DNA of 64,000 bases from positions 2,874,440 to 2,938,439 of the forward strand of contig OY843611.1 of NCBI GenBank assembly GCA_963692995.1, read 5' to 3'. Source of the stretch: Dehalococcoidia bacterium. GTDB lineage: Bacteria > Chloroflexota > Dehalococcoidia > Lucifugimonadales > UBA3495. The notes below the pieces were generated by a model. The model was not told the origin of the DNA and did not search any database. It saw only the letters and a list, made by a program, of their open reading frames with translations. Both the position numbers and the translations under genes were made by a program. This document shows, one piece after another, positions 1 to 64,000 of the stretch (positions are counted from its first letter, which is position 1; each line of letters opens with the position of its first letter).

Positions 1-477
1 ACACAGCATCCGGTCGCAGGACATCCCCTCCGGGTAGCCCGCGGCCGCCGTCAGCAGCAGTTCCAGCAGTTCCGGCTTCACGTACAAACGCCGGGACACC
101 TCCTCTAACTCCCCTTCCGGCAAACCCCACGCGCGTCGCGCTTGCGCCAGCCGCCGCCGTAGCCGCGCCACTCCCTGGGGCCAGCTCTCCCGCCAGGGAT
201 GCGCCGCCAGCTCTTTTTCCACCGCTTCCAGCAACGCCAAGCTGATCCGCAAGTTGGCCGCCGTCGGCTGGTAAGGCGGCCGGCAGTTCCACTTTTTCAC
301 GTTCAGGGTCCGACGCTCCGCCGGCTCCAGCCCGTGACGCCACGCCTGCCGCTCCACGTAGGCCACCGGCAGCCGACGCCGGATCAGCAATTCCCGGACC
401 CGCCGCTGAAACTCTTCCCGGAAGCGCTGATATACCCGCCCTTCCGACGCGGATGCCGCGCCATTCTTCAGGCCCAT
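1..477 (-). CDS. hypothetical protein, first 159 codons only (continues past the window start)
   Basis: Absent from the ORF track because it has no stop inside the window. My minus-strand translation from the ATG at 477 reads MGLKNGAASASEGRVYQRFREEFQRRVRELLIRRRLPVAYVERQAWRHGLEPAERRTLNVKKWNCRPPYQP... It has strong G/C at codon position 3. Its ATG overlaps the primase stop (ATGGGCCTGA), suggesting translational coupling. Confidence 0.5.
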   Translation of the reverse strand, partial: MGLKNGAASASEGRVYQRFREEFQRRVRELLIRRRLPVAYVERQAWRHGLEPAERRTLNVKKWNCRPPYQPTAANLRISLALLEAVEKELAAHPWRESWPQGVARLRRRLAQARRAWGLPEGELEEVSRRLYVKPELLELLLTAAAGYPEGMSCDRMLC

Positions 478-1739
478 AGCGCCTCGAAGTTCCGGGGGTA
501 TCCGTTCAGGCAGTTGTTGATCCACTCCCCATTTACCACGGACGGCGCGGCGGGCAGCCGTTCTTGCAGCGCGTGCATCAGCTCGCCGGCTACCTTCCCG
601 TCGCGGCAGGCCACCGCGACTTGTCGGGGCGATAGCCGGGCGATTTGATCGATGATCCGCGCCGGATTGGGACGTAGCGGCATTACTCCCGCCAAATCCT
701 CTGCCGGTCCCGCAGCCCGCAGGATCAGAAACAGCCGCGGGTCGTCGGTGATTACTAACTTCGCCGGCCGCGGCGGCAGGTTCATCCGGCCCAGCAGCGC
801 CGGCCGCTGCCCCGGCAACGCCGTCCAATTAGGCGCTTGGGCCGGCCACTGCCGTCGCGCATTCAGCTCTTGCCGCGCCACGCCGGTGAAACTCATTACT
901 CCGCCGGCATGATCCAGCTCCGCTACCGTGAGGTAGCCCGACATCCGTTCCCGCCGCCCGGCGCCCCGAAACAGCGGCGACTGGTCAATCTCTTCCGGCG
1001 TCAAGTCCTGCCGCAACAGATAGCCGCGCAGGCCGTAGCCCGAACAATATCCGATGCCCGCCGCCGCCGCCTGCTCAATAGTCAAGTCCAGCCGGGTCAA
1101 ATAGCTCACGGCCGCCGGCTCGACCAGCCGTTCCTCAAACCACAGGGCCGCTCGGGTCAAGAGCGCGGTGTTTTGGGGGCGCGGCGGTTCGTGGTAGGTG
1201 GGCGAGTGGTCGTACAAAATCGCCGCCGGCCGCGCGCCACGGGCGTTCTCCGGGTCTTGCAGCCACTGCCGCGCTTCCATGATCGCCATTCCCCAGATTC
1301 GCGCGGCGAAGGCGGCGGCGTCGCCCCGGACGCCGCAGGTCCGACAGCCGAAGAAGTTGTCGTCAACGCTGATCTCCAGCGTGCGCGTCGGCTGACGCCC
1401 CTGGCTGCGGTGAAAGGGACAGATTCCTTGCCAGCGGGCGTTCATTTCATCCCGCGGCGTCAGGTTCGCGCCGACCCCTTTAGCCAGGGGGATCAGCAGC
1501 CGGCCTTGGTCGGCGTCGGGAATGTAGCTGTTGCGGCGCTCCCGATTTGGCTCCGGCGCGGCGTCGGCGCCGGTTGCTCCGGCGGCTGCCGTTTCCGGCG
1601 CGGCGTCGGCGCCAGTTGCTCCGGCGGCTGCCGTTTCCGGCCCTTCGGCGGCTGCCTTTTCCGGCCCTTCGGCCAGGTTCGCCGTCTCGTGGCCCGGCTC
1701 GCCGCCCGCCGTTTCCGTTTCCGTTTCCGTTTGCAGCAT
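468..1739 (-). CDS. DnaG-like DNA primase (CHC2 zinc finger plus Toprim-like region) with an Ala/Glu/Thr-rich N-terminal tail
   Basis: 423-aa ORF. CHC2-type zinc-finger signature CPFHRSQGRQPTRTLEISVDDNFFGCRTCGVRGD, as in bacterial and phage DnaG primases. A later acidic stretch (KLVITDDPRLF) is consistent with Toprim. GC3 bias is strong. Confidence 0.7.
   Translation of the reverse strand: MLQTETETETAGGEPGHETANLAEGPEKAAAEGPETAAAGATGADAAPETAAAGATGADAAPEPNRERRNSYIPDADQGRLLIPLAKGVGANLTPRDEMNARWQGICPFHRSQGRQPTRTLEISVDDNFFGCRTCGVRGDAAAFAARIWGMAIMEARQWLQDPENARGARPAAILYDHSPTYHEPPRPQNTALLTRAALWFEERLVEPAAVSYLTRLDLTIEQAAAAGIGYCSGYGLRGYLLRQDLTPEEIDQSPLFRGAGRRERMSGYLTVAELDHAGGVMSFTGVARQELNARRQWPAQAPNWTALPGQRPALLGRMNLPPRPAKLVITDDPRLFLILRAAGPAEDLAGVMPLRPNPARIIDQIARLSPRQVAVACRDGKVAGELMHALQERLPAAPSVVNGEWINNCLNGYPRNFEALWA
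1555..1638. repeat. 42-bp tandem duplication (2 copies, 1 mismatch) inside the primase N-terminal tail
   Basis: ggcgcggcgtcggcgcc(g/a)gttgctccggcggctgccgtttcc occurs twice back to back. It encodes the duplicated peptide AAAGATGADAAPET. Confidence 0.9.
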
Positions 1740-1814
1740 GATAGTTCAGCTCCTTTTGCGCGGCCCGGCCCAATTGCCGGCTAAGAGCCGGGCCAGGTCG
1801 CTGGGGTCAATGAT

Positions 1815-1842
1815 CGCGGGGAACGACGCCCCGCCTTTTTAT
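1815..1842 (+). terminator. intrinsic-terminator-like hairpin plus T-run in the divergent primase/ATPase intergenic region
   Basis: GCGGGG (1815-1820), 7-nt loop, CCCCGC (1828-1833), followed by CTTTTTATT. No obvious upstream + strand gene, so its role is unclear. Confidence 0.3.
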
Positions 1843-1983
1843 TGCGGTTTCGGTTGCCAAGCCCGGCCGATCAGGATTTCGCGGGCGACGGTCTCCTCGG
1901 TGGCCTCAGCCCCCTCAATTGGCTGGTAGCGCAGGTAAATGTCCTGAAATCCAGATAACACCGCTGCGTTATCTCTCCGCTGT

Positions 1984-4900
1984 ATGAATTTTTCGGGAAA
2001 TGGCGCCGGCCCGCATTTCTTTCGCGCTCCCGGACCATCCGTCCAGGTCGCCCGCGCTTTGCCCCCCCGCGCCGGCCAGCACACCCTCCTGGGCCTGGAA
2101 TCGGCCCTGGCCTCCCTGCGCTACCCCGAAAGCCGGTTCGCCTTCGAGATCTACGGACAAAACGGACAAATCTTCTACCTCGTCCGCGCCGAAAACTACC
2201 CGCCCTTGCCCTATGTCCTCGCGTCCTGCTACCCCCAGGCGCAGTTCTCCGGCCTCGGCGACTACGCCGGCCGGGACGACGAAATGGCCCGCGACTGGCT
2301 CAGCCTCCGGCACGATGAACGACAGCACGTCCTGCTGGGACACCTGGCCGCCGAACCCTATCTGCCGCTGAAAAGCTGCGACGACCAGGGCCTTCGACAA
2401 GGCGAGGTTGACCCCTTGGCTTCCATCCTCGGCTACCTCGCCGCCGTCAGTCGCGGCGGCCGTCGCGTCGGGGTTCGTCTCCTGTTCCGTCCCGCGCCGT
2501 CGGACTGGGGCGCCGCCTGGCAGCGCAACTTGCAACGCCGTCTGGACCGCCAGGACTTGTCCACTGCTCCCACCGCTCCCGCCGCCGGACGCGCTGCCGA
2601 CGCCGGCTTTCTCGAAAGCGTTCCCATCTGGGCCTGGCTGGCGCTGGCCGGCGCCGGCGGCCTGGGCTACCTCAACTGGCTATTGATCCAGCAGCAAAAC
2701 TACCTGGCCGCCGCCGGCGCCGATGCCGCCGCCCTGACCCTCAGCGCCGGCAGCGTCTTCCTCTACCGACGCCTTTTCGGCAAGCCCGCAACCCGTCAGT
2801 ATTTCGATGAGCAAATGGTCGCGGATAAACTGGCTTCCCTGGGCTTCATAACCGAACTCCAGCTGACCGCTTTCCTGCCGGCCCAAGAAGGCGACGCCAT
2901 CGCCCAAGACCTGCTCAACGGACTGGCTGCCGCCTACGTTCAGTTCGATCACTCCGCCGGCAACCGCTGGCGCTGGAGCCGGCGCCGCACCCTCAAAACC
3001 CCCACGCAGCAGCTGCTAACTTCCGAACCGGCGCCCCCGCTGCTCGGCTTTCAACCCCTCGACAAGCGCCGCGCCCACCGCTCCATACTGTCCCCCCGCG
3101 AACTGGCTACCCTCTGGCACCTGCCCCTGGGCGAGTCCGAAGTTGCCGCGATGCCCCGCGCCGCCGCCCGGCAGCTCCGTCCCTACCTGCTGGGCGTGGA
3201 TGACGGCCCCCTGGTCGGACACGTGGTGGGTTCCGACGCTCCCGTGCGCGTGTCCGACGCCGCCCTGCGCCGGCATATGCTCCTGCTGGGCAAGTCCGGG
3301 ATGGGCAAGTCCACCTTTCTCAAGCACATCTTGCAAGGCAAGTTTCAGGCGAAAGCCCGCGGCGAGGATAGCGACGCTATCGTGGTGGTCGATCCCCACG
3401 CCGACCTGATCGCCGACCTCATGCCCCTGGTGCCGCCGGAAATCGCCCATCTCACCCGTCTCATCGACATCGGACGCGAAGACCGGGCGCCGGCCATCAA
3501 TCTCATCGACCCGGACCGCTTCGCCGACCGCGACCGCTGCATCGCCAGCATCGTCGATACCCTGCGCTTTCTCTCCGGCGTCGCCTGGGGACCGCGCATG
3601 CAGGCGATTTTCGATCACGGCCTGAAGGGTTTGTATGAGTACAACGCGCACCCGGATACGCCCTATCAGCAGCGCTTGACCCTGCTGGACCTGCTGCCTC
3701 TGCTGGCCGGCGCCGAACCCGCGCCAGCGGCGGCGGCGGCTAGTAGCGGCGGCCGCGGCCGACGGCCGCCGCCGGCGGCGCCCTCCGCTTTTCAGCAGCA
3801 AGTCCTGGCCCGCGTCAGCGATCCCGAAGTCCTGGCCTGGTTCCGCCGCTTTCAGGGCTGGAGCGATCAACTGCGCTCGGAAGCCCTCGCTCCCGTAGAA
3901 ACCCGCATCAGCGCCTTCGCTTCCGACGTCCGCGCCAGAGGCGTTCTGGGCCAGTGGGAAACTACCGTCTCCTTCAGCGATGCCCTGCGGGAGGGCCAGA
4001 TCATTCTGGTCAACCCGGCCAGCGGCGTGGTTGGCCCCTGGGTCTCCGCGCTGCTGGGCAGCACCGTGGTCGGCCTGCTGGATTCCGCGCTACGGGAACA
4101 GGAAAAACTGCCTCCGGACCAGCGCAAGCGCTGTCTGCTGGTCGCCGACGAATTTCATACTATCGTCGGCGCCAACTGGGAAGAACTTCTGGCCGGCATC
4201 CGCAAGTACGGTTGTGCTGTTTTATTGGCAACGCAAAGCATGGCCCGGCTGGATACCCCGGAACGTAACCTCAAGGACGGCGTGCTGGCGAATGTCGGCG
4301 GCATTGTTTGCTACCAGATGTCCGGGGGCGACGCCCGCATTATCGCCGATCAAGTCGGCCGCGAATCGGGCATTACCGAAACGGATCTGGTCAGCCTTGA
4401 CCCCTATTACGCCTACGTCAAACTGACGACGGGCGAGTCCAGCCTGCCGCCCTTCGCCATTCGCACCCGGGAGCCGGACGCCGGCGACCCGGCGGCGGCG
4501 CAGCTGATCATCGACGGCTTGCCTAATTACACCAGGGATCGCCGGGAGTCGCTGGCGGCCATTGCCCGCCGCATGGCCGAACACGAAGGCTTTCCGCTGC
4601 CGGCCGAGGCCGGCGCGACCGGCGCGGCGGCGGCCGGTTCCGATAGGGCCGGCGGCGGTGCCGGCGCGGCGCCGGAAGGAACCCGACTGCGCGGCGTGGC
4701 GGAAGATGCCGTAGCCGCCAGTCAGCTGGACGAAACCACTCTGGCGATGATCCAGCGCCATCTTCACGATCCCGGAGTCCAGGCGGTGTTTGACGCCGGC
4801 CTGAAAGGCCGGGTCAACAGCCTGGTCGCCCAGGGTCGTCGGGAGGACCGGGAGCGCATTCGCCAGGAAGAACGGGAGCGGGCGCAACGGGAGCGGCCGG

Positions 4901-5121
4901 CGGCCGGAACGCCGGCGGCCCCGTCGGAACCGCCGTCGGAACCGCCGTCGGAACCAACCGCGGAACGGGCCGCCCCGCCGTCGGAACCAACCGCGGAACC
5001 GGCCGACATCTTCCCGCCGCTACCACCCGAACCGCCAGCGCCGCCGGTTGAACCGGAACCCGAATCGGCTCCCGCTTTACCTTTCAATCGCGGCCGCAGC
5101 CGCATGGGCAAACGCGGCTGA
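1984..5121 (+). CDS. TraD/VirD4-like type IV coupling protein / FtsK-HerA-class P-loop ATPase with a Pro/Glu/Ser-rich C-terminal tail
   Basis: 1045-aa ORF. Walker A is LLLGKSGMGKSTFLKHIL. Walker B and the following region read CLLVADEFHTIVGANWEELLAGIRKYGCAVLLATQSMARLD. A hydrophobic segment (WAWLALAGAGGLGYLNWLLI) lies N-terminal to the ATPase. The C-terminus has PSEPPSEPPSEPTAE repeats. The start codon is uncertain. Confidence 0.65.
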   Translation: MNFSGNGAGPHFFRAPGPSVQVARALPPRAGQHTLLGLESALASLRYPESRFAFEIYGQNGQIFYLVRAENYPPLPYVLASCYPQAQFSGLGDYAGRDDEMARDWLSLRHDERQHVLLGHLAAEPYLPLKSCDDQGLRQGEVDPLASILGYLAAVSRGGRRVGVRLLFRPAPSDWGAAWQRNLQRRLDRQDLSTAPTAPAAGRAADAGFLESVPIWAWLALAGAGGLGYLNWLLIQQQNYLAAAGADAAALTLSAGSVFLYRRLFGKPATRQYFDEQMVADKLASLGFITELQLTAFLPAQEGDAIAQDLLNGLAAAYVQFDHSAGNRWRWSRRRTLKTPTQQLLTSEPAPPLLGFQPLDKRRAHRSILSPRELATLWHLPLGESEVAAMPRAAARQLRPYLLGVDDGPLVGHVVGSDAPVRVSDAALRRHMLLLGKSGMGKSTFLKHILQGKFQAKARGEDSDAIVVVDPHADLIADLMPLVPPEIAHLTRLIDIGREDRAPAINLIDPDRFADRDRCIASIVDTLRFLSGVAWGPRMQAIFDHGLKGLYEYNAHPDTPYQQRLTLLDLLPLLAGAEPAPAAAAASSGGRGRRPPPAAPSAFQQQVLARVSDPEVLAWFRRFQGWSDQLRSEALAPVETRISAFASDVRARGVLGQWETTVSFSDALREGQIILVNPASGVVGPWVSALLGSTVVGLLDSALREQEKLPPDQRKRCLLVADEFHTIVGANWEELLAGIRKYGCAVLLATQSMARLDTPERNLKDGVLANVGGIVCYQMSGGDARIIADQVGRESGITETDLVSLDPYYAYVKLTTGESSLPPFAIRTREPDAGDPAAAQLIIDGLPNYTRDRRESLAAIARRMAEHEGFPLPAEAGATGAAAAGSDRAGGGAGAAPEGTRLRGVAEDAVAASQLDETTLAMIQRHLHDPGVQAVFDAGLKGRVNSLVAQGRREDRERIRQEERERAQRERPAAGTPAAPSEPPSEPPSEPTAERAAPPSEPTAEPADIFPPLPPEPPAPPVEPEPESAPALPFNRGRSRMGKRG

Positions 5122-5137
5122 ACTCCTGGAGCCAACC

Positions 5138-6682
5138 ATGATCGCCTCCCCCATTTCCCGTCCCGCCAGCGCCGCCGGTTCCGCCAGCCGCCGGCTCAGT
5201 CCGGCCGCCGCTCGATTAGCCGCCCTGCTCTGGCAAATGCCGCTGGCCTCCGCCGCCGACCTGGCCGATGTTTCCGGCGGCAGCCTCTCTTCCGCCTATG
5301 CCGCGCTTCAGGAACTGGAAAGCCTCGAACTGGCCGGCTCCGCCCCCCTGGGCGCTTCCTGCCGCGTCGTCCGCCGCTACTGGCCCCAAGCCCCCGACGA
5401 CGCCAGCGTTCCGCCGGACTGCTCCTATTACCTGACCCGCGCCGCCCGCCGCAACCTGCTGGCCCGCCTGCCGGTCCTCGAATGGTTCTATCGCATTCCC
5501 GGCTACCTCAGCCGACAATCATCAACTTCCCCAATGACCGCCTTTGCCTGGCATACCGACTACCCTTGCGACGCCGCCGTGCAGTTTGACCAAGGCTGGG
5601 CCGCCCTCTTCTACGCCGGCGTCTGGCAGGACGCGCCCGCCCTGCGCCAGCGCCTGGCCCGGCTGGGGCCGGACCTGGCCGATTCCGCCGCCGACGGCGG
5701 CCCTTCCTGGCCGGGACTGTTCGTTTTTGTGGTTCCCGACGCCTGGCAGTCCGACCTGACCCAGGAAGTTGTCGCCGAATTCGGCCTGCAACACAACAGC
5801 ATTATCTGCGACGTCAGCCGCGAACTGGTGTTCGGAACCGTCAATTGGGGTCTCAGCCGGGGCTGGCCCCGACGCCGCAAATACTACTCCGTGACCGCCG
5901 CCGATACCCGCGGCTGGCCCGACTTCCTTCGTCGCGCCGGCCAGACTAACGCCAACTCCCGCGGCGGCCTGGTCAGCCGCATCCTCGCTTTTTTGGAACA
6001 ATGGCCCGGCGCCAGCTACAGCCAACTCCGCCGGCTCCTCGGCGGCAGCGGCAGCGCCGTCTCTATCGTTCTCGACAACATGCTCGCCGCCGACCTCCTG
6101 GTCAAAGTCCGCAGGGGTTATTACCCAACCCGATCCAGCCTGCTCCGCGCCGCTCGCCGGGACCGGGTGCATCACCGCCTTCCCCAGTCTCGCCTGGGCA
6201 AGCCCGCCGCGCAACTCCGGCTGCAACGGCATGACCAGGGCGTCATTCGCCTGATCCAGTCCTTCGCCGACGCCGGCTGCCCCGTCGCTCCCGGCGGACG
6301 CGCCATCGACGACGCCGGGCCCCAGGGCAAACTCAACCCCGACGCCGTGATCCGCGTCGCCAGCCCCCACGGCTTCGGCTGGCACTACCTGGAGTACGAG
6401 CGCCGCGCCCGTTCCCCCGCTACCCTGGCTCACAAGCTGCGGAGCTATTTGATGCCGGCACGCGTTAACGATTGGCCCATCCTCTTTGTCGTGGACAAGC
6501 CGGCCGCCGAACCCCTCCTCTGGGAGGTCGGCCGCGGACTGCCCCTGCTGACCACTACCGCGGAACGGGCTTTTGCCGAACCTCCGGTTGACAACCCCGG
6601 CGTCTGGAGCAGCTTCGGCGTGCCGGCCACGCTGCGCCGCGATCCGGCGGACCGCGACCGGCCATCCGCCGCCAAACCGTAA
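5138..6682 (+). CDS. replication-relaxation (Replic_Relax)-like protein with winged-helix-like N-terminal regions
   Basis: I trimmed the start to the ATG at 5138 (MIASPISR), after the upstream stop. The C-terminal pattern HDQGVIRL...GKLNPDAVIRV...WHYLEYERRARSPATLAHKLRSYL...WPILFVV matches the H / PDa / E-x-D/E-R / K-l-x-x-Y / vlfv layout I recall for the PD-(D/E)xK-like Replic_Relax family. Two HTH-like stretches are present. Confidence 0.55.
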   Translation: MIASPISRPASAAGSASRRLSPAAARLAALLWQMPLASAADLADVSGGSLSSAYAALQELESLELAGSAPLGASCRVVRRYWPQAPDDASVPPDCSYYLTRAARRNLLARLPVLEWFYRIPGYLSRQSSTSPMTAFAWHTDYPCDAAVQFDQGWAALFYAGVWQDAPALRQRLARLGPDLADSAADGGPSWPGLFVFVVPDAWQSDLTQEVVAEFGLQHNSIICDVSRELVFGTVNWGLSRGWPRRRKYYSVTAADTRGWPDFLRRAGQTNANSRGGLVSRILAFLEQWPGASYSQLRRLLGGSGSAVSIVLDNMLAADLLVKVRRGYYPTRSSLLRAARRDRVHHRLPQSRLGKPAAQLRLQRHDQGVIRLIQSFADAGCPVAPGGRAIDDAGPQGKLNPDAVIRVASPHGFGWHYLEYERRARSPATLAHKLRSYLMPARVNDWPILFVVDKPAAEPLLWEVGRGLPLLTTTAERAFAEPPVDNPGVWSSFGVPATLRRDPADRDRPSAAKP

Positions 6683-6702
6683 TGACAACTCAGGAGGCAG
6701 TG

Positions 6703-6984
6703 ATGTCCGAGATGGATCACAAGCAGGACCGGCAGCGGCTGGTTCAGTCCGTCGCCATGCGCCGGCTGAAGCGACTGATGGATATTTGGAACGACGCCAA
6801 CTGCGTTATCGTGCTGGACCTGAAGGGTCAGCGCATCGGCTGGCGCGCTTATCCCGTAGCGGCCTGGGAAGCAACTGATGCCTTTGACGCACCGCAAACC
6901 TTATGGATCAACATGGAAATCGTATCCGACAATGACAACGCTGGGGCAACTCCCGCAACCGGCGGCGCCGCCGGTCCGGAATAA
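6703..6984 (+). CDS. small hypothetical protein (93 aa)
   Basis: ORF track 6682..6984. AGGAGG at 6692-6697 favours the ATG at 6703 (MSEMDHKQDRQ...). It is tightly packed after the upstream gene. Confidence 0.55.
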   Translation: MSEMDHKQDRQRLVQSVAMRRLKRLMDIWNDANCVIVLDLKGQRIGWRAYPVAAWEATDAFDAPQTLWINMEIVSDNDNAGATPATGGAAGPE

Positions 6985-7026
6985 ACGCTGATGCAACGGC
7001 GGACGCCGGGCAAAGTCGCCGTCGCT

Positions 7027-7074
7027 GAAATGCCAACGGCCCCAATCCTTCCGGATCGGGGCCGCTGCCATTTC
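7027..7074. terminator. long imperfect hairpin between convergent genes (possible bidirectional terminator, no U-tract)
   Basis: GAAATGCCAACGGCCCC ... GGGGCCGCTGCCATTTC forms a 17-bp stem with 2 mismatches by my pairing. An inner ATCC/GGAT stem is also present. It lies between the stops at 6984 (+) and 7108 (-). Confidence 0.35.
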
Positions 7075-7107
7075 AGTCCCACAGTTGATAGGTCCATCCG
7101 GCTGCGC

Positions 7108-9813
7108 TTAGCCGTACAACGGTCCAAACTCCGCGACGCTAACGCCGAAAATCCCCACCGGCGCGTCCGCAGTATTCCCCACGTCGCCCCGGTAGATCAC
7201 CCGCTGGCCGACTAGCGCGTCGCTGCTTGCGCCGCCCCAGGCCACAACGCGGCCGTCGGCAGCGCAAAACCGCGCCGCCCCGGTATCGTCCGCGGTCACC
7301 CAGTAAGCCTCGTCCGCAATCAAGGCGCCGTCCGGCTCCGTCGTGTAACCCGATAGCCAAGTCGGCTCCGCAACTCCGGAACCGTAAAAAGCCCGCAGCT
7401 CCGCTTCCGGCAAACTGAGCGCCGTCCGCTGCGCCGCAACGCTGAACTCAGCGTCTGGGCCTAACTGCGCAACTTGCAAGGCGGCGACCCTCAGCCACGC
7501 CGCCAGGGTCTCCCCCGGCGCCGCGCCTAAAGTCGTCATCTCCTGGTTCCAGGCCAGCATTAACCGCCGCTCCAGCTCAACCGTTTCCCGGTCAATGGCC
7601 TCAGTCCGGTGCTTGCGCTTCGCCCAGGCCATCGTTTTCTGCCGATTAACCCGCGCTTTGCGACGCCAGGCTAAACTCCATAGCGCCCGCCGGTCTCCGT
7701 GGGCCAGGCGCGCCGACGCCAGCAGTTCCTCGGCCAACGGATGCGTCAGCCAGCGCAGCGGCCCGTTGCTGAGGCGCTGCCGCGCCAGCTGGGCCCGGCG
7801 CATGCGCCGTCCCGCCAACGCTCCCCCCTGCCGCAGTTCCGCGACCCGGGGATCCTCGGCGTAACGCGGCTGAAAAGGCCGCTCTACTCCGTAACGCTCC
7901 TGCCAGGCGGCCGCGATTACTTCCCAGCGCACCCGCAACGCCGGCCGCCAGGCCGACGCGCCCTGGGCAATCTTTTGGCAAATTACGTCCAATAGCCCGG
8001 CAATCACCGGCGCCGCGTCGCCTTCGCCCTTCGTGGTCGTATCCAGGATGTCCGAAAAGGACGTCTTGCTCTCCGCAGGATCAAACCAGCCGCAAGCCAG
8101 CAAAATGCTCTGCAAATGACAAGTCAACCCCGTTTGCCCGACCAAAGGCAGGTTCCGCGCCGTATTCGCCAGCTGTCGGTCTTCGTCCCAATCAAATTGC
8201 GTCGGCGCAACCGCCGCCGGATGATAAACGTCCGCTTGCCGCGCCAAGTCCGGCCAAGCCGCCCCTTCCTGCCGCAATCCGTAAGCCCAAGCCCCGGTTC
8301 GCGCCATCAGCAAACGGGCGTCTTCCGACGTCAAACGCTTCAGCAAGCTGCACCCCGGATCCCGGGGCAAACGCCAGATCAGCAGACGCCAGTCCGCCGG
8401 AGCGCGCTCCGTCAGTACCCACTCAACTCGGTCGTCGTTGTCGTGACCGCCCAGCAAAGCGCGGGCTGCGTCGTTCTCCGCCGCGTTGAAGCCAATGCCG
8501 GCCAGCTGCGGCCCGCGCCAGCGCAAGCCAGCGTAACCGGCCGCCGGAGCTTCCTGCCCGACGTGGGCCGGACAATACAGATAAGCCGTGCCGCCCGAAA
8601 GCATCACGTTGGGAAAGTCCGGGTAATTACGCCTTTCCAAACTCTTTTGTTGCCGCAAGCCCGGAGGCCGCAACAGCGTCCAGACCAGCGGACTGGCCCA
8701 GGGACTGCCGCCGCCGGCTTCCAATGCCGTCAATAACGGCGCGTCCCGCTCCAGCCATTCCAGTCGACGCAGTACGTCCGCCTTTTCTCGCCAGGGCAAG
8801 TTCCAGTCGGTTTCCGACGGAGGCGCCAACGCTTCCGCCAATTCTTCCCGGACTGCGCCAGTCGGCGCGTCCAGCAACTCCCGCAACCACGTCGTGTTTT
8901 CACACTGGCCTACTACGTTATGCACCGCGCTGATCTCAGCCGCGTCTAGGTGATGCAATACCGGCTCCTGACCCTGAAACCAGGACAAGGCCCGCAAACT
9001 GCCGCGGGGCCGCTTGGTCGGCGTCGCATTTACGCTAATCAGCGTAACGCGATCCGAGGTCAGCTCACCGCGCACCGCGCAGGCGGCCGTTACCAGGTCG
9101 CAGTCGCCGTGGGGCCACTCCCGGTCCGGGATGATGATGTAGTTCCCTTTGATGTATTCCTCGCCGACGATTTTCAGCTGCAACTGGTCCGCGTGGTCAA
9201 TCAGCGACTCCGCCACTCCGCTGCCGGTCAGCAGCGCCAGCGCGGCCTTTTCGCGGATCGCCCCGCCGCCATCGTCGTGTTCCAGTTCCGCTTTGCTATA
9301 GCCGACGCGCAGATAATTGCCTTCGCCGATCCATAACTCGCCGGGCGGCGACGGACGCGGGGACAGCAACTGTCCGTGGGCCGTCGAAAGCAGACTGCCC
9401 AGCCGTTTGTTGGCTTGACTGCCCGGCGCGCCGCTTTTGATGCGGAGGCCGTAGTGGGCCGCCAGGCCGGCCGCGTCCAGATCGGCGTGTTCGCCCACGG
9501 CGATTACCCCGTGGCTGGCGTTAATTCGCGCCGCATAAACCCGCCGGTTCGCATCCTCGCCCAGCCAGGAGGCCAGGTCCGTCGGAATGGCTTCGGCGCA
9601 GTCCGGCGTTACCGTGATCAGCAGCGGGTGGCGAATGCCCCGCTCCGCCGCCATTTTGAAGAACATCGCGTTGTTATGCAGGCCGACGCTTCCCGACCAC
9701 GTAGTAGTGAACCACGGGCCGGATACGGTCTTGACCAGCCCTTTCGCTACCATCTCCCAGAGGGGACGGCAGCGCAGTACCCATTCCAAATTCTCAGTTT
9801 TGATGATTTCCAT
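7108..9813 (-). CDS. large protein of unknown function (901 aa); possible divergent two-barrel (YonO / cellular RdRP-like) polymerase
   Basis: The track ORF 7108..10212 was trimmed to the ATG at 9813 (MEIIKTENLEW), which is preceded by AAGGAG. In-order motifs are QLKIVGEEYIKGNYIIIPD (9124-9186), then GGTAYLYCPAHVGQE, then LLGGHDNDDRVEWVL (within 8410-8595). These resemble my recollection of the RdRP/YonO signatures QIRyGGyKGvvavdP, vlvaRnPclhPGD and sGsDlDGD. No alignment was run. Confidence 0.8.
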   Translation of the reverse strand: MEIIKTENLEWVLRCRPLWEMVAKGLVKTVSGPWFTTTWSGSVGLHNNAMFFKMAAERGIRHPLLITVTPDCAEAIPTDLASWLGEDANRRVYAARINASHGVIAVGEHADLDAAGLAAHYGLRIKSGAPGSQANKRLGSLLSTAHGQLLSPRPSPPGELWIGEGNYLRVGYSKAELEHDDGGGAIREKAALALLTGSGVAESLIDHADQLQLKIVGEEYIKGNYIIIPDREWPHGDCDLVTAACAVRGELTSDRVTLISVNATPTKRPRGSLRALSWFQGQEPVLHHLDAAEISAVHNVVGQCENTTWLRELLDAPTGAVREELAEALAPPSETDWNLPWREKADVLRRLEWLERDAPLLTALEAGGGSPWASPLVWTLLRPPGLRQQKSLERRNYPDFPNVMLSGGTAYLYCPAHVGQEAPAAGYAGLRWRGPQLAGIGFNAAENDAARALLGGHDNDDRVEWVLTERAPADWRLLIWRLPRDPGCSLLKRLTSEDARLLMARTGAWAYGLRQEGAAWPDLARQADVYHPAAVAPTQFDWDEDRQLANTARNLPLVGQTGLTCHLQSILLACGWFDPAESKTSFSDILDTTTKGEGDAAPVIAGLLDVICQKIAQGASAWRPALRVRWEVIAAAWQERYGVERPFQPRYAEDPRVAELRQGGALAGRRMRRAQLARQRLSNGPLRWLTHPLAEELLASARLAHGDRRALWSLAWRRKARVNRQKTMAWAKRKHRTEAIDRETVELERRLMLAWNQEMTTLGAAPGETLAAWLRVAALQVAQLGPDAEFSVAAQRTALSLPEAELRAFYGSGVAEPTWLSGYTTEPDGALIADEAYWVTADDTGAARFCAADGRVVAWGGASSDALVGQRVIYRGDVGNTADAPVGIFGVSVAEFGPLYG

Positions 9814-9935
9814 TTTTCGGCTCCTTTTACGGCGACCGTAAAAAAATGAGACCGTAGCGCAATGGCTACGATCTCCGTTTGCTGGGTTGACTGGTGTTGG
9901 GTGGGTTGGGTTGGGTTGTATTGGCCGGGGTCGGA

Positions 9936-10247
9936 TCAGCGGGGCAGCGGCGCCGGGATCAGCTGCTGATCCCGTTCCCACTGCTGCGCTTGCCGTTCCG
10001 CTTTTCCCGCGTTCCAGTTTCCGATTATTCCCGCCGCGCCAAATTGCAGGGCGGGCAGCGCCACCAGAAACAGGAGCAGCGCAATGAATACGCGACGCTT
10101 GCCGTTGCGCCGGAATAGCTTCCAGCACAACCAGCCCAGCGGCCGCAGCGCAAGGCGCAAGACCCCGCCGACTAGGCGCGGCAAACGCCCCGCGTTGACG
10201 GTTAAGCCCCACAAAATGAGGCGGATGATAGACAGGATTGGTGACAT
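9936..10247 (-). CDS. small membrane protein (103 aa)
   Basis: ATG at 10247 (MSPILSIIRLILWG...) is preceded by GGAGA. Hydrophobic segments include VFIALLLFLVALPALQF. The longer track ORF (to 10400) looks like an upstream run-on. Confidence 0.55.
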   Translation of the reverse strand: MSPILSIIRLILWGLTVNAGRLPRLVGGVLRLALRPLGWLCWKLFRRNGKRRVFIALLLFLVALPALQFGAAGIIGNWNAGKAERQAQQWERDQQLIPAPLPR

Positions 10248-10300
10248 GACGGTTCTCCGTGTCTGCTGCCAGTTCAATTGGTTCTCGCAGCGACGGTTTC

Positions 10301-10993
10301 TTACAGAATCACGCCGCTTGCGGCTTTCGGTTCCGGCGGGGACGCCACGGACTGCGCCGGCAGACGAAAGAAGCGCCGCAGGCCAGCCTCGACTCGCCAC
10401 GACGATTTTTCGCCGACGTAACGACGCAGCGCTTTGCGCTCCTCACGACAAATCCGATCCTTTACCCGGCGCAGTTTCGCCGGCATGCGGGATCCGGCCT
10501 TGGGATCGTGCATGGAACGCAATGCCGCGCTGAGCAATCTTTGAACCAGTTCCATTCTTTGCTCTTCCGATAAGTCTGCAACCTGGCCGCAGTGATACAA
10601 ACTGGACCAAACCTCGCCCTGCCGGTTTTTCCAGCCGGGCAGCGCGATGCCGTCCAGCAGATCGCTGTTCTGTTTCACTTCGCTGACGCTGAACTCCCCC
10701 AGCGGCCCGAAACCGTCGGATACCCGACGGCGAACCCGGTGGGACAGCGTGATCAGCCGGCCGTCCGCAGCGCAGACTTCCGGATGAACGGTGGACGTGA
10801 ATGGGGTTTCCCAGAGGGCGGCGATCAATCCCAGGGGGCTAACCCGCAGGGTTCGCTCCACCAGGCAATCCCGCGCCAGCCAGCGCTGGCCCGTTAGCGC
10901 CAGCGCCGCCGTCGGCGCCGCCGCGATCCGGTCGGGATAGTCGGGACTGATAATGCCCTGTTCCAGCATTCGATCAAAGTTCCAGCGGTTCAT
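10301..10993 (-). CDS. hypothetical protein (230 aa)
   Basis: ORF with GAGGAG upstream of the ATG. GC3 bias is present. No family recognised. Confidence 0.6.
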   Translation of the reverse strand: MNRWNFDRMLEQGIISPDYPDRIAAAPTAALALTGQRWLARDCLVERTLRVSPLGLIAALWETPFTSTVHPEVCAADGRLITLSHRVRRRVSDGFGPLGEFSVSEVKQNSDLLDGIALPGWKNRQGEVWSSLYHCGQVADLSEEQRMELVQRLLSAALRSMHDPKAGSRMPAKLRRVKDRICREERKALRRYVGEKSSWRVEAGLRRFFRLPAQSVASPPEPKAASGVIL

Positions 10994-11114
10994 CGCTTTA
11001 CTCCTCTTGATAGTCGGCAGCCGGCCCCGAAACCCCCAGGGGCCGGAGCCGGCTGCAATGACCCGTAATCAGCGCGGGCCGCGCTCGGTTGTCAGTCAGG
11101 CCACGGGTTTCCGC

Positions 11115-11360
11115 TCAGCACAGGGCGTCTTCTCCGCAGTAGCAAACCGCGGAGCTTACTCCGTAGCATTCGGTGTGGATCGCGGCGCCGCAGCGGCCGC
11201 AGTTCAGGCGGTCTTCGTATCCGATGATGGTCTCGTCGCAATAGCCGCAGGCGTCCGCTGCCTCCGTCGCGGCGCGGCGGCTGAGCCGCTGCATCGCTTG
11301 GCAGCGGCGCACCGGCGCGGGCGCCAACGCGGGCAGTTCCATGGGGTATGCGTAGGTCAT
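11115..11360 (-). CDS. small Cys-rich zinc-finger-like protein (81 aa)
   Basis: AAGGAGAA upstream of the ATG. Cys pattern CGYCDE...CGRCGAAIHTEC...CYC. Confidence 0.6.
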   Translation of the reverse strand: MTYAYPMELPALAPAPVRRCQAMQRLSRRAATEAADACGYCDETIIGYEDRLNCGRCGAAIHTECYGVSSAVCYCGEDALC

Positions 11361-11459
11361 GGGAGTTCTCCTTTTGGAGGGTCAAAAGGGCAAAGGCCGC
11401 AGCGAAACATTTCGCCGCGGCCTTTCAGGTGAGCGGATTCGGTGGGGATATTCAGTACA

Positions 11460-11657
11460 TTAGATTTTTGGCCAGAAGGCCAGCGCTCCATAGGTCAACG
11501 GCAGCGCGGCGATTCCCAAACCCAGGGCAATGCCCAGTATCCAGGCGACTCGCCGACGCTGGCGTCGCTCCAAGGACTGCCGGCGCCGTTCCTGGCGATA
11601 TTCGTTTTCGAGAAAACTACCGGCGCTGCCGTTGCCGACGTTGCCAATGCGTATCAT
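11460..11657 (-). CDS. small membrane protein (65 aa)
   Basis: ATG at 11657 (MIRIGNVGNG...) follows AGGAG. A C-terminal TM segment reads VAWILGIALGLGIAALPL. Confidence 0.5.
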   Translation of the reverse strand: MIRIGNVGNGSAGSFLENEYRQERRRQSLERRQRRRVAWILGIALGLGIAALPLTYGALAFWPKI

Positions 11658-11808
11658 GGTAAGCTCCTGGTGATTCGGTTCAGTAGTTGGCAAATTTCTT
11701 TTCAGTGTCAGATTTCGTTATTCGGTTTTTAACGGACTCCTGACGCTCCGCGTCAAGCCCACGCCGCCGGACGGCGGGAGACGCGGTTCCGCTGCTGGTT
11801 TCAGTTCA

Positions 11809-11851
11809 GAAAAAATGGCCGAAGCGACTCCGTGGGGAGTTCGCTTCGGCC
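11809..11851 (-). terminator. rho-independent terminator downstream of the 314-aa gene
   Basis: GGCCGAAGCGA(A)CTCC / GGAGTCGCTTCGGCC forms a near-perfect ~15-bp stem (11817-11851). On the minus strand it is followed by TTTTTT (A-run 11810-11815 on the + strand). It sits ~50 nt after the stop at 11901. Confidence 0.75.
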
Positions 11852-11900
11852 ATTGGCCGCTTTTGCCCGGAGCGGGCCGGAAGCCCGACTACGGGCCGTT

Positions 11901-12845
11901 TTAGATGATCTCTACCGTCGGCTCGCGCCGCTGGCTGCGGATCATTTGGAACGGATCGGTCTGGGGGAACGCTAGCGTTCCCGCGATGCTGTAATTTACC
12001 GTGGCTCCCTTGATCTCCGTCTTCCGGTAGAAGACGATCTCGTCAAGAAAACCTTGCAGTACGTCAATGCTGTCAGCTGAACGAGTTACGCCCCGCACGC
12101 TGGCGGCGCGCCGCACCTTGGGGTACGACACCTTGACCACGCTGATGATGACCCCGTTCAGCGAGCCTTGGGCGTCGCGTTGCAAGCCGGGCAGGTCCCC
12201 CATCAGGGACAAGGCCGCCTCCGCCGCTTCCGTTACTGCGGCGTTGTGCGCCGGCAAATGCTCAGGGTCGGGATCGAAAGACTGGTTTTCCAGACGCACC
12301 GGGTCTCGGGTCCGCAGCGCGGCCAGGGTCTGGCCCTCGCTCTCCCAGCCGCCTTCCGCCATGCGTTGCACCGTTTCCAGCGGCAGCTGCAACTTGCCCT
12401 TATTCGGGGTCAAGTCCTGGCTTAGCTTGTAGGGAGAAAAGACGTTGGAGCCGGTTCCCCGCAATTGCACTTCGCCGCTCAAGTCGGGAATTACGCCAAA
12501 GACGGTGATGTTGCGGGCTTTCATCGGGTTGTCCACGTCGTAGAAGTTCAAGGCATTAATGCCCATTACTAGCTCGACGCAGGTGTCAGTGACGGAGTCC
12601 CAGCTGCCGGCGACGGGAGTGTGATTCCAGTCTCGGATCGCCTGCATCCGCAGTCGGTTGAGACTGGCAATCTCCGATGCCCAGGCCGGCGCGCGGAAAA
12701 CAATCTCCGCCACGTTGACCAGGTTCTGCCACCGGGATTCGGGGGTGGACCGGGCGTAGCGATTGCCGTTGCCCCGACCGCCGTTTCCGCCGTTCTGCTC
12801 TGCCATGGCTTCAGCCTCGGCCATTATCTCTTCACGGGTAGCCAT
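11901..12845 (-). CDS. hypothetical protein (314 aa), first gene of a minus-strand operon, with its own terminator
   Basis: GAGGAA upstream of the ATG. The N-terminus has a Gly/Asn-rich patch (QNGGNGGRGNGN). No family recognised. Confidence 0.65.
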   Translation of the reverse strand: MATREEIMAEAEAMAEQNGGNGGRGNGNRYARSTPESRWQNLVNVAEIVFRAPAWASEIASLNRLRMQAIRDWNHTPVAGSWDSVTDTCVELVMGINALNFYDVDNPMKARNITVFGVIPDLSGEVQLRGTGSNVFSPYKLSQDLTPNKGKLQLPLETVQRMAEGGWESEGQTLAALRTRDPVRLENQSFDPDPEHLPAHNAAVTEAAEAALSLMGDLPGLQRDAQGSLNGVIISVVKVSYPKVRRAASVRGVTRSADSIDVLQGFLDEIVFYRKTEIKGATVNYSIAGTLAFPQTDPFQMIRSQRREPTVEII

Positions 12846-13319
12846 TTCAATAATTCCTCACTGCTGGTGTATCGGTTATTGGCCGGCATTATGAGTTTTG
12901 CCGACTTTTCCCTGTTGCGTGTTTCAGTTCCTCCTTGCGATTGACGCCGGTTTTTTCATCAAGTTTGCGCTCACTGGGGAGGGCAGGGACCTGAGGTTGT
13001 CCTTTAATTGTAAGGGACTGTTGCTGACCTTTTGACCGGACTGGTTGAGATAATGCTGTTACATAAGAGAATATGGATAAATATAAGCGTGCAAAAGGGG
13101 TAAATTTTATGGACTTTTTCGGAAGGGAAAAGCGGCTCGGTGGGTTATACTGCTAACCGGTCGCATTCTCCTCGCGGCCATCAAGCCGGTTTCCCGGCGG
13201 CCGCGCACTGCGGCTGCCGGGTTTTTTTGCCCTTCCGGCAGTCGCGGCAGTTCTGGAGCCGGGCCGAGGCCGGGCCGGGCCTGGGTCCGGTTGCCGGCAG
13301 TCCCGACGCCGCTGGTATA
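12846..13319. promoter_or_regulatory. AT-richer divergent intergenic region (likely promoters in both directions), containing one GCTGTTACA site
   Basis: About 470 bp without believable ORFs between divergent genes. G+C is visibly lower, e.g. taagagaatatggataaatataagcgtgc. TGTTACA at 13057-13063 matches the heptamer family of the 32.3-32.9 kb region. Confidence 0.45.
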
Positions 13320-14138
13320 ATGAGATCGCCAATTCGGTTCAGCGCAATGTCCACCGCTTACGCTTACGCCAACGCCCCACGCCGCGCCCTGGCCCGACGC
13401 TTGCAGGATCAAGTCGGCGCCGACACCCTGGCCGAATGCTTGGGCGTGACGCCTGACGCTCTGCCCGACCTGCTGGCCGACGCGGTTCCCTGGCCCAGCG
13501 CAGCCCTGGCCGGACTGGTGCGGCTGGCCCAACGAGTGGATCGGGCCAGCCCGGCGCAACCGGCTCCGCCGCCGGCAGAACCGTCGTCGCAATCGCAACC
13601 GTCTCTGCAATCGCAACCGTCACCGCAACCGCAACCGCCGCCCAACGCCGCGCCGCCGCTGATCTCCAAAGCAGCCCGACAGCAGGACCTCTATCGCCTC
13701 GTCGCCCTGGCCCGCCTGTGGGGCCTCAGCGACCAATTGCCCTTTGATGAATTCTGCCGCCTTCAGGAACTTCTCGCCCAGCTGGAACTGGCCCTGATCT
13801 TGGATTTCGGAGTCAGCGCTCCCCTGCCCGGCGAAAGATGGGACCTGCGCCGCCAGTGGCGGGAGGCCGAAACGCGCCTCAGCCGACTGCGGGAAATCCG
13901 CCAGGCCCGCGCCGCCTGGCAGCGCCGGGGCTGGCGACGCTGGCGGCCGGCCGGCAAACTACCCGATCCCGCCGCTCTGCTGCGCCAACTCATGGCCGAA
14001 GCCGACCGGCTGACCGTCGCCGCCGACGATTGCCCCGGCCCGGCCGGCGGCCTGGTTCTCAACCGCGCCGGCCTGGAGCCAATCCTGCAAGCCCGCTGGC
14101 GACAACCCTCCGCTGGAACCCCCGCAACCGCGCCTTAG
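13320..14138 (+). CDS. hypothetical protein with HTH-like N-terminus and a Pro/Gln/Ser-rich linker
   Basis: Track ORF 13140..14138 trimmed to the ATG at 13320; an alternative ATG lies at 13347, after a TATAAT at 13316-13321. The N-terminus reads ARRLQDQVGADTLAECLGVTPDALPDLL. The linker reads SSQSQPSLQSQPSPQPQPPP. Confidence 0.55.
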   Translation: MRSPIRFSAMSTAYAYANAPRRALARRLQDQVGADTLAECLGVTPDALPDLLADAVPWPSAALAGLVRLAQRVDRASPAQPAPPPAEPSSQSQPSLQSQPSPQPQPPPNAAPPLISKAARQQDLYRLVALARLWGLSDQLPFDEFCRLQELLAQLELALILDFGVSAPLPGERWDLRRQWREAETRLSRLREIRQARAAWQRRGWRRWRPAGKLPDPAALLRQLMAEADRLTVAADDCPGPAGGLVLNRAGLEPILQARWRQPSAGTPATAP

Positions 14139-15244
14139 TCCAGCCAGTCCCGCAGGGACCGCGCCCCCGCTTGCTCCCGCAATAAGCCCAAGGCTCGCGT
14201 CTCAATCTCCGGCAGACGATCCTCGTCAATTCCTATCAGCAGCGCCGTCTCCGCCGGACTGCGCTCCCCTTCCGCCGCCAGGCCGTAGCGCAATCGGATT
14301 ACTTGGGCCTCTAGCTCCGGCAGTCGGTTCAGTAGCCCGTCCATCTCTTGACTCAAGCCGCTGTCCAGACAGTCCGCCATGGTGTGGTCGGCGGCGGCCA
14401 GCAGCCCCGCGTTCCGCTCTTGCTCCGCCGTCTCGTCGTAAAGCAAAGCGTCCAACGATAGCGTCTGCCGGTTCAGCTCCCCCTCGGCCGGCTCCGCCTG
14501 CCGCGCCCGCTCCTGGGTCACCCGCTCGTTCAGATAAATCCCGTAGCCCTGGCGCAGCCCGCCGCGCTTGACCGCCGTCCGAATGTAAAACCGCGCCAGC
14601 GTGCCAAAGCGGTTGCCCCGACGGTGATCGTAACGGTTCAGCGCCTGCAACAGCCCCCAGCGGCCTTCCTGCTCCCGGTCTTCCTGGGGCATATCTCCGC
14701 AGTCGCTCTCCCGGGCGATGCGCTGGATCAGCGGCTCATAGGCTACCAATAACGCTTCCCGACTAGCCTCGGCAGCTTGTCGCCAGCCCCGTCCGTCTTC
14801 CGTTAACGCCGGCTCCAGCCGCCGCAACTCCCGTCGCAACCGCCGTCCATCCCGTGCGCGCTCCGCTAAATCGGACAGCGGCCCAGCCCACTGCGCCGCC
14901 GCCGGCGACAACGCCAGCCGGCATAATGACAATTCCGCCAGCAACTCAAGCGATGGCTCGCTGCCCAAGGCCCGCGCCAGCCGTCGGCTGACGCCGCGAC
15001 TAATGCACCCGTCAATCACATCGGCAACGAAGGGGTCTTCCTGAAAATCGGATACTGTCGGGTTTTCCAGCCAGGGCCGCCGCAATCGGGTCAGCGACCG
15101 GGCGATTAGCCGGCTCCCGGCGATTTCCTCAAGGAGCAGCGCGTTGGCTCCCGCCGGGTCCGGCGCGTCATTCAGCGCGGCGGACAGTTTCCGCGCCACG
15201 GCGATGTTCAGCAAATGACGCTGTTCCGCGGAGTAATCGAGCAT
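14135..15244 (-). CDS. sigma-70 family RNA polymerase sigma factor (369 aa) with an N-terminal extension
   Basis: Region 2-like sequence is EQEGRWGLLQALNRYDHRRGNRFGTLARFYIRTAV. Region 4-like sequence is LPELEAQVIRLRYGL...SPAETALLIGIDEDRLPEIETRALGLLRE. The start was set at the ATG at 15244 (MLDYSAEQ). The 917-aa track ORF upstream of it is antisense run-on. Confidence 0.75.
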   Translation of the reverse strand: MLDYSAEQRHLLNIAVARKLSAALNDAPDPAGANALLLEEIAGSRLIARSLTRLRRPWLENPTVSDFQEDPFVADVIDGCISRGVSRRLARALGSEPSLELLAELSLCRLALSPAAAQWAGPLSDLAERARDGRRLRRELRRLEPALTEDGRGWRQAAEASREALLVAYEPLIQRIARESDCGDMPQEDREQEGRWGLLQALNRYDHRRGNRFGTLARFYIRTAVKRGGLRQGYGIYLNERVTQERARQAEPAEGELNRQTLSLDALLYDETAEQERNAGLLAAADHTMADCLDSGLSQEMDGLLNRLPELEAQVIRLRYGLAAEGERSPAETALLIGIDEDRLPEIETRALGLLREQAGARSLRDWLD

Positions 15245-15394
15245 AGGGCCGGTTTCCGTCGCCGGGGTCTCAGTCCCCGGCATGCGCGTTTGTCCCGGAA
15301 TATACCCTGCGCCCCCGGAACCGCGCAAGGCCGGAGCGTCATCGCCGGCGCAGTCTGTTATCTGCCGGACAGTCGTGAAAGGAGGTCCCGGTTC

Positions 15395-16033
15395 GTGCTG
15401 CGGCCGTTTTTGCTCATCGCCGTCGGTTTCCTGCTGACCCTCGCCCTGGCCGCCTGCGGCGGCGGCGGCCCGTCCAACGATGATGATGATCTGGACCTGG
15501 ATATTGACTTTTCCGTGGAGGGGGGCGTTTTGAGCGTTGACGAAATGCAGGTGCTGGCGCAAAGCCGCCTGGCGCGGGTCGATTTCCTCGTCGGCTGGCT
15601 GACTCTCGCCGAATCCTTTCAGGAAAAGAGCCGCGGCCTGCGCCAGCTCGCCGAGCTGGAACGGACCGGTCTTGACGTGCGTTGGGTACGGCAAGTCCAT
15701 GACCTCAGCCGAAAGAACGACCTGATCTATGCCGAAGCCCAGCGCCTGGCTCCGCCCCAGGAAGCCGGCCAGGCTTACGCCCAACTGCTGGCCGACTTTA
15801 CCGCCGGCGTCGATTCCTTTCACCTGTCCAGCGGAAGATTGCTTGACGCCGCCATCATTTTCGGCCCCGCCTCGCGGGCTTACGACGATCTCAATGCGCT
15901 GGATCAAACGGCTTTCGACTCGGCCCGCCGGCAGGCCCGCTTTTATGAAATGGACGCCGCCCTGCTGCTGCAACGGACCGTAGCCGGACTGGAAGACGCC
16001 ATTGACGCCTTGCAGGTTGGCGACGGGGAATGA
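15395..16033 (+). CDS. lipoprotein (212 aa)
   Basis: GTG at 15395 follows GAAAGGAGG. The signal peptide with lipobox reads LIAVGFLLTLALAAC, followed by an Asp-rich stretch. Confidence 0.65.
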   Translation: MLRPFLLIAVGFLLTLALAACGGGGPSNDDDDLDLDIDFSVEGGVLSVDEMQVLAQSRLARVDFLVGWLTLAESFQEKSRGLRQLAELERTGLDVRWVRQVHDLSRKNDLIYAEAQRLAPPQEAGQAYAQLLADFTAGVDSFHLSSGRLLDAAIIFGPASRAYDDLNALDQTAFDSARRQARFYEMDAALLLQRTVAGLEDAIDALQVGDGE

Positions 16034-16057
16034 TGAACCAAAAGGCCGGAGGCTGCG

Positions 16058-17230
16058 ATGATGGCTGAGGATCAACGAAATTTCGACTACGGGGATGCGT
16101 CCGGGCGGCCACCGGACAATCCTCCTTTCGGGGCGGCTCCGCCGGGCGGTTTGGGCGGTTCCGGCCATCCTGCCGCTCCGCCCGGCGGCCCCACTGCTCC
16201 GCCGGGCAACCCCGGCTACCCCGGCGATCCCGGCAATCCCAATTACCCCGGCTACGCCGGCGGTCCCGGTTATGATCCCGCCGGCTCCTATCAATACCCC
16301 TATCCCGTCGCTGCCAACGGCGGCTGGAAAGCCCTGCTCCGTCGCCCGGTCGTTCTGCTCGGCCTGGCCCTGGCGCTGCTGCTCCCGATTAGCGTCGGAG
16401 CGCTTTTCCTGCTGCAAAGCGGCGCCGATAGCAATGACGCCAACCTTGAAACTTCTGACGATGCCCTGGTTCCGAACCTCGATTTGGACTTGGACTTGGA
16501 CCTGGACTCGCCGACGCCGGAACCCGTCGCTACTCCCGATGCCGATGCCCTGCTGCATCAGCTGGCCCAGCTCGGCTTTACCCCGCCGGCGACGGCTCCC
16601 GATCCCGCCGCGCCGGCCGGCCCCGGCAATAACTCCGCCGCTCCGCCCGGCGCCGCTCCTTGGACCTCCTTCGCCCAAAGCGGCGGCGTCGAACAAGACC
16701 CCTTGCCCCGAACCGCCGCTCCCGCCGCTGCGCCGAGCCTGATCGAAATCGACGTTATCTACCGCCTCGGTCCCGCAACCTGGCACCGGATTCAAGCCCA
16801 TGTGATGATGCAGCAACTGTCCATTCAGCCCCTCAGCGAATGGGATGCTTCCTACAGCGCTGGCCGGCTGGCCCTGGCCCAGGGACATCTGGAAAGGGCG
16901 GCGGCGGCATCAAGCCCCGTCGAACAGGATTTGCAAAACGATGCGCTCAACCTGGCTACGCGCGTCCGGGAATATGTCGCAATGATGCTGGACGGCCAGC
17001 GGCACCTCGAAGACGCTTACGACCTGCTGGCGGAAATGCAACGGGCGCTGGACGGCAACGCAGACGGCTGGTATGGCCTCACTGAGGAAGAACGGGGTCA
17101 GTTGAACCGGATTGCCTCCGACGATCTGTTGCAGGCATTGTTCGCCTTCGACCGGATCATGCAAACCTACGGCTGCTCGATCTGCGGCGAAGTCTATCGC
17201 CAGCCCGCCGAACCGGGCCGGCCCTCGTGA
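16058..17230 (+). CDS. bitopic membrane protein with a Pro/Gly-rich N-terminal domain (390 aa)
   Basis: GGAGG upstream of the ATG. PGNPGYPGDPGNPNYPGYAGGPGY repeats are present. There is a single TM segment (VVLLGLALALLLPISVGALFLL) and an (LD)n stretch. Confidence 0.65.
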   Translation: MMAEDQRNFDYGDASGRPPDNPPFGAAPPGGLGGSGHPAAPPGGPTAPPGNPGYPGDPGNPNYPGYAGGPGYDPAGSYQYPYPVAANGGWKALLRRPVVLLGLALALLLPISVGALFLLQSGADSNDANLETSDDALVPNLDLDLDLDLDSPTPEPVATPDADALLHQLAQLGFTPPATAPDPAAPAGPGNNSAAPPGAAPWTSFAQSGGVEQDPLPRTAAPAAAPSLIEIDVIYRLGPATWHRIQAHVMMQQLSIQPLSEWDASYSAGRLALAQGHLERAAAASSPVEQDLQNDALNLATRVREYVAMMLDGQRHLEDAYDLLAEMQRALDGNADGWYGLTEEERGQLNRIASDDLLQALFAFDRIMQTYGCSICGEVYRQPAEPGRPS

Positions 17231-18138
17231 AGGAGCCCGCCGCCATCCTGCCCCGCCGGCGCCGCGGTCGCCGCCGCTGGCTCTGGCTGCTCGCGCCGAC
17301 TCTGCTGGCCGCCGCTTTCTGGTGGACTAGCCAGTCCACGGCGGAACCGGCCGCCGCGCCGCCGGAGTCCGGCGACCCCGCCCGCTCCCGTCCGGCCGGC
17401 GCCGGCTTGCCGCCTCCTTTCGCCGGCGCCGGCCCAAGCGGCCCGCCTCCCTCTCCTCAGGCCACGTCCGCGGTTTCCGCCGGGCGACGTTCCTTTCCCG
17501 ACGCCAGCCCGCAAGGGAACCCGCCGCCGGTGATCCGGCGCTATCCCAAAGCACCCCATCACGCCCTGCCCGCGCCGGGCCGCGTGGACCGCGCCTCCTG
17601 GTATCGGGAACAAACCCGGTATCTCCAGCGGGCCGTAGATAATGTCTTTACCCTGCTGCGCTATACGCTGGCTCAGGATCCGGAATACTGGGATCAAGCC
17701 TGGGGACAAAGACTGCACTACGCCGCCGCCGGGCTGTCCCAGCATTACGCCCAGGGCGAAATAGCCCTGTGGCAACTGGCGCCGGACCGCTGGCGCTGCG
17801 ACGCCGCCCTGGACGCCGCTCTTCAGGAACAGGTCAGCGTCGGCTGCCCCGCCGCCGCCGAACTCCGGCAACTGGCAATCGTCTGGCGGCAGCTCGGACT
17901 GCTCAACCGCGAGCTCGAACTGCTGGGCCGCGTCGCGGCGCATTATGAAAACGACGGCGGGACCCGCGGCCTACGGGCGGAGGCCCTGCTCAGCGCAGTG
18001 GCCCGTCTGGAAGTCGCCCACGGGAGCCTGGAAGCGGAACGCCAGGCCCTGACCGCCCTGGGCCGACGCTACGAATTACGGATTCAGACGGCGGCGCCGC
18101 CGCTGGCCCGGCTGGCCCGGCTGGCCCGGCGCGATTAG
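17227..18138 (+). CDS. membrane-anchored / secreted hypothetical protein (303 aa)
   Basis: The GTG start overlaps the upstream stop (GTGA). The N-terminus reads RRRRGRRRWLWLLAPTLLAAAFWW. Confidence 0.6.
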   Translation: MKEPAAILPRRRRGRRRWLWLLAPTLLAAAFWWTSQSTAEPAAAPPESGDPARSRPAGAGLPPPFAGAGPSGPPPSPQATSAVSAGRRSFPDASPQGNPPPVIRRYPKAPHHALPAPGRVDRASWYREQTRYLQRAVDNVFTLLRYTLAQDPEYWDQAWGQRLHYAAAGLSQHYAQGEIALWQLAPDRWRCDAALDAALQEQVSVGCPAAAELRQLAIVWRQLGLLNRELELLGRVAAHYENDGGTRGLRAEALLSAVARLEVAHGSLEAERQALTALGRRYELRIQTAAPPLARLARLARRD

Positions 18139-18166
18139 CGCCGCCTGGCCGCCGGGATCGCTAACC

Positions 18167-18943
18167 GTGCTGCGACTTTTTCAACTAGCCACGCTGGCCG
18201 CGCTGGCCCTCGTCTGGTCGGCCTGCTGGTCCGCCGGTTCGCCGCTGCCGCCGGCGCCGCTGCCTACGGTGGCCCGCGCTACGGCGACGCCGGTTCCGCC
18301 CGCTCCCGAAATAGTCGCCGCAACCCGGCAGGCGGCGGAACGCATTCGCTTGCGCGAACAGCACGGCGAACTCTTGCAGCGATCCGCCGTCGCGCCGGGG
18401 GATTTCAACCCCCAAGGCCATTTGCTAGGCTCCGTCCAGCAGGCCCAGCGGGACCGGGCGCGCGCCGCCGCCGCCCGCGACGCCGGGCTGACCCCGCGGA
18501 CGGCCCCGGACCCGCCTCAGTTCGTCCGGCCCTACTGGTATCGGGACGGCGCCGGCGACCTGACCCCGCCGGGAGTGAATTCCCCCTACGCCGATCTGCT
18601 GCCGCCGGCACGGGCCTGCGCGCCTTACAGCGCCCTGGCCGACGGCCCGCGACGGAACGATTTCTACCGGGAACTCTATCGGCACGTCGCCGAACTGCTG
18701 CCCGTATCACCGCCGTCCCAGGATGATTTTCTGGCGCAAACTCAGGAACAATTGGCCTGGGAACTGCTGCCCGGTCCCGGTCCCGACGTCCGCCTGCGCC
18801 TTTGGCTGACCTTCCTGCACGACGGAGGACGTTATCTGATCGGCGGTGAAGCGCTAGGCGCGCTGGAAGACGTGGATCACGTCCGCTGTCCCGTCTTCGG
18901 AAGTTTCGATCATCAGTCGGTAGAGCTGGCGAGGCTGGAATGA
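18167..18943 (+). CDS. secreted / lipoprotein-like hypothetical protein (258 aa)
   Basis: The signal-like N-terminus reads LRLFQLATLAALALVWSAC. Its end overlaps the next start (ATGA at 18940). Confidence 0.6.
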   Translation: MLRLFQLATLAALALVWSACWSAGSPLPPAPLPTVARATATPVPPAPEIVAATRQAAERIRLREQHGELLQRSAVAPGDFNPQGHLLGSVQQAQRDRARAAAARDAGLTPRTAPDPPQFVRPYWYRDGAGDLTPPGVNSPYADLLPPARACAPYSALADGPRRNDFYRELYRHVAELLPVSPPSQDDFLAQTQEQLAWELLPGPGPDVRLRLWLTFLHDGGRYLIGGEALGALEDVDHVRCPVFGSFDHQSVELARLE

Positions 18944-21900
18944 AAAGGCGCAATCGACAACGCCGGATGCCCGGCCAAAGCGCCGGAGGCCGGATAACGG
19001 GACGCCGGATAACCTGGCGCCAGCGGCGGAACGCCGGACGAATGCCCGCCTTATTGCTGGCCCTCGCCGCGGTGATCGGCGCGACGCTCCTCTTCCGGCC
19101 GCCGCCGGCGGTGATCGAAGCTCAGTACGACGCAAGAGCGCAAGGCGGCGCCGATGCCCAGTGTTGGACCTCAGCCAACGGCTTCGCTCCGGCCCACGCC
19201 AGCGGCAGTCGCGTCAGCGTGGATCGCCGCTTCTTCAGCCCCGGACCGGAATCCGGCGCAACCGATTACCTGGATATCCGCGACCCGCTGACCAATATGG
19301 CCGACTACCGCTTCGACGCCCAGTGGCTCCGCAGTTTTACCACCGATGAAAATTACGACCCGCTGAAACTGCGCGACTATCAGGCCGGCCAGGCGGCGCA
19401 GGCTAATGACGGACGGAAGGAACTGATCGTCGATCCCGGCCTGGGCCTGACCACGCCGGCTCTGGTGGGCCAACTCAAGGGCTTTCCCGTGATGAGCGGC
19501 GACGCTACCGTCGATTCCGGGGATGGCGAAGGCTCCACCACTACTACCCTAAATCTAAAAACCATCAGAGTAGATGTGGACCACGAGTTGAGCGCGCAAT
19601 ATCCGGCGCAATCGGCCCTGGCCGACGCCGGCATTGACCTGGATAATCCGCCGGCTAATCTGCTGGATTGGATTCAGGACACCGGGCCAGCGCCCGCCGA
19701 CGGCTCTCCGCTGGTGGAAAAGCCCAATGGACTGATTACCGAACGACAGCTGATGCTGGATTCCGACAATCCGCTGGTTGATTTCGCCAGCGGAGATTTC
19801 GACGATGCCGACTCCCGCCTCGCCGCCCTGGGCCGCCACTTCTGGCCGAACCTGGCCGATGACCGGCTGGCCGTGGTCATCAAGCTCAATGAGGCGTATC
19901 GGCAGGATGAAGGGAACGGCGCCGGGGCGCGCAAACGCTTTCAGGGCGGCCGTGCGCTGCGTGATCCGGTGGACGGAACACCCCGGCAGTCTTACCTGTG
20001 GCCGCAGCCGCCGCCGCGCTCGCTGCCGGAGGCGGCATCGCTGACCGGCGGCGAGATCCGCTGGCCGGCGGACTTCGCCGCCCTTTCCTGGCACCTTTAT
20101 GCCGTCAATAACTTGGATTCCCGAACTTACGGGGACTACGATCTCGGCCCTTCCCTGGCCGGGTCGGAGCCGGCCGATGCCGCCGCCATGGCGAAAAATA
20201 TCTTCGGCGACGCTGCTGCCGAGTGGCTGGAGGTCATGGATGATGATGATGACGCCGACGGTCGCAAAGCAGTCCGGCGTATGCCGGATAACATACCGGC
20301 GCCGCCGACGGACCGGCCGGAATTGCGGCAGCGTCCGCTGCTGCCTTTTCAGCAAGGCGTCAATTGGACCGGCGGCGCGGGCCGACTGGTCAACGCCGGC
20401 GTCGTCGCTCCGGCCGATGGCGAACCCATGCCCGGAACCGCCGGACGCAACAGCTTCATCCAGTTTGAAATCAGGGACGGCGCCGGACCCCATTATCCCC
20501 AGCCCGGCGTCCGGCCGGATCAGGGTCATATCCCCACGCTGTTCGATGCGGACAGCCGGTTTCAAATCAATCCCAATCGGCCTTATCTGCTGGTCGTCGC
20601 TTTTTACGAAACCGAGTTTGACGAAGCCGGCCGAGAGCGATTCCGCCGGGTCCTCTGCCGGGTCGCCGTAGATCCCGCTATTACCCTGCGCGGGTCCGAC
20701 GCCCATGTCAGCGAGGGTTCAGCAGCCACGCCGGAAGTGGCCCGGACCAATCAGGGCGAAGGGCAGCAAGGCGTCTTTCGCCGCATGGCCCGCCGCTTGG
20801 AGGAAATCTCCCAGTTTGATGTCAGCCTGCCCCGGATGCTGTTCAACTACGGCAAAATGAAACTGGGCGAAGAAGTCGCCGCCGTCGCCAGCGAAACCTC
20901 CGCGCAAACCCAGCAACTGCTCAGCCAAAAAGTCTTTCAGGGCCACGCCGACAACGATCCCCGCTGGCAAGAATGGGAAGACGCCGCGCAAGCTCATAGC
21001 AGCATCGCTTTTGGCGGCGTGGACGGCCTGCCCGACAGCAGCCTGCAACTCCCCCGACCGGAACTGCAAATCGAACAGATCGATGGAGAGTACGCCACGA
21101 CGCTGGAGAAGAAAAGGGGCAATGATTGGGAACTGACTCCGAAATATCAGGTGTGGAACCCCGAAACCCAGGAATGGGGCTTAATCAGCCACGAAGACGT
21201 CGGCCTCAGCCGGGACACTTGGGAAGTAGGCTGCCCCGATGGTATCTGCCCACCGGGCTACGCCGACTCCGATAAGTTCCTGCCCAAAGTTCCAGTAACC
21301 TGGACGGCGCCGGGCGGCGATCACGACGGCTACCGCGTCTGCGTCGTTTCCGACCCCCGATCCGCCGCCGTCTGGCGCTATCAACAAGTCAACGGCGACG
21401 GCGATCCAATCTATCAGCCCGCGCCGGCTTCCGCAGAGCAGTGCTTCAACCTGCCCCGGTTTGTGAATAACGCCGGTTCTTACGCGGATCTGGCCGCCTC
21501 CGGCCTGGAGCTGGGGCATGGCGGCAACGCTTTCGCCAACGTCGGCTTTGATCCCGACACAGACGCGGACACGCATCCGCACCTGAAAGATTTTACCGAC
21601 TACGCTCAGCAGCGCCTGCTGCTGCCCGTCGGCTTCGTCCATCAGATCAGAGTCGCTGCCTACTTCGGCGTGCCGGAGTGGGCCGAGGCCGCCGCAATAC
21701 GGCACTCCGCCGACGGCCTGCGCCTGGGCGTCTTCTCCCCCGTAATCACCCTCTCCGGCGCCGATGCCACTTGCCACGGCTTTGTTGCGGCCGGTTCAGG
21801 ACCTGTCCACGATTTCCAGCGCGCCGCCGGCTGCGCCGACCCCGCCGCCCTTGACGCCCTCGACCCCCTCGACGGCTTCTGGGCGCTGGCCGGCGACACC

Positions 21901-22791
21901 ATCTGCCAGGACATTTTCACCGGCATTCCCGCGCACTTCACCTACGACTCCGGCGTGATCCGCCGCGGCTGGAGCGTAATGTGGATCGTCGCGCTTATCC
22001 TCATCCCCGTTATCCTTTTCTGGGAACTGCTGCGCCTTTCCGCCGGCGCCTGGTTCGGCGAAGGCGGCGTCGTCGTCCTCCGCAACCTCTTTCCCCGCAT
22101 TATCCTGGCCCTGCTGCTGGTCTGCCTCAGTTTCTACATCTGTCAGGCCCTGATCGGCTTTACTTCCGCGCTAACCTGCTACGTCAGCCAGTCCCTGGAC
22201 GTCAGCCTGGCCAGCGTGGCGACCAGCGGATTATTCGGGTTTTTCAAATCGGTTATTGCATTCGCCCAAACCGGCGGCAATCACGCGGTTCTCCTGACCA
22301 TCTTGGCCTTGCTGATGCTCGTCGCCATGCTGGCTATGTTCATCAAACTGGTCTTGCAGCTGCTGCTGCGCGTCGTCGTCATCTCGGTTTTGGTCGTCCT
22401 GGCTCCCGTCGCTATGGCCCTGTCCCTTTCCGACAGCACCCTGGGCTGGTCCCGCAAGTGGCTGGGCATCCTGCTGGCGACCCTTTTCCAGCAAGTCCTG
22501 ATTGTCGTTACCCTCTTTGTGGGCATGGGCATCATCGACCAAATGAACTGGTTCGGCGGCAACCTGGGAGTCAGGCTGGTCCCCGATTACGGCGAACTTT
22601 GGCACGTAATCACCCAGTCGGTCATGGCCTTTCTCGTCTTTTACCTGGCCGGGAAAATTCCGGCCATGGTCAATCCCACCATGGGCGCCGTCTTCGGCCA
22701 GGTCTGGGACGAAGTTCGCCGCAGCGGACAGTCCACGGCCATGATGGCCCTGGCCATGGGCCGAAGGATCGGGTCCGGCATGGTCCGCTGA
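18940..22791 (+). CDS. large envelope protein (1283 aa): ~1000-aa extracytoplasmic region plus a C-terminal polytopic VirB6/TrbL-like membrane domain
   Basis: An N-terminal TM is present (MPALLLALAAVIGATLLF). The last ~300 aa contain about 6-7 hydrophobic helices (WIVALILIPVILFW..., ILALLLVCLSFYICQALIGF..., VLLTILALLMLVAMLAMFIKLV..., VVISVLVVLAPVAMAL..., ILLATLFQQVLIVVTLFVGMG...). This is the layout of TrbL/VirB6-type channel subunits. Confidence 0.6.
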   Translation: MKRRNRQRRMPGQSAGGRITGRRITWRQRRNAGRMPALLLALAAVIGATLLFRPPPAVIEAQYDARAQGGADAQCWTSANGFAPAHASGSRVSVDRRFFSPGPESGATDYLDIRDPLTNMADYRFDAQWLRSFTTDENYDPLKLRDYQAGQAAQANDGRKELIVDPGLGLTTPALVGQLKGFPVMSGDATVDSGDGEGSTTTTLNLKTIRVDVDHELSAQYPAQSALADAGIDLDNPPANLLDWIQDTGPAPADGSPLVEKPNGLITERQLMLDSDNPLVDFASGDFDDADSRLAALGRHFWPNLADDRLAVVIKLNEAYRQDEGNGAGARKRFQGGRALRDPVDGTPRQSYLWPQPPPRSLPEAASLTGGEIRWPADFAALSWHLYAVNNLDSRTYGDYDLGPSLAGSEPADAAAMAKNIFGDAAAEWLEVMDDDDDADGRKAVRRMPDNIPAPPTDRPELRQRPLLPFQQGVNWTGGAGRLVNAGVVAPADGEPMPGTAGRNSFIQFEIRDGAGPHYPQPGVRPDQGHIPTLFDADSRFQINPNRPYLLVVAFYETEFDEAGRERFRRVLCRVAVDPAITLRGSDAHVSEGSAATPEVARTNQGEGQQGVFRRMARRLEEISQFDVSLPRMLFNYGKMKLGEEVAAVASETSAQTQQLLSQKVFQGHADNDPRWQEWEDAAQAHSSIAFGGVDGLPDSSLQLPRPELQIEQIDGEYATTLEKKRGNDWELTPKYQVWNPETQEWGLISHEDVGLSRDTWEVGCPDGICPPGYADSDKFLPKVPVTWTAPGGDHDGYRVCVVSDPRSAAVWRYQQVNGDGDPIYQPAPASAEQCFNLPRFVNNAGSYADLAASGLELGHGGNAFANVGFDPDTDADTHPHLKDFTDYAQQRLLLPVGFVHQIRVAAYFGVPEWAEAAAIRHSADGLRLGVFSPVITLSGADATCHGFVAAGSGPVHDFQRAAGCADPAALDALDPLDGFWALAGDTICQDIFTGIPAHFTYDSGVIRRGWSVMWIVALILIPVILFWELLRLSAGAWFGEGGVVVLRNLFPRIILALLLVCLSFYICQALIGFTSALTCYVSQSLDVSLASVATSGLFGFFKSVIAFAQTGGNHAVLLTILALLMLVAMLAMFIKLVLQLLLRVVVISVLVVLAPVAMALSLSDSTLGWSRKWLGILLATLFQQVLIVVTLFVGMGIIDQMNWFGGNLGVRLVPDYGELWHVITQSVMAFLVFYLAGKIPAMVNPTMGAVFGQVWDEVRRSGQSTAMMALAMGRRIGSGMVR

Positions 22792-22875
22792 GGGCAAGTC
22801 GAATCCGCAACGGGGAATGTTATCTGCTTTTCGTGATGGCAACAGTCTGAATCGCAATAGTCTGAGGTTCGCAGC

Positions 22876-23505
22876 ATGGACATTATCATCAACATAATCT
22901 GGGACGGCGGCAAGTGGGTGGTGGGCATTGGCGCCGCTGTACTAGTGATAGCGCTGCTGATTAGCGTGGCTCGTTATGGAATGTCCGCGGGCAATCCCCA
23001 GTCGGCCGCCTCGGCCCGGGCGGCCATGGTCGCCTGCCTGTTTGGCCTGGTCGCCCTGCCTTCGGTTCTGGTAGGCTATCGGCTTTTCTATGCCGACGTC
23101 ATCGCGCCCAATACCGGCAGCGATGTCGCCGTCTTTGAGGTTTCGTGCAATCGCATTTTGCAACGGCAACTGCAAGCTCGGCCAAATGTCGATACAAAGG
23201 GGGAGGTGGATCAGTTAATTAGAGCAATACAGTTGCAGAAGCAGGATTGCGCTAAGGATGCCTGGTCATTGACCCCTTTGAAGAGCAATGCGAGCTTGTG
23301 TACCACACCCTCTAATGGAGATGTAGCAACTTTTCTTCCGCTAGATTCAAACATACCTTTGAAAGAAGCTGTGGGTGCTGAAGGAATCGGGCGCGCGCCC
23401 GGATATATTGTGGTGGTATTTGCGCATGGTAGCAGTAGTGGACTGACGGCTGCGAATGATTGCTGGGGGTACTCCGCTGATCTGGGCCAATGGGTCGCCG
23501 GTTGA
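22876..23505 (+). CDS. small two-TM membrane protein (209 aa) with a compositionally distinct C-terminal domain; possibly VirB2/TrbC-like
   Basis: The N-terminus has two hydrophobic helices (WVVGIGAAVLVIALLISV and MVACLFGLVALPSVLVGY). The C-terminal ~110 codons (about 23170-23400) have much lower G+C than the flanks. Confidence 0.55.
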   Translation: MDIIINIIWDGGKWVVGIGAAVLVIALLISVARYGMSAGNPQSAASARAAMVACLFGLVALPSVLVGYRLFYADVIAPNTGSDVAVFEVSCNRILQRQLQARPNVDTKGEVDQLIRAIQLQKQDCAKDAWSLTPLKSNASLCTTPSNGDVATFLPLDSNIPLKEAVGAEGIGRAPGYIVVVFAHGSSSGLTAANDCWGYSADLGQWVAG

Positions 23506-23747
23506 CGCGCCGTTCTACTCCCGACTTACGACCAGCGCCCGCGCCAACTCGTGAGACTTGCCGCGCAATGGCCGATGGCTTGCCCCTTGACACCCTTCCC
23601 GTTTGACTGCTGCGCCGGCTATTCCGGCCAACCGATTGGCGTAGCCGCCGGTTGCCATTAGCGGCTCAATCCCCGTCAATGCGTTATCTGAAATCCCGAC
23701 GGCGCCATCGGCCGTCAATCCAGCCCTATTCCCAGGAGGAAACCAAG

Positions 23748-24605
23748 ATGTCCCTACTTCCCGCCGGAACGTTTGAACGCTACGTTGACCGCAACGGCAA
23801 CCCCGACAGCATCCTCGCCGTGGGGCAAGACATCCCCATTATGTGCGTTCCCATTCCCCAAGGCGCCCGCCTGACCCGCCAGCAAGGCGAGGTTCTCCTC
23901 TATGCTCCCCAGCCAGTACAGGCTTACCAATGCGGCCTGGTCGAAATCTGCGGCTATTATCTGCCGGATTTGAACCGCGCTAAGATTTGCGACGCAATGG
24001 ATGAAGTCAAAACCAATTTCTACGATGCTTTCGCCAAGCGGATGCACGACAGCGCGGCCCGCTGCGCTACGTCCGGAGATGCCAGCGAAATCGGACTGAC
24101 CGGCGAATTGCAGCGTCAGTACCCTGATGAAAGGGATGCCGAAAACTCTCCCCGAATGTTCTTTCAGCGCCAAGTCCGGCTCGGATTGCCCTACCATAAT
24201 GCGGTTCGCTCCGGCGATGCCAACGTCCGGGAACCCAGTACCGGCTATGACGCCACCGGCTATAACTACCTGGCTTCCGTTCCAATTCAGGCCGTCGGTG
24301 AACTGGGCAGCGATGCTTGGAACTCCTACGTCCTCTGGATGGCCTGCAATCCCGACGTCGCCTCAGATTGGCAATCTGAAGAGGCTGACCTTTTTGCCCT
24401 CTCCGGCCAATGGCCGGATCAGGAGTCCCATATCAACCCCGCCGCTCAGCCAGCGCCAGCAACGACCGTTGATCTGGAACGCTGGTCCAGCGTCTGGGTC
24501 TTTGATCAATCCAGCGACTTCGACGACTTCGACGCCTTTGGCGGGTTCCTCGCCCAACGGGACCTGCGTCTGCGCGCTCGGCTCCAGGGCGTCTTTAAGC
24601 CCTAA
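23748..24605 (+). CDS. hypothetical protein (285 aa), upstream partner of the GHKL ATPase
   Basis: ATG at 23748 (MSLLPAGTFERY) follows AGGAGG. It has an acidic C-terminus. No family recognised. Confidence 0.6.
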   Translation: MSLLPAGTFERYVDRNGNPDSILAVGQDIPIMCVPIPQGARLTRQQGEVLLYAPQPVQAYQCGLVEICGYYLPDLNRAKICDAMDEVKTNFYDAFAKRMHDSAARCATSGDASEIGLTGELQRQYPDERDAENSPRMFFQRQVRLGLPYHNAVRSGDANVREPSTGYDATGYNYLASVPIQAVGELGSDAWNSYVLWMACNPDVASDWQSEEADLFALSGQWPDQESHINPAAQPAPATTVDLERWSSVWVFDQSSDFDDFDAFGGFLAQRDLRLRARLQGVFKP

Positions 24606-24669
24606 CCCCTTGGCGCAACCCCCCTTGGTTAGCCGGCAACAGCTTCGCGGCTAATTCCCGGAGCGGCCA

Positions 24670-26826
24670 ATGAACGCCAGAAAACTTTGCAACGATCTGC
24701 TTTATGCCGAGACCGAAACAACCGTAGTGAAAACCCTCAAGGACGCCGGGTACTGGGACGATCCCGCCGCCTGGCGTCCTTACGGCGACCTCGAAAACAA
24801 CTACGGCACCATCGGCAACCAGCAAAGCGAAGCCGTGGCCGCCCTGGTCGAAAAGATCGTCAACGCCATCGATGCCCGCCTTGCCAACGAATGCCTGAAA
24901 CGGGGTGAAGACCCGGCCTCCGCCGATGCTCCCCAGTCCATCCGGGAGGCCGTGCATCGCTACTTCGGCGGCGGCGGATCTTTTGATCCCGACCGCGACG
25001 GCCGCTTGTCCAACTGGCCTGATGCCCGACTCAATGCTGAAGGGGATTACATCACCGTGGCCGCCACCGGAGGGCGTCCCGAAGGGCGCGGCGGTTCCCG
25101 CAATGCCCGTCCTTGCCTGACCATTTCCGATAACGGAGAAGGCCAGACACCCGACGATTTTCCCGATACCTTTCTATCGCTGCACCGCAACAACAAGATC
25201 GGCACTCACTTCGTCCAGGGCAAGTTCAATATGGGCGCTACCGGCGCCCTGCCCTATTGCAGCGAACGCTACAACCTGCAACTGATCGTCTCGCGGCGCA
25301 ATCCCGCTTTACTGAACGGCAACGCTGCAAGGCGGGCCGGCGAATGGGGTTTTACCGTGGTTCGGCGCCAGCCGCCTACCAAGGACTCTCGTAGCTCCGT
25401 CTTTCAGTATTTGGCGCCGTTGAACGCTCAAAAGGACAAGTACGGCGACGTCCTGTCATTTCCGGCCGACGCCTATCCCATATTCCCCGACCGCAAGGGA
25501 GCGTATTCCAGGAACTCGCCACACGGCTCGCTGGTCAAGCTGTACGAGTACCACTGGCGGGGAACGAACTCCAATGTCCTGATGCCCGGCGATGGCGGCG
25601 GGTTGATCCGGCGCATTGAAATCGCCCTGGCCGAACCGGCCCTGCCGGTGAAACTATACGAATGCCGGGGCTATTCCGGCCACGCCAACTTTCGCGGCGT
25701 CCGGGGCATCCTGACCGACCTGGAACGCAACCCGGAGGACCTGGAACCCGGCTTTCCCCAAAGCGCCGACCTCAGCGTCGGCCGGAACCGGGTGAAAATC
25801 GGCCTCTATGTCTTCCAGCCAGATGCTTATCAAAGCCACCGCACCGCCCAGCACGGCGTTCTCTTTCTCTACAACGGCCAATTGCACGCGGCTTATCCGA
25901 CGCGCTTTTTCCGCCGTCAGAGCGTACGCAAGAGCTACCTCGCCAATGACCTGTTGGTCACCGTTGATTGCAGTCGCATCGACCGGCGGGATTTTGAGGA
26001 ACTCTTTATGAATAGCCGCGACCGACTGCGGACGAATTCCCCGATGGCCGTGGGCATGGAAAGCAAACTGGCCGATTTTCTGTATCACGACGCCGGCCTG
26101 CGCGCTTTGGATAAGGGGCGAAGGGACGCCGCCATCGCCGGCAAGTACAAAAACGACGCGGCCCGCACCGACCTGCTGAAAGAAATACTGACGAATAATC
26201 CCGATATATCCCGGTACTTGCTGAAAGGATCGGCGATTGCCCAAAGGGGGCGCGGTCCGCATTCCGCTCCATCGTCCCAGTTCGTCGGCCGGCAGTTCCC
26301 AACTTACTTCAAGCCCCGACGCCAGCGATGGCGCGTCGGCGCCGGCCGCACGGTTACGGTAGAGTTTGAAACCGACGCCGAAAACAACTACTTCGACCGC
26401 AAAGTCTCGCCGGGCCGCTGGTCAATAGCCGATGGCGACGGCGCCGACTGGACGAATTGCTGGGACCGTACCGGCCCGACGGGCGGCATCGCCCGTTTCC
26501 GCTGGGATACCGGAGATTCCCTGGCCGCAATCGGCCAGCCCGGCGATACTTACGACTTCACCTGGGCCGTGTCCGACGAGTCCCGCATCGAGCCTTTAGA
26601 AAGCCGCGCGACCGTCAGCGTTATCGAACCCATCATCCGCGACGGCGGCGACAACCGCAAACGGCGCGACAATATCGCGGAACTCCTCGATGGTCTCAAC
26701 ATTATCGAGGTTCGGGAAAAGGACTGGGCCGATCATCCTCTGGGCAAGTTCGACGGCAGAACGCAGTCCGCATCGCGGCGAACTCCGCTAACGCCGGGGA
26801 CCGGGAAGCGTGGGATTTTTACGTGA
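24670..26826 (+). CDS. GHKL (HSP90 / MutL / histidine-kinase-type) ATPase domain protein, apparently frameshifted near its 3' end
   Basis: N-box AALVEKIVNAIDARL. G1 box LTISDNGEGQTPDDF. G2-like GKFNMGATGALPY. The track ORF is 718 aa. Confidence 0.7.
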   Translation: MNARKLCNDLLYAETETTVVKTLKDAGYWDDPAAWRPYGDLENNYGTIGNQQSEAVAALVEKIVNAIDARLANECLKRGEDPASADAPQSIREAVHRYFGGGGSFDPDRDGRLSNWPDARLNAEGDYITVAATGGRPEGRGGSRNARPCLTISDNGEGQTPDDFPDTFLSLHRNNKIGTHFVQGKFNMGATGALPYCSERYNLQLIVSRRNPALLNGNAARRAGEWGFTVVRRQPPTKDSRSSVFQYLAPLNAQKDKYGDVLSFPADAYPIFPDRKGAYSRNSPHGSLVKLYEYHWRGTNSNVLMPGDGGGLIRRIEIALAEPALPVKLYECRGYSGHANFRGVRGILTDLERNPEDLEPGFPQSADLSVGRNRVKIGLYVFQPDAYQSHRTAQHGVLFLYNGQLHAAYPTRFFRRQSVRKSYLANDLLVTVDCSRIDRRDFEELFMNSRDRLRTNSPMAVGMESKLADFLYHDAGLRALDKGRRDAAIAGKYKNDAARTDLLKEILTNNPDISRYLLKGSAIAQRGRGPHSAPSSQFVGRQFPTYFKPRRQRWRVGAGRTVTVEFETDAENNYFDRKVSPGRWSIADGDGADWTNCWDRTGPTGGIARFRWDTGDSLAAIGQPGDTYDFTWAVSDESRIEPLESRATVSVIEPIIRDGGDNRKRRDNIAELLDGLNIIEVREKDWADHPLGKFDGRTQSASRRTPLTPGTGKRGIFT

Positions 26827-27113
26827 ATGCCGACCACGACGCCATCCATCACTATAGCCAGGCCGGCAGCCGGCCGATTGCCGCGGCGCGGGAGGTCTTC
26901 GTCACCGCAGTGGCGTTTCTGGCCCTGGCGATAATTCGCGGCGCGGCCCAGCCGCCGCCCGGCGGGAAATCGGGACGGGACGGCGCTGCGAACCGTGGGC
27001 CGGAAACGGACCGGCCGGAGGAAGCCAGCCGGATACTCAGCGACCTCGCTCCCGTTCTGCTGCCCCTCATTGGCTCGCTGTGGGTGACCAGCGAGAAGGA
27101 AGCCGCCTCCTGA
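26757..27113 (+). CDS. probable C-terminal continuation of the GHKL ATPase in the -1 frame (about 118 codons)
   Basis: From about 26757 the -1 frame reads (Q)NAVRIAANSANAGDREAWDFYVNADHDAIHHYSQAGSRPIAAAREVFVTAVAFLALAIIRG..., with native-like codon usage. The annotated frame instead decays into RTQSASRRTPLTPGTGKRGIFT-stop. Confidence 0.5.
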   Translation, partial: QNAVRIAANSANAGDREAWDFYVNADHDAIHHYSQAGSRPIAAAREVFVTAVAFLALAIIRGAAQPPPGGKSGRDGAANRGPETDRPEEASRILSDLAPVLLPLIGSLWVTSEKEAAS

Positions 27114-27481
27114 CGGCGGCCAATTCCGCCAATGCCTCAGGTAGGACGAAATTCGATGCAGTTTCCCTAACCGGCTGACCTTGCCATCGCCTCCCACCAC
27201 CCAAATACGAATCCTAACACCATGATCAGCACGGGGTGAACGAGGACGAACAATAAAATCCCGATCCTTCCGGTCCTTAGGTTCCAGATACGGTGGGTTT
27301 TCAATAAGGGCCTCCTGGCCGATGGCGCGACAGAATTGTTCCCACGAGACTGTCATCCACGCTTTCCAACAGCGTGAGCTCATTCGCGTGGACGGGGACA
27401 TCTATCGGGTGGGCAATGCCTACGAGCTGTGCAATCCTCGCAACCTGCGGGCGGTCAAGATCAACCGACGCGCATCAGGGA

Positions 27482-28276
27482 TCAGCTCCCCGGTTCGTCG
27501 TCGCGCCGCCGCAGCTCTCCTTCCAGTTCCCGAATGCGGGCTTCGGCAGCCTGACGGGCCGTCCGCTCCCCTTGGGCCTGGGCTTCGGCAGACTGACGGG
27601 CCGTCCGCTCCCGTCGGGCCGCCGTCCGCTCCCGTCGGGCCACCGCCTCGGCCCGTTCCCGGGCCACCCGTTCCGCCTCAAAGGTGGCGATGTGTTCCCC
27701 CGTGGCCGGGTCAATCCAGCGCAGTTCGCCCAGTTCCCAGCGCAGGATCAGATCCAGCGCCGGGCTGTAGCCTTCCCACACGCCAGCCGCCGTCGGCCGC
27801 ACCGGGACGGGAACGTACCGGCCGTCCACCAGCCGGTCGCCAGCCAGCCGGGACCCGTGATGCTCTCCGGTGTGGTCAAAGCGCCAATACTCCCCAACGC
27901 CCAAAGCGGCGTAGTCGACTCGCTTGGCGCCGGTGTCCACTTCCGCCGTGCTGGGCGAGGCTACTTCCAGCACGAAGTCCGGCGGCTTGCCCTGCTCCGA
28001 CACGACGTAGCCGTTGGCCGTTTCGTAAGCAGCCGCGTTCACGTCAAAGGCGATCAGCAGGTCGGGGTAGCGCGCCCGCTCCCGAAAGGTTCCCGGCGCG
28101 GCGACAATCCACCGATCCGCTTCCACCAGCGTGGTTTCGGGACTGCCGAAGCGCTGCGCCAGGTAATGGGCGCTGCCGTGTTTATGCAGGTGGTCGTAAG
28201 CGGTCACTTCGTCAGGCTCGCGGGGCGGCGGGTCCGGCAGCCGGAAGGAAGCGCCGGTTGGATTGAGGACGACCAT
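27482..28276 (-). CDS. Uma2 family (DUF820) PD-(D/E)xK endonuclease with an Arg/Glu/Ala-rich C-terminal coiled-coil tail
   Basis: YPDLLIAFDV ... PPDFVLEVASPSTAEVDTGAKRVDYAALGVGEYWRFD is the classic Uma2 D...E-x-S/K core. The start was set at the ATG at 28276 (MVVLNP), after GGAGA. The tail reads RERAEAVARRERTAARRERTARQSAEAQ. Confidence 0.8.
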   Translation of the reverse strand: MVVLNPTGASFRLPDPPPREPDEVTAYDHLHKHGSAHYLAQRFGSPETTLVEADRWIVAAPGTFRERARYPDLLIAFDVNAAAYETANGYVVSEQGKPPDFVLEVASPSTAEVDTGAKRVDYAALGVGEYWRFDHTGEHHGSRLAGDRLVDGRYVPVPVRPTAAGVWEGYSPALDLILRWELGELRWIDPATGEHIATFEAERVARERAEAVARRERTAARRERTARQSAEAQAQGERTARQAAEARIRELEGELRRRDDEPGS

Positions 28277-28484
28277 GGCAGTCTCCATGTTTGGCAGATG
28301 GGCGCCGTTTCGCATTCCAGCCCGGCCATCGGCGACGCCGGCACGAAACCCGCGCCAGGCCCAAGCCGGGCGGCGCCGACCGCATCGTCAGCTGCGCTCC
28401 TGACGCCAGCCGGCCCGACTAAAATAGTCGGGAAGGTCCGCCGCGTCAAGGCAACGGGTTATCTTTTGAAATCGCCGACCGACT

Positions 28485-28988
28485 ATGGACTACTGGCACG
28501 AATCGCCCACCTTCCTCAACCGACGCAATGAGCTCGCCCTGGGCCTGTCGCCGGCGCAACTGCTGTTCGTCATGGCTACCCTGGCGATCTGGGGCTTCAT
28601 CTGCCTCATGCTGGGCGCCTGGATCACCATTGCCCTGATCCAGTGGGGACTGGCCCTCCTGGGCGCCGGGGCCACCGTCGCCCTCGCCCTCGTCAAACTC
28701 GGCGGCCTGCGCCTGTACCACTGGCTGGCTCTCTTCGTCTGGCGGCAGCTGAGTCGCCCGATTTACCTGGGCGACCTGGCTACCCTGCTCACCGAGCCAA
28801 CCGACGCCGGAGGCTCGCGTTGGAAAACCGGCGCCGCCCAGGGCTGGCGCAGCCTCCGCGGCAGCGCCGCCCTGCGTCAGGGCATGTGGCAAACCGAAGG
28901 ACACGCCGGCAACTTCTACCGGGGCCTGACCCGCGCCGTCCGCGAAACCGCCCGCTTCTTCTGGAAAGGGCCAGCCCGATCCGGCTGA
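28485..28988 (+). CDS. PrgI / VirB3-like small T4SS membrane protein (167 aa), tentative
   Basis: The N-terminus reads NRRNELALGLSPAQLLFVMATLAIWGFICLMLGAWITIALIQWGLALLGAG. This is a short cytoplasmic lead, a G-L-t/s-x-x-Q-l motif and then two TM helices, as I recall for PrgI/TcpE/VirB3-type proteins. Confidence 0.4.
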   Translation: MDYWHESPTFLNRRNELALGLSPAQLLFVMATLAIWGFICLMLGAWITIALIQWGLALLGAGATVALALVKLGGLRLYHWLALFVWRQLSRPIYLGDLATLLTEPTDAGGSRWKTGAAQGWRSLRGSAALRQGMWQTEGHAGNFYRGLTRAVRETARFFWKGPARSG

Positions 28989-29163
28989 AGGACCCGCCGG
29001 CTATCCCGAAAACCGCCCAGAGGCCCGGAGCGGCCCCGGAACCGCAGCAAAGGGGAAATCCCCAAAGAATGCCCGAAGGCCAGCGAGGGGCGTTTCCGGG
29101 CTATTCCAGGCCCGCTACGGATCAAGCCGGACGCCCAATTCGCCCCAGCGCCGCTAAAAACGC

Positions 29164-29198
29164 GAATGGGCCGGACTACGTTACTTTCCGGCCCATTC
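29164..29198. promoter_or_regulatory. perfect 12-bp-stem hairpin 38 nt upstream of the Toprim/D5-like gene
   Basis: GAATGGGCCGGA (29164-29175), 11-nt loop, TCCGGCCCATTC (29187-29198). The T-run (GCGTTTTT) is on the minus-strand side only. Confidence 0.4.
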
Positions 29199-29235
29199 CT
29201 TGCCCGCTCACCGACACCCGCGAAGGACAGAAAGC

Positions 29236-31911
29236 ATGGCAACTACATCGTATCAGAAACTCGCCCATCCCGACAATATCGCCCGCTGGCTCCGCGGCCG
29301 CAAGATCGGCGCCAACGACTGGCGCATTCCCCACCTCTGCGGCGGAGAACGCGCCCTTTCCGATAACCCCGGACTGAGCCTGTCCCTGGACAAAAATGGC
29401 CGCACGATTTTTTACTGCCACTACGGCTGCGACCCCGACGATACCAGAGCCGCCCTGGCGCCCTTCGCCGTCGGCCGAGGCAAGGTTCCTCCGCCCATCG
29501 CCCCGCGCCGCTCTTCGCGCAACAACGGCGGCAGCAGCAGCGGCAACGGCGGCAACGGCGGCAGCAGCGGCAACGGTAGCAACGGCGGCAACGGCAGCAG
29601 CAGCGGCAACGGTAGCAACGGCAGCAGCAGCAACGGCAACGGCAATGGCAGCAACGGCGGCCCCTCTTTCGCCCCCGGCAATCACCCCTGCCCCCAGTGC
29701 GGCAACCCCGCCGGGTTTCAGGCCCAGTCCGACCCCCGCTCCGGCTGGCCGATCCTTACCAGCCTCTGCTCCTGCGCCCTTTCCTACTCCCGGATGCTCG
29801 CCGCCCTGCCTCCCGCCGTCGGCGCCGCCTGGCAAGCCTGGGCCGATTACGCCACCGGCGCCGGCTCCCGCCGCATTATCCGCGCTTTTCCCGAAACCGC
29901 TAAATCCGGCAAATCCAAATCCCGCTGGTCCGGCAAAGGCCCTCTGGCCGGTCTGCAACCCCGCCGCTGGCTTCCCGATGCCCCAGCTCAGTCCATCATC
30001 CTCGCCGAAGGCGAAAAGGCCGCCGCCGCCGTCCATTCCGCCCGGCTCAACCTCCCCATCGTCGCCGCCAGCCTCCCCGGCGCCGCCGCCATGGCAACCG
30101 CCGACTACTCCCCCTTCGCCGGATGCGATATCACCGTCTGGCCCGATAACGACGCCACCGGCCAGGCCGCCGCCCAACGCGCCATCGCCGCCCTCTACCG
30201 CGCCGGCGCCGCCACCGTCCGCATGGTCTCCCCCGACGAATGCGCCCGCTTCCTGCCTGCCGACGCCGCTACCGTCGGCTGCGACGCCGCCGACCTGGAC
30301 GCCGCCCTGGTCCGCCTCCTGATCCAGCGCGCCGCTACCGCCGATCCCCCAGTGGAAAAGGACGATCCCTATATGCAGCCGCTACCCTCCGATCTCCTCA
30401 ACTCCGCCAGCCTGCAAGGCGAAAAACCCACCTGCGACGGCACCATGCTCCGCATGCTCTGCGCCGACCAGGGCAGCGGTCTCCTCTTCGCCGCCGCCGC
30501 CGCCGGCTCCCCCGACCAACTCCTGGTCAGCGACGACACCGGCGTCTGGCGGGCCGATACCGGCGAACTCCGCTACCGCGTCCGCGCCGCCGCCTACCAC
30601 TGGGCCGCCGCGGCGCAAGAAGCCGCCGACGCCGGACGAGTCAAGCCCGCCTACGCCCGACAAGTCAAAAACTGGGCGCAGTCCTGCGAAAACGCCGCCG
30701 CCCAAGACCGCGCCCTCGCCTCCGCCGGCGCCGTCTATCACAGCCTGGCCGCCGCCGGCGCCCTCCCCGCGCAACTCCTGGTCAGCTCCGGGGACGCCCT
30801 GGATCAGGACGACGCCAGCCTGGGCGCCCGCAACGGCGTGATCAATTTGCAAACCGGAGAACTCCTCACCGGCGACGCCGCCCGGGCCCGCCGCGTTACC
30901 CGCCGCATTCCCGACGATTACCACCCCGACGCCGTTCATCCCACCCTGGATCGCCTGCTGGAACTGCTGCCCGCCCAGGAAGCCGACGGCCTGTTGGATA
31001 CCTTCGCCTTCGCTCTCGGCGGACAGCCGGCCGGACAAATCGTTCTGCTGGCCGGCCCGCCTAACTCCGCCCGCAGCCTGCTGTCCGCCGCCGTAACCGC
31101 CGTCCTCGGCGACTTCCGCAGCCGCGGCTACGCCATGTCCCTGCACCCCGACGCCCTGCTCCGGCCCCGCGCCAGCGGCGGAGTCTATAGCCACAGCCAT
31201 CAAGCCTGGCTGGTCGGCGTGCAAGACGCCCGCGTCGCTACCCTGCCCAACTTCGACCCGGAGCCGGACGCCGCTCTGGACACCGGCCTGCTCAGCCGAC
31301 TGGACGGCAGCAAAGTCCTCGCCCTGCGCGACGTGGGCGACCGCGCCGGCGTCTCCCGCCCCGCCGCCGCTACTCTCTTCATCCCGGTCAGCGAGCAAAC
31401 CCTCGACGAAACTTTTCTCGATACCTACGGCCGCGAACTGGCCGGACGCCTGCGCGTCTTTCACTTCCCGCCGCAACCCCCCGGACGGGCCGAGGGCAGC
31501 GCCGCCGACTTGCTCCGGGAACCGGCCGGCCGGCAAGCCCTGCTGGCCCGGCTGGTCCGGCGGGCCGCCGCCCTGACCGACCGCCAGGACCCGCCGCAGC
31601 CGCCGACGTACCGCGAGCCGGAAGACGCCGCGCCGTCGCCGCGGGAACGCGCCGCCCGGTGGATCCGCGACTGCGTGGAAGTCACCGGCGACCCGGCCCA
31701 CCGGATCAGCGCCGCCGAACTGATGCGGGCCGCCGCCCAGGCCCTGGGCGGCGACGGACGGGAACGCGCCGGCGGGCTGACCCGCAAAGCGCTGCTGTTT
31801 CTCCTCAAAAGCCACGACCCCAACTTCCCGGAATCGGCGCCGCTGCGGATGGGATCGCAAGTGGCGCGGGGCTACGCCGGCGTGCGCCTCAAGCCGAAGG
31901 CGGGATCGTGA
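29236..31911 (+). CDS. primase-helicase-like protein (891 aa): N-terminal Zn-binding region, Gly/Ser/Asn low-complexity insert, Toprim domain, and a D5/P4-alpha-like NTPase region with a degenerate Walker A
   Basis: ATG at 29236 (MATTSYQKL). Cys/His clusters are HLCGGE...FYCHYGCD and CPQCGNP...CSC. Toprim motifs are IILAEGEKAAAAV ... ITVWPDNDATGQAAA. The P-loop position reads LLAGPPNSARSLL, where GxxxxGK[ST] is expected. Confidence 0.65.
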   Translation: MATTSYQKLAHPDNIARWLRGRKIGANDWRIPHLCGGERALSDNPGLSLSLDKNGRTIFYCHYGCDPDDTRAALAPFAVGRGKVPPPIAPRRSSRNNGGSSSGNGGNGGSSGNGSNGGNGSSSGNGSNGSSSNGNGNGSNGGPSFAPGNHPCPQCGNPAGFQAQSDPRSGWPILTSLCSCALSYSRMLAALPPAVGAAWQAWADYATGAGSRRIIRAFPETAKSGKSKSRWSGKGPLAGLQPRRWLPDAPAQSIILAEGEKAAAAVHSARLNLPIVAASLPGAAAMATADYSPFAGCDITVWPDNDATGQAAAQRAIAALYRAGAATVRMVSPDECARFLPADAATVGCDAADLDAALVRLLIQRAATADPPVEKDDPYMQPLPSDLLNSASLQGEKPTCDGTMLRMLCADQGSGLLFAAAAAGSPDQLLVSDDTGVWRADTGELRYRVRAAAYHWAAAAQEAADAGRVKPAYARQVKNWAQSCENAAAQDRALASAGAVYHSLAAAGALPAQLLVSSGDALDQDDASLGARNGVINLQTGELLTGDAARARRVTRRIPDDYHPDAVHPTLDRLLELLPAQEADGLLDTFAFALGGQPAGQIVLLAGPPNSARSLLSAAVTAVLGDFRSRGYAMSLHPDALLRPRASGGVYSHSHQAWLVGVQDARVATLPNFDPEPDAALDTGLLSRLDGSKVLALRDVGDRAGVSRPAAATLFIPVSEQTLDETFLDTYGRELAGRLRVFHFPPQPPGRAEGSAADLLREPAGRQALLARLVRRAAALTDRQDPPQPPTYREPEDAAPSPRERAARWIRDCVEVTGDPAHRISAAELMRAAAQALGGDGRERAGGLTRKALLFLLKSHDPNFPESAPLRMGSQVARGYAGVRLKPKAGS

Positions 31912-31922
31912 GGACGGGGGAC

Positions 31923-32172
31923 GCCGCAATGGGGCCAGGAAGGGCCGGAAAGGGGCCGGAGACGCCGGGAACGCCGCAAAAGGGCGCAAAGGTAGGGAAG
32001 GGCGGCAAAGGGGCCTCAGAGACGCCGGAACGCCGCAAAGCGGGGTCGCCAGACCGCAGCGGGGCCAGAAGGCCAGGGAACGCCGCAAGGGAAGGATCGC
32101 GCCGCCGCCGCAAAGGGAGGTCAGGGATGTCGCCGGAACTGCCGCCGCAAGGGGACGCTGGGGATGCCGCAA
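31923..32172 (+). repeat. left array of GCCGCAA(A/G)GG motifs (7 exact plus 2 variant copies, + strand orientation)
   Basis: GCCGCAA occurs at 31923, 31973, 32032, 32082, 32107, 32144 and 32166. Variants gcgcaaagg (31984) and gcggcaaagg (32002) are also present. Spacing is irregular. Confidence 0.85.
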
Positions 32173-32258
32173 AGGGACTTCGGGAAGGCCGCCAGGGGAA
32201 CGGATCGGGCCGGGCAAACCAGCCACGCCGCCGCCCTCAAATCGGCCTCCGCAGCGGC

Positions 32259-32304
32259 CTTCAAACCGGCCCAAAACCGGCCCTCAAACCGGCCCAAAAT
32301 CGGG
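32259..32304 (+). repeat. four tandem CAAA(A)CCGGCC-like units abutting the inverted-repeat core
   Basis: cttcaaaccggcc caaaaccggcc ctcaaaccggcc caaaatcggg. Confidence 0.75.
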
Positions 32305-32306
32305 TT

Positions 32307-32416
32307 TGTAACACTTGTAACAGGAAATCCTTAATTAACTATAGAGCTGAGAATTTAAAATCGAAAATTCAGTTTAACCTAAAGCACTATAGGGATCTCC
32401 TGTTACAAGTGTTACA
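32307..32416. other. candidate origin / DNA-unwinding core: a perfect 19-bp inverted repeat flanking a 72-bp, 29% G+C spacer
   Basis: TGTAACACTTGTAACAGGA (32307-32325) and its exact reverse complement TCCTGTTACAAGTGTTACA (32398-32416). The spacer has 21 G/C of 72 by my count. It contains GAATTT-n8-AAATTC and two ACTATAG copies. Confidence 0.6.
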
Positions 32417-32475
32417 TTTGCCAAAATATTAGAACAAATCACCCTAATTTGTTCGGGAAATTAGTACATTTGTCC

Positions 32476-32892
32476 TGTAACAAAAGTGTTCGGAACACGC
32501 CCCTCCAGCTGTTACAAAGTGTTACAAATCGGCCTCTCCTGTTACATTTTGGCCGCTTTTTTAGAATTCGTATGGGAAAACGGGCGCAAAAAACGCTTTT
32601 TTCAGCCGCAACGCCGCCTTCTCGACGAAAAAAACCGCATTTTTTGCGCCTGCGGAGCCGCTGATCCGCGTTTTTAACCCCGTCAGAGGCGCTTTTTACT
32701 GAGTTTTGCCCGTTTTTTGCGCCTTGGCCAGGCTGTTACGCGCCGTTTTTGCCGCTTTTTGCGCCCTGGACATGGCAAAATTTCGGCCCTAAACCCCCAT
32801 TTCGGCCCCTGAGGGCGGGAATTTGGCCCCAAAACCGGGATTTTGTAACACTTTGTAACAGCTGGAACCCCCCGTCCCGCCCTCCTGTTACA
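32476..32892. repeat. TGTAACA/TGTTACA heptamer (iteron-like) field, including a second perfect 19-bp inverted pair
   Basis: GCTGTTACAAAGTGTTACA (32508-32526) and its exact reverse complement TGTAACACTTTGTAACAGC (32844-32862). Single heptamers lie at 32476, 32540 and 32886, with a variant TGTTACG at 32734. TCCTGTTACA recurs at 32398, 32537 and 32883. Counting the core pair, there are at least 11 heptamers in 600 bp. Confidence 0.85.
32583..32765. repeat. TTTTTGCGCC boxes and closely spaced T-tracts (possible bent DNA)
   Basis: GGCGCAAAAAA (32583-32593) is inverted relative to TTTTTTGCGCC (32640-32650). Further copies lie at 32713-32723 and 32756-32765. T4-6 runs recur, several only ~9-10 bp apart. 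Confidence 0.7.
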
Positions 32893-33083
32893 CCCCGCAA
32901 CGGCCCGGCGCCGCCCCTTCCGGAGGGCCTGCGAAGGCCAGCCCGCAGCCGCTTTCCGGCCCGCTTTTTGCCCTCTCCTGAGGGCGCCGCTGCCCTTGAT
33001 CCGCGGTGGCCGCTGGACCGGCTGGGCGGCCCTTTGCAGCAGCATTCCGGGGGGTCTCGGCGGCGTCCCCGCCGACCTCGGCC

Positions 33084-33495
33084 TTGCGGCTACCGGCCCC
33101 GTCTGCACCGGCCTTGCGGCAGCGTCTCCGCCTACTCCGGCTTTGCGGCTATCGGCCCGGCCCACCTCGGCTTGCGGCACCAGCCTTGCTCAGCCCGGCC
33201 TGTGGCAGTGGCCTCGCCGGCATCGGCCTTGCGGCAGCGTCTCCGCCTACTCCGGCTTTGCGGCTATCGGCCCTGCCTACCTGGGCTTGCGGCTACCGGC
33301 CCCGTCTGCACCGGCCTTGCGGCTACCGGCCCCGCCGGCCTCGGCTTGCGGCTACCGGCCTCGCTTACCCCCGCTTGCGGCAGCGGCCCCGCCCACCTCG
33401 GCTTGCGGCGGCGTCTTCGCCTACCTCGGCTTGCGGCAGCGTCTCCGCCTACTCCGGCTTTGCGGCTACTGGCCTCGCTTACCCCGGCTTGCGGC
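33084..33495 (-). repeat. right array: 14 copies of TTGCGGC (the reverse complement of the left-array GCCGCAA core) at ~29-bp spacing, organised as higher-order tandem repeats
   Basis: TTGCGGC occurs at 33084, 33114, 33143, 33172, 33229, 33258, 33287, 33317, 33346, 33375, 33403, 33431, 33470 and 33489. Inter-core segments also repeat (agcgtctccgcctactccgg x3; taccggccccgtctgcaccgg x2). All three + frames are open, which fits repeats rather than coding. Confidence 0.9.
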
Positions 33496-33936
33496 AGCGG
33501 CCCCGCCGGCCTCGCCGGCCCCGGCCTCGTTCAGCCGAAATCCCGCGTCTTGCGGGATCAGTAATGACGTGTTCCGTCACAATAAAGTCAGGGAGTGCTG
33601 ACTTTCACCTCATACGAGGCGCTGTCGGAGATAAATCCGCTACAATTGCCCCTGCTTGACGATGCTCTTCGTCGCCAATAAGCCGCGGCCCAACGCCTTC
33701 CGGCTAACTATTCCCGCTCAGCCAACGCTTTCCGCCAGGAAGATGCCGGAACTCAACCCCTTCCCCAATCCGGCCCGGCCCGTCTTTCCCCTTTCACTCG
33801 GCGCCGGGCCAATGCGGTTGCGCTTTCCCGCCGTCAACCGCCCCAATTGCGACCTTTTCCGCTACTCCGGTCCGCAACCCCTAAACTATTCCCCTCATTG
33901 CCGTCCGCAATCCCTGCGCCTCAGTGCAGCCCAGCA

Positions 33937-34695
33937 TCAAATTCCAGCGCTCAACTCAGCAAACGCCGCCAAGTTCGACAATCGGACATCAGCATCCTGC
34001 GCCGTCCGCGACAGCCGGCCAGTCCACGCCGCTCCCGCCAGCCTACTAGCCCACGCCGCTTCCGTTTCCCTGAACTCGGCGCAATAAATCAGCGCCGCCC
34101 GCGACAGTTCCGCATCGGCAGCCACCGCTTCTTGCGCCGCCTCAATGAGGTCCGGCAGTCGTTGCGCCGCCGCGTCTCCCTCGGCCGCCGAAGCCGGGTC
34201 AGGGCGCAGCAAGGTCGCCAAGGCCGCCAGGGCTGCGCCGGCCGCGCCAGCCTTTTCCGACAACGCGCCGGGAACCGCCAGCTCAACGTCATAGGCGCCG
34301 GCCACTAGCGCGTAAGCGTCGCCCAGTCGAAAGCCGCCCTCCAGCGCCGTGTCCGTAGCCAGGGCGAAGTTAATTTCCTCCGTCGCCGCCGCCGCCCGCC
34401 GGTTCGCCAATGACAGCGCGTTTGCCGCGTCCGCTCCGGCGATGCCGGCAATCCCCAGGATCGCCGCGGTGTAGGCGCGCGACATGGCGACGGCGTACAA
34501 GGCGTATTGGGACAAGTTCTCTTCCCCGGCGTGGTCAAAAGCGCCATCTTGCAGCTCCGTCAGGTAATCGGCGAAAACGCACTCGCCAGCCAGGGCGCGG
34601 GCCGCGTAACCAGCCAGATAATGACCGCTTTCATCCATCGCTTCCGCCTGGGCCAGCGCCGCTTCCCAGCGGTCAGTAGGCATTGTCATAACCAT
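33937..34695 (-). CDS. Ala-rich hypothetical protein (252 aa)
   Basis: ORF with a GGGGGA-type SD and GC3 bias. No family recognised. Confidence 0.55.
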   Translation of the reverse strand: MVMTMPTDRWEAALAQAEAMDESGHYLAGYAARALAGECVFADYLTELQDGAFDHAGEENLSQYALYAVAMSRAYTAAILGIAGIAGADAANALSLANRRAAAATEEINFALATDTALEGGFRLGDAYALVAGAYDVELAVPGALSEKAGAAGAALAALATLLRPDPASAAEGDAAAQRLPDLIEAAQEAVAADAELSRAALIYCAEFRETEAAWASRLAGAAWTGRLSRTAQDADVRLSNLAAFAELSAGI

Positions 34696-34907
34696 TTTCC
34701 CCCTTGCGGGGCGCAGCGCCCCAGTTCAGTGTCAGTGCAATACCGATCAATCGCGGCAATTCCTTCGCGTTAACCGCCGACCGGCCCGCCGCGATTTGAT
34801 TCGATTGCCGATTAGATGTCGCAACCCAAGGATCTTTCCGGCCGGCCGCCTGGCCAACCCGGGTTGGTTCCCCCTCTTCACTCTCCCTCTGGCAACGGCG
34901 CTGCAAC

Positions 34908-35162
34908 CTACCGGATCGGCGCCGACGCCGGCGGCCGCGTCCTCTCCCCATCCTCCGTCTCATAGATCAATATCCCCCGCCTTTCCAGCCGGTACACCGG
35001 CCCAATGCAAGCGTCGGGGCCGCCCGCCGTCTCCGCGCAGTAGCACTCCATGGGCAATGCCCAGAGATCATCCTCATCGACCCACATCCGCCCTTCGCTT
35101 GCGTAGCAAATCCCCGCCAGCGCAATGCCCGCCGGGGCGCTCTCCCACACGTATATGCTCAT
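34908..35162 (-). CDS. small hypothetical protein (84 aa)
   Basis: GAGGAG upstream of the ATG (MSIYVWESAPAG...). Confidence 0.55.
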   Translation of the reverse strand: MSIYVWESAPAGIALAGICYASEGRMWVDEDDLWALPMECYCAETAGGPDACIGPVYRLERRGILIYETEDGERTRPPASAPIR

Positions 35163-35172
35163 TCCTTACTCC

Positions 35173-35468
35173 TCAGCAACCCGACGTTGCCTGAGCTGCC
35201 GCTCCAATCCGCTGAACTCTCATCCCAACTAGCTGCCGGCGCTGCGTGAATGTTCCGTCAGCGTTCATCCAGTCGTACAACTCCACGTCCACGGCGGCCA
35301 GCGAGTTCACCAGGGTCCGGATGCTGTCGTAATACTGCTGCTCCCGCAATGCGGCGATGCGGTCGTTCTCGTTTATGGGGCTATTGCTGTAATGGCTGCT
35401 CGGCTAATTTTGGCGACGGCGCCACGCGGCAGTCTCAGCCGGCATTCCCTTGGGCAAAGAGCGTACAT
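35173..35468 (-). pseudogene. small ORF pair or frameshifted gene, paralogous to 39243-39458
   Basis: A 31-codon ORF (35373-35468, MYALCPRECRLRLPRGAVAKISRAAITAIAP) is followed, in another frame, by a 76-codon open frame (35173-35403, ...NENDRIAALREQQYYDSIRTLVNSLAAVDVELYDWM...). That frame has no ATG near its 5' end. The paralog at 39243-39458 carries the LCPKECRLRLPRCAVAQIS and LRERQQQ parts in one frame. Confidence 0.35.
35408..35459. repeat. 52-bp dispersed repeat, copy 1
   Basis: ttttggcgacggcgccacgcggcagtctcagccggcattcccttgggcaaag. It has 3 mismatches to copy 2 at 39359-39410 by my alignment. Confidence 0.85.
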
Positions 35469-35534
35469 CGCGTACTGGAAAAGGTCTTCCCTGCCATTAT
35501 TGTTGCCGGCCGGGTCGTTTCATGCCAGTGATCG

Positions 35535-35753
35535 TTATTCATCCGCATTCTCCGGGCTGCCGCCCGCGCAGTAGGCGTCGGCCTGCGCTTGATGGATTCG
35601 CCTGGCGTCTTGCTGACTATCGGCCGGCACTACCCCGTTGCAGCGCTGGCACCGCCATATGCCCATGTACCGCAACCGATTGCCGGATGCGTGAAACTGC
35701 CGGATTACCGGCTTGCCCAGGTCGTCAACGATTGGCGTCATGGTGAACGGCAT
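35535..35753 (-). CDS. small zinc-ribbon protein (72 aa), distant member of the PYHC family
   Basis: ATG at 35753 (MPFTMTPIVDD) follows GAGAGGA. Motif YMGIWRCQRCNGVVPADSQQDARRIHQ. Confidence 0.55.
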   Translation of the reverse strand: MPFTMTPIVDDLGKPVIRQFHASGNRLRYMGIWRCQRCNGVVPADSQQDARRIHQAQADAYCAGGSPENADE

Positions 35754-36115
35754 GCTTGGTCCTCTCTTGCGGCGAAGGTCGCATAATGCGGGGCGCGCTG
35801 CCGGATAGCAGAGACGGCGGCGCGGCAAAGTCGCTCGGGCGCGTTTCCAGCCGGCGAACGGGTCAGCCGCACGCGCGGCAGAATGCGGCGCTCTCAGCGC
35901 CCCGCCGACATTGGGGCTGTACGGGGGATAGCGACGCCGGACGGCGGCGATAGCCGGGACCCTGGAGATACGAGCCGCCGCGCCGGCGCTCAATGAAGGG
36001 GAGCCGACGCCTTTTCTTGCCGGGCGCGGTCGGCGGTCATAGCAGTACACCTTCTCCCCGTAGCGATTTGGGGTTGCTTCGCCGACGGCCCCCGGCGCCG
36101 GGGCTAGTCGGCGGG

Positions 36116-36601
36116 TTAGCCGTCGGCCAGCGCTTCGGCCTCGGCTTTGGCTTTGGCGGCCAGGACTAAATCGCGGCCGGCTTCGCCGGCTTGCCGGTTG
36201 GCCTCAATCAAGTCATCGATGGATTGGTCCGTGTCTTCGATAAGTTCGATACCCTCGTGGCGGGGAAGTCCCACGCAGACGGTCTTCTCATAGGCGTCAA
36301 GGGCGGCCCAGGCCGCCGTTGCCAGGGCGTGGGCGAAAGGGTCGTTGCCTTCACCCTTGTCGCGGACGTAAGAGCAGGCGGCGGCCGCCGTTTCTACCGA
36401 CATCACGGCCACGCTGAGGGCGGTTGCGGCATGGGCGAGGGCCGCGGAAGCGTCTTTGGCGTCACGGGCGTTCAAGGCGGCTTTGGCGGTCTCAGTCCAG
36501 GGCTTACGAACCTCCCGGAACTCCCGGAGCGCGGCTTCGCCGGTGGGCTTGTTCCAGGGCTTTGCTTCCTCCCGGACGGCGGTTTCGGTAGTTTTCTTCA
36601 T
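36116..36601 (-). CDS. hypothetical protein (161 aa)
   Basis: TAAGGAGA upstream of the ATG (MKKTTETAVREE...). Ala-rich and helical-looking. Confidence 0.65.
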   Translation of the reverse strand: MKKTTETAVREEAKPWNKPTGEAALREFREVRKPWTETAKAALNARDAKDASAALAHAATALSVAVMSVETAAAACSYVRDKGEGNDPFAHALATAAWAALDAYEKTVCVGLPRHEGIELIEDTDQSIDDLIEANRQAGEAGRDLVLAAKAKAEAEALADG

Positions 36602-36643
36602 GTTCTTTCGTCTCCTTATGCGTAGCGGCTTGATTGCGTCGCT

Positions 36644-36895
36644 TCAGTATCCGACTGCACAGTCCGGGAAGCGATCCGCCAGCGTGTCGATGGCGATGGT
36701 CGGCCCCGGTATGCTGCTGCCGTCCTGGAATACCCAGTAGAGGTCAATTCCGTAGATGACGTTTTCCAGGGCCACCATGCAAAACACCTGCCGGATGATC
36801 TCCGGCGCCTGCTCTGCGTATTCCCGTTGCAGTTCTTCGCCGTGGGCGTTGATAACCCGGTCGATGCCGTTCATCGCGGATAGGTCTCCCATCAT
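36644..36895 (-). CDS. small hypothetical protein (83 aa)
   Basis: AAAGGAGGAA lies immediately upstream of ATGATG at 36895 (MMGDLSAMNGIDRV...). The longer track ORF (to 37213) is upstream run-on. Confidence 0.6.
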   Translation of the reverse strand: MMGDLSAMNGIDRVINAHGEELQREYAEQAPEIIRQVFCMVALENVIYGIDLYWVFQDGSSIPGPTIAIDTLADRFPDCAVGY

Positions 36896-37002
36896 TTCCT
36901 CCTTTTGAGGCAGCGGCGCTCCGGCCGGCCGGCCCGGAGCGTGTTTGTTGCTGACGCCGGACGGCGATACGCCTGACCCACGTGGTTCTGACGCCAAATC
37001 CG

Positions 37003-37284
37003 CTACCGCGCCTTCCTGCTTGGCAACCCGTAGCAGATGACCTGTTTCGTCTGTTTCTCTTCTGCGCAGGCCGCGCAGGAGGCTTGGTACAGCCCGTAGT
37101 CGCTGCGTCTTCCCCGGTGGCCGGCGGCATACGTCAGTACTACGCCCTTGTGATCTGCCAGGCTGTGCCGGCAATAGCGGCAGTGGTACGGCTCGATGTA
37201 GATCGGGTGCCATTGCACCGCGGTTCCCTTGCCGCTGATAAAATTAATGTCGATGCGACTCGGTCTGGTCGTTTTGCTGCCCAT
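37003..37284 (-). CDS. PYHC zinc-ribbon family protein (93 aa)
   Basis: Motifs IYIEPYHCRYCRHS ... CAACAEE. GAGAGAAAGG upstream of the ATG. Confidence 0.55.
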   Translation of the reverse strand: MGSKTTRPSRIDINFISGKGTAVQWHPIYIEPYHCRYCRHSLADHKGVVLTYAAGHRGRRSDYGLYQASCAACAEEKQTKQVICYGLPSRKAR

Positions 37285-37446
37285 ACCTTTCTCTCGTGTC
37301 CGCCATTACTGCTCACCTGGCGCTGCGTCCGGCGCCGGACGCAGCGCCAGGCCAACCCAGCGCCGGATCCAATCCTCAGCCGCCGGCGCGAAGGCCTCAA
37401 CGCCGCTCCGGCCGCCTGGGCCGCCGTCGCTACCGCCAATTTCGTT

Positions 37447-37656
37447 TCATTGGACCTTGCTGTGCAGTTCCATCGCAATCGGGATAGCCTCCTCAAGCAT
37501 CGCCAGCGTGTCCCTGCTGACGATAGGATAGTGCATACTCGCATACTGCAACTCCTGACCGATGTGCGCCGCCGTGAGTTCGGGGGTTTCCCTGACCATC
37601 TGCTCAATGGCTGCTATGTAAGTCGCAACCCTGACGGCTGCCTCTTTTATCTCCAT
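37447..37656 (-). CDS. small hypothetical protein (69 aa)
   Basis: ATG at 37656 (MEIKEAAVRVATY...) overlaps the upstream stop (TAATG). Confidence 0.5.
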   Translation of the reverse strand: MEIKEAAVRVATYIAAIEQMVRETPELTAAHIGQELQYASMHYPIVSRDTLAMLEEAIPIAMELHSKVQ

Positions 37657-37820
37657 TACCTCACCAGCCCTCGCGCTACCACCGGCGGGAACTCCGGGTC
37701 GGTGACTGCCCGGTGGCAGAACTCCGTGGTAGATACCACGATGGTCAGCGGCATTAGCCGCCAGTCCGGTGCGGCCCCGCACTCGCCGCACGTGATAGTG
37801 AAAGCGCCAAGTGGTGTCAT
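37656..37820 (-). CDS. small zinc-ribbon-like protein (54 aa), not in the ORF track
   Basis: My translation reads MTPLGAFTITCGECGAAPDWRLMPLTIVVSTTEFCHRAVTDPEFPPVVARGLVR. GGAGG lies 7 nt upstream. Its ATG overlaps the upstream stop (ATGA) and its stop overlaps the next ATG. Confidence 0.5.
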   Translation of the reverse strand: MTPLGAFTITCGECGAAPDWRLMPLTIVVSTTEFCHRAVTDPEFPPVVARGLVR

Positions 37821-38023
37821 TCCGAGCCTCCGCAGCGGCCGCCGGCTAGGTCGTCGTGCATGGCTCTCGCCTCATCTGCCGAAGTCGCCTTGACGCCTAC
37901 CCCGCAAATGGCGCAGTGGTAGGGTTCGATTATTAGCAGCAGTCGTTGAAATAAGTCCGGGCATTTTCGTATCGCCACCAGGCGAGGTGAGCCATTTTCT
38001 CGGCGATGCGCTCGGCTCCCCAC
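37817..38023 (-). CDS. PYHC zinc-ribbon family protein (start uncertain)
   Basis: IIEPYHCAICGVGVKATSADEARAMHDDLAGG closely parallels the C-terminus of 40250-40588 at both protein and DNA level. The 5' part overlaps the preceding gene by ~90 nt, so the true start may be internal or non-canonical. Confidence 0.5.
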   Translation of the reverse strand: MGSRAHRRENGSPRLVAIRKCPDLFQRLLLIIEPYHCAICGVGVKATSADEARAMHDDLAGGRCGGSE

Positions 38024-38268
38024 AGGGCGGATAGGGTCAAGTTTTGCAGCGGGGTACGGGCCGGATGCCGCTGGCGGCGGAGCATCGGGCTGTGGCCGGG
38101 ATGCGCCTTGGCGTAGGCAATCGCCGCGGCCTTGAGATGACGGTGGAAGGCGTCAGCGGCGTCCGCCTCGCGGGACAGCATCGTCAGGTCAGCTTCTGCC
38201 ATGGGCGTGGCGAAGCCGACGCAGGTGGCGGCGGTCAGCAGCGCAGGGGGCAGTGGCTCAGGGGTCAT
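37933..38268 (-). CDS. hypothetical protein (111 aa)
   Basis: GAGGAGA upstream of the ATG (MTPEPLPPALL...). Confidence 0.55.
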   Translation of the reverse strand: MTPEPLPPALLTAATCVGFATPMAEADLTMLSREADAADAFHRHLKAAAIAYAKAHPGHSPMLRRQRHPARTPLQNLTLSALWGAERIAEKMAHLAWWRYENARTYFNDCC

Positions 38269-38460
38269 GGTCAGTCTCCTCTCGCTGCGCGCGGCGGTCT
38301 GACACCGCTAGATCAGGTCAACGGAGCCGCCGGGCAGCGCCGGTTCATCGGGTCTATCCCGGTGCGCAGGGAAACTACCGGGGGCGGCCGGCTATCGCGG
38401 CAGCGTGGCGGGGTCTATCCCGATGCGATAGGCACGTCCCTGTGCGCCTGCAAAAGCCCC

Positions 38461-38679
38461 TTATTGTGGCTTTTTACCTCCGTCATTTTCCGTGCTCCCT
38501 TCAGTAGTCAGTCGGTTCTCCAATCTCACTGTGTCCCAATCGGCCATGCTCAACTGGCAAATTTTGGTACACACCGGCCTGCGCCGGGGATGCTCGGCCA
38601 CCGGCGGTCCGATGTCATACCAGCCGTTAACCGGCCTTTCGTCGTTGCACATAAAGCAGCGTCTTTCGTCGGCAATCAT
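38461..38679 (-). CDS. small Cys-rich protein (72 aa)
   Basis: ATG at 38679 (MIADERRCFMCNDERPVNGWYD...VCTKIC) with AGGGGA 7 nt upstream. Confidence 0.5.
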   Translation of the reverse strand: MIADERRCFMCNDERPVNGWYDIGPPVAEHPRRRPVCTKICQLSMADWDTVRLENRLTTEGSTENDGGKKPQ

Positions 38680-38689
38680 GGTCATTCCC

Positions 38690-38932
38690 CTACCGTTCAC
38701 CTGTCGCCATCGTCGGATACGAAATCGGGTCGGCTACCTCGCGGCGGCAGTACTCGGCGGTATGCCACTGCGGGCCCAGCCCGAACTGGTGCCACAGGAC
38801 GTCGTGGCAATTCGCGCAGATGTCAATAACGTTGCAGTACTCGGCGTCTATCCGCTGGCTCTCGGCGTGGACGGTAATGCCGCCTTCCTCGGCCAGTAAC
38901 TCGCCGCAACTTCCGCAGTCTTGTCTTTCCAT
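38690..38932 (-). CDS. small zinc-ribbon protein (80 aa)
   Basis: AGGAGA upstream of the ATG. Motif MERQDCGSCGELL...CANCHDVLWH. Confidence 0.6.
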   Translation of the reverse strand: MERQDCGSCGELLAEEGGITVHAESQRIDAEYCNVIDICANCHDVLWHQFGLGPQWHTAEYCRREVADPISYPTMATGER

Positions 38933-38993
38933 ATCAATCTCCTATTCGGTTTTTAAGTGGTCGGATATTCCATTAGACTATTTCTCCGAGCCA

Positions 38994-39209
38994 TCATGGT
39001 CGCCGGCCGGGTCGTCCAGGGCCGCTATAGTCGGCGAAAGTCCGCTCCCCGGCCAAGGCCAGCAACGGCTGGCCCGTCCAGCAATGACCGCCGTGATACA
39101 GCAGCGGCGGGGCAAATCCTTTCACGTAACGCCGGCATTGGGCAGCCTTCTGCGGTGCAGATAACGCCGGGCCGGGACAGCTCCGTAACGACGGGAGGCA
39201 ACCTGGCAA
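38994..39209 (-). CDS. small hypothetical ORF (71 aa, TTG start), weak
   Basis: Track ORF. It contains YHGGHCW, reminiscent of CPAHCWNHG in the next ORF. There is no good SD. Confidence 0.3.
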   Translation of the reverse strand: MPGCLPSLRSCPGPALSAPQKAAQCRRYVKGFAPPLLYHGGHCWTGQPLLALAGERTFADYSGPGRPGRRP

Positions 39210-39242
39210 CGGCTCCGGCCGGGTCGCCGATGCGGGGTTTAG

Positions 39243-39698
39243 CTATTCGGGCCGGGCCGGCGTCCCTTCCAGCGCGGCCAGCAGGACCGCCTGCTCTGCT
39301 TCCGGCAGCGCTGGGGCCAGCCGGTCAAACTGCTGCTGCCGCTCCCGCAATACGCTGATTTGGGCGACGGCGCAACGCGGCAGTCTCAGCCGGCATTCCT
39401 TTGGGCAAAGGGGTACTGCCGGCGGTTCTCCGGGAAGGACGGCAATCGGCCGCCCGCTTTATTCTCCCGTAGCGCCCCGGACCATCGCCAGCTCAGCCGA
39501 AAGCCTTGCGCCAGCCGGATCGGAAATGAAGGATTGCGTCGCCGGCTGTTTGGCGGCGTGCGAATGGGGCGGCATTCCCGCGGCATTCCGGGGGGACTTA
39601 TCGGCGGACGGGCAAAGTCTGCTCGTCTGCCTTAGCCTGCCGACATTTCCGTGATTCCAGCAGTGCGCGGGACACTCGCCCTGCGTCGGAATCGTCAT
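39243..39698 (-). pseudogene. Cys/His-rich small ORF interrupted by an in-frame TAA (or two abutting ORFs); the 3' part is a paralog of 35173-35468
   Basis: The ATG at 39698 gives MTIPTQGECPAHCWNHGNVGRL... up to a TAA at 39459-39461. The same frame stays open for 71 more codons (SGRPIAVLPGEPPAVPLCPKECRLRLPRCAVAQISVLRERQQQFDRLAPALPEAEQAVLLAALEGTPARPE) to a TAG at 39243. Confidence 0.4.
39359..39410. repeat. 52-bp dispersed repeat, copy 2
   Basis: tttgggcgacggcgcaacgcggcagtctcagccggcattcctttgggcaaag. See copy 1 at 35408-35459. Confidence 0.85.
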
Positions 39699-39723
39699 AC
39701 TCGATGTCGTGTGAGCGTTTCGG

Positions 39724-40047
39724 TTAGAAGTCTCCTTCGTACCGGGCGGCGGAAGCCTCTGCCTGGTTCAGGGCGATGCCCAAAATGTCGGCTCGGCCGG
39801 CCTTTTGGGCCATGATGTTCTTGAGAGTACGCCATGCGGCTGATACCCCCAGTCCGGCGGCTTGGCCCACGTCTCCCTTGGCTTCTCGGGCGCAGGCCAC
39901 TGCCAGGGCGTCTATGTCGATGCTGGCATTAGCGCGTTCGTCTCTGTCGTATCCTGCTTCCTAGAACGTCATGCGGAGGGACCACTTGGCGGCTTCGAAG
40001 GCGCAGGTGGCGTGTTCGCTGTCTGTGAGGCTTTCATTGAGTACCAT
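39724..40047 (-). pseudogene. small ORF interrupted by an in-frame TAG (28 codons + TAG + 78 codons)
   Basis: The ATG at 40047 follows GAGGAAA. It reads MVLNESLTDSEHATCAFEAAKWSLRMTF, then TAG (39961-39963). The same frame continues EAGYDRDERANASIDIDALAVACAREAKGDVGQAAGLGVSAAWRTLKNIMAQKAGRADILGIALNQAEASAARYEGDF to a TAA at 39724. Confidence 0.4.
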
Positions 40048-40249
40048 GTGTTTTCCTCGCTGGTCGTCAGGCCCGCCGGTGGTGTGGTTCTTTTCTCTGA
40101 TGAGGTCCGTGTCGTGGGAGGGGAGTCATGTGTCGGTTTCTTGAACTGCCACCGGGGATTCGGCGGGTTGCCTGTTGTGCCGTGGCTTGGCTGGTTTCGA
40201 CGCCGGATCGCTGGCCCGGCGTGGGCTAACTGGCCGACTGCCGAGGTCG

Positions 40250-40588
40250 TTATACTGCGCCCCGGTGGCGAATGCCAGTCAGGTAGTCGTGCAGGGCATT
40301 CGCTTCTGCCGCTGAGGTCGCCTTGACCACTAACCCGCAACGGGTGCAGTGGTAGGGTATGATTCGCATCTCAATGGGCTTTCCATCGGTGGCAAATCCC
40401 GTCCGCACGTCCGTACAGCGGTGGTGAGACTCTATTGGTGTGCCGTCCGGCATCACTACTCCGAAGTCTGCACCGCAACTGCGGCAGTGGAAAAGCGTGA
40501 TTGGGGCGCCGTCTAAGCCAATGCCCCGCCAGGGGGAACCGTCGGCGGAACTGGTCAGATCGGGTTCGCCGACGGGGACAGTTGGCAA
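40250..40588 (-). CDS. double zinc-ribbon protein (112 aa), PYHC family
   Basis: TTG start with TGAGG upstream. Motifs are TLFHCRSCGADFGVV...HHRC and IIPYHCTRCGLVVKATSAAEANALHDYLTG. Confidence 0.6.
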   Translation of the reverse strand: MPTVPVGEPDLTSSADGSPWRGIGLDGAPITLFHCRSCGADFGVVMPDGTPIESHHRCTDVRTGFATDGKPIEMRIIPYHCTRCGLVVKATSAAEANALHDYLTGIRHRGAV

Positions 40589-40608
40589 CCAGTTGCCTCA
40601 ACTAGGCG

Positions 40609-41730
40609 TCATGCGTCCTCAGGGTCCTCATTAGTTATGACTGCTGCAATTTGCGGATTCAGCAAACGCCACCTTTGTCCCACTCGTTCGAGATCCCCTA
40701 TTGCAACTACTGGCTCTTTCCTCGTGTGAGCTTCAATCGCCTTGTGGTAATCAGATTGGCTCAACACCGCGACGACAGACCGAAGGTTCCCTGCGACGGA
40801 TGTTCGCAAGGTCACGGTTCCCTCAGTGTCGTCGTCATCACGTTTTAGCGTTTGTACGGAACACAGCAACTCAACATCCGGCTGCGGCTCCCGGTTGCGG
40901 AAAATCCGGGACGCCTCGCTCAGCATCGGCACGTCGTCCTGGGTAAACTGCACTGGACGTTGCGACAGTGTCACCGGCCGTGTTCTAGCCCAAGTGAACC
41001 GGATGTCGAGCGCGGAGAAGGGTTCAATCATCTGAACCAGCGCGTCACACAGGTTGGCGCTAATACCATCACTGATGGCGTTAGCGAATGCGTCTTTATC
41101 GCCGCTTACCGCCTTTTCGGACGCCTGCTTGGTCGCATGCAAAGCGTCGTACAGCCGTGTAGTTATTCGCCTTGCAACTGGGGGGTCAGCGTCGCCGGCG
41201 TCCTCAAGCAGAGGGCGTTGCAACGGCGGCACGATTACGGGAGGCAACAAAGTAACTATAAAACTGCCCGGCTCGGTTTGGCCCAGACGAACTTGCGACA
41301 GGAAATCCACGGCTTCCCGGTTGGCCCCGGCCCGGTAAAGCAGCTGGGGACTGTTCAGTGAACAGGCCGCTGCCAAAAGCATATCCCGCGCGCCGGAGAT
41401 CAAGCTGGCGCCTTCGTTTATATCAACCGTGCTATCGTCTTCAGCCACCCTCACCCGAATGACGTCCCGGTCCGTGGTCATTAAGTCTTTGCAGAGCGCA
41501 ATCTCGCTGATACCGGCAACGCGAGCCAGAATCTCGACTAACTGCGCGGTCACGCGTCCGTAGTCGCCGATGTCTCTAGTTCGGGGAACCAGTAATTCCG
41601 GCAACCCGACACCGGTGTACACATCGGAATGAGAACCAAAGATGTCAGTTTTGGTCCAGCCTTGACCACGTATGTAGGCCGCCAAGGCCGCGGGCGACAC
41701 TGCTGATCGGTCGTTTCGGTCTGGGATCAT
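40609..41730 (-). CDS. hypothetical protein (373 aa), downstream partner of the DUF4365 gene
   Basis: Its start overlaps the upstream stop (ATGA at 41727-41730). G+C is lower than the surroundings. No family recognised. Confidence 0.7.
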   Translation of the reverse strand: MIPDRNDRSAVSPAALAAYIRGQGWTKTDIFGSHSDVYTGVGLPELLVPRTRDIGDYGRVTAQLVEILARVAGISEIALCKDLMTTDRDVIRVRVAEDDSTVDINEGASLISGARDMLLAAACSLNSPQLLYRAGANREAVDFLSQVRLGQTEPGSFIVTLLPPVIVPPLQRPLLEDAGDADPPVARRITTRLYDALHATKQASEKAVSGDKDAFANAISDGISANLCDALVQMIEPFSALDIRFTWARTRPVTLSQRPVQFTQDDVPMLSEASRIFRNREPQPDVELLCSVQTLKRDDDDTEGTVTLRTSVAGNLRSVVAVLSQSDYHKAIEAHTRKEPVVAIGDLERVGQRWRLLNPQIAAVITNEDPEDA

Positions 41731-42242
41731 GGTAGTTGCGAGATCCTCCCAGTGCGGGACTGTTCCATGAGCGCCTTCAGTCCGTCAACATCAAACCGGT
41801 TTTGTTTCGGAATCCGGACGGTCACGCTAGTCTCGTTGTCGGTCTCATCCCGTCCCAACAGATTCAGCCAGTAGGCACGGCGCCTTATTATTAACTCGTC
41901 ATCGGCAATGGTCGCCCATCGTAGCGGGTCTTTTGGCAAGTCAAGCACCACCAGCAAACGCGGGGTCTGGGTTTCGATGCGCAGAAGGTCGTAGTTCCGA
42001 CGCAGTAGCGGGAAGGCTACACGGTCATCGCCGACATCGTGCAGGTTGACCGTCGCCTTCAACTGAAGTTCAAGGGCCGGCCGCATATCGCCCCCGGCCT
42101 GTATACGCAAGTCTATGCCGTCCCGGTCCCTCTCGTACACAGCGGTGACGTAACCGGCCCGCGCCGCTACCACTTGGGCATAGGCCATGGAAAGCAACTC
42201 CTCCTGGTCAGGACCAGTTAGCAGGCGGTCCTCCGACAACAT
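41727..42242 (-). CDS. DUF4365 domain protein (PD-(D/E)xK-like, 171 aa)
   Basis: EELLSMAYAQVVAARAGYVTAVYERDRDGIDLRIQAGG...ALELQLKATVN fits the DUF4365 pattern I recall (e..a.ayv.a.a...G......D.GiDl.i......l.vQlKat). GGAGAGG upstream of the ATG. Confidence 0.65.
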   Translation of the reverse strand: MLSEDRLLTGPDQEELLSMAYAQVVAARAGYVTAVYERDRDGIDLRIQAGGDMRPALELQLKATVNLHDVGDDRVAFPLLRRNYDLLRIETQTPRLLVVLDLPKDPLRWATIADDELIIRRRAYWLNLLGRDETDNETSVTVRIPKQNRFDVDGLKALMEQSRTGRISQLP

Positions 42243-42465
42243 GGCGCCTCTCCGAAGCGAGATCGTGGCATGTACTCGCCGTCCGCAACTCGTAGCCGGC
42301 GGCTATAGCGCTAGGCAGGCTCGCCACACGCCGCCGGTTAGGATCAGATTTTTGCCGACTGGTTGAGTTGCCGCGTATGACCGCCTCGCCACACCAGGCT
42401 AGGCGCGGCGATTGTAGCAAGCGATTGTGCAGGTTGATAGTACAGGGGATTCGCGTCAGCAACCC

Positions 42466-43083
42466 TCAGTCCCTCGGCTCAATGAGCGTCGGCTCCCCCA
42501 GGAATTGGATCGTCGCGCCGTCGGCGCCGTCGGTGTTTAGCCCGGCGCCTTCCAGCAGAAAACTGTGCGCCTTAGCGTCGTCCAGTTCCGTTACCAGCGT
42601 CCGGTGGCGATCCGGCGCTACCGGCAGCACGGTCAGCAGGGTGATGCCGTCTGCGGAATGAGCAAAGACGCTGAGCCGGTATTCTGCCAAGTTCGCCTCC
42701 GGGGGCCAGCTGACCGCCACTACGCCCGGTTCGTCCGTCCAGTCGGCGGTCAGGCGCGCCGGCGGTTCCGGCGTGGGCGTGGGTGGCGGCTCCGGCGTCG
42801 GCGGCTCTGCCGTGGCCGCGGGCGGCGGCTCCGGCGTGGCCGTGGGCGTCGGCTCCGGCGTGGCCGTGATGGTGGGCCGGGGAACCGCAGTCGCCGTCGG
42901 CGCAATGGTCGCCGCACGGGTCGCCGCTGGCTCCGTCGGCGCCGCCGCCGTCGCGCTGGCCGCGGTGGGCAGCGGACGGGCCAGCGGCTCCGCTGGGGTC
43001 GTGCAGCCGGCGGCGCTCAGCGCGACGGCAATGACGCCGCCAATGAGCAGGAAGCTGGGGCGAGGGAATGGGACGCGAAACAT
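42466..43083 (-). CDS. lipoprotein with a Pro/Thr/Ala-rich linker and an FN3-like C-terminal domain (205 aa)
   Basis: ATG at 43083 (MFRVPFPRPSFLLIGGVIAVALSAAGC, with lipobox) follows GGAGGA. The domain sequence LTADWTDEPGVVAVSWPPEANLAEYRLSVF resembles the N-terminal domain of the LRR protein. Confidence 0.65.
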   Translation of the reverse strand: MFRVPFPRPSFLLIGGVIAVALSAAGCTTPAEPLARPLPTAASATAAAPTEPAATRAATIAPTATAVPRPTITATPEPTPTATPEPPPAATAEPPTPEPPPTPTPEPPARLTADWTDEPGVVAVSWPPEANLAEYRLSVFAHSADGITLLTVLPVAPDRHRTLVTELDDAKAHSFLLEGAGLNTDGADGATIQFLGEPTLIEPRD

Positions 43084-43245
43084 GGCAAATCCTCCGGGGA
43101 CAATATTACGGGTGCAACGACGATTGTTCAAATCTCTGGCCGGACGTGGGCCGCGCCGATCCCGACGGCAATCAAGAAATCAGCCCCGCCGCGACTGCGA
43201 CAGGGCTGACCGGCGACGCCGCCGGATCAGGCCGGCGCCAGCGGC

Positions 43246-44499
43246 CTAGTTAGTCCAGCCCAAGGCCGCCTTGATCTCGGCCAGGCTGCAAACGGACAGC
43301 CCGGCAATTTGGCGCGTTGTTCCGCCCAGTCGGTAGTGGCAGATCAGCGTCGGCTCCGGGCGGGATACCGTCCCGTCGGACGGCGATCTTCCCGACTGGG
43401 ACGGCGCCTGGGGCGGCACGGTTATGCTTTGAGCCTTTCCTCGCTTGCCGTCGCGGTAGCTGTTCAGTATGTACCGGCTTCCCACTTCGGGGCGCGGGTT
43501 CTCGTGCTGAAGGGAGTTGCCGTAGGTAGTCAGCAATTCCCACCGGCCCCGGTCCGGCAGATATTCAACGGTGTAATACTGCGCCGGACAATTCCGGTTT
43601 ACGTCCCAGGTCAGATTGATCCGGCTGCGGTCGTCTTGCGGCGACTCGCGCCGGAACCGGCGGGGAGTGTGATCGCAGCCGGGTTTGCCGGCCAGCGGCT
43701 CCCCGCGGTTGCCCGGCGGCTCTTCGCTACTCGCCGGCGGCTCTTCGCTGTTGCCCGGCGGCGACTCGCTGTTCGACTGGCCGCCGCTGCGCACGGTGGT
43801 TTGCAGTCGCTGGCCGGACTCCTTCCCGTTGCGGACACTGATCAGCCGATAGGACAACGGCCCGGTCGCCGGGGCGCTTCGGTCCAGGTAGGTGGTAGCG
43901 CCGCTAATCTCTACCTGGTCATCGGGACTGCTTGCATCGTCCGTTATTCGCAAAACGATGTAGGAATCGGCCCGGCAGTCGCTTCGATACGACCAGGTGA
44001 GCCGGATTGCGCCGTTTTGCGGGTCGTTGTTGAAACGCCTGGGCAAATGAACGCACGGCTCTTTTCCGGGGACTTTGATGGAGCGACCCATGGCCGAGTC
44101 CACGCCGTCGCGAACGCCCTTCAGGACGTAGGTTGTTTCTTTTTCCGGATTGCTTTGGCTATGTACAAGGTAACTGCGATGGGTGTTGAACTCCCCGTCT
44201 CCCGTGTCCGGGCGTATTGAGATGCGGAAATAGTCTGCCGGACAGTCGGCGTTTATCGACCAGGTTAGCCTGACCTTGTTGCCCTCTTGTCGGCGGTAGC
44301 GGAACCGCGATGGCGTGTAGTCGCATTCTGCGTCGGCGACGGGGAGCACTCCGCCGTTTGCCGCTAAAGGCGCCCCGACGGTAGCAGCGGTAGCCGGGGG
44401 CGCTCCGCCGCTCGTGGCCGACAGCAGGCCGACGGCCAGGGCCGCGGTCATAAGGCCGCCGGCGACCAGCGCCGCCGGCATTTGGTATCGTCTGAACAT
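43246..44499 (-). CDS. secreted protein with three Cys-bracketed FN3-like repeats (417 aa)
   Basis: ATG at 44499 follows AGGAGG. A signal/TM segment reads MPAALVAGGLMTAALAVGLLSA. Three modules are present: CDYTPSRFRYRRQEGNKVRLTWSINADCPADYF, CVHLPRRFNNDPQNGAIRLTWSYRSDCRADSY and CDHTPRRFRRESPQDDRSRINLTWDVNRNCPAQYY. Confidence 0.7.
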   Translation of the reverse strand: MFRRYQMPAALVAGGLMTAALAVGLLSATSGGAPPATAATVGAPLAANGGVLPVADAECDYTPSRFRYRRQEGNKVRLTWSINADCPADYFRISIRPDTGDGEFNTHRSYLVHSQSNPEKETTYVLKGVRDGVDSAMGRSIKVPGKEPCVHLPRRFNNDPQNGAIRLTWSYRSDCRADSYIVLRITDDASSPDDQVEISGATTYLDRSAPATGPLSYRLISVRNGKESGQRLQTTVRSGGQSNSESPPGNSEEPPASSEEPPGNRGEPLAGKPGCDHTPRRFRRESPQDDRSRINLTWDVNRNCPAQYYTVEYLPDRGRWELLTTYGNSLQHENPRPEVGSRYILNSYRDGKRGKAQSITVPPQAPSQSGRSPSDGTVSRPEPTLICHYRLGGTTRQIAGLSVCSLAEIKAALGWTN

Positions 44500-44571
44500 A
44501 ACAATGCACCTCCTGGCATTTTGTTCAGACAGATAACCCGACGCCAATGCTGCCGGCCGGCAACGCCGGGG

Positions 44572-45303
44572 TCAGTTCCGGCCCGGCAGTTCGGCCCATC
44601 CCGCCGGCATCTCGTCCCACGTCCGCCCGTCCAGCTCCCGACCATTCCGCTTCTTGAATACGCCGCCCCACTGCTTGAAATGAAAAGGCACGCCAGCGTC
44701 AAGGCACTGGTCGCGGATGTCCCGCGCCCAATCGGGTTGCATCGGACGGGCGCCCGGCCCGGATTCGCCGCCCACAATCACCCAGTCAATCCCTTCCAGA
44801 TTCAGATTGGGCAACGGGCCGAGCAGCGGTTCCAGCGAGAGGAACTTCACGGCGGCGCCGGTCTCGCGCAATTGGTCAATGCGATGGGCGTACTTCCCGT
44901 TCTCCACGCTGACGCCCAGCCCGACTTGCGCCGGCCAGGGCAGGCGTGAGTTGAGACTGGCCAGGCGCTCCGGCCGCTTGGTCAGTACCTGGTAACGGTG
45001 CCAATCGGCGCGGGCCATTACGTCGAACACCTCCGCGATGAACTCATCCGGCACCTTCGGGTGAAACAAGTCGCTCATGGAGTTGACGAAAATGGCCCGC
45101 GGCCTCGGCCAGCGCAAGGGCATTGCCAGCGTGTCGGGATGCAGGGTTACGGTAAAGCCGTTGCGATACTTGGCGACGCCCATGGCCTGGAGCCGCTTTG
45201 CCATTCGCTCGGCGTAGCAGCGCTGGCAGCCGGGGCTGATCTTGTCGCAGCCGGTGACCGGGTTCCAGGTGGCGTCGGTCCACTCGATCTTGGACGCGGC
45301 CAT
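44572..45303 (-). CDS. phage Gp37/Gp68 family protein (DUF5131)
   Basis: [35 protein letters not shown] is the hallmark N-terminus of this family. ATG at 45303 follows AAAGGAG. Confidence 0.8.
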
Positions 45304-45468
45304 GCTGACTCCTTTCTTCCTTGAGGGTAACGAAAAAGTCTTGGCGAGATGCTGAGACTTTTGGTCAGATGGCGCGACGTGGCGAGAACGCAATTTGATC
45401 AACGCTTTTGCCGAACTTGGAGCGAGCAGGGGCGTAGCAACAGCGCTATTAGGCAGCGCTTGTGGTTG

Positions 45469-45984
45469 CTAGGGCGGTTGCCAGTCAAATCTGGCACCAA
45501 ACGCGCGTAGCATAGCGATGGTATTCATGCTGCGGATTTGGAACTGATTGCAGAGGTCAGGCAGTGGAACTTTGCGTTTCGCATCCGGCGCGGAGACTTC
45601 GTTGGTTACTACGACTGCGCCGTGAACAATGGCATAGGCAGCGAGCCAACCGTCCGCTCCTCGAGCGAAATCAGCGCGGGCCACTGGGGTGAATTGCGAG
45701 TTTTCCTGTACCCAATCCATTAGTTGCTGATAAGCATTGGCGACGGGCGGTGTAGCCGTAGTAGGAAAGTAGTCGTTAGTAGCCTGTTTTATCCACTGAG
45801 ATAGCTCTAAGGGATGGATTATTTCGGCGCTTACTCGATCTATAATCAGGAGATGTCCGGTAGCCAAGTGGTGAATCAGCCAGTCCCAAAAGCCGGGGAA
45901 CAGGTCCGGTGGGTAGCGATTACGGTACGCCGCGATCAGGACATCGGCATCCGGCAAGTAGCGAGTTTGACCGTGATTGGTCAT
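45469..45984 (-). CDS. DUF4411 family (PIN-like) protein
   Basis: YLPDADVLIAAYRNRYPPDLFPGFWDWL matches the DUF4411 N-terminal signature. Its start overlaps the upstream stop (ATGA). Confidence 0.75.
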   Translation of the reverse strand: MTNHGQTRYLPDADVLIAAYRNRYPPDLFPGFWDWLIHHLATGHLLIIDRVSAEIIHPLELSQWIKQATNDYFPTTATPPVANAYQQLMDWVQENSQFTPVARADFARGADGWLAAYAIVHGAVVVTNEVSAPDAKRKVPLPDLCNQFQIRSMNTIAMLRAFGARFDWQPP

Positions 45985-47147
45985 AGACGGAGGGCCATCT
46001 TTTCGGGCATATTGGCAAAAGCAGAGGGGCTCAGATCGGTGAGGACGCAGGCTTCACGGTACGGCAAACGGCCGGCTTGCATGGCGCGCACTACCGTCTC
46101 GGCAAAGCGTCGTCCGATGCGCCAGCTTTGGTTATTCCAGAAATTGCCGCTGCTCTTGGTTAGCTGGCTGCGGCTTCCCTGGTTTTTGTGAGCGTTATAG
46201 AAATCAAAAAATGTCTCTCGGTCAATCAAGTCCAAGTCAAGAGCGCGGCGCGCGGCTACAATGCGGCTGACTTTGAAGTGGTGCGCTGCTTGCTGGTAGG
46301 GATCGAGATATTCGCCGACGTAATCCCAGAACTCTCTGAATTCAATCTCCGGCACTAGAAACTCTGCCGCTATTTTATCGCACAGTTGTTCAGTAGCGTG
46401 TGCCGATGGCAGCAGTAACTCAAAGGCCGAAACCCCTTCTGATCCGACGAAAAGATGCGCTAATTCATGGGCCAGGGTGAACATCTGAGCAGATCTGAAG
46501 TCGGCGTTATTCACGAAGATGAACGGGGCGTACTCGTCCACCAACGCAAAGCCTTGGAATTCGCCAGGGTTGAGCTTGCGGCTGGTGTTGTTGCCCACCA
46601 CCCCGTTGCAGACTACCAGTATGCCGGCGCGCTCCGCCTGATCCCGAAGCAGTCGGATGGCGTCGGACCAGGTGGGCGCGGATGAAGCCCAATCGTCGTC
46701 AAGTAGGAGCGCATCGCGCATTGCGCCGGCCACCGCTCCGTAATCCCCGTTGAGATGGTGAGCGCCGACGAAATCAAGGGGATCGGCGCCGGTGTCAATC
46801 AATTCTTCTCGCATCCAGTCCTGACGCCGCTGCATCGAGTAAATTGTTTCCAGCAAGTCAACGCTGGGACGCGCCGGCGCCTCACTGGCGCGGGTGCGGA
46901 AGTCTTGAATGGGCAGATGCTCATAGGGCGGGAAAGACAGGAACAAGTAACCCAAAGGCGTATGGGTGGCATGGGCTAGTCGCTTGGCCCAGGCCATGCT
47001 GATTTGGCCGGAGCGTTCCCATTCCAGAACCCGCTCTACGCGCAGCTTGATCTTCTGCGCCAGTGCATCGTGCTTCAACTCGGCCCGCTCACGCGCCCAG
47101 CGTAGAACGTCAGGTTGTAGTAGCAGAAGTTCCGGTTGGCGAGTCAT
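45981..47147 (-). CDS. XRE-type HTH plus ImmA/IrrE family zinc metallopeptidase
   Basis: The N-terminal HTH-like region reads LRWARERAELKHDALAQKIKLRVERVLEWERSG. The HExxH motif lies in FTLAHELAHLFVG. Confidence 0.8.
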   Translation of the reverse strand: MTRQPELLLLQPDVLRWARERAELKHDALAQKIKLRVERVLEWERSGQISMAWAKRLAHATHTPLGYLFLSFPPYEHLPIQDFRTRASEAPARPSVDLLETIYSMQRRQDWMREELIDTGADPLDFVGAHHLNGDYGAVAGAMRDALLLDDDWASSAPTWSDAIRLLRDQAERAGILVVCNGVVGNNTSRKLNPGEFQGFALVDEYAPFIFVNNADFRSAQMFTLAHELAHLFVGSEGVSAFELLLPSAHATEQLCDKIAAEFLVPEIEFREFWDYVGEYLDPYQQAAHHFKVSRIVAARRALDLDLIDRETFFDFYNAHKNQGSRSQLTKSSGNFWNNQSWRIGRRFAETVVRAMQAGRLPYREACVLTDLSPSAFANMPEKMALRL

Positions 47148-47167
47148 GATGGCACTATCTGGGCTGG

Positions 47168-47197
47168 ATGTTAGTTAGAGGAAGGGCAATTTGTCAA
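47168..47197 (-). promoter_or_regulatory. candidate sigma-70-type promoter for the ImmA/IrrE-DUF4411 operon
   Basis: On the minus strand: TTGACA (47192-47197), 18-bp spacer, TAACAT (47168-47173). It lies ~20 nt upstream of the ATG at 47147, with no SD, so the transcript may have a short leader or none. Confidence 0.3.
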
Positions 47198-47207
47198 ACG
47201 GCATGGT

Positions 47208-47410
47208 GTGGCATATCTTCACACTGCCCCCGCGACGCCAAAGCCGAAGGTAGCGCCCGCTAACACGCCCGTTCCGGTTGAAGATGACGGTTCGGGTTCA
47301 ATCCAACGTCCTTACTGCGAAAGGTTTCCGTCATCGGCTCTCTGTTGTCGATCCAGCCCTACGGCTACGCTGAGGCCGGTTCTCAGGAATACGCCGGTTC
47401 CGACGAATAG
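47208..47410 (+). pseudogene. fragment related to the N-terminal PT-rich / PYCER module of the 1734-aa repeat protein
   Basis: 47311-47400 aligns by eye with 50230-50320 (cttactgcgaaagg ... ctacggctacgc ... ggccggtt ... gaatacgcc). The peptide RPYCERFPSSALCCRSSPTATLRPVLRNTPVPTN corresponds to LPYCERNPWAYSCRALNSTATPRPVPTNTPTP. Confidence 0.35.
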
Positions 47411-47736
47411 GCTGACGCCCCAACCAGGCCGCCGATCCGGTGAATGTAGCGTTCTTTTCCGTCGCCGGGGATGGCGTCGGGCAGCCAACGGAGCCGGTCT
47501 TCCGTGGTGTCGGTCAGGTGTATCCAATAGGAATGGGCGTCGGGCAGGGGATGCCAGCTGAGTTGTACGGCGCCGTCGGTCTCGCTCCAGTGGGCGGTTA
47601 GGCTAAATTCGTGGGGTGTCCGGGCGTCGTCATCCGGCCCGTCGGCTTCCGCCGGTTGGACGGCGATTGTGATTGCAGCCCAGAGGCCAGCAACGAGTAG
47701 GGCGAGAACGGGGAGCGTGAACTTGGCGTATGATAT
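47383..47736 (-). pseudogene. truncated duplicate of the LRR-protein 5' end, with ATG replaced by ATA
   Basis: 47443-47754 is collinear with 49003-49314 (offset 1560) and includes the same AAGGAGATCAAGCC leader. The start position reads ATA. The 117-codon frame reads ISYAKFTLPVLALLVAGLWAAITIAVQPAEADGP...LTAHWSETDGAVQLSWHPLPDAHSYWIHLTDTTEDRLRWLPDAIPG... and then diverges and stops. Confidence 0.6.
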
Positions 47737-47805
47737 GGCTTGATCTCCTTGGATCAGTTCAACGCTTTTGCGAAATTGGTTGCGGAGTATTTTTGCGGTT
47801 GGGCT

Positions 47806-49296
47806 TTATTTTTGGTCTCGGATCAGGTCAATGCGGACGGTGCCGGCGGGGCTGCTCCATCCGGTGAAGCCGGTTCCGTCATAGTGTTTCCAGGTTATGT
47901 TCCGGCTGGTATAGACGAATTTGTATCGCGCGTTCAGCTTGTGCGCCCGGCTTACCGTTTCGTCGTAATTTTCCAGGGATGCGTATATGTAGATCGCCCT
48001 GAGGCGGTGCAATCGCTCCCGGACCAAGGGGTGCAGGTCATTGAGCCGGTTTTCGTCAATGCCAATGTTATTTAGTTTGGGCAGATGGTCAAACCATTGG
48101 TGATTTAGCGTCGCCAGCGGATTTCCCGAAACTTGTAGGGTATGCAATGAGGGAAGATTTTCAAAGGCGTCGGGGCGGATCTCGGCGATGCCATTGTCGC
48201 GGAGGTCAAGAATGCCCAGTCTTGTTTGGGCGGGGAACAGATCGGGTGGCAGCCGGGTCAGGCCGGGGTTCTGGCAAAGGTCAAGCACGCGCAGGCCGGT
48301 TAGTCCGGCGAAGGTTCCTGGCTCCAGGGCGGTAAGTTTGTTGCCGCACAGGACCAGGTATTGCAGACTGGCGAGATCATTGAAAAGATTGGGATCGATA
48401 CTTGCCAGCTGGTTGTCTTGAATCCAGAGTCGCTTTAAGCGGGGCAGGTTACGGAAAGTCCCCGGTTCGATTTCGGTCAGCTGATTGTGGCCGAGATAGA
48501 GAATGGATAGCTCAGGCAGGTTCTGGAAGGTGTCGGGATGCAGTTCGCTGATCCGGTTGGTGTGCAGCCAGAGTTGGGTCAGATTAGGCAGGTTCTGAAA
48601 GAGGTCGGGATGCAGTTCGCTGATCCGGTTTTCGGACAGAATTAGTCTGCTCAGATTGGGCAGGTCATTGAAGTCGCCGGGCTTCAGGGCAGTCACTTCT
48701 TTTTGTTGCAGAACCAGGAGGGTGACCTGGGCGAGGTCTCCCGCGGTTACTTCCGAGCAGCGGCTTTTGTCGGTTTGCCGGATCAGTTCGGCAACCACTT
48801 CGGGGGTACGGTCGCAAACCGGTATCGGCCCGGTTCGGGGTTTGGGGGTGGGAAGGACAGCGGATAACCAAGCGGCGCGGTTGGGCAGCCGGATCAGTGC
48901 GCTGGGGTTGGACCAATTGTTCTGATAGTGCGCCGCGTTTTTACGTCGGGCGATGATCTGAAAGGTGTAGTCCGCCTCTTCGTTCAGGCCGTTAACCGGG
49001 TAAATGTAGCGTTCTTCACCTCCGCCGGGGATGGCGTCGGGAAGCCAGCGGAGCCGGTTTTCCGTGTTATCGGTCAGGTGTATCCAATAGGAATGGGCGT
49101 CGAGCAGGGGCTGCCAGCTGAGTTGTACAGCGCCGTTGGCCTCGTCCCAGTGGGCGGTTAGGTCAAACTGGTGGCGGGGCAGGGCTTCGTGATCCGGTCC
49201 GTCGGCAAAGGTGGGCAGAGCGGCGGCTGAAATTGTTGCGAAGAAGCCGGCGACGAACAGAGCGAGAACGGAGAGCGTGAACTTGGCATAAGACAT
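47806..49296 (-). CDS. secreted leucine-rich-repeat (LRR) protein with an FN3-like N-terminal domain (496 aa)
   Basis: ATG at 49296 (MSYAKFTLSVLALFVAGFFATISAAA) follows AAGGAGA. It has about 11 consecutive ~24-aa LRRs, e.g. LPNLSRLILSENRISELHPDLFQN, LPNLTQLWLHTNRISELHPDTFQN and LPELSILYLGHNQLTEIEPGTFRN. Confidence 0.8.
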   Translation of the reverse strand: MSYAKFTLSVLALFVAGFFATISAAALPTFADGPDHEALPRHQFDLTAHWDEANGAVQLSWQPLLDAHSYWIHLTDNTENRLRWLPDAIPGGGEERYIYPVNGLNEEADYTFQIIARRKNAAHYQNNWSNPSALIRLPNRAAWLSAVLPTPKPRTGPIPVCDRTPEVVAELIRQTDKSRCSEVTAGDLAQVTLLVLQQKEVTALKPGDFNDLPNLSRLILSENRISELHPDLFQNLPNLTQLWLHTNRISELHPDTFQNLPELSILYLGHNQLTEIEPGTFRNLPRLKRLWIQDNQLASIDPNLFNDLASLQYLVLCGNKLTALEPGTFAGLTGLRVLDLCQNPGLTRLPPDLFPAQTRLGILDLRDNGIAEIRPDAFENLPSLHTLQVSGNPLATLNHQWFDHLPKLNNIGIDENRLNDLHPLVRERLHRLRAIYIYASLENYDETVSRAHKLNARYKFVYTSRNITWKHYDGTGFTGWSSPAGTVRIDLIRDQK

Positions 49297-49427
49297 GGCT
49301 TGATCTCCTTGGATAAGGGGCTGGCTGGTTGGGAAGGTGGCCCGGAAACGGGCCATCGTAAAATTCCGGGTTATCTGTTTGCTGCGAGATAACGCGGGCG
49401 GCGGGACGCCGGCCCGACGGGAAGGCG

Positions 49428-52400
49428 ATGATGGTAGCAGTATGGGCGTTGATTTGGCAGTTTCGGCGGGTCGCGCTGCTGGCGGTTCCGCTGCTGGTGC
49501 TTCTGGCGATTATGAGCCTGGGCTGGTTCGCTCAAACCGGCTATGGCGACTTTCATCCTCCTGAGTCTCTTCCGGACCCTGGTATCACAAAAGATGATCA
49601 AGAGATTGTTACTGAGGTAGAGAGGGGGGAAGATGCGAATGGGAGGCCGTTTGCAGAGATTACGAAGGGTCGAGATGACATGGGCTATCATACCCATTGC
49701 CGTGGCGCTGGGTGCGACGGCGGCGGCGGCGGCGATGATGACGAACCTGATGCTCAGGATATAGCAAATACCGCGGCCGCAGATGAGATGCGGAGGGCTA
49801 CGCTAAGGGCGGCCTGGACGCCGACGCCTACGCCGAGGCCGACGCGGACTCATTGCGAGAAGTATCCGGGCAGTACGTTCTGCGTCACGCCGGAGCCCAC
49901 GCGGCCCTTTTGCGAGAGGAATCCGGATCATCATCGGTGTTCTACGGCATCGCTAAAGCCAACGCCGGCGCCCACGTCCTCGCTTACTTCTGCTCAGTAT
50001 TGCGGGAAGTATGGGGATGGTTCAAACGCCAGCGGCGCATGGTGTCATAACCACTTTTATACGCCCACGCCCCGGCCCACGGCAATGCCGACGCCCCGGC
50101 CCACGTCTGCTGCCACGGCAATGCCGACGCCCCGGCCCACGGCAATGCCGACGCTACGGCCCACGGCAATGCCGACGCTACGGCCCACGCGGGCGCCCAC
50201 GCTTGCGCCCACGCTTGCGCCCCAACTTCCTTACTGCGAAAGGAATCCGTGGGCGTATTCCTGCCGTGCGCTTAATTCTACGGCTACGCCCAGGCCGGTT
50301 CCCACGAATACGCCGACGCCCCGGAACGATGGCGACCGCCCGCCGGACTACGCCGCAACTCGCCGCGCGGAATCCGACCTGGCGACTCGTCGCGCTGAAA
50401 TCGACAACCTGGCAACCCGCCGCGCCGAAATCGCCGACCTCGCAACCCGCCGCGCCGAAATCGACAACCTGGCAACCCGCCGCGCTGAAGCCGCCGATCT
50501 GGCAACCCGTCAGGCGGAAGCCCTCAATCTCGCCACTCGCCGCGCCAACGCCGATCTGGCAACCCGCCGCGTGGCATCCGACCTGGCTACCCGCCGCGCC
50601 GAATCCAACCTGGCCACCCGCCGCGCCGAGGCCGACGCCGACCTCGCCACCCGCCGCGCCGACGCCAACCTCGCCACCCGCCGCGCCAACGCCGACCTGG
50701 CAACCCGCCGCGCTGACGCCGCCGACCTGGCAACCCGCCGCGCTAACGCCGACCTGGCAACTCGCCGCGCCAACGCCGACCTCGCTACCCGTCGCGCTGC
50801 CGCCGACCTGGCAACCCGTCGCGCTGCTGACCTCGCCACCCGCCGCGCCGCCGACCTGGCAACCCGTCGCGCCGCAGCCGCCGCCACCCGCGTCGCCATC
50901 GATACCCTGCGCCGGGCCGCGTTGGATGCCGCCAAGCAGGCCAACCGGGCCGCTGAACTGGCCGAAAAGGCCGCCGATTTAGCCGATGCCACTACCGGCG
51001 GGTCGGATAAGGCCGAGGAACGCATCACCGATGCCCGCGGCAAGGCCGACGCCGCCGACACGGCGGCCCGCATCGCCGAAAAGGCCGCGGACCGGGCCCG
51101 CAACACCGGGCGCCCCGACGCCGTGCGCGCCGCCGACCAGGCTGATCAGGCCGCCAAACGGGCCCGCGACGCCGCCATCCGCGCTCGTGTCGCTGCCGAC
51201 CGCCTGGCCGACCGCGTGGCCTTGCACCAAGCGAGGGAGCAGGCGCTGAAAGACGCCACCGCCGTCGTTGCCGACGCTTTACGAGCCAAGACTAAGGCTG
51301 ATGAGGCCGCGGACCAGGCCGATGCCACCACCGGCTCCGACCCGAAGGCTAAGAGCATCGCCACCGTGGCCCGGAAGGCGGCCGACGACGCTTTCGAGAA
51401 GGCCGACCTGGTGGACGATGTGGCCGAGCGGCTGCGCCGACTGGGACTGACCGACCATGCCGACCGGCTGGAACGGATTGCGGATCTGGTGCGCGACGCC
51501 GGCCGCAAGGCCGACTTGGCCGCCGCTAATCTGGAAGAGCGCATCGCCGACGCCCAGTCGGACCAGGCTCTGATCGACGCCGCAGACACCGCCGCCCGCA
51601 ACGCCGACGTAGCGTCCCGCGATGCCCACACCAAGGCGGCCGACGCGGAAAGCGCCGATTGCGCCGCCGCCGACGCTGCGGATAAAGTCGCCGCGGCGGA
51701 AGACGCCGGGCGAATCGCCCGGCAGAAGGCCGACCTGGCGGAGGCGGCGGCCGGCCGGGCCGCTGCCGCCGGGCTAAAAGCCGCCGCCGGCCGGGCCCAG
51801 CGCGCTGCCGGCCGGGCCGACCGGGCCGCCGACCGGGCCTTCCGGGCGGCGCGCAACCTGGCGGCCTGCATCCGGCAAGCCGAGATCGATGCGGCAACCG
51901 ACGCGGCTAACGACGCCGCCGACGCTGCCAACGTCGCGGCGGACGCGCTGGCCGCGGCGGACTGCTCCGACGCCGACGTTGCGGACAAGATTGCGGCGGC
52001 GCAGGAACGGGCGGCGCTGGCCGTCGGCAAGGCGCGGGAGGCCCGCGCCGCCGCTGGCCGGGCCCGTCGGGCCGGCTTGACCGACGCCTCGGCGCGGGCC
52101 AACGCCGCCGCCGGCCGCGCCGAGGCGGCGGCGCAGCGCATCGCTACGTTGCTGGCCGATTTGTCAGCCTGCGTTCCCGGCGCGGCAACGGATGCCGACG
52201 CCCTGGCGAAAGCCGCCGAGGATGCCGCCGACGCTGCTGTCGCGGCGGCGGAAGTCGCTAATGACGCGGCGGACGATGCCGACGCCGTAGTAAAGGCCGC
52301 GGACTGCTCCGACGCCGCCGCTCCCGGCAAGGTCGCCGCGGCGCGGGCCGCCGCCGTTGCCGCGGACCGGAAGGCCCACGCCGCCCGCGTGGCCGCCGCC

Positions 52401-54632
52401 GCCGCGCGTCGCGTGGGACGGACGGACGCTGCGGATAAGGCTGACCGCGCCGCGGCTGCCGCATCATCCGCCGCCGACCGAGCTACTGCTTCGGCGCTGA
52501 CCCTGGAACTCTGCATTTTGGAGGCGGCGACCGACGCCGCCGCTGATGCGGCGAATCGGGCGGCCAAGGTTGCCAACGCCGCCGCGGACGCCGCGGACGC
52601 CGCTGATCCGGCCGCCGCCGACGCCACCGATAAGGTCGTCGAGGCCCGCAGGGCCGGCAAGGACGCCCTGGTCAAGGCTGACGCGGCGGAAGACGCGGCT
52701 GGCAAGGCCCGCGTCGCCGGCTTGATCAAGGCCGCGGACCGGGCGAAGGCCGCCGCGGATCGGGCCCGGACGGCGGGCCGACGGGCCCTGGCGGCCGCCG
52801 ACAATCTGGCGGCTCGGATTGTCGCCGTCCGGTCGGTCTCCGCCATTTGCGACGCGGCGCGTCAGGCGGCGACGGACGCCAATACCGCCGCGGACGTGGC
52901 GAACCTGGCCGCGACGCAAGCCGACAAGGCTGATCCGTCGGCTTCCGACGCCAAGGCTAAGGCTGACCGGGCCGAAGCCGCCGCCGACCGGGCGTCGGAG
53001 CAGGCTCGCATTGCCGAAGTCAAGGCGGATCTGGCGAACAAGGCCGGCTGCATCGCGGACGGCGACGCCGCGGTCGCGGCGGCGGTGCGCGCTCGTGACG
53101 CCGCCCAGAAAGCGCGTCAGGCGGCGGCCGACCTGAGGGCGAAAATCGCCGCGCTGGGCCAAACGCCGGACGGCAGCGACACGTTGGCCTTGCGTCAGGA
53201 GGTGGCCGACGCCATCGCCGCCGCCCGATTGGCGGCGCAGCGGGCCGACGCTGGCGTCAAGGCGTTGCAGGATGTTGATTGCTCGGCGGATAACGCGGCG
53301 GCTGAAGCGGCGCAGGTGGGCGCTTGGGCAGCGCAGGCCCGGTTGAAGGCCGCGGCATTGCGCGAGGCGGGCAGCCGCGCGGCGGCGGCCGGCTTGTCGG
53401 CGCTGGCCGGCGACGCGGCCCGGATCGCCGGCGCGACGGAGGCCGCGGCGCAGCGGGCTTGGGACGCGATGCAGGCCAAGAACGCTTGCATCCGCGCGGC
53501 CGGCGGCGACGTAATTGCGCCGGTTGACACTCTGGACGATGCGGCCGACGCTCTGAAGGACGCGGTGGACGGCGCGCAGGACGCGGCGGATGATGCGGAC
53601 GGCTACGCGGATCGCGCGGAGGATTACGCCGACCAAGCGCGGGATAAGGCGGATGCGATAGAGGGAGACCCGGAGGCCAGCGACCAGGCCAAAGCCGACG
53701 CGCGCCAGGCTAAAGCCGATGCGCGGACCGCCGCGGATCAGGCGCGGACCGCCGCGGATCGGGCGCAGGACTTGGCGGACGATGCCGCCCAGCCGGAAGT
53801 CACCCTGACGCAGGCTCAGCAGCTCCGGAAGGCTGCCGAGGAAGCGCGGGATGCGGCGCGGGAGGCCATGGCCCAGGCCGCCGCCGCCGTAGGCCGGTTC
53901 ATTGTCATCATTCGCTTTTTGCCGCCGCCGACGCGGATTTACGTGCGGCCGACGCGCCGCTCTTTCTGGCGGACGCCGACGCCGCGCCCGACGCCGACGC
54001 CGGCGCCGTCATCCTTCGCCGGACCCGTGGGCAGCCCGGGCGAGGCCGTGCCGGTGGCAATGCCCCGGCCCAGGCCGGCGCCGCGTTGGTTCGAGACGGG
54101 CCGGATGGCGCGGGCCGAGCCGCGGGCCGCCGGCGCCGCGGCCGGCCGGGTTCCTCTGCTGGCTATCGGTTCAGGAGTTCGGCTGGGCCGGCCTTGGGGA
54201 GCGGCGGAGCAGGCCGCGCCGCCGTCCTGCCCCGGTCGGCAAGAGGAAATGGATGCTTACCGGGCGATGTTCGCCGAGCAGCAAACGGCCATAGCCGATC
54301 CGGACGCCGCTGCCGGCAAAGCGCTACCGGCGCTGGAAACCCCCCATGCCTACTGCGCCCGGTTGCAGTTGCTGGACTCCGTGCGCGGCTTTCTCCGTTC
54401 CATCACCGGCCTGGTTCTGGCGCTGACCGGGATGCTGCTGCTCTTTGTCGTTATCGTCTGGGGTCTCGACGCCGGCTCTTCGCAAACCCGGAGCTGGGTC
54501 CGGCAGACGGCTTCCGGCTCCCTGGTCGCCACAATCGGCGTGAGCGCCCTCTGGGGGTTTTACGAAATCGTCCTGGGCGCTTTGCTGGGCGTCGGTTTGT
54601 CCAGCGGTTATTTCTACTTTTTCTTTCCCTAA
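49428..54632 (+). CDS. giant Ala/Asp/Arg-rich repeat protein (1734 aa) with an N-terminal TM anchor, PT-rich linkers, an octapeptide array, long helical repeats and a C-terminal two-TM module
   Basis: One uninterrupted ORF. The N-terminus reads VALLAVPLLVLLAIMSLGWF. PTPRPTAMPT linkers and PYCERNP Cys modules follow, then about 19 DLATRRAE-type repeats and about 8-9 units of ~100-115 aa. The C-terminus reads ITGLVLALTGMLLLFVVIVWGL...LVATIGVSALWGFYEIVLGALLGVGL. It lies directly upstream of the VirB4-like gene. Confidence 0.75.
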   Translation: MMVAVWALIWQFRRVALLAVPLLVLLAIMSLGWFAQTGYGDFHPPESLPDPGITKDDQEIVTEVERGEDANGRPFAEITKGRDDMGYHTHCRGAGCDGGGGGDDDEPDAQDIANTAAADEMRRATLRAAWTPTPTPRPTRTHCEKYPGSTFCVTPEPTRPFCERNPDHHRCSTASLKPTPAPTSSLTSAQYCGKYGDGSNASGAWCHNHFYTPTPRPTAMPTPRPTSAATAMPTPRPTAMPTLRPTAMPTLRPTRAPTLAPTLAPQLPYCERNPWAYSCRALNSTATPRPVPTNTPTPRNDGDRPPDYAATRRAESDLATRRAEIDNLATRRAEIADLATRRAEIDNLATRRAEAADLATRQAEALNLATRRANADLATRRVASDLATRRAESNLATRRAEADADLATRRADANLATRRANADLATRRADAADLATRRANADLATRRANADLATRRAAADLATRRAADLATRRAADLATRRAAAAATRVAIDTLRRAALDAAKQANRAAELAEKAADLADATTGGSDKAEERITDARGKADAADTAARIAEKAADRARNTGRPDAVRAADQADQAAKRARDAAIRARVAADRLADRVALHQAREQALKDATAVVADALRAKTKADEAADQADATTGSDPKAKSIATVARKAADDAFEKADLVDDVAERLRRLGLTDHADRLERIADLVRDAGRKADLAAANLEERIADAQSDQALIDAADTAARNADVASRDAHTKAADAESADCAAADAADKVAAAEDAGRIARQKADLAEAAAGRAAAAGLKAAAGRAQRAAGRADRAADRAFRAARNLAACIRQAEIDAATDAANDAADAANVAADALAAADCSDADVADKIAAAQERAALAVGKAREARAAAGRARRAGLTDASARANAAAGRAEAAAQRIATLLADLSACVPGAATDADALAKAAEDAADAAVAAAEVANDAADDADAVVKAADCSDAAAPGKVAAARAAAVAADRKAHAARVAAAAARRVGRTDAADKADRAAAAASSAADRATASALTLELCILEAATDAAADAANRAAKVANAAADAADAADPAAADATDKVVEARRAGKDALVKADAAEDAAGKARVAGLIKAADRAKAAADRARTAGRRALAAADNLAARIVAVRSVSAICDAARQAATDANTAADVANLAATQADKADPSASDAKAKADRAEAAADRASEQARIAEVKADLANKAGCIADGDAAVAAAVRARDAAQKARQAAADLRAKIAALGQTPDGSDTLALRQEVADAIAAARLAAQRADAGVKALQDVDCSADNAAAEAAQVGAWAAQARLKAAALREAGSRAAAAGLSALAGDAARIAGATEAAAQRAWDAMQAKNACIRAAGGDVIAPVDTLDDAADALKDAVDGAQDAADDADGYADRAEDYADQARDKADAIEGDPEASDQAKADARQAKADARTAADQARTAADRAQDLADDAAQPEVTLTQAQQLRKAAEEARDAAREAMAQAAAAVGRFIVIIRFLPPPTRIYVRPTRRSFWRTPTPRPTPTPAPSSFAGPVGSPGEAVPVAMPRPRPAPRWFETGRMARAEPRAAGAAAGRVPLLAIGSGVRLGRPWGAAEQAAPPSCPGRQEEMDAYRAMFAEQQTAIADPDAAAGKALPALETPHAYCARLQLLDSVRGFLRSITGLVLALTGMLLLFVVIVWGLDAGSSQTRSWVRQTASGSLVATIGVSALWGFYEIVLGALLGVGLSSGYFYFFFP
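50346..50890 (+). repeat. coding array of about 19 degenerate 7-11-aa repeats ((D/N)LATRRA(E/N/D)xx)
   Basis: DYAATRRAESDLATRRAEIDNLATRRAEIADLATRRAEIDNLATRRAEAADLATRQAEALNLATRRANADLATRRVASDLATRRAES... Confidence 0.9.
50990..53650 (+). repeat. about 8-9 divergent ~100-115-aa Ala-rich helical repeat units, several carrying a conserved Cys pair (approximate bounds)
   Basis: Recurrent unit starts include TTGGSDKAEERI, TTGSDPKAKSIA, ESADCAAADAADKVAAA, AADCSDADVADKIAAA, AADCSDAAAPGKVAAA, ADPAAADATDKVVEA, ADPSASDAKAKADRA and VDCSADNAAAEAAQ. A second Cys occurs in LAACIRQ, LSACVPG, LELCILE, SAICDAA, AGCIADG and NACIRAA. Confidence 0.7.
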
Positions 54633-54669
54633 CCCGTTCTTTTCCCAACCCGGTAGCGGAGGCGGAATT

Positions 54670-56994
54670 ATGACCAGGGCAATGACGGCGGCGACGCGGC
54701 GGATCAAAAGGGCGACGGCCGATTTGCTGCGTCCGCAGCGGCACGTCGGCGACCTGCTGGGCGTGGACGCCGCCGGCGCCGACTTCGTGCTGGGTAGCGA
54801 CGGAGCGCGCACTTGCGCCTGGCAGATCGCCAGCCAGGATTTCCGCGACGAACGGACGCTGGCGGCCTGGCGGCGCTTTCTGCTGGCCCTGCGCTTTCCG
54901 GCGTCCTTTCTGGTGCGGCAGCATCCGCCGGGGTTCGGCGAACTGATCGACTGGTTCGAGCGGCGTCGTCCGCCGGGGCTGAGTTCGGGCGTTCCGGCCG
55001 CCGTCGGCGACTCCCTGACCCACTGGCTAAACCGCCTGCCCGGCGACGGGGACGCGCTGGATCGGGAAATCTACCTGCTGACCGGTCAGGATCACGCCGC
55101 CGACGCGGAGTCCCTGCTGGTCGCGGCCGGCTGGGCCGCCCGCCCGGTGTCCGGCGACGATCTGCGACGGCTGTGGGCGGCCAGCGTAGCCGGCCGTTCC
55201 GCCAGCTCCTGCTACGGGATGGAGCCGGGGGATGTGGCCGTTCCCGACTGCGCGCCGGGCGTGAGCAGCCTGCGCCTGGGCCAGCGCTGGGTTCGGGTCT
55301 TTGAAGTTGACCAGTGGCCGCGGCGGCTCTCGCCGATGTTTCTGGAAAGCGTGTTCGGCCTGGGCTTTGAGTTGGACTTCATCCTGCGCCTGTACCCGCT
55401 GAACAAGGCGGAATCCCTCGGCTTTCTCAATATGAAGAAACTGGCTTTCGAGTCCCAGCAGATCCATCTGATCAAGCGGGGCCGGCTGGTGCCGCCGGAG
55501 GTGGAAGGCGGCATCGGCGACGCGGATCGGATGCTGGAACAGCTCAGCCGCAACGAAGGCGGCCTGTTCCGGGTCGCCGCGTCGCTGGCCCTGTACTGCG
55601 ACACGCCGGAAGCCCTGGAGGAAGCCGGTCGGCAGGTCAAAATCCATTTCCAGGGCATGCAGGCCGGCGCCCGTCCCTTCCGCTTGCGCCAGGGCGAAGC
55701 CTTTGCCCGGCTGATGCCCCGAATGCAGTCGCCCCTGGGCGCTTTGCATATGGTGGATCAGGGAACGGTGGAACGCCTCTTTCCCTTCGGCCCGCCCCGG
55801 CTCAACACCGGGGTGGGCATTCCTTTCGGGATGGATTTCCGCAGCCGCGACGTGGTGGTCTTCGACCGTTTCGCCACCGGCGGCTTCACGGCGGAATCGG
55901 ACCGGCTGGGGGTGGGCGAAGTCCGTCGCAACCCGCATATGACGGTGCTGGCGCCGGCCGGTTCGGGGAAGTCTTTCGCGGTCAAGGTGCTGGCCCTGCG
56001 GGAATGCAGCCGGGGCATTCCGGTGTATTTGATTGACCCGGAAGGGGAATACGCCTTGTTGGCTCGGCAGATGGGCGGACGGGTTTTCCATCCGGGCCGG
56101 GAGAACTCCGGCGTCAACCCCTTTCAGCTGATCTATCAGTCGGTGGATCAATTGGCGCTGCAAGTGGCCGGGCTGGTTGCGCTGCTGGAGATGATGCTGG
56201 CCCGGCGCGGGCCGGCGTCGGGCCTGGAGACGACGCTGGACTATTGCCTGAACCGGTTTTATCAGCAGGAACTGGCGCAAGCGACGGAGCCGTCGCCGGT
56301 TCTGGGCAACGGCGGGATTTTCGCCTTTGAGCGTTTCCTGCGGGAGCTGGCGGTCAGCGTCGTCGAAGCCGGGACGCTGGCCGACGAACTGGCTCCCTTC
56401 GTTACCGGCAGCTATCGGTTTCTTTTCGCGCAAGAAGGGGACTCCGCCCTGGTCCAGCGGGAGGAAGCGCCCTTCACCGTGTTCAATTTGCAGGCGCTGC
56501 ACGACGATATGAAAGCGGCGGCGACGATGCTCTGCTGCCAGACGGTGTGGGGGCTGGCGATGTCGGTGACCCGGCCTCGGCTGATGGTGGTTGACGAATG
56601 CTGGACGGTGCTGATGTCGCCCAGCGGCGCGCAGGCTCTGATGACCATGGTCAAGCGGGGGCGCAAGTATCGTTTGGGACTGGTTACGATTACGCAGGAC
56701 ATTGAGGACTTTCTGGACGGGGACAGCCAGGCGGGGCTGGCTGGCCACGCCGGACTGTCGCTGCTGGCTAATTCCGCGGACTGCTTTCTGCTGCGGCAGA
56801 GTCCGGGGGCGGCGGAACTGATCCAACGCAAGTTGGCCTTGAGCGATGAACAGCGGGTTTTCTTGACCCAGGCGCGGGTGGGCGAAGGACTGCTGCTGAC
56901 GGATCAGGGCAGTTTTCCGGTGCGGGTGGTGGCGACGCCGGCCGAGTACGAACTGATTGAGAACGACGGCTGGCGCAGGGACGCGGCGGGTTAG
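54670..56994 (+). CDS. virB4: VirB4 / TraE / TrbE-like type IV secretion ATPase (774 aa)
   Basis: Walker A is VLAPAGSGKSFAVKVL. Walker B is LMVVDECWTVL. Downstream sequence reads GRKYRLGLVTITQDIEDFLDG. The N-terminal half has the typical VirB4 length and layout. Confidence 0.8.
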   Translation: MTRAMTAATRRIKRATADLLRPQRHVGDLLGVDAAGADFVLGSDGARTCAWQIASQDFRDERTLAAWRRFLLALRFPASFLVRQHPPGFGELIDWFERRRPPGLSSGVPAAVGDSLTHWLNRLPGDGDALDREIYLLTGQDHAADAESLLVAAGWAARPVSGDDLRRLWAASVAGRSASSCYGMEPGDVAVPDCAPGVSSLRLGQRWVRVFEVDQWPRRLSPMFLESVFGLGFELDFILRLYPLNKAESLGFLNMKKLAFESQQIHLIKRGRLVPPEVEGGIGDADRMLEQLSRNEGGLFRVAASLALYCDTPEALEEAGRQVKIHFQGMQAGARPFRLRQGEAFARLMPRMQSPLGALHMVDQGTVERLFPFGPPRLNTGVGIPFGMDFRSRDVVVFDRFATGGFTAESDRLGVGEVRRNPHMTVLAPAGSGKSFAVKVLALRECSRGIPVYLIDPEGEYALLARQMGGRVFHPGRENSGVNPFQLIYQSVDQLALQVAGLVALLEMMLARRGPASGLETTLDYCLNRFYQQELAQATEPSPVLGNGGIFAFERFLRELAVSVVEAGTLADELAPFVTGSYRFLFAQEGDSALVQREEAPFTVFNLQALHDDMKAAATMLCCQTVWGLAMSVTRPRLMVVDECWTVLMSPSGAQALMTMVKRGRKYRLGLVTITQDIEDFLDGDSQAGLAGHAGLSLLANSADCFLLRQSPGAAELIQRKLALSDEQRVFLTQARVGEGLLLTDQGSFPVRVVATPAEYELIENDGWRRDAAG

Positions 56995-57004
56995 GGGCTT
57001 GGTA

Positions 57005-57739
57005 ATGTTCTCCGGCTGGCGATCTTGGGCCTTGCTGCTGCCGGCCTTGCTGCTGCTGGCGGTGGCTTGCCGGGGGCCGGCGGCGGACCCGGCGCCGCTT
57101 TCCGCCGGAACCGCCGTCAACTCTCCGACTAATCCCGCGCCGACCGTTTTCGTTACGGCTACGCCCTGGCCGACTTTCACGCCGCCGCCGCCGCCGCCGC
57201 GGGCTGACGTCGCTCCGCCGGTTGCGGCCAACCTCGCTGATGCCCGCGATGCTCGCTCTCAGGCCCGTGGTCGGGCGTTGCCGGCGCTTTTCGTCCCGCC
57301 GCCGCCGGAAACCTGCGCCGAGGGCGCAGTGGGCGATTCGGGCGTGGTTCTGGTCGATACCGCCTTCTTCCCCATGCGCTCTTTCGGCTTTCCCGCTTAT
57401 GATCCGGGGCGGCGGCAGGTGTTTTACGCCGCCGGCGACCTGCGCTGGCTGGTCTGGCGGCTGACTTTTCGGCTTTCGCCAGCGACGGCCTCGGACCCGG
57501 ACGATGCGGCGGCGCAACCCTTTTACCGCTGGGGACGCATTGCCGCCGGCGGCGGCGTGACAACTTTAGCGGTAAAGCCGGGCGATGTCTTCGATCCGGT
57601 CTTCGGGAAGGCCCGGACGCAGATCGTTCAGGAAGGGCTGGGCGCCGATGGGCCGGGTTTCTGGCAAGCCGGACGCTACTTCGCGGAGGCGTGGACGGCG
57701 GATTGCGTCATCGCCCGGCATTTCTTTGAAATCCGCTGA
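57005..57739 (+). CDS. lipoprotein (244 aa)
   Basis: ATG at 57005. The signal peptide with lipobox reads MFSGWRSWALLLPALLLLAVAC. Confidence 0.6.
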   Translation: MFSGWRSWALLLPALLLLAVACRGPAADPAPLSAGTAVNSPTNPAPTVFVTATPWPTFTPPPPPPRADVAPPVAANLADARDARSQARGRALPALFVPPPPETCAEGAVGDSGVVLVDTAFFPMRSFGFPAYDPGRRQVFYAAGDLRWLVWRLTFRLSPATASDPDDAAAQPFYRWGRIAAGGGVTTLAVKPGDVFDPVFGKARTQIVQEGLGADGPGFWQAGRYFAEAWTADCVIARHFFEIR

Positions 57740-57752
57740 GGAGCGCAGGAAT

Positions 57753-58496
57753 ATGGTTCTGGTCAAGCGCAAGATTAGTCGCATTCTGGTCGTCGGGCCG
57801 CTGGGACTGCAAGTATCGGAGTATCAACCGGACGCGAATGGCGAGCCGCCCGCCGCGGGCCGGACGCTGCTGTCCGTGGGCGGACGCGGCTTGGCCGCGG
57901 CGACGGAACTGCGCCGCCGGGGGCAGTGGTCGGAGCTGGCCGGGGCGCTGAACGAGGCGACTTTCGCCGGCCGCTTTATCTTGCGTTCCTTGCGCCAGCG
58001 GGGCTTTTATCCGAACTATCTGATCCACGAAGCGGAGCTGCCCGATCCGGTGCTGAACGAAGGCGCTTTCCCCCTGTGGGATTCCCGGCGCCTGCCGGAG
58101 TTGATGAACCCCTTGCTGGCGGATTTCGACTGGCTGCTTTGCGACGGCGAGTTGGGCGAGGCGGCTTTGCGGCGGGCCGCCGCCGTGGCTCAGGAACTGG
58201 GAGTGCGGGTGGCCGGCATGGGCGCTGGCGAGAACGCGCGGCGGCTGCTGGAGCTGATCCCCGACTTGCAGGGGCTGTGCTGCGACTACTCGGCGGCCCA
58301 GGCGCTGCTGGGCCGCAAGCGGCGCGGTGTCGCCGGCTGCATCGCCCTCAGTCGGGACCTGGGCGGGCTGCGCTTGCGCGCGCCGACGGACGGCGGCGGG
58401 TCGTTGACTTTGGCGGCGGGCGAAACGGTGGATTGCGGCGTCTGGCAGGGCTTGGCTACGGAGAGCGCCGGGCTGGTCGCGGGATTGCTGGACTAG
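57753..58496 (+). CDS. hypothetical protein (247 aa); faint PfkB/ribokinase-like N-terminal pattern
   Basis: ATG at 57753 follows GAGGAG. ILVVGPLGLQV...LLSVGGRGLAAATELRRRG loosely recalls the ribokinase-fold N-terminus. This is weak. Confidence 0.5.
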   Translation: MVLVKRKISRILVVGPLGLQVSEYQPDANGEPPAAGRTLLSVGGRGLAAATELRRRGQWSELAGALNEATFAGRFILRSLRQRGFYPNYLIHEAELPDPVLNEGAFPLWDSRRLPELMNPLLADFDWLLCDGELGEAALRRAAAVAQELGVRVAGMGAGENARRLLELIPDLQGLCCDYSAAQALLGRKRRGVAGCIALSRDLGGLRLRAPTDGGGSLTLAAGETVDCGVWQGLATESAGLVAGLLD

Positions 58497-58630
58497 TGAT
58501 TGGACGTCAGCACTTTCAGCAGCGCGCCGTTGACCGGCGAGTCCGGGTTCATGGCGTGGTTGACCGTGAATTCCGCTCCGCACCGGAGTAGGCTGCCCAG
58601 GCCGATGGCGATTAGGATGCTTTTGAGCAT
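58493..58630 (-). CDS. very small secreted / membrane peptide (45 aa), weak
   Basis: ATG at 58630 (MLKSILIAIGLGSLLRCGAEF...). It is convergent with the previous gene and overlaps it by 4 nt. Confidence 0.3.
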   Translation of the reverse strand: MLKSILIAIGLGSLLRCGAEFTVNHAMNPDSPVNGALLKVLTSNH

Positions 58631-59159
58631 GATCGGGTTCCTTTGGGATTGGGTGATGCGGTTCCGGCAGTGGCAGTCGGGCGCGGGATTGCGCCGCGCT
58701 GATGGCAAAGGGGGGAGTTTTGACAACTCCCCCCTTCTTGCTGGGTGGTTGGTTTGACGGCGGTTTCAGCCGCGCCGCCGCCCGGCCGGCGGGCCGGTTT
58801 GCGGTCGTTGGCAAGCCGCTTCGGGCCGGTTTTTATGCTGAACTAACATCAATCTCTTCGGGATAGCGGGTACAAACTTTACTTTATGCTGAATAGGGGA
58901 CTTTCGCTGGGGAGAATAGGGGACAATGTTTCCAGGGTTCGGCGCCAGGGGGATCAGGGCTTATCCGAGGGGTATTCGCTTCGTAAAACCGGGGCGGGAC
59001 TTTCCGTAGCGCCGGGCCGTTGCGACAGGCCGGGGGTGATGTACCAGGATTTGAGCGTGATTTGACGCCGGTTGTGGGGAGAAACTTTACGGCGCCGGAG
59101 CGGGTCGTTTTGGCGATGGCGCCGGGGGTTCTCCCGATGGCGCCGGGCGCGTCGGGGGA

Positions 59160-59864
59160 TTAGTCGTTGGGTACGATGATGACGGTTACGTCGTGAGCGG
59201 CGGCGTATTCCCGGCTGGCGTCGGCAGCGCCGGTTCCGATGGCGGCGGCGGCGACGGGGCTGCCGGTGGCGGCGGCGAGGATGTCGGCGCGTCGGCGGGC
59301 GCGGTTCACGTCTTCGTGGTGGATGGTCAGGGAGATTTCGGCCAGGGCGTAGCGGGCTGGGCCGGGTTCGGCGGCGCTGCGGATCACCAGGTCGGTGAGT
59401 TCGGCTTCGTCGGCTTGTTGGTCGGTGATGTGGTTGAGCGCGGCGGCGTTTTCCAGGAGTTCGGAGAGGGCGGTGGCGTCGGGCATAGTGGGGGAGTAGA
59501 TGGGGTAGGCGCCGGGCATATTGAGTTGGGAGCGGGCGATGCGGCGGGCGCGGCGGGCGATTTTGCGTTCGTAGTCGGAGCCGGTGAGGTTATTGAGCTG
59601 GCCCTGCATTCTGGTTTGGTTGTTCTTGAGTTCGGCCACGTCGCTCCTGAGTTCGGCCTGGCCGCTTTCCAGCCGGTCGAGCCGTTGGTTGATGACGGCG
59701 ACGGCGGCGTTGAGTTCTTGGACGGACTGGACTAGTTGGGCTACGATGGCGGGGAGTTGCAGGAGTTCATCGGTGAGGATATGGCGGCGCATGGCTTCGC
59801 GGAGTTCGGGGTTTTGGGACATGGCGTTGAGGATGTCGGCGAAGGTGGTGATGGCGGGGGACAT
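59160..59864 (-). CDS. hypothetical protein (234 aa) with an N-terminal coiled coil
   Basis: The coiled-coil stretch reads VQELNAAVAVINQRLDRLESGQAELRSDVAELKNNQTRMQGQLNNL. The C-terminal half (DLVIRS...ALAEISLTIHHED) may be nuclease-like, but I cannot support that. Confidence 0.6.
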   Translation of the reverse strand: MSPAITTFADILNAMSQNPELREAMRRHILTDELLQLPAIVAQLVQSVQELNAAVAVINQRLDRLESGQAELRSDVAELKNNQTRMQGQLNNLTGSDYERKIARRARRIARSQLNMPGAYPIYSPTMPDATALSELLENAAALNHITDQQADEAELTDLVIRSAAEPGPARYALAEISLTIHHEDVNRARRRADILAAATGSPVAAAAIGTGAADASREYAAAHDVTVIIVPND

Positions 59865-60916
59865 GGCGGTCTGGACCTCGTTGGCGGGGGTATGGGATGG
59901 TTTGATTTCGTTGACGATTGGCTAATGCAACTCGGTAGGCAAGGTTGCATTGACGCAACAGTTTGAGTGGCTTCCCCTGGGGCCTGTTTGATTTTAGCAT
60001 CGCGGCGGGGGTCTCCCGCAAGCGGGGGTGCGGGCGGCGGGCCGGTTTGGCGATGCGGTTCCGGTTCGGCGGGCGGGATGCCGGGAGCCGGCCCGGTTTG
60101 CCCCGTAGCGGGGCGGTGTCGGACGCGGTTCAGGTCTTCGTGGTGGCTGGCGACCCGACGGTTGCGGCTGGCGACCCGGCGGTTGCGGTTGGCGCAGCGC
60201 CGCTATGGTGTCGTCCGTCGTCCGCGCCTTGGACGCGATTGTGCGGAATGGCGGGTTGGCATTCGTGATGTCCGCCAGCCGGATAGCCCGGCGCGTCGCC
60301 GCCGCGTCTCAGGAGGTCGGGCTAGGCGACGGGTTTTCCGGCGACTCCGGCCGTATAGGGATGGCCGTGGGGATGTCGCAAGGGGGCGCGCCGGATGGGG
60401 CGATGCTGCGTCGGCCAGCCCGGTGATGGTGGCTTGCTATACGGGGGCGCCCGCGCCGCGCACGCCCCCGCTGCCTGGACTAGTCGTCTTTTGCGGGGCT
60501 GGGGCGTGTCGTATGAGGCCCGTACAGGCCCTAAAGTCGGCCCGAAGGCGTTACGGGGCCTTTTGTTTCATTCACTGCGTCGCCCGGTCTTATGCGGCGG
60601 CTGGCGGGCGCTTCGGGGCGGGTGTTCGGGGATACGAATGAGGGCGGGCCGTAGCCCGCCCCTGGTGGCCGTCGGACTATCCCCGCGTTGACGGCGACAG
60701 TATTCGCGTGGCGTTTTTCCCAGCGGGTGAGGCTGGGGTTTTGGCCCGGACTGGCGACGGCGGCTTTTAGGTTAGCCGGGGTGTCCCGGGGTGTCAAGGG
60801 GTGCGGCGGCGTGTTGGGCGGCGTGCGTGTTGCGTTTTTTCCCGCAGCGGGAGCCGGGGCGCCTTGCGAGCCGGTTTTGGTCCAGGGGGTTCTCCCGGTC
60901 TGGTTGGGTGTGTGGC

Positions 60917-61147
60917 TTATTCTGACGGGGGTTTGGGGCAGATTGGGCAGTGGTTTGCGGGGTAGCCGACGGTGGCGACGTGGCCGATTAGGTTGCCGAC
61001 GCTGCGCCGGGCGGCTTGGCGGGTGGGGTGGGGTTGGGGGTTGGGGCGGATCATTTGGCCGTAGGCTTCGCGGAAGATGTGGTAGTGTCGGGTATGGGGG
61101 CCGAAGTCGCCGCTTTGGAGTTCGCAGTTGAATTGAGGGTTGGGCAT
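60917..61147 (-). CDS. small hypothetical protein (76 aa)
   Basis: GGAG ~9 nt upstream of the ATG (MPNPQFNCELQSGDFGPHTRHYHIFREAYG...). Confidence 0.4.
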   Translation of the reverse strand: MPNPQFNCELQSGDFGPHTRHYHIFREAYGQMIRPNPQPHPTRQAARRSVGNLIGHVATVGYPANHCPICPKPPSE

Positions 61148-61380
61148 TGGTTTGGCTCCGGGGCGGGGTTGTGGGTGGAGTGTGGCGGCCTGGTGGTCAT
61201 TGGGGGCGCTTCTTGGGGGGGTGACCTTGAAGAACTGGGCGATTGGTTCGTTCCGGCTTTGCTAACAGGCGCGCATTTCGCAGCGTTTGCATAGGGTGGC
61301 CCAGTATTGAATGCGGTGGGCGCCGGTGACGGGTTGAGCGGTGGTGTCAAAGTTGCCCATGGGCGGGATCTAGGGGGCGT

Positions 61381-61626
61381 TCACGGGGTTCGCTCCTGTT
61401 TAGCGAGGGTGAAGTGGTTGCCGTTTTCGTTGACGATGCAGATTTGGTCGTCGGGGTCGATGTTGGCCCAGTGTTCCAGCACGGGGCTGTAGTCGCCGAA
61501 GGCTTCGGCCAGGGCGTCCTCGACTCTCCTGACCCATTGTTCTTCGAAGGAGTCGGGGCGGAGCAGGGGGAAGCGGAAGCGGAAGAGGATGGCGGGGCCG
61601 GGGTCTTGGTCGTCAGGTCGGTACAT
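61381..61626 (-). CDS. small hypothetical protein (81 aa)
   Basis: AGAGG upstream of the ATG (MYRPDDQDPGPAILFRFRFPLLRPDSFEEQW...). Confidence 0.55.
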   Translation of the reverse strand: MYRPDDQDPGPAILFRFRFPLLRPDSFEEQWVRRVEDALAEAFGDYSPVLEHWANIDPDDQICIVNENGNHFTLAKQERTP

Positions 61627-61733
61627 TTTGGGCCTCTGCTTCGTGCTGTGGCGGGTGGGAGGACTGGTGGTGTTCTCAGTTTCTTTGGATTGATGGGGGG
61701 CGGTTGCTCGGCTCCGGGGTTGTGGCCGGCGGG

Positions 61734-62234
61734 TTATTCCAGCACCCAGACGCTCATGGCCTTGCGTTCGCCGGCGAGGACGGAGCCGTCGGGCTGGCGG
61801 TAGCGGTAGGTTCGTCCGTCCCAGGTGTTCCAGAGGGCGTTGTCGCGGAGGCCGGCGATGTGCCGGCGGGTGGTTACTAGGCAGCCGCCGCGGTGTCGGC
61901 CGTAGTCGGCGTAGGCTTGGGTGTAGGTGGGTCGGGGGCCGGGGGGCAGTCTGACTTTTTGCAGTCCGAATAGGGCGAGGTCGGCGTCGTTGTCCTGGCG
62001 GCTCCAGGGCTTGCCGGTGACGCTGGATTTGGCGCGGCAGGCGTAGGCGGTGGCGCTGGCGGGGAAGCCGCGGGCTTTGCGGTTTTCGGCCAGGGTGAGG
62101 TACACGTCTCGGTAGTCTCGGTCGGTGATTAGGGCGATGGCGCGGGGCAGGCAGTCGTGGGCCTTGCCTTGGTAGCCGGCGTGGGCGCGGCCGCCGTCGC
62201 TTTTGACGAATCCGATCATTCCGAGTCCGATCAT
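61734..62234 (-). CDS. hypothetical protein (166 aa)
   Basis: Its start overlaps the upstream stop (ATGA). GFVKSDGGRAHAGYQGKAHDCLPRAIALITDRDYRDVYLTL resembles a conserved phage/plasmid protein family whose name I cannot place. Confidence 0.6.
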   Translation of the reverse strand: MIGLGMIGFVKSDGGRAHAGYQGKAHDCLPRAIALITDRDYRDVYLTLAENRKARGFPASATAYACRAKSSVTGKPWSRQDNDADLALFGLQKVRLPPGPRPTYTQAYADYGRHRGGCLVTTRRHIAGLRDNALWNTWDGRTYRYRQPDGSVLAGERKAMSVWVLE

Positions 62235-62656
62235 TTTTGCGGCGTCTCCGGGGCGGTATTGGGGAGGTTGGGGTTGGGGTTGGGGTTGGTGGCAGGGTCG
62301 GAGGTCGGCGCTGATAAAGGCTTGGGCCGTTGAGTAGCAGTTTGGGCAGGAGTTTTCGGGGGCGCTGTGTTGGCGGTCACGACTTTGGGCGTTGCGGATA
62401 AGCCTAGCGGGTCGAGGCGGCGGCGGATTGCGGCGTCGGCGGCGCCGGCCGCCAGGATTTTGCGGATGGAGTTATCCTGCGCCATCCCAGGTTTGGATTC
62501 CGCCAGGTCCGGCGGCCGGGGAGGTCGCTCCGGTATGGCGTACTGGGCATCCGATTGCGCGGTTTGGGTGGATCGGTTATTGCGTGGGGCTGATTTGCTG
62601 GATGGAGCGGCGTAGCCGTTTGCCGTCAACATCATCGTATTCCGCACAAATCTCAA
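62231..62656 (-). CDS. Pro/Ala/Thr-rich hypothetical protein (start uncertain)
   Basis: Track ORF. Its 5' end overlaps the 62577-62777 gene, and an internal ATG at 62485 (MAQDNSIRKIL) is possible. Confidence 0.4.
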   Translation of the reverse strand: MRFVRNTMMLTANGYAAPSSKSAPRNNRSTQTAQSDAQYAIPERPPRPPDLAESKPGMAQDNSIRKILAAGAADAAIRRRLDPLGLSATPKVVTANTAPPKTPAQTATQRPKPLSAPTSDPATNPNPNPNLPNTAPETPQK

Positions 62657-62777
62657 TGGTTCCCTGGTCGGTGAAATGCACGGTAAGTTTCCCGTTCAGT
62701 TCGCCCAGGGTAGCCCGCAGGCGGTATATTTGGGATTGCAGACTGTTGACTAGGGCGTCGTGGCGTTGGGCGTCCAT
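62577..62777 (-). CDS. small hypothetical protein (66 aa)
   Basis: MDAQRHDALVNSLQSQIYRLRATLGELNGKLTVHFTDQGTIEICAEYDD... Confidence 0.5.
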   Translation of the reverse strand: MDAQRHDALVNSLQSQIYRLRATLGELNGKLTVHFTDQGTIEICAEYDDVDGKRLRRSIQQISPTQ

Positions 62778-63012
62778 AATATTCTCCGTAATAGCCGGAT
62801 TGGGGCTTACCGCCGTCGTCGCCGGCTGGTACGGCCCGGCGCCCGGCGCATCCGTAGGTTGTTCTCATTGCAAGCTGATGGGCGCGTAGCGATCTCGCTT
62901 TCCCTTGTTGCGCGGCGGACAGAGCAACGTCAGGTTGTCGTAAGCGTTGGTGTTCCTTTTCCTGCGCGTAAGGGGGGCAGATTGGCTACCGCCGGACTGT
63001 CCCCGGCTCTGC

Positions 63013-63195
63013 TCACGCCAGGGGGTGGCATTGCAGGTATAGGAGTTTCTGGCCGGACCAGCCGCACCGGGCGCAGTTGGCCGTGGTGAAGGTGTGTCCA
63101 TCCGGCGGTTGCGCGTCTTTGCGGCGTTGAATGACGATTTCGCCCTTCATTCTGATGGCGCCCTTACAGCGTGGGCAGCCGATAGTGATTCGCAT
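63013..63195 (-). CDS. small zinc-ribbon protein (60 aa)
   Basis: ATG at 63195 follows GAGAAGGAA. Motif MRITIGCPRCKGAIRMKGE...ANCARCGW. Confidence 0.55.
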   Translation of the reverse strand: MRITIGCPRCKGAIRMKGEIVIQRRKDAQPPDGHTFTTANCARCGWSGQKLLYLQCHPLA

Positions 63196-63254
63196 TTCCT
63201 TCTCTCTTACGGCTGGGGGCAGTCTGGTGGTAGCCGGTCTGCCTCCGTCCAGGC

Positions 63255-63452
63255 TTACTCTTCCCATTCTCCGTTAGCGATGGCTTGGCATTGGTACTCG
63301 TGGTCTTTCATAAACTCGGCTACGTCCCGCCGGCTCCATCGCTCCTTGGACCACCACTGTCCACAGATGAGACAGGTCATTCTCCATACGGTGATTTGCT
63401 GGACGAATGCCTGTCCGTGCTCGGTGATAATGTCCTGTTCTTGCCACGTCAT
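63255..63452 (-). CDS. small Cys-containing protein (65 aa)
   Basis: ATG at 63452 follows AAGGAG. It reads MTWQEQDIITEHGQAFVQQITVWRMTCLICGQWW... Confidence 0.55.
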   Translation of the reverse strand: MTWQEQDIITEHGQAFVQQITVWRMTCLICGQWWSKERWSRRDVAEFMKDHEYQCQAIANGEWEE

Positions 63453-63596
63453 GCGTCTGCTCCTTTCCCGGTGCGTTTGCACTGCGTTCAGCCGTCCTTG
63501 CAGGGTGTAGATTGCCCGGTCGGCGGGGGCGCTTTGGAGCAAGTCGCGGCATCATTCACCCCGTGCTGGCGGGCGGGAGGGTTCCGGCGTTGGCGT

Positions 63597-63866
63597 TCAC
63601 AGCCATCTTTTCAGGTAGCCGCCGTGGGGCTGGCGGTGAACGCCGTGCTGGTCGCATTGGGCGGTGATTTTGACTGGGCTGCCGGCTTTTTCAGCAGGGA
63701 AGCCGGGGCAAGGGAGCATGCTGATGGGGATGCGGAAGGCGCAGTTCTGGCAGATTGGCCGGTTGCGGCAGCCTTTGGGGTCATGGAACCAGAGGTTCGT
63801 ATAGTGATTGGCCTGGGTGATGGGGTGTTTGGCGTCGGGGGTTGAGAATCCGCAATTGACTGGCAT
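63597..63866 (-). CDS. small Cys-rich protein (89 aa)
   Basis: ATG at 63866 (MPVNCGFSTPDAKHPI...CRNRPICQNCAF...). Confidence 0.5.
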   Translation of the reverse strand: MPVNCGFSTPDAKHPITQANHYTNLWFHDPKGCRNRPICQNCAFRIPISMLPCPGFPAEKAGSPVKITAQCDQHGVHRQPHGGYLKRWL

Positions 63867-64000
63867 GGTGGCCTCGGCGGTATGGGGGGCATCAGGTTTC
63901 GTTTGGGGGCATGACAAAGGGCGCCGGACGGGAAGGTCGGGCGCCCTGGTTTTGGCGGGTTGGCGGGTTCAGAAAATTGGGTTGGGGCTGTTGCAGGTGG

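Follow-up and report, generated by a model that had tools for sequence, protein, structure and literature searches.

A three-tiered repeat region 3' of a primase-helicase gene as a candidate replication origin of an integrated conjugative element

The largest gap between open reading frames (ORFs) with coding signal in the 64-kb stretch of DNA analysed here (the window) is filled by repeats. It covers positions 31912-33610, between the gene for an 891-aa primase-helicase (29236..31911, plus strand) and a convergent 252-aa ORF on the minus strand (33937..34695), and it raises the question of what so elaborate an arrangement might do in an integrated conjugative element. Our preferred reading, to which we give a probability of roughly six in ten, is that the region is a cis-acting replication origin (oriV) of that element. 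This would give a role to the longest non-coding stretch in an element whose annotation is sparse, few of its roughly 50 ORFs having a match in Pfam. The first-pass annotation had named an origin, a partition site and a translocase-loading site as candidates; the first of these is retained for a central module of heptamers and AT-rich DNA, and it leaves two outer arrays unexplained. Support for the origin comes from comparative loci, from the predicted winged-helix C terminus of the neighbouring protein and from the joint loss of this domain and the region in sibling copies of the element.

Anatomy of the non-coding region

The absence of ORFs, already remarked on in the first-pass annotation, is borne out by the G+C content by codon position, which stays flat from 31860 to 33570 (maximum minus minimum 0.02-0.13, versus 0.25-0.38 in the flanking genes). 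A translated repeat gene was rejected on the basis of this flat profile and of a 29-bp repeat period that is not a multiple of three. Searches of the region with blastn against plasmids and phages gave no matches, and neither did Rfam and tRNA scans of the 64-kb window. The cumulative GC skew, which had been suggested as a check around 32.3 kb, reaches its minimum in the window near 37-40 kb instead, a position that is uninformative because the element is integrated.

The central, origin-type module spans 32.30-32.90 kb. All the motifs listed in the first-pass annotation were found in their places, and all are enriched in the region. The heptamer TGTAACA/TGTTACA, for which at least 11 occurrences had been claimed, has 11 exact copies here versus one in the remaining 62.3 kb; the first lies 396 bp past the stop codon of the primase-helicase gene, with no coding signal in between, and within pairs the heptamers follow each other at a pitch of 9-10 bp. 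Short tandem CAAA(A)CCGGCC units (32215..32303, plus strand; confirmed by TRF at 32233-32303 with a period of 11-12) run into heptamer pair A (TGTAACAcTTGTAACAgga; 32307..32325, plus strand), the left arm of an inverted repeat whose right arm is pair A' (32398..32416, minus strand). Enclosed by these arms is a 72-bp AT core of 29.2% GC (32326..32397), which contains nested palindromes, folds as single-stranded DNA with z = -7.3 and is a candidate unwinding element. The perfect 19-bp inverted repeat described around this core is part of a longer one of 27 nt with 93% identity. Two TGTAACA thus flank the core on the left and two TGTTACA on the right, and more convergent sets stand beyond. These comprise a single heptamer at 32476 (plus), pair B (minus, in a 25-nt arm at 32504-32528) and a single heptamer at 32540 (minus), all within 32476..32546, and, past a T-tract zone (32547..32770), pair B' (plus, in a perfect 25-nt arm at 32842-32866) and a single heptamer at 32886 (minus), both within 32842..32892. 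The second inverted pair is therefore present as claimed, but with perfect arms of 25 nt rather than 19 bp. The T-tract zone carries a 20-nt inverted repeat (32583-32602 / 32631-32650) and four TTTTTGCGCC/GGCGCAAAAA boxes; TTTTTGCGCC boxes number four in the region and zero elsewhere in the window. A lead-in resembling the CAAA(A)CCGGCC units also stands before pair B'. A protelomerase target or telomere was considered for the 110-bp palindrome and rejected, as its centre is an imperfect palindrome and no such enzyme was detected.

Outside this module lie two arrays that share one motif in opposite orientation. The left array (31923..32199, plus strand), previously delimited at 31923-32172, has eight GC(C/G)GCAA(A/G)GG units, seven with an exact GCCGCAA and one variant, at irregular spacings of 22-59 bp. 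The right array (33058..33507, minus strand) contains 15 units, each 28-30 bp long, whose core TTGCGGC reads GCCGCAA on the minus strand; the 14 cores reported earlier at a spacing of about 29 bp are all exact, and a TGTGGC variant makes the fifteenth. TRF counts 15.6 copies and finds higher-order periods of 115 and 174 bp. On the plus strand, purines prevail to the left and pyrimidines to the right. The arrays had been described as facing each other across the AT-rich centre; the mirroring is confirmed, but the GC(C/G)GCAA-type motifs, TTTTTGCGCC boxes included, change strand near 32.62 kb, within the 20-nt inverted repeat of the T-tract zone, and not at the AT core. No such GCCGCAA/TTGCGGC arrays were found in any other locus examined, including every other locus with the heptamer. 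Specific to this lineage, the outer arrays form a third tier that points at the centre from both sides, and they are taken here as putative accessory binding arrays or expanded minisatellites. It is possible, if on balance doubtful, that they have no function and are GC-rich minisatellites grown by slippage or unequal exchange beside a compact origin. The higher-order periods with their unit subfamilies, the irregular spacing on the left and the absence of arrays from every other heptamer locus all point that way. Yet the right-array core CTTGCGGC, with 1.6-2.0 bits per position, is far better conserved than its flanks, and the same 7-mer, inverted from one side to the other, is met again in the TTTTTGCGCC boxes of the central zone.

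The neighbouring protein and known origins

The primase-helicase combines an N-terminal Cys-rich domain (Zn-ribbon) with Toprim, D5_N, SF3 helicase and C-terminal winged-helix domains. It matches D5_N and Toprim_3 in Pfam and DNA primase families in PHROGs, its AF2 model (pLDDT 83) resembles ASFV PrimPol and poxvirus D5/E5, and it is identical to the protein P0005. Searches with tblastn gave no matches in plasmids and one weak match in phages, and scans of genome, viral and metagenome contigs with back-translated primase patterns gave none. The last 121 residues were modelled by AF2 with a pLDDT of 89, and the top Foldseek matches of this domain are the DNA-binding domains of RFX5 and RFX1 (E 7e-4, TM 0.75). 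It is accordingly predicted to be an RFX-type winged helix, at about aa 800-886 (31633..31893, plus strand). The P4 origin-binding domain 1ka8 was a weak match in the same search (rank 23, E 1.4). The Toprim catalytic motifs are intact. The Walker A motif reads GPPNSARS (K->R at residue 613) and Walker B reads ATLPN (E->N), while the Walker lysine and acidic residue are kept in 71 of 71 aligned homologues; judged by these substitutions, the initiator seems to have lost its ATPase.

The closest precedent for the inner tiers is the origin of the SaPIs, in which iterons in both orientations surround an AT-rich centre immediately 3' of rep and are read by the C-terminal winged helix; primase and helicase are fused in SaPI5, and the Rep protein of SaPIs, an active helicase, needs no ATP to bind and melt its origin (PMC9371898). 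The site described here likewise appears to lie directly 3' of its initiator gene, with at least two opposed iterons on each side of an AT-rich centre and, in the predicted structure, a winged-helix C terminus. SaPI/PICI origins have 6-12 penta- or hexanucleotide iterons without outer GC-rich arrays, whereas the window has at least 11 heptamers over 0.6 kb and, in addition, arrays of 0.28 and 0.45 kb. In plan the region resembles the origins known to lie behind primase-helicase genes of phage satellites, but it is far larger. An active self-loading initiator, as in SaPI, is also not what the K->R and E->N changes in the window helicase would suggest. The earlier statement that no described origin has such a three-tier mirrored layout was therefore too strong for the inner tiers, given the SaPI precedent, and stands for the third, since the outer arrays were seen nowhere else.

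Other systems share parts of the design. Phage LY0322 carries TGTAAC(A/G) at a pitch of about 10 bp, in mirrored sets around an AT-rich centre of about 75 bp. For Abitsa, another Enterococcus phage of the same genus (Efquatrovirus), the origin proposed for a SaPI5-like self-loading helicase consists of an AT-rich region surrounded by seven 10-bp iterons (PMC13517437). The LY0322 site differs in its place, between divergent genes about 3 kb upstream of the annotated primase gene rather than 3' of it, in having no outer arrays and in coming from a low-GC host. The origin of the Sulfolobus plasmid pRN1 is a stem-loop of about 100 nt (21-nt stem, 58-nt loop) situated 54 bp 3' of a gene for a primase/SF3 helicase/winged-helix protein, whose winged helix has been likened to RFX 1dp7 and P4 1ka8 (PMC4234260, PMC2777425). 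The 27-nt arms and 56-nt loop in the window have the same dimensions, but the pRN1 primase is of the prim-pol and not the Toprim type, no iterons are recognised, the system is archaeal and its helicase is active. A classical iteron oriV of the Rep_3 type does not fit the region, as no TTATCCACA DnaA box was found in the window, and the units are 7-mers or 28-30-mers, versus iterons of 17-22 bp at helical phase, with an SF3 primase-helicase as initiator. In P4, multiple short iterons, octamers in this case, occupy two separate loci, ori and crr, several kb apart, which sets it apart from the window, as does the weak structural match of 1ka8 to the window C terminus. The parallel with P4 drawn in the first-pass annotation is nonetheless apt in kind: in P4 alpha a DnaG-type primase comes first, followed by an SF3 helicase and, at the C terminus, a winged helix that binds the origin (PMC2777425), and the window protein has the same domain order.

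Recurrence of the heptamer and loss of the region in siblings

An exact 20-mer scan returned 61 loci, and in ten of them, from seven lineages, a cluster of 6-11 TGTAACA/TGTTACA coincides with the 3' end of an SF3 primase-helicase-type gene or follows closely after it. The genes in question encode VapE-like plus DUF5906 (L007), DUF5906 (L025), Zn_ribbon_DnaG plus D5_N plus DUF5906 (L058, L059 and L031), DnaG-like (L066 and L048) and DUF3631 (L012 and L053) proteins, and in L032 an ORF that aligns with aa 711-886 of the window primase-helicase family (hhalign E 2e-5). As a rule, three heptamers are followed, after 40-75 bp, by three in inverted orientation. Among the 23 viral loci where a TGTAACA triplet occurs together with a helicase-like ORF, the triplet lies between -375 and +414 nt from the 3' end of the gene in 16 (binomial p about 4e-12 against uniform placement). 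Raw counts were left out of the viral evidence in favour of position relative to helicase genes, because shuffled heptamers are not rare in viral contigs (triplets at 114 and 65 loci, versus at least 120 for TGTAACA). The control heptamers also occur 3' of helicase genes, at 3 and 10 loci, so that the architecture is general and not specific to TGTAACA; as far as sequence comparison goes, short tandem heptamers just 3' of SF3 primase-helicase-type genes are a general arrangement written in lineage-specific words. The recurrence of TGTAACA itself beside very different SF3 primase-helicase genes, in hosts of 25% to 65% GC, suggests a simple sequence handle by which replication origins might be picked out in metagenomes, be they of satellites, phages or integrative elements. 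No report linking TGTAACA to iterons was found in the literature.

The contig of 3.29 Mb that holds the window carries the primase gene at least twice in full length and once truncated, and each of the two genes beside the region has a full-length homologue elsewhere on it (P0001 and P0160). Exact-protein look-ups with P0001, the window primase, P0004, the 252-aa ORF and P0160 recovered no second complete copy of the three tiers. P0160, of 250 aa, is 93% identical to the product of the 252-aa ORF, of which P0161 is a 157-aa truncated form. By blastn breakpoints and junction alignment, three siblings (L002, L003 and L004) lack a 2.47-kb segment (31773..34241) that includes the 3' third of the 252-aa ORF, and P0004 carries the same deletion, judged by its protein tail; the truncated proteins share a common out-of-frame tail. 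In all four of these decayed siblings the recognition helix and wing (after aa 846) are gone together with all the motifs. Alignments of homologues extend to aa 885-888 of the window protein, which marks its C terminus as ancestral. An insertion of 2.47 kb into the window copy, as a non-autonomous mobile element with flanking repeats of about 40 bp, was rejected: the overlap is just GC-rich microhomology and the C terminus is conserved in distant homologues, so it is the siblings that carry a deletion. Deleted copies are present in three other assemblies, with a dN/dS of 0.12-0.24 in the helicase core, from small counts, and their persistence indicates that the region is dispensable for persistence of the integrated element. 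At the distant homologue loci L001, L005 and L006 no comparable region was found, L001 having just a 54-bp palindrome of other sequence.

Proposed mechanism and competing functions

In the mechanism that we propose for the origin, the initiator would unite a DnaG-type primase, a D5-type SF3 helicase and, at its C terminus, an RFX-like winged helix. The winged helix would recognise the heptamers, oligomers would form face to face on the two inverted heptamer sets, the AT core, which may also extrude as a hairpin, would open, and the Toprim primase would lay primers. With K->R in Walker A and E->N in Walker B, a SaPI-like self-loading, ATP-driven helicase mechanism is unlikely here, and in the window lineage unwinding would probably fall to a host helicase, or the origin may now be reduced to a non-firing binding site. 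How an origin might function with an initiator that has no Walker A lysine or Walker B acid is one question raised by this locus; what reads the two outer arrays is another.

The same substitutions, alongside purifying selection on the core, the several primase-gene copies on the contig and an unusually large number of sites, would be expected of a locus for initiator titration, incompatibility or autoregulation, where an ATPase-dead protein acts as a DNA binder only and nothing fires. Such sites could sequester the protein, repress transcription or handcuff siblings in a genome with at least three related copies. We regard this as unlikely, as the layout of heptamers and AT core is that of origins in other lineages and the Toprim motifs are intact. 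A related proposal, also rather improbable in our estimate, is that the three-tier locus does not fire but is a decoy or control device, in which the ATPase-dead primase-helicase, kept by purifying selection, covers the very large mirrored arrays on either side of a canonical heptamer origin. If true, it would imply initiator titration, fork blocking or incompatibility among siblings on one chromosome, and the outer GCCGCAA arrays would make up a new class of binding array, served by a separate reader.

The outer arrays, with their eight and 15 direct repeats and a conserved core, are similar in form to centromeres such as sopC or parC and might be a partition centromere that flanks the origin or is combined with it. 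This part of the first-pass proposal is very unlikely to hold: a Pfam scan of about 50 ORFs in the window, which may not contain the whole element, gave no ParA/ParB/ParM/ParR-type match; a pitch of 28-30 bp is out of phase with the helix; persisting copies have lost the arrays; and an integrated element has no need of partition. The loading site for a translocase, also proposed there, is not borne out, as actinomycete clt pairs a TraB/FtsK-like translocase with 8-bp recognition repeats and the transfer genes of this element are of the T4SS type (VirB4-like, VirB6/TrbL-like and a TrwB-type coupling protein). An oriT or coupling-protein loading site would suit an element with coupling-protein, VirB4-like and VirB6-like genes and a region with inverted repeats and a hairpin cluster, but is highly improbable, since the one relaxase-like match, to Replic_Relax at 5048-6682, is weak (E 0.006) and lies about 25 kb from the region, and the heptamer module accompanies primase-helicase genes in phages and small contigs without conjugation genes. 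The hairpins, three to four in number and short, are clustered at the right edge of the region (33540..33620; DNA fold z = -4.2).

Anatomy of the repeat region

The non-coding stretch at 31912-33610, 3' of the primase-helicase gene, is probably a replication origin, in the sense of a site bound by the initiator and at least ancestrally firing; we put the probability of this reading at about 0.6. Its centre is a candidate origin of the SaPI-like class, and the whole locus represents an oversized SaPI-like variant, with a length of ~1.7 kb, three tiers of repeats and an apparently ATPase-dead initiator. The region carries no coding signal, as GC content varies among codon positions by 0.02-0.13 (maximum minus minimum, over 31860-33570) versus 0.25-0.38 in the flanking genes, and it is the widest gap in the window between ORFs that have such a signal. 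This bears out the first-pass annotation, which had called the region ORF-free, and all the elements that it listed were found there. A left outer array on the + strand (31923-32172; seven exact GCCGCAA and one variant) is followed by CAAA(A)CCGGCC units (32233-32303) and by a 72-bp AT core of 29.2% GC (32326-32397), which is enclosed by a 27-nt inverted repeat, 19 nt of it perfect, and has a hairpin fold with z = -7.3. The second inverted heptamer pair is also present (32504-32528 and 32842-32866), but it is perfect over 25 nt, rather than the 19 bp first reported. The right outer array (33058-33507) consists of 15 repeats, each 28-30 bp long and built around a TTGCGGC core, and has higher-order periods of 115 and 174 bp. 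The region holds 11 copies of TGTAACA versus one in the remaining 62.3 kb of the window, four TTTTTGCGCC boxes versus none, and 22 copies of GCCGCAA versus 37; on its + strand, purines predominate in the left part and pyrimidines in the right.

The outer arrays had been described as facing each other across the AT-rich centre. An inward-facing word is indeed common to both, but GCSGCAA-type motifs switch strand near 32.62 kb and not at the AT core. The higher-order periods suggest that the outer arrays may have expanded recently; the far better conservation of their core than of its flanks, as well as the inward-facing word on both sides, counts against such an expansion. Directly right of the right array, three or four consecutive short hairpins (33540-33620, DNA fold z = -4.2) could be a terminator, a single-strand initiation site or a product of chance. 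A putative 143-aa ORF (33656-34087, +), with some GC3 bias at 33660-33840, lies within a segment deleted in sibling copies of the element.

Heptamer arrays 3' of helicase genes

An exact-word scan of public collections for TTTGTAACACTT(N0-1)GTAACAG found 16 loci in genomes and 45 in metagenomes. More than 20 of them hold 5-11 heptamers (TGTAACA or its reverse complement, TGTTACA) inside 500 bp, and many of the scanned loci are not chance occurrences. At ten loci, which represent seven lineages, the heptamers cluster at or directly beyond the 3' terminus of a primase-helicase-type gene, whose product is VapE-like with DUF5906 (L007), carries DUF5906 (L025), combines Zn_ribbon_DnaG, D5_N and DUF5906 (L058, L059 and L031, the cluster falling inside the gene, in its final ~380 nt), is DnaG-like (L066 and L048), contains DUF3631 (L012 and L053) or, on the 61% GC contig of L032, aligns end-to-end with aa 711-886 of the window primase family (hhalign E 2e-5). 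Typically, three heptamers spaced at a 9-10 bp pitch are separated by 40-75 bp from three inverted ones; 3' of the L032 ORF, TGTAACAcTTGTAACAgaTGTAACG is followed after ~75 bp by an inverted triplet. In Efquatrovirus phages the TGTAACA word flanks an AT-rich centre, and a 2026 paper on this genus puts forward, as the origin of a SaPI5-like helicase, seven iterons of 10 bp that surround an AT-rich region (PMC13517437). The layout sought in relatives recurs for the heptamer/AT-centre module, and it is for this module that the origin suggested at first pass is supported, through the comparative loci, the winged helix of the initiator and the joint loss of that domain and the region in decayed copies; the outer arrays have no counterpart in any comparative locus inspected in detail.

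Raw triplet counts prove nothing, since two shuffled heptamers form triplets in 114 and 65 viral contigs versus at least 120 for TGTAACA. Their position is informative, however: among 23 TGTAACA loci holding a helicase-like ORF, the triplet lies between -375 and +414 nt from the 3' end of that ORF in 16 (p ~4e-12), and the control words likewise occur 3' of helicase genes at 3 and 10 loci. As the control words occupy equivalent positions, the rule is a general one and not specific to TGTAACA: a short tandem heptamer array follows an SF3 primase-helicase gene, with a word that varies by lineage. It agrees with the origin plan of SaPI, in which iterons in both orientations surround an AT-rich centre directly downstream of rep and are recognised by the initiator's C-terminal winged helix (PMC9371898), and with the origin position in pRN1, where a stem-loop of 100 nt lies 54 bp beyond the 3' end of the gene (PMC4234260). 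Triplets of the controls TATGACA and TGATACA (L305-L369 and L191-L304) were seen 64-173 nt downstream of helicase-like genes on several contigs and barely inside the 3' end of such a gene on two others; these words probably represent genuine iterons that belong to other lineages.

No comparable region was found at the distant homologue loci L001, L005 and L006. The sequence of L001 (ERZ25069191 ctg549360) recurs with a ~8.4 kb period, suggestive of a small circular replicon in concatenated form; its sole recognisable replication gene encodes a 982-aa homologue (33% identity), and a 54-bp near-perfect palindrome (7480-7533, GTAGGGAnAATCCCTAC twice) begins 21 nt past the stop of this gene. In a Bacteroidaceae MAG and matching metagenome contigs (L013/L034, L014/L039), eight TGTAACA/TGTTACA in 85 bp adjoin MlaE and radical-SAM genes, not a helicase gene.

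The primase-helicase and its deleted siblings

The gene at 29236-31911 encodes an 891-aa protein with Toprim_3 and D5_N domains that matches phage primase families; its AF2 model is confident (pLDDT 83), with ASFV PrimPol and the poxvirus D5/E5 hexameric helicase-primases as the best PDB matches. The last ~90 residues are predicted to adopt a winged-helix fold, best matched by the RFX5 and RFX1 DNA-binding domains (E 7e-4, TM 0.75), with the P4 origin-binding domain (1ka8) ranking lower. The winged helix of pRN1 ORF904 has been reported to have the identical pair of relatives, RFX and P4 (PMC2777425). The RFX half-site, RGYAAC (PMC2375033), resembles the GTAAC of the heptamer, which may provide a lead. 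An exhaustive HMMER search yielded 2133 homologues, at most 37% identical outside the protein's own cluster, and many alignments extend to residue 885-888.

The Toprim motifs are intact. Walker A (31054-31077, aa 607-614) reads GPPNSARS, with Arg replacing the lysine, and the Walker B region near aa 670-675 reads ATLPN, with Asn replacing the acidic residue, whereas all 71 aligned homologues keep the lysine of G-K-S/T and the Walker B E/D. These replacements make a self-loading, ATP-driven mechanism in this element doubtful, and the initiator would apparently be ATPase-dead. Despite the altered motifs, the helicase core appears to be under purifying selection (dN/dS ~0.2): the ratio is 0.22-0.24 between the window and its siblings and, from small counts, 0.12-0.22 among the deleted copies, while the N-terminal part remaining in the siblings gives ~1. 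Between the N-terminal Cys-rich domain and the remainder of the protein lies a long Gly/Asn/Ser low-complexity linker (aa ~90-145, 29500-29670; pLDDT <40), in which an indel distinguishes the two full-length copies, P0001 and P0005 (the window primase).

Three metagenomic sibling copies (L002, L003 and L004, L003 within a 3.15-Mb contig) are 95-97% identical to the window over the primase gene and upstream flank and 88-93% downstream; in each of them 31773-34241 and 29048-29280 are missing, and at the junction there is no more than GC-rich microhomology. The proteins that they encode terminate in an out-of-frame tail, which is shared with P0004, a truncated form encoded on the 3.29-Mb contig that also carries the window. 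Because the window C-terminus is the family-conserved form, the siblings carry a deletion. This cuts after aa 846, so that the winged helix loses its recognition helix (850-860) and wing (868-885) and the locus loses all repeat tiers; with the second deletion (29048-29280, 232 bp) the start codon of the primase gene and DNA upstream of it are gone. Both flanking genes have full-length homologues elsewhere on the 3.29-Mb contig, P0001 and P0160, the latter (250 aa) being 93% identical to the window 252-aa ORF.

The surrounding element

We read the window as an integrated conjugative element, because conjugation genes are present and the primase protein is recorded on the 3.29-Mb contig. These genes encode a TrwB-type coupling protein (1984-5121), a VirB4/TraG-like ATPase (54670-56994) and weak matches to TrbL/VirB6 (18940-22791) and a T4SS pilin; a search of the ~50 window ORFs detected neither ParA/ParB nor an integrase or a clear relaxase family. 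We assign little probability to the repeat region being a transfer site or a partition site.

The 6.9 kb at 35432-42333, including a DUF4365 gene, form a variable cargo region, replaced in the sibling loci by ~1.9 kb of mostly different sequence. A 1734-aa ORF (49428-54632) with a GC content of 72-76% is internally repetitive, as multiple offset blastn matches near 50354-50900 show, and its sole match is a weak one to an alanine-zipper. On the minus strand, a 917-aa protein (14135-16888) matches sigma-70 regions 2 and 4 within its last 200 residues only.

Follow-up and report, generated by a model that had tools for sequence, protein, structure and literature searches.

A putative replication origin with opposed GCCGCAA arrays beside a D5-type primase-helicase gene in a large conjugative element

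Described Rep-ori systems and their likeness to the locus

The SaPI ori comprises 6-12 short iterons located directly downstream of rep and around an AT-rich centre, with two or more on either side and the two sides facing in opposed directions; the initiator binds them through its C-terminal winged helix, and neither binding nor melting requires ATP (PMC9371898). The winged helix of P4 alpha likewise binds origin repeats, and the origin of pRN1 is found downstream of the rep gene (PMC4234260). Herein, we describe a ~2-kb non-coding gap (31912-33936) that open reading frame (ORF) layout places between two converging genes. It most likely serves, in cis, as the origin of replication for a large conjugative element that is equipped with type IV secretion genes and is known here in the integrated state, inside a 3.3-Mb chromosome; positions refer to the 64-kb window, which is the whole stretch of DNA that was analysed. 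We base the replication-origin reading on opposed TGTAACA boxes within the gap, an arrangement that recurs downstream of SF3 primase-helicase genes and matches the published SaPI-type origin.

In SaPI/PICI Rep-ori systems the origin directly follows rep or a fused pri-rep gene, opposed short iterons surround an AT-rich centre, and the initiator is of the ring-helicase type with a C-terminal winged helix. The window locus has the same rep-proximal position and at least two opposed iterons per side, and its primase-helicase (Rep) has a predicted C-terminal winged helix. In contrast to SaPI/PICI, however, the window Rep is of the D5_N/Toprim type with degenerate Walker motifs, the region spans 2 kb rather than ~0.2 kb, the box core is surrounded by an additional iteron family (7-9 plus 14-15 copies), and the host is a large conjugative element with type IV secretion genes rather than a phage satellite.

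In P4, crr follows closely on the alpha gene and has its octamer iterons in common with ori, the box being TGTTCACC. The window locus resembles P4 alpha with ori/crr in combining a Toprim primase, a D5-type SF3 helicase and a C-terminal winged helix with short repeated boxes, to which binding is predicted in the window. It differs in the box itself (TGTAACA versus TGTTCACC), in the weak match to the P4 origin-binding domain 1KA8, and in that no two-site ori/crr layout is evident. The SF3 primase-helicase ORF904 of pRN1 has a ~100-nt stem-loop origin just after its gene, comparable to a 110-nt stem-loop-capable palindrome in the gap (I1, below), but pRN1 has a prim-pol domain instead of Toprim and is without iterons. 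In P1 (incA) and RK2, extra repeat arrays outside the minimal origin bind the initiator and act in copy control, as could be envisaged for additional arrays outside a core. These auxiliary repeats are origin iterons, whereas the outer motif of the window differs from the core box and its arrays are strictly mirrored.

Short repeated or oriented motifs read by a protein are also found in R1 parC, FtsK-KOPS and TraB-clt, the three mechanisms named in the original prediction for this region. However, the repeats of parC lie on either side of the par promoter, KOPS are scattered over the replicon and clt is located at traB; none of these three contexts was found at the window locus, where an R1 parC-type centromere is weakly supported at best and KOPS-like polar motifs and a clt/TraB locus are not supported. 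The general form of that prediction stands, namely oriented motifs that flip polarity round a central site and whose probable reader is a DNA-binding protein. Overlooked at the time were the identity of the left neighbour, a primase-helicase initiator, and that of the "central core", a likely origin of recognisable kind. The core of this probable origin belongs to a known type; the additional layer formed by the large outer arrays is unusual.

Organisation of the gap and its repeats

The gap is bounded on the left by the Rep gene (29200-31911, + strand), a 903-aa ORF for which database proteins of 890/891 aa start at ~29236. On the right, a 252-aa gene of unknown function on the - strand (33937-34695), without a family match in profile searches, converges with its 3' end toward the gap. 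Within the window the heptamer GCCGCAA occurs 59 times, compared with 28.5 +/- 5.4 copies expected, and 59 or more copies were reached in 0 of 100 shuffles. The left array (31923-32172), which begins 12 nt past the Rep stop codon, comprises seven exact + strand copies (31923, 31973, 32032, 32082, 32107, 32144 and 32166) and two + strand variants (GGGCGCAAAGG at 31984 and GGGCGGCAAAGG at 32002) with an irregular spacing of 22-59 nt; its + strand is purine-rich, with a GC skew of +0.24 and an AT skew of +0.67. The right array (33058-33514), whose + strand is pyrimidine-rich, contains 14 exact copies on the - strand, from 33084 to 33495, with successive spacings of 30, 29, 29, 57, 29, 29, 30, 29, 29, 28, 28, 29 and 29 nt, the double gap being occupied by a degenerate copy, CTGTGGC, at 33200. 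Tandem Repeats Finder reported 15.6 copies of a 29-nt period over 33058-33514, with higher-order periods of 115 and 174 nt. Our recount agrees with the numbers first given for both arrays (seven exact plus two variants on the left, 14 reverse complements on the right), and the ~29-bp steps, the one double gap and the higher-order tandem units of the right array were all recovered; the irregular pair said to close that array was not seen.

GCCGCAA is the sole invariant block of the repeat unit, being unchanged in 14 of the 15 units on the right and 7 of the 9 on the left, while the spacer columns are variable and both flanks and spacing differ between the irregular left and the regular right array. 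Using a relaxed motif (GC(C/G)GCAA / GCGCAAA), we found all 11 + strand copies to lie left of 32612 and all 18 - strand copies, together with one looser variant, right of 32642; the exception to this split is a looser + strand variant at 32894. The polarity of the motif family therefore switches between 32611 and 32643, inside a small palindrome (I10, 32583-32650; GGCGCAAAAAACGCTTTTTT / AAAACCGCATTTTTTGCGCC) that holds a lone GCCGCAA at 32605. The switch is displaced ~265 bp rightward from the AT-richest palindrome; that it is not centred on this box palindrome (centre 32361) speaks against the origin reading.

Outside the arrays and the lone copy at 32605 it is near background, with 37 copies against ~28 expected for the whole window, and its strand bias there (15:4 on the left, 5:13 on the right) is accounted for by compositional skew, since 210 composition-matched heptamers flip as a group (884:680 on the left, 489:896 on the right) and GCCGCAA ranks 18th of the 210 by bias. 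A coding function for the arrays is unlikely, since a period of 29 nt is not divisible by three and all three + frames are open over the pyrimidine-rich array. Structured RNA is similarly unlikely, as both arrays fold worse as RNA than shuffled controls (z = +1.7 and +3.7), which also argues against the arrays themselves being structured terminators; Rfam and tRNA searches gave no match.

Between the arrays, GC content drops to 30-35% from the 70% of the surroundings, and the gap contains several nested inverted repeats. Short tandem repeats (32215-32303; period 11-12 / 23, CAAACCGGCCC) lead from the left array to the putative origin core, the 110-nt palindrome I1 (32307-32416), which starts 396 nt past the Rep stop codon. 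I1 has 27-nt arms that are 93% complementary, separated by a 56-nt spacer within the 30-35% GC stretch, and its folding as single-stranded DNA gives z = -6.95. Each arm carries two TGTAACA boxes, in opposed orientation (32307 and 32316 on the + strand, 32401 and 32410 on the - strand). Further boxes are found at 32476-32546 (32476 on the + strand; 32510, 32520 and 32540 on the - strand), a stretch that includes the left arm of I2, a perfect 25-nt inverted repeat with arms at 32504-32528 and 32842-32866. The right arm of I2 contains two boxes on the + strand and is followed by one on the - strand at 32886 (32842-32892). In all, 11 of the 12 copies of TGTAACA in the window fall within 32307-32892, where 1.1 would be expected for the entire window. 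Inner GCGCAAAAA / GCGGCAAAAA boxes on the - strand (32703-32767), read directly from the sequence, are accompanied by T-tracts at ~10-nt intervals. A DnaA-dependent origin was rejected, as 31912-33936 holds no DnaA-box-like match with two or fewer mismatches. Were GCCGCAA a tolerated variant of the TGTAAC box, the two could be aligned in two ways, as TTG-YRR-C or as G-Y-AA, which imply opposite relative polarity and are each marginally significant.

A single 2.5-kb deletion (~31741-34250) is common to decayed copies in three other contigs and to a third copy in the same genome, which also has a second full copy of the element. It takes out exactly the array region and the ends of both flanking genes, including the 3' part of the 252-aa gene.

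The Rep protein and the distribution of box palindromes

From its N-terminus, Rep comprises a zinc-finger-like motif, a Gly/Asn/Ser-rich linker, Toprim, D5_N, an SF3 helicase fold and a C-terminal winged helix. Pfam identified D5_N (5.6e-9) and Toprim_3, PHROGs returned DNA primase families, and there was a weak match to TIGR01613 "P4 family". The best Foldseek matches of an AF2 model (pLDDT 83) were ASFV C962R, mpox E5 and vaccinia D5 (E = 1e-14 to 1e-11). A model of the C-terminal domain (pLDDT 90) most closely matched the DNA-binding domains of RFX5/RFX1 (E = 9e-4, TM 0.62/0.74); the next matches were other winged-helix domains at non-significant scores, among them the P4 origin-binding domain 1KA8 (E = 1.9), and RTP was matched weakly (E = 0.4). 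These models predict that Rep carries a C-terminal winged-helix DNA-binding domain.

While Rep appears to adopt the fold of the D5 / P4-alpha family, its activity as an ATPase motor is doubtful. Its Walker A reads GPPNSARS, where 31 of 31 aligned relatives have GxxxxGK[ST], and its Walker B reads ...TLPN, where the same 31 relatives have [S/E/T/D][E/D]; neither the lysine of Walker A nor the glutamate of Walker B is retained. With motifs that are canonical in every relative degenerate here, Rep is possibly not a working helicase. Its dN/dS of ~0.1 indicates purifying selection.

An exhaustive protein search yielded 2042 representatives of the Rep family at E <= 1e-3. Word-indexed protein searches gave only three, then two matches, and searches with the Rep protein or a two-sequence alignment found no confirmed relative among plasmids, genome contigs, viral contigs and metagenome contigs. 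The phage database held a single match, to a Microbacterium phage primase/polymerase/helicase (20% coverage, 29% identity), and the region had no blastn match among plasmids. One 5.5-kb circular plasmid contig (L328) encodes a Rep 35% identical to that of the window and has, 110 nt past the Rep stop codon, an inverted repeat whose 41-nt arms each contain three TGTAACC boxes and are set apart by a 60-nt spacer; at another locus (L326), a palindrome of GTTACA boxes adjoins the Rep gene.

The double-box palindrome pattern was present in more than 120 viral contigs, whereas a composition-matched control hexamer gave 2. At six diverse loci, the large ORF ending alongside the palindrome encodes an SF3-type primase-helicase, the types being DUF927+HTH_56, D5_N+DUF5906, NrS-1-like and PrimPol+VapE. 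Extra boxes in the flanks share the polarity of the neighbouring arm (75:24 on the left, 43:71 on the right). Opposed arrays of any heptamer occurred at 0 of 80 viral D5-like loci, and a second opposed motif at 1 of 121 TGTAAC-palindrome loci, a marginal case. As GCAAC-type boxes are also not enriched around other TGTAAC origins, the outer GCCGCAA arrays fall outside the known origin type. Searching metagenomes and viral contigs for the pattern TTGCGGC-N20-24 repeated three times returned only unrelated arrays, none of them opposed. Most have a period of 27 or 30 and are probably coding, as these periods are multiples of three; a few are unrelated non-coding 29-nt arrays.

Proposed roles of the arrays

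Taken as a whole, the locus is, with reasonable probability, a box-palindrome origin served by the neighbouring Rep, to which the GCCGCAA arrays add a second, lineage-specific iteron layer. By analogy with SaPI Rep and P4 alpha, the Rep winged helix would bind the TGTAACA boxes and open the AT-rich centre. Unwinding past this initial opening would probably be carried out by a host helicase, given the replaced Walker residues of Rep. The GCCGCAA/TTGCGGC arrays would constitute a second family of protein-binding iterons mirrored about the origin, and would most likely be occupied by many copies of an origin-associated protein, be it Rep via another surface or another partner. Their contribution could be assembly or orientation of the initiation complex, copy control through titration of the initiator, or both.

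If true, this supplies a large conjugative element with a candidate initiator and origin, in a lineage for which the reference sets contain no close relatives among plasmids or phages, and extends the SaPI-type layout to big elements with type IV secretion genes. A Rep that has lost the canonical Walker residues and is kept under purifying selection would fit a motor-free initiator, and a second iteron family forming large mirror arrays round the core would be a case of layered origin control. Neither these points nor the adjacency of one TGTAAC double-box palindrome to several different SF3 primase-helicase subfamilies overturns current models.

We think it rather less likely that the arrays form a polar cis-acting system in their own right, superimposed on a box origin of canonical kind. 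As a platform, they would possibly offer a long oriented landing site on which an ATPase-dead D5-type initiator polymerises toward the centre and opens the DNA without a motor; as a barrier, they may be a two-sided polar shield of the origin against converging transcription or against chromosomal forks during integration. To our knowledge, neither form has been described for SaPI/P4-type origins.

Lower still is the likelihood of a partition centromere, in which the arrays bind a ParR-, ParB- or TubR-like protein, the coated DNA is segregated, and the origin merely sits between the two blocks. Plasmid centromeres are typically long arrays of short repeats, and, because 29 nt does not correspond to an integral number of helical turns, bound proteins would spiral round the DNA as in ParR-parC filaments; many window ORFs are without a family assignment and could conceal a novel partition system. 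However, a ParA-type Walker motif is absent from every frame of the 64-kb window, no Par family was recognised among ~55 ORFs scanned, and a centromere has no need of mirror polarity about an origin. In addition, both neighbouring genes terminate at the region, which is therefore not a par promoter/operator, and the R1 parC-like centromere with promoter put forward earlier is weakened accordingly, with neither promoter-facing genes nor par genes found.

Two further explanations are improbable to a similar degree, and more so than a centromere. In the first, a protein on the oriented arrays acts as a polar barrier or insulator that stops forks or converging transcription into or out of the origin, cf. 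Tus-Ter and RTP. Fork traps are defined by opposed polarity, the motif is sense-oriented to the incoming gene on each side (Rep on the + strand from the left, the 252-aa gene on the - strand from the right), and the poor RNA folding of the arrays is in keeping with this reading. Against it, a Tus- or RTP-like protein was not found, the C-terminal domain of Rep matches RTP weakly, and at least 14 copies is far above the number in known barriers. In the second, the arrays are a functionless minisatellite, expanded from slippage-prone repeats in a non-coding gap. The 115- and 174-nt units do indicate recent segmental duplication, and relatives lacking the region survive. Nevertheless, one heptamer has been kept in two arrays in exact mirror polarity while the remainder of the unit, the flanks and the spacing vary, which argues against neutral drift as well as simple inverted duplication, and the inner variants obey the same polarity rule.

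Very improbable is a KOPS/clt-like guide that orients the element's own FtsK/HerA-class ATPase for transfer or toward a resolution site: the polarity does flip at a central site and the 1045-aa protein (1984-5121) is, as had been proposed, a TrwB/DUF87-type coupling protein, but it lies 27 kb from the arrays with only TrwB_AAD_bind and DUF87 domains detected and no FtsK-gamma-type or other sequence-reading domain, a putative relaxase-like gene (5048-6682; weak Replic_Relax match) is likewise distant, the arrays adjoin a replication initiator gene instead, and the window-wide strand bias follows from compositional skew. The sign of the GC skew changes at ~43 kb, 2-10 kb from the arrays according to the treatment of 35.4-42.3 kb as an insertion or not; lying away from the arrays, this counts against the origin reading, and as an indication of origin use the skew is no more than suggestive.

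Opposed heptamer arrays downstream of Rep

The reading that fits the region best is a replication origin of a known type, to which opposed arrays add an unusual outer layer. The arrays sit in a 2-kb gap (31912-33936) that holds no credible gene and has a converging gene on either side. On the left this is the Rep gene (29200-31911, + strand), whose stop lies 12 nt before the first motif and whose 903-aa product has Toprim and D5_N domains and matches phage DNA primase families. As originally predicted, the arrays are opposed: exact GCCGCAA occurs seven times on the + strand at 31923-32172 and 14 times on the - strand at 33084-33495, two + strand variants are present at 31984 and 32002, and the whole window holds 59 copies versus 28.5 +/- 5.4 expected. 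Copies on the right are spaced 28-30 nt apart with a single double gap, inside which we found a degenerate copy at 33200. The proposed higher-order tandem units were recovered by Tandem Repeats Finder, which gave periods of 29, 115 and 174 for 33058-33514.

The heptamer is the sole invariant block of the array units. The flanks differ between the arrays (..AACGCCGCAARGGG on the left and ..GCCGCAAGCCGAGG on the right, read on the motif strand), as does the spacing, which is regular only in the right array. Together these features argue for constraint acting on the heptamer, and they counter a single recent inverted duplication as the origin of both arrays. With a relaxed motif, GC(C/G)GCAA / GCGCAAA, the polarity rule reaches inward: all 11 + strand copies fall left of 32612, while 18 of 18 - strand copies and one looser variant fall right of 32642, the one exception being a loose + strand copy at 32894. 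The mirror rule is strict around a point 265 bp right of the palindrome I1 (32307-32416). As RNA, the arrays fold worse than shuffled sequence. Two short hairpins just beyond the right array, at 33540-33558 and 33584-33605 (ATCCCGC..GCGGGAT and AAAGTCAG..CTGACTTT, then T or A runs on either strand), may be terminators of the converging transcripts.

Other readings of this layout were weighed. That the opposed arrays form a novel centromere is unlikely. In a scan of ~55 window ORFs for a candidate array binder, none matched a DNA-binding or partition family. The parC-type centromere suggested earlier lacks its promoter and par genes. We hold two further readings to be somewhat less probable still, and equally so: a polar barrier to the converging genes that border the gap, and neutral expansion of the repeats. 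KOPS-like guidance failed a composition-matched control, and the coupling ATPase once proposed as reader lies far from the arrays and showed no domain for sequence reading.

The putative origin core and candidate initiator

The replication-origin reading draws on the core between the arrays, where GC drops to 30-35% (32300-32500) and where 11 of the 12 TGTAACA copies in the window are found (32307-32892), against an expectation of 1.1 for the whole window. I1 has two boxes in each arm, opposed to those of the other arm across a 56-nt spacer, and is able to fold into a long stem-loop (z = -6.95). TGTAACA boxes also make up a perfect 25-nt inverted repeat (32504-32528 / 32842-32866), which encloses 313 nt with four exact GCGCAAAAA boxes and T-tracts; the gap holds no DnaA-box-like site. 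All genes left of the putative origin have negative GC skew on the + strand, and beyond ~43 kb the skew turns positive, in both cases irrespective of coding strand: an origin-type switch displaced 2-10 kb right of the arrays.

A 704-residue model of Rep (pLDDT 83) matched the helicase-primases ASFV C962R, mpox E5 and vaccinia D5 (E = 1e-14 to 1e-11), and the last 100 residues (pLDDT 90) are predicted to form a winged helix, with the RFX DNA-binding domain as top match (E = 9e-4) and the P4 origin-binding domain matching weakly. Walker A reads GPPNSARS versus the canonical GxxxxGK[ST], and the Walker B acidic residue is replaced (LPN for S-E), whereas both motifs are canonical in 31 of 31 aligned relatives; the two motifs of Rep occupy residues ~615-625 and ~675-690 of the 903-aa ORF. 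Despite these degenerate motifs dN/dS is ~0.1, indicating purifying selection, and from its sequence Rep looks like an ATPase-dead initiator.

The window core, like the box palindromes of viral contigs described below, shares its layout with the SaPI origin, in which 6-12 penta- or hexanucleotide iterons lie directly downstream of rep, with at least two on each side of an AT-rich centre and the two sides in opposed orientation, and are bound by the C-terminal winged helix of Rep, which binds and melts without ATP (PMC9371898). The region also agrees with P4 alpha and pRN1 ORF904 (PMC4234260).

Box palindromes and repeat arrays in other contigs

Rep seemed almost unique in word-indexed searches; an exhaustive search revealed a family, in which 98 cluster representatives fall below 1e-30 (30-37% identity). 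One member, P0014, is carried by the 5.5-kb circular contig L328, where an inverted repeat (4210-4351) lies 110 nt past the Rep stop; its 41-nt arms each carry three TGTAACC boxes and are separated by a 60-nt spacer. A GTTACA-box palindrome likewise adjoins Rep in L326. TGTAAC-type boxes were found in none of three further members (L001, L245 and L327), so the box sequence is not universal in the family. The sequence of L001 (ENA ctg549360_0x_c) recurs every 8439 bp, which marks it as a small circular replicon assembled as a concatemer; in it, a 33%-identical Rep is directly followed by a TAGTGTAGGGA-type palindrome in place of TGTAAC boxes.

The pattern TGTAAC-N3-TGTAAC-N70-100-GTTACA-N3-GTTACA matched at least 120 viral contigs (IMG/VR, L329-L448), in which the spacers are AT-rich and diverse; a composition-matched control hexamer gave 2 matches. 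Six diverse examples each have a large ORF that ends beside the palindrome and encodes an SF3-type primase-helicase, of differing subfamilies (DUF927+HTH_56; D5_N+DUF5906+Pox_D5; NrS-1-like; PrimPol+VapE). The double-box palindrome, for which we found no name in the literature, is widespread and lies at the 3' end of SF3 primase-helicase genes from several unrelated subfamilies. Extra flanking boxes share the orientation of the arm beside them (75:24 on the left, 43:71 on the right; 39 non-redundant cases), so that sets of opposed boxes running towards an AT-rich centre are typical of this kind of origin.

The outer arrays, by comparison, are not part of the known TGTAAC/SaPI type. A second opposed motif was seen in only one, marginal case amongst 121 TGTAAC-palindrome loci and in 0 of 80 viral D5-like loci, and the surroundings of other TGTAAC origins show no enrichment of GCAAC-type boxes; a weak parallel is offered by L328, with three TTGCCGCC copies right of its palindrome in matching orientation. 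Given the strict mirror rule, we read the arrays as a putative second family of iterons, specific to the lineage and associated with the origin. Non-coding tandem arrays of period 29-30 nt with GCCGCAA(A/G) also occur in unrelated metagenome contigs of 38-61% GC (L079:2086-2237; L012:9388-9620; L039:1572-1700; L153:2372-2620), of which L012 and L039 seem to be related; these arrays may reflect the search pattern's own selection.

Copies and gene content of the element

The database record places Rep on a 3.29-Mb contig, and the host of the region is therefore a large conjugative element in the chromosome. Type IV secretion genes lie on both sides of the arrays within the window, encoding a coupling protein (1984-5121), a TrbL/VirB6-like protein (18940-22791), a pilin (22876-23505) and a VirB4-like ATPase (54670-56994). 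The source genome (3,293,860-bp contig; P0001, P0005, P0004) has two full-length Rep copies, differing at 3 residues, one a serine in a Gly/Asn/Ser-rich linker, alongside a truncated third, so that the genome must carry the element more than once.

Three contigs from two ENA assemblies, one a 3.15-Mb chromosome, are 95-98% identical over ~27.6-31.8 kb, and the third Rep copy of the source genome is truncated at its C-terminus in the same way. A single deletion from ~31741 to ~34250, common to all four, takes out the whole origin region and the ends of both genes, with the short microhomology GCCGC(CG)CCAG at the junction (L002:7722; L003:11942; L004:11933 in the relatives). Two further stretches, 29048-29280 and 35432-42333, are missing from the three contigs.

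Elsewhere in the window, the last 200 residues of a 917-aa ORF (14135-16888, - strand) match sigma-70 regions 2 and 4, and its long N-terminal part has no family match. Immediately before the VirB4-like gene, a 1734-aa ORF (49428-54632, + strand; DNA 72-76% GC) matches no family convincingly and contains internal repeats at ~50.3-50.9 kb, seen as multiple blastn self-matches through L004. The block at 41727-49356 (- strand) encodes DUF4365, DUF5131 (phage Gp37/Gp68-like), DUF4411 with Peptidase_M78 (IrrE-like), and a leucine-rich-repeat protein; in the relatives, the leucine-rich-repeat genes are duplicated and variable.

Follow-up and report, generated by a model that had tools for sequence, protein, structure and literature searches.

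In replicons of the SaPI/PICI type (Ubeda et al. 2007 PNAS and 2012 Plasmid, as cited in PMC9371898 and PMC6092414), the origin is placed 3' of the rep gene (or of a pri-rep fusion) and consists of 6-12 short iterons around an AT-rich centre, with at least two on each side in opposite directions (PMC9371898; PMC6092414). The initiator is itself a replicative helicase of the SF3 or SF6 class, alone or fused to a primase; the C-terminal winged helix of Rep binds the iterons, binding and melting are both independent of ATP, and two hexamers probably load themselves, one per side (PMC9371898; PMC6092414). In the alpha protein of P4, too, a primase, an SF3 helicase and a winged helix follow one another in this order (PMC2777425); its C-terminal winged helix is 1KA8 as cited in that paper, and the protein is described together with ori and crr (Ziegelin and Lanka 1995 and Tocchetti 1998, as cited in PMC6092414). 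The inverted repeat presented here, located in a window of 64 kb (the whole stretch of DNA analysed), is likely to be the replication origin core of an integrated mobile element, used by the adjacent primase-helicase. This reading rests on sequence comparison, and the origin would most probably be bidirectional and belong to a replicon with a self-loading SF3 initiator-helicase of the PriRep/P4-alpha type. The design is thus one already known from phage satellites, of which the window holds a clear but fairly ordinary case, and its recognition assigns a function to a striking non-coding structure.

The sequence TGTAACACTTGTAACAGGA (32307-32325, plus strand) is the exact reverse complement of 32398-32416 (minus strand), and together they form a perfect 19-bp inverted repeat, the complementarity of which extends to 27 nt at 93%. 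Each arm contains GGA and two TGTAACA heptamers whose starts are 9 bp apart, and the left arm could be aligned with the arms of repeats at two other loci, L002 and L015. The arms enclose a core of 72 bp (32326-32397), the putative unwinding segment, which contains TTAATTAA and has 21 G/C (29%) compared to 65% G+C in the whole window; it overlaps the 72-mer of lowest G+C in the window (26%), which begins at 32305. Within the core, GAATTT-n8-AAATTC starts at 32351 and CTATAG occurs twice, as ACTATAG at 32338 and 32386. The initial annotation had described the exact arms, the low-GC spacer, the direct heptamer pairs and these internal motifs, and recounting bore all of them out. The inverted repeat is a real feature, well above chance: in first-order Markov simulations of the window (n=30, loop up to 120) the longest perfect inverted repeat reached 11-15 bp as opposed to the 19 bp seen here. 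TGTAACA is present in 12 copies in the window while 1.1 are expected, a number reached in none of 100 shuffles, and 11 of the 12 copies fall within 32307-32892. As single-stranded DNA the 110-bp unit gives a fold of -26.2 kcal/mol (z = -7.5 relative to shuffles). An intrinsic terminator was ruled out, as no T-run follows the arm, and the reading as a structured RNA was dropped because neither an Rfam family nor a tRNA was found in the window.

The surrounding element is carried on a 3.29-Mb replicon and resembles an integrated conjugative-type element, most ORFs of which are orphans. Those recognised encode a coupling protein (1984-5121), a relaxase-like protein with a weak Replic_Relax match (5048-6682), a TrbL/VirB6-like protein (18940-22791), a VirB4-like protein (54670-56994) and a 917-aa sigma-like (fusion) protein. 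The window ORFs scanned included no integrase, terminase or capsid-related gene, and blastn of the region against plasmid and phage collections gave no match. The cumulative GC skew has its minimum near 38-44 kb, away from the repeat at 32.3 kb; this signal is probably dominated by gene orientation, and it was judged uninformative in the case of an integrated element.

The inverted repeat lies in the first non-coding stretch 3' of a plus-strand gene (29200..31911) for a primase-helicase of 903 aa, the putative initiator, in which a Zn-ribbon, a Toprim domain, a D5_N/SF3 helicase and a C-terminal tail follow each other; the start is uncertain and may be TTG at 29200 or ATG at 29236. Pfam profiles identify D5_N (5.6e-9) and Toprim_3 (1.2e-4), the latter with 22.9 bits and hence below its cut-off of 27.2, and the PHROG match is to DNA primase (1e-18). 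Profile searches against PDB retrieved the poxvirus D5/E5 and ASFV C962R helicase-primases (about 1e-8), with no detectable sequence similarity to PriRep5. A Foldseek search with an AF2 model (pLDDT 53) matched 7OLA, which is SaPI5 PriRep5, with E 6e-9 and a target TM-score of 0.50-0.62; D5/E5 and ASFV PrimPol were matched as well, 7OLA having the lowest rmsd among the matches listed. The AF2 models were built on shallow alignments (5 and 3 sequences) and reach a pLDDT of about 52-53, so that only the helicase core is usable; those of the C-terminal domain (pLDDT about 50-52) could not show a winged-helix fold, and phmmer of this domain against PDB returned designed helical repeats only, which represent compositional noise. 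The P4-family primase model TIGR01613 gives E = 0.006 and 15 bits relative to a cut-off of 108.7, and judged by its sequence the protein may at best be a distant relative of the P4-family primases. Two distant homologues, P0002 and P0003 (30% identical), can be aligned with its C-terminal tail (…TRKALLFLLKSHDPNFPESAPLRMGSQVARGYAGVRL…). A homologue search with the helicase and C-terminal half alone returned nothing, alanine-rich words having probably swamped the candidate list. The comparison marks the 903-aa protein as the probable initiator of an integrated, otherwise almost unannotatable conjugative-type element in a high-GC bacterium.

Compared to the SaPI/PICI replicons, the locus has the origin candidate on the same side of the initiator gene, 3', and likewise carries at least two iterons on each side of an AT-rich centre, the two sides facing in opposite directions. 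SaPI5 PriRep5 and the window protein both fuse an SF3 helicase to a primase, in line with the match of the AF2 model to 7OLA. There are differences, however. The SaPI/PICI iterons are penta- or hexamers rather than heptamers, and the SaPI/PICI origin lies immediately 3' of the gene, whereas the core repeat of the window starts 396 bp past the stop codon with other repeats in between. It also sits within about 1.6 kb of extra repeats, among them 9 + 14 inverted units of the type GCCGCAARG, for which no counterpart has been described. Moreover, the window carries type IV secretion genes, and no int, rpr or packaging genes were seen in it. By analogy, the replicon of the window would work like a PICI replicon, in an element that is itself neither a PICI nor a demonstrable member of the P4 family.

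Other systems resemble the locus in part. P4 has multiple short iterons in both orientations, arranged in two separated clusters near the gene, to which the two TGTAACA inverted repeats of the window, about 200-500 bp apart, may be compared; its alpha protein joins a DnaG/Toprim-type primase, an SF3 helicase and a C-terminal origin-binding domain in one polypeptide, as the window initiator may do. The type I iterons of P4, located in ori and crr, are TGTTCACC and thereby differ from TGTAACA. In the origins used by papillomavirus E1 and SV40 large T antigen, inverted pairs of short sites flank easily melted AT-rich DNA, a double hexamer assembles on the sites and the SF3 motor unwinds. These origins share with the window the opposed short sites around an AT-rich segment and the SF3 helicase, but the origin-binding domain of E1 and large T is on the other side of the helicase, the site sequences are unrelated, and the primase of the window protein is of the bacterial Toprim type. 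Iteron plasmids of the RepA/pi/TrfA type also combine iterons with an AT-rich unwinding element (PMC4980987). Unlike in the window, their iterons measure 17-22 bp and are direct repeats on one side of the AT-rich element, and their initiators, not being helicases themselves, depend on host DnaA/DnaB or on a separate helicase of the plasmid.

Besides its position, the origin reading is supported by the comparison with homologous elements that the initial annotation had proposed: the geometry of two plus two iterons returns just 3' of distant primase-helicase homologues. Of the homologues, only P0003, encoded at L002, has a C-terminal domain of detectable similarity (phmmer 1.9e-11), and at this locus AAAAGGTAACACTCGGTACC…(about 55 bp)…CCCGTTACCAAGCGTTACCTTTT begins 6 bp past the stop codon. 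In the whole L002 contig (11.5 kb), GTAAC or GTTAC occurs just four times, three of them at the inverted repeat. Judged by the sequences, the right arm of the window with its flank, CCTGTTACAAGTGTTACATTTGCC, is recognisably homologous to this GGTAAC repeat. The locus of P0002 (L001) has a perfect 31-bp inverted repeat that starts with TGTAACG and encloses a 28-bp AT-rich core, located about 300 bp upstream of the gene. At two further loci, L115 and L116, the similarity to the window initiator is confined to the N-terminal 370 aa; they carry, just after the stop codon, CCTTGCCGGC/GCCGGCAAGG and GGGCGGCAAAA/TTTTGCCGCCC, respectively, as inverted sets around a core.

Distant Toprim/D5 primase-helicase loci from IMG/VR and metagenomes were also surveyed, and the highest-scoring inverted repeat was taken, loops of 15-130 bp being allowed. 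A score of at least 12 was obtained within 470 bp past the stop codon in 28 of 65 loci, and in none upstream of the gene (0/66), 1 kb further downstream (0/52) or inside genes (0/63). The repeat of the window scores 21 on this scale, higher than every surveyed locus. The arms at the surveyed loci usually consist of two direct 7-9-bp repeats, the loops measure 38-101 bp, and the repeats mostly begin 12-100 bp past the stop codon. Exact TGT[AT]ACA clusters were absent from the 93 loci L022-L114, where GTAAC-type iterons emerge once the inverted-repeat scan tolerates one mismatch. The iteron sequence tracks the C-terminal domain of the initiator across the loci: GTAACG-type iterons are common to loci with C-terminal domains that are 70-99% identical, at 56% identity the iteron becomes CTAACGC and at 44-48% CTCACG, while a second cluster has CTGCAA, TGCCAAC or CGCCAAC. 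The survey thereby suggests that the layout in which a pair of iterons, an AT-rich core and the inverted pair closely follow the initiator gene on its 3' side is not restricted to PICIs and that, in contigs of viral and metagenomic origin, it commonly marks genes for Toprim/D5 primase-helicases. As such, it offers a simple rule by which origins and their cognate iterons may be predicted in elements of this kind.

The closest relatives of the locus, L008, L009 and L010, encode the same primase-helicase at 92-96% identity amid the same neighbouring genes. Blastn synteny, the junction alignment and the protein alignment show that a segment corresponding to approximately 31752..34250 of the window is absent from all three. 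This missing block of 2.5 kb comprises the last ~50 aa of the initiator, every repeat described here and the tail of a minus-strand ORF; a short microhomology, GCCGC(C)GCCCAG, is found at the junction, and the initiator tails of the relatives are replaced by unrelated out-of-frame sequence. The alternative that the segment had been inserted in the window was rejected, as the tail of the window protein aligns with P0002 and P0003 and those of the relatives do not; for the same reason the window is regarded as the intact form and the relatives as the deletion. The initial annotation had held that related elements lacking the arms while keeping the flanking genes would speak against it, and taken literally L008-L010 are such elements. 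However, the deletion has also removed the C-terminal tail of the initiator, and because of this the missing repeat does not refute the origin reading. A better reading is that the site went missing together with the protein domain that is proposed to act on it. The copies in L008-L010 would then be replicated passively within the chromosome, and the existence of variants with neither origin nor initiator tail suggests that an integrated element can do without the replicon.

From these comparisons we infer that TGTAACA is bound by the initiator, with melting of the core and a start of replication at this site. The heptamers would serve as iterons, two to a side with about one helical turn between them and in opposite orientations on the two sides of the core, and would be bound by the C-terminal domain of the initiator, a role supported indirectly by the way the iterons vary with this domain across loci and by the deletion affecting both in the relatives; since a spacing of 9-10 bp places paired heptamers on one face of the helix, the arrangement would suit neighbouring subunits of a ring. 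One hexamer would assemble on each flank, and the AT-rich core would melt between the two hexamers, in the SaPI precedent a step that proceeds without ATP. The helicases would thereafter depart in opposite directions, with the fused Toprim primase laying primers. In the initial annotation the geometry had been taken as that of an unwinding element, a nick or resolution site or a recombination core. The first of these is supported by the position and by the comparison with homologues; the others found no support, no HUH nuclease or integrase having been detected among the nearby ORFs scanned.

The inverted repeat belongs, as one module, to a much larger non-coding region rich in repeats (about 31912-33560), in a gap of ~2 kb in all that begins at the stop codon of the initiator (31911). 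On the left, an array of nine purine-rich units, GCCGCAARG or variants thereof, extends over 31915..32200 on the plus strand; seven contain an exact GCCGCAA, all face the centre, and the array has a strong A>T and G>C strand bias. Three to four repeats of the type CCCTCAAACCGGCC follow with a 23-bp period (32215..32303) and abut the left arm. Beyond the right arm, the low G+C content continues (about 33%) in an extension at 32417..32475 with a small inverted repeat read from the sequence, GAACAAAT (32432-32439) and ATTTGTTC (32447-32454). Further TGTAACA iterons then occur within 32476..32546, at 32476 on the plus strand and at 32510, 32520 and 32540 on the minus strand, next to a palindrome, GTGTTCGGAACAC (32486-32498). 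Some of these iterons belong to a second TGTAACA inverted repeat, perfect over 25 bp and again with double heptamers, here at 10-bp spacing. Its left arm (32504..32528, minus strand) and right arm (TTTGTAACACTTTGTAACAGCTGGA, 32842..32866, plus strand) have the opposite relative orientation and are separated by an interior of 313 bp; one more TGTAACA is found at 32886-32892 on the minus strand. Between these arms lie A/T-tract repeats, GGCGCAAAAAACG (32583..32766; plus strand at 32583, minus strand at 32638, 32711 and 32753), which include an inverted repeat (32583-32602 / 32631-32650) and look like the L116 iterons GGGCGGCAAAA. On the right, TRF identified a 29-bp unit repeated 15.6 times (33058..33507, minus strand), with 14 CTTGCGGC cores (GCCGCAAG on the minus strand) and a T>A and C>G bias; as its period is not a multiple of three, this array is not coding. 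The core CTTGCGGC is the inverse of the left-array motif, so that the two arrays are inverted to each other, and the strand composition flips at the centre. The whole forms a quasi-symmetric region centred near 32600-32690, in which the 110-bp inverted repeat is off-centre. This position, together with the distance of 396 bp from the stop codon, means that initiation could take place elsewhere in the region, and a true or second start site could be the second inverted repeat or the GGCGCAAAAA pair at 32583-32650.

This unusually elaborate repeat landscape is the one truly puzzling aspect of the locus, and its outer GCCGCAARG arrays are without a described counterpart. A rather doubtful elaboration of the origin reading is that the SaPI-like core is the inner part of a composite origin of ~1.6 kb nested between the inverted arrays. 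The nine left units and the 14 right units, the latter with a strict 29-bp period, all face the centre, an orientation that would place CYTTGCGGC on the lagging-strand template of both outgoing forks. The arrays might then act as directional tracks read by the N-terminal Zn-ribbon/Toprim part of the initiator, as priming or loading signals; alternatively, they might be copy-control sites. The track idea is hinted at by L115 and L116, as these share with the window initiator only the N-terminal 370 aa and yet use GCCGGCAAGG and GGCGGCAAAA as inverted iterons after the gene. The oriV of RSF1010 contains iterons, an AT-rich unwinding element and inverted priming signals on opposite strands, and the last of these provide a possible analogy for the outer inverted arrays.

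Among readings that do not involve an origin, transcriptional control is unlikely, if slightly less so than the others. As the TGTNACA sites are nearly palindromic, they could be operators of a dimeric helix-turn-helix regulator, or else promoter elements, with one or two promoters in the core. Indeed, a sigma-70-like promoter on the minus strand can be drawn with the outer right heptamer as -35 element (GTAACA, 18 nt, TATAGT), a weaker mirror match exists on the plus strand (GTAACA, 17 nt, TATAGA), and the element encodes its own sigma-like protein of 917 aa. However, the consensus scan gave only one promoter-like match where 0.3 are expected, and for about 600 bp to the left and right no gene has its start. 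Nor does this explanation account for a geometry found 3' of primase-helicase genes (28/65) and never 5', or for the joint loss with the initiator tail. An origin need not preclude promoter activity, and the two could coexist.

The multiplicity of repeats also raises the question of a partition (centromere-like) site or of a copy-control (handcuffing) site, bound by a segregation or incompatibility protein. Plasmid centromeres and iteron arrays of the incA/incC type resemble multi-array repeat regions, and long arrays of several families are present here (9 + 14 GCCGCAARG-type units and 11 TGTAACA). The proposal is nonetheless distinctly improbable for the inverted repeat, as Pfam and NCBIfam gave no ParA, ParB or ParR-like protein for the ORFs scanned, and as paired iterons with an AT-rich core are tied to primase-helicase genes at many loci that lack the arrays. 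It is the arrays, rather than the inverted repeat, that could serve partition or copy control.

The conjugative-type character of the window, with its coupling protein and its TrbL/VirB6-like and VirB4-like ORFs, might instead point to an oriT with a nic site, and a site-specific recombination core or the double-strand origin of a rolling-circle replicon belong to the same group of explanations. At oriT and res sites, AT-rich DNA is commonly bordered by inverted repeats. Yet the sole relaxase-like ORF is about 26 kb distant, profile scans detected no integrase, resolvase or HUH nuclease among the ORFs near the inverted repeat, and homologous repeats accompany primase-helicases at loci with no visible transfer genes (L002 and viral contigs), which together make this group very improbable. 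Hardly any credence can be given to a miniature inverted-repeat transposable element or foldback insertion, although a compact 110-bp unit with perfect 19-bp termini (TG...CA), an AT-rich interior of a composition alien to its surroundings and TT on both flanks would fit, since the terminal heptamer comes seven more times in the next 500 bp, including the second perfect inverted repeat, the unit is single-copy within the window, the exact 19-mer has about five single, chance-level matches in unrelated low-GC genomes among 596 Gb of genome contigs, and a homologous repeat occupies the equivalent place at L002, where the protein is only about 30% identical.

As to which protein would recognise the heptamer, an 18-mer scan of viral contigs retrieved identical TGTAACACTTGTAACAGG doublets beside unrelated replication proteins, so that another protein, or a factor of the host, might recognise the sites instead. 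No similarity was found between the C-terminal domain of the window initiator and that of the L015 protein. The near-palindromic heptamer may reflect either convergence of many unrelated domains or the involvement of another factor. At L015 the TGTAACA doublets are located by a VapE-type helicase gene and enclose a core of ~71 bp, in the same geometry as in the window. In the Bacteroidota-like elements L014 and L018-L020 they are found by a pair formed by an AAA_25-HTH helicase and a Zn-ribbon/DUF6371 protein, and at L017 they flank a very AT-rich core of ~90 bp.

The TGTAACA heptamers that form the putative iterons of the probable origin region recur beside replication proteins of other kinds. 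The viral contigs L015 (480-700) and L017 (560-960) carry inverted sets of the same TGTAACAC-TT-GTAACAGG doublets as the window, set around a core of about 71 bp immediately after a VapE-type helicase gene in L015, and around a very AT-rich core of about 90 bp in L017, where the heptamers total 15. The presence of such doublets in these two contigs indicates that the TGTAAC iteron is common to replicons with unrelated initiators. Small, low-GC integrative elements (L014, 1337-1389; L018, 1949-2002; L019, 5463-5516; L020, 5348-5401) carry a compact palindrome in which TGTAACA and TGTTACA each occur three times, at a spacing of 9-10 bp and without an AT-rich core. In L018-L020 it lies at the end of a gene encoding an AAA_25 helicase with a C-terminal HTH, shortly before a Zn-ribbon/DUF6371/DUF6965 gene, and it may serve such elements as the origin or an operator.

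Within the window, the only TGTAACA/TGTTACA site beyond the origin region is at 13057, in a stretch (13040-13120; 29% G+C) that ranks second in AT content among the 72-mers of the window and is located in an intergenic gap. This stretch shows no repeat structure and has the appearance of an ordinary promoter region.

The non-coding region with the putative origin contains two arrays with a GCCGCAARG core, both oriented towards its centre: nine irregularly spaced units on the left (31915-32200) and, inverted relative to these, 14 cores with a strict 29-bp period on the right (33058-33507; 15.6 copies by TRF). The strand composition of the region is mirror-imaged on either side of the centre. 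No described counterpart of these paired inverted arrays was found. At two loci with distant homologues, similar to the window's primase-helicase only over its N-terminal 370 aa, inverted iterons of the GCCGGCAAGG or GGCGGCAAAA type are located directly 3' of the gene (L115, 7356-7540; L116, 6147-6290). It is the outer-array motif and the central A-tract repeats of the window, not TGTAACA, that these motifs resemble.

When the primase-helicase gene is compared with those of the close relatives L008-L010 (96% identity), 231 bp in its N-terminal part (29049-29279) fail to align. This segment corresponds to a low-complexity run of Gly, Asn and Ser (GGSSSGNGGNGG...) that has the look of an expansion peculiar to the window copy. 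Between conserved flanks, the relatives have about 1.9 kb (L008, 13166-15088; L009, 8985-10868; L010, 13175-15097) in place of a variable cargo segment of about 6.9 kb (35432-42333). The DUF4365 gene (41727-42242) has a different location in L008, and the LRR-protein genes (47806-49356) differ among copies in number and sequence. The variable cargo region also contains a perfect, G+C-rich palindrome of 36 bp (CCTGGCGCTGCGTCCGGCGCCGGACGCAGCGCCAGG, 37316-37351), the longest perfect palindrome of the 64-kb window.

Further genes of the element include one on the minus strand (14135-16888) whose 917-aa product shows a match to sigma-70 regions 2 and 4 over its C-terminal ~200 residues (PHROG RNA polymerase sigma factor, 5e-23); these residues are fused to a long N-terminal portion. 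The coupling-protein gene has as its neighbour a second primase-like gene (468-1739, minus strand), which carries a CHC2 zinc finger of the DnaG type and may encode a conjugation-associated primase.
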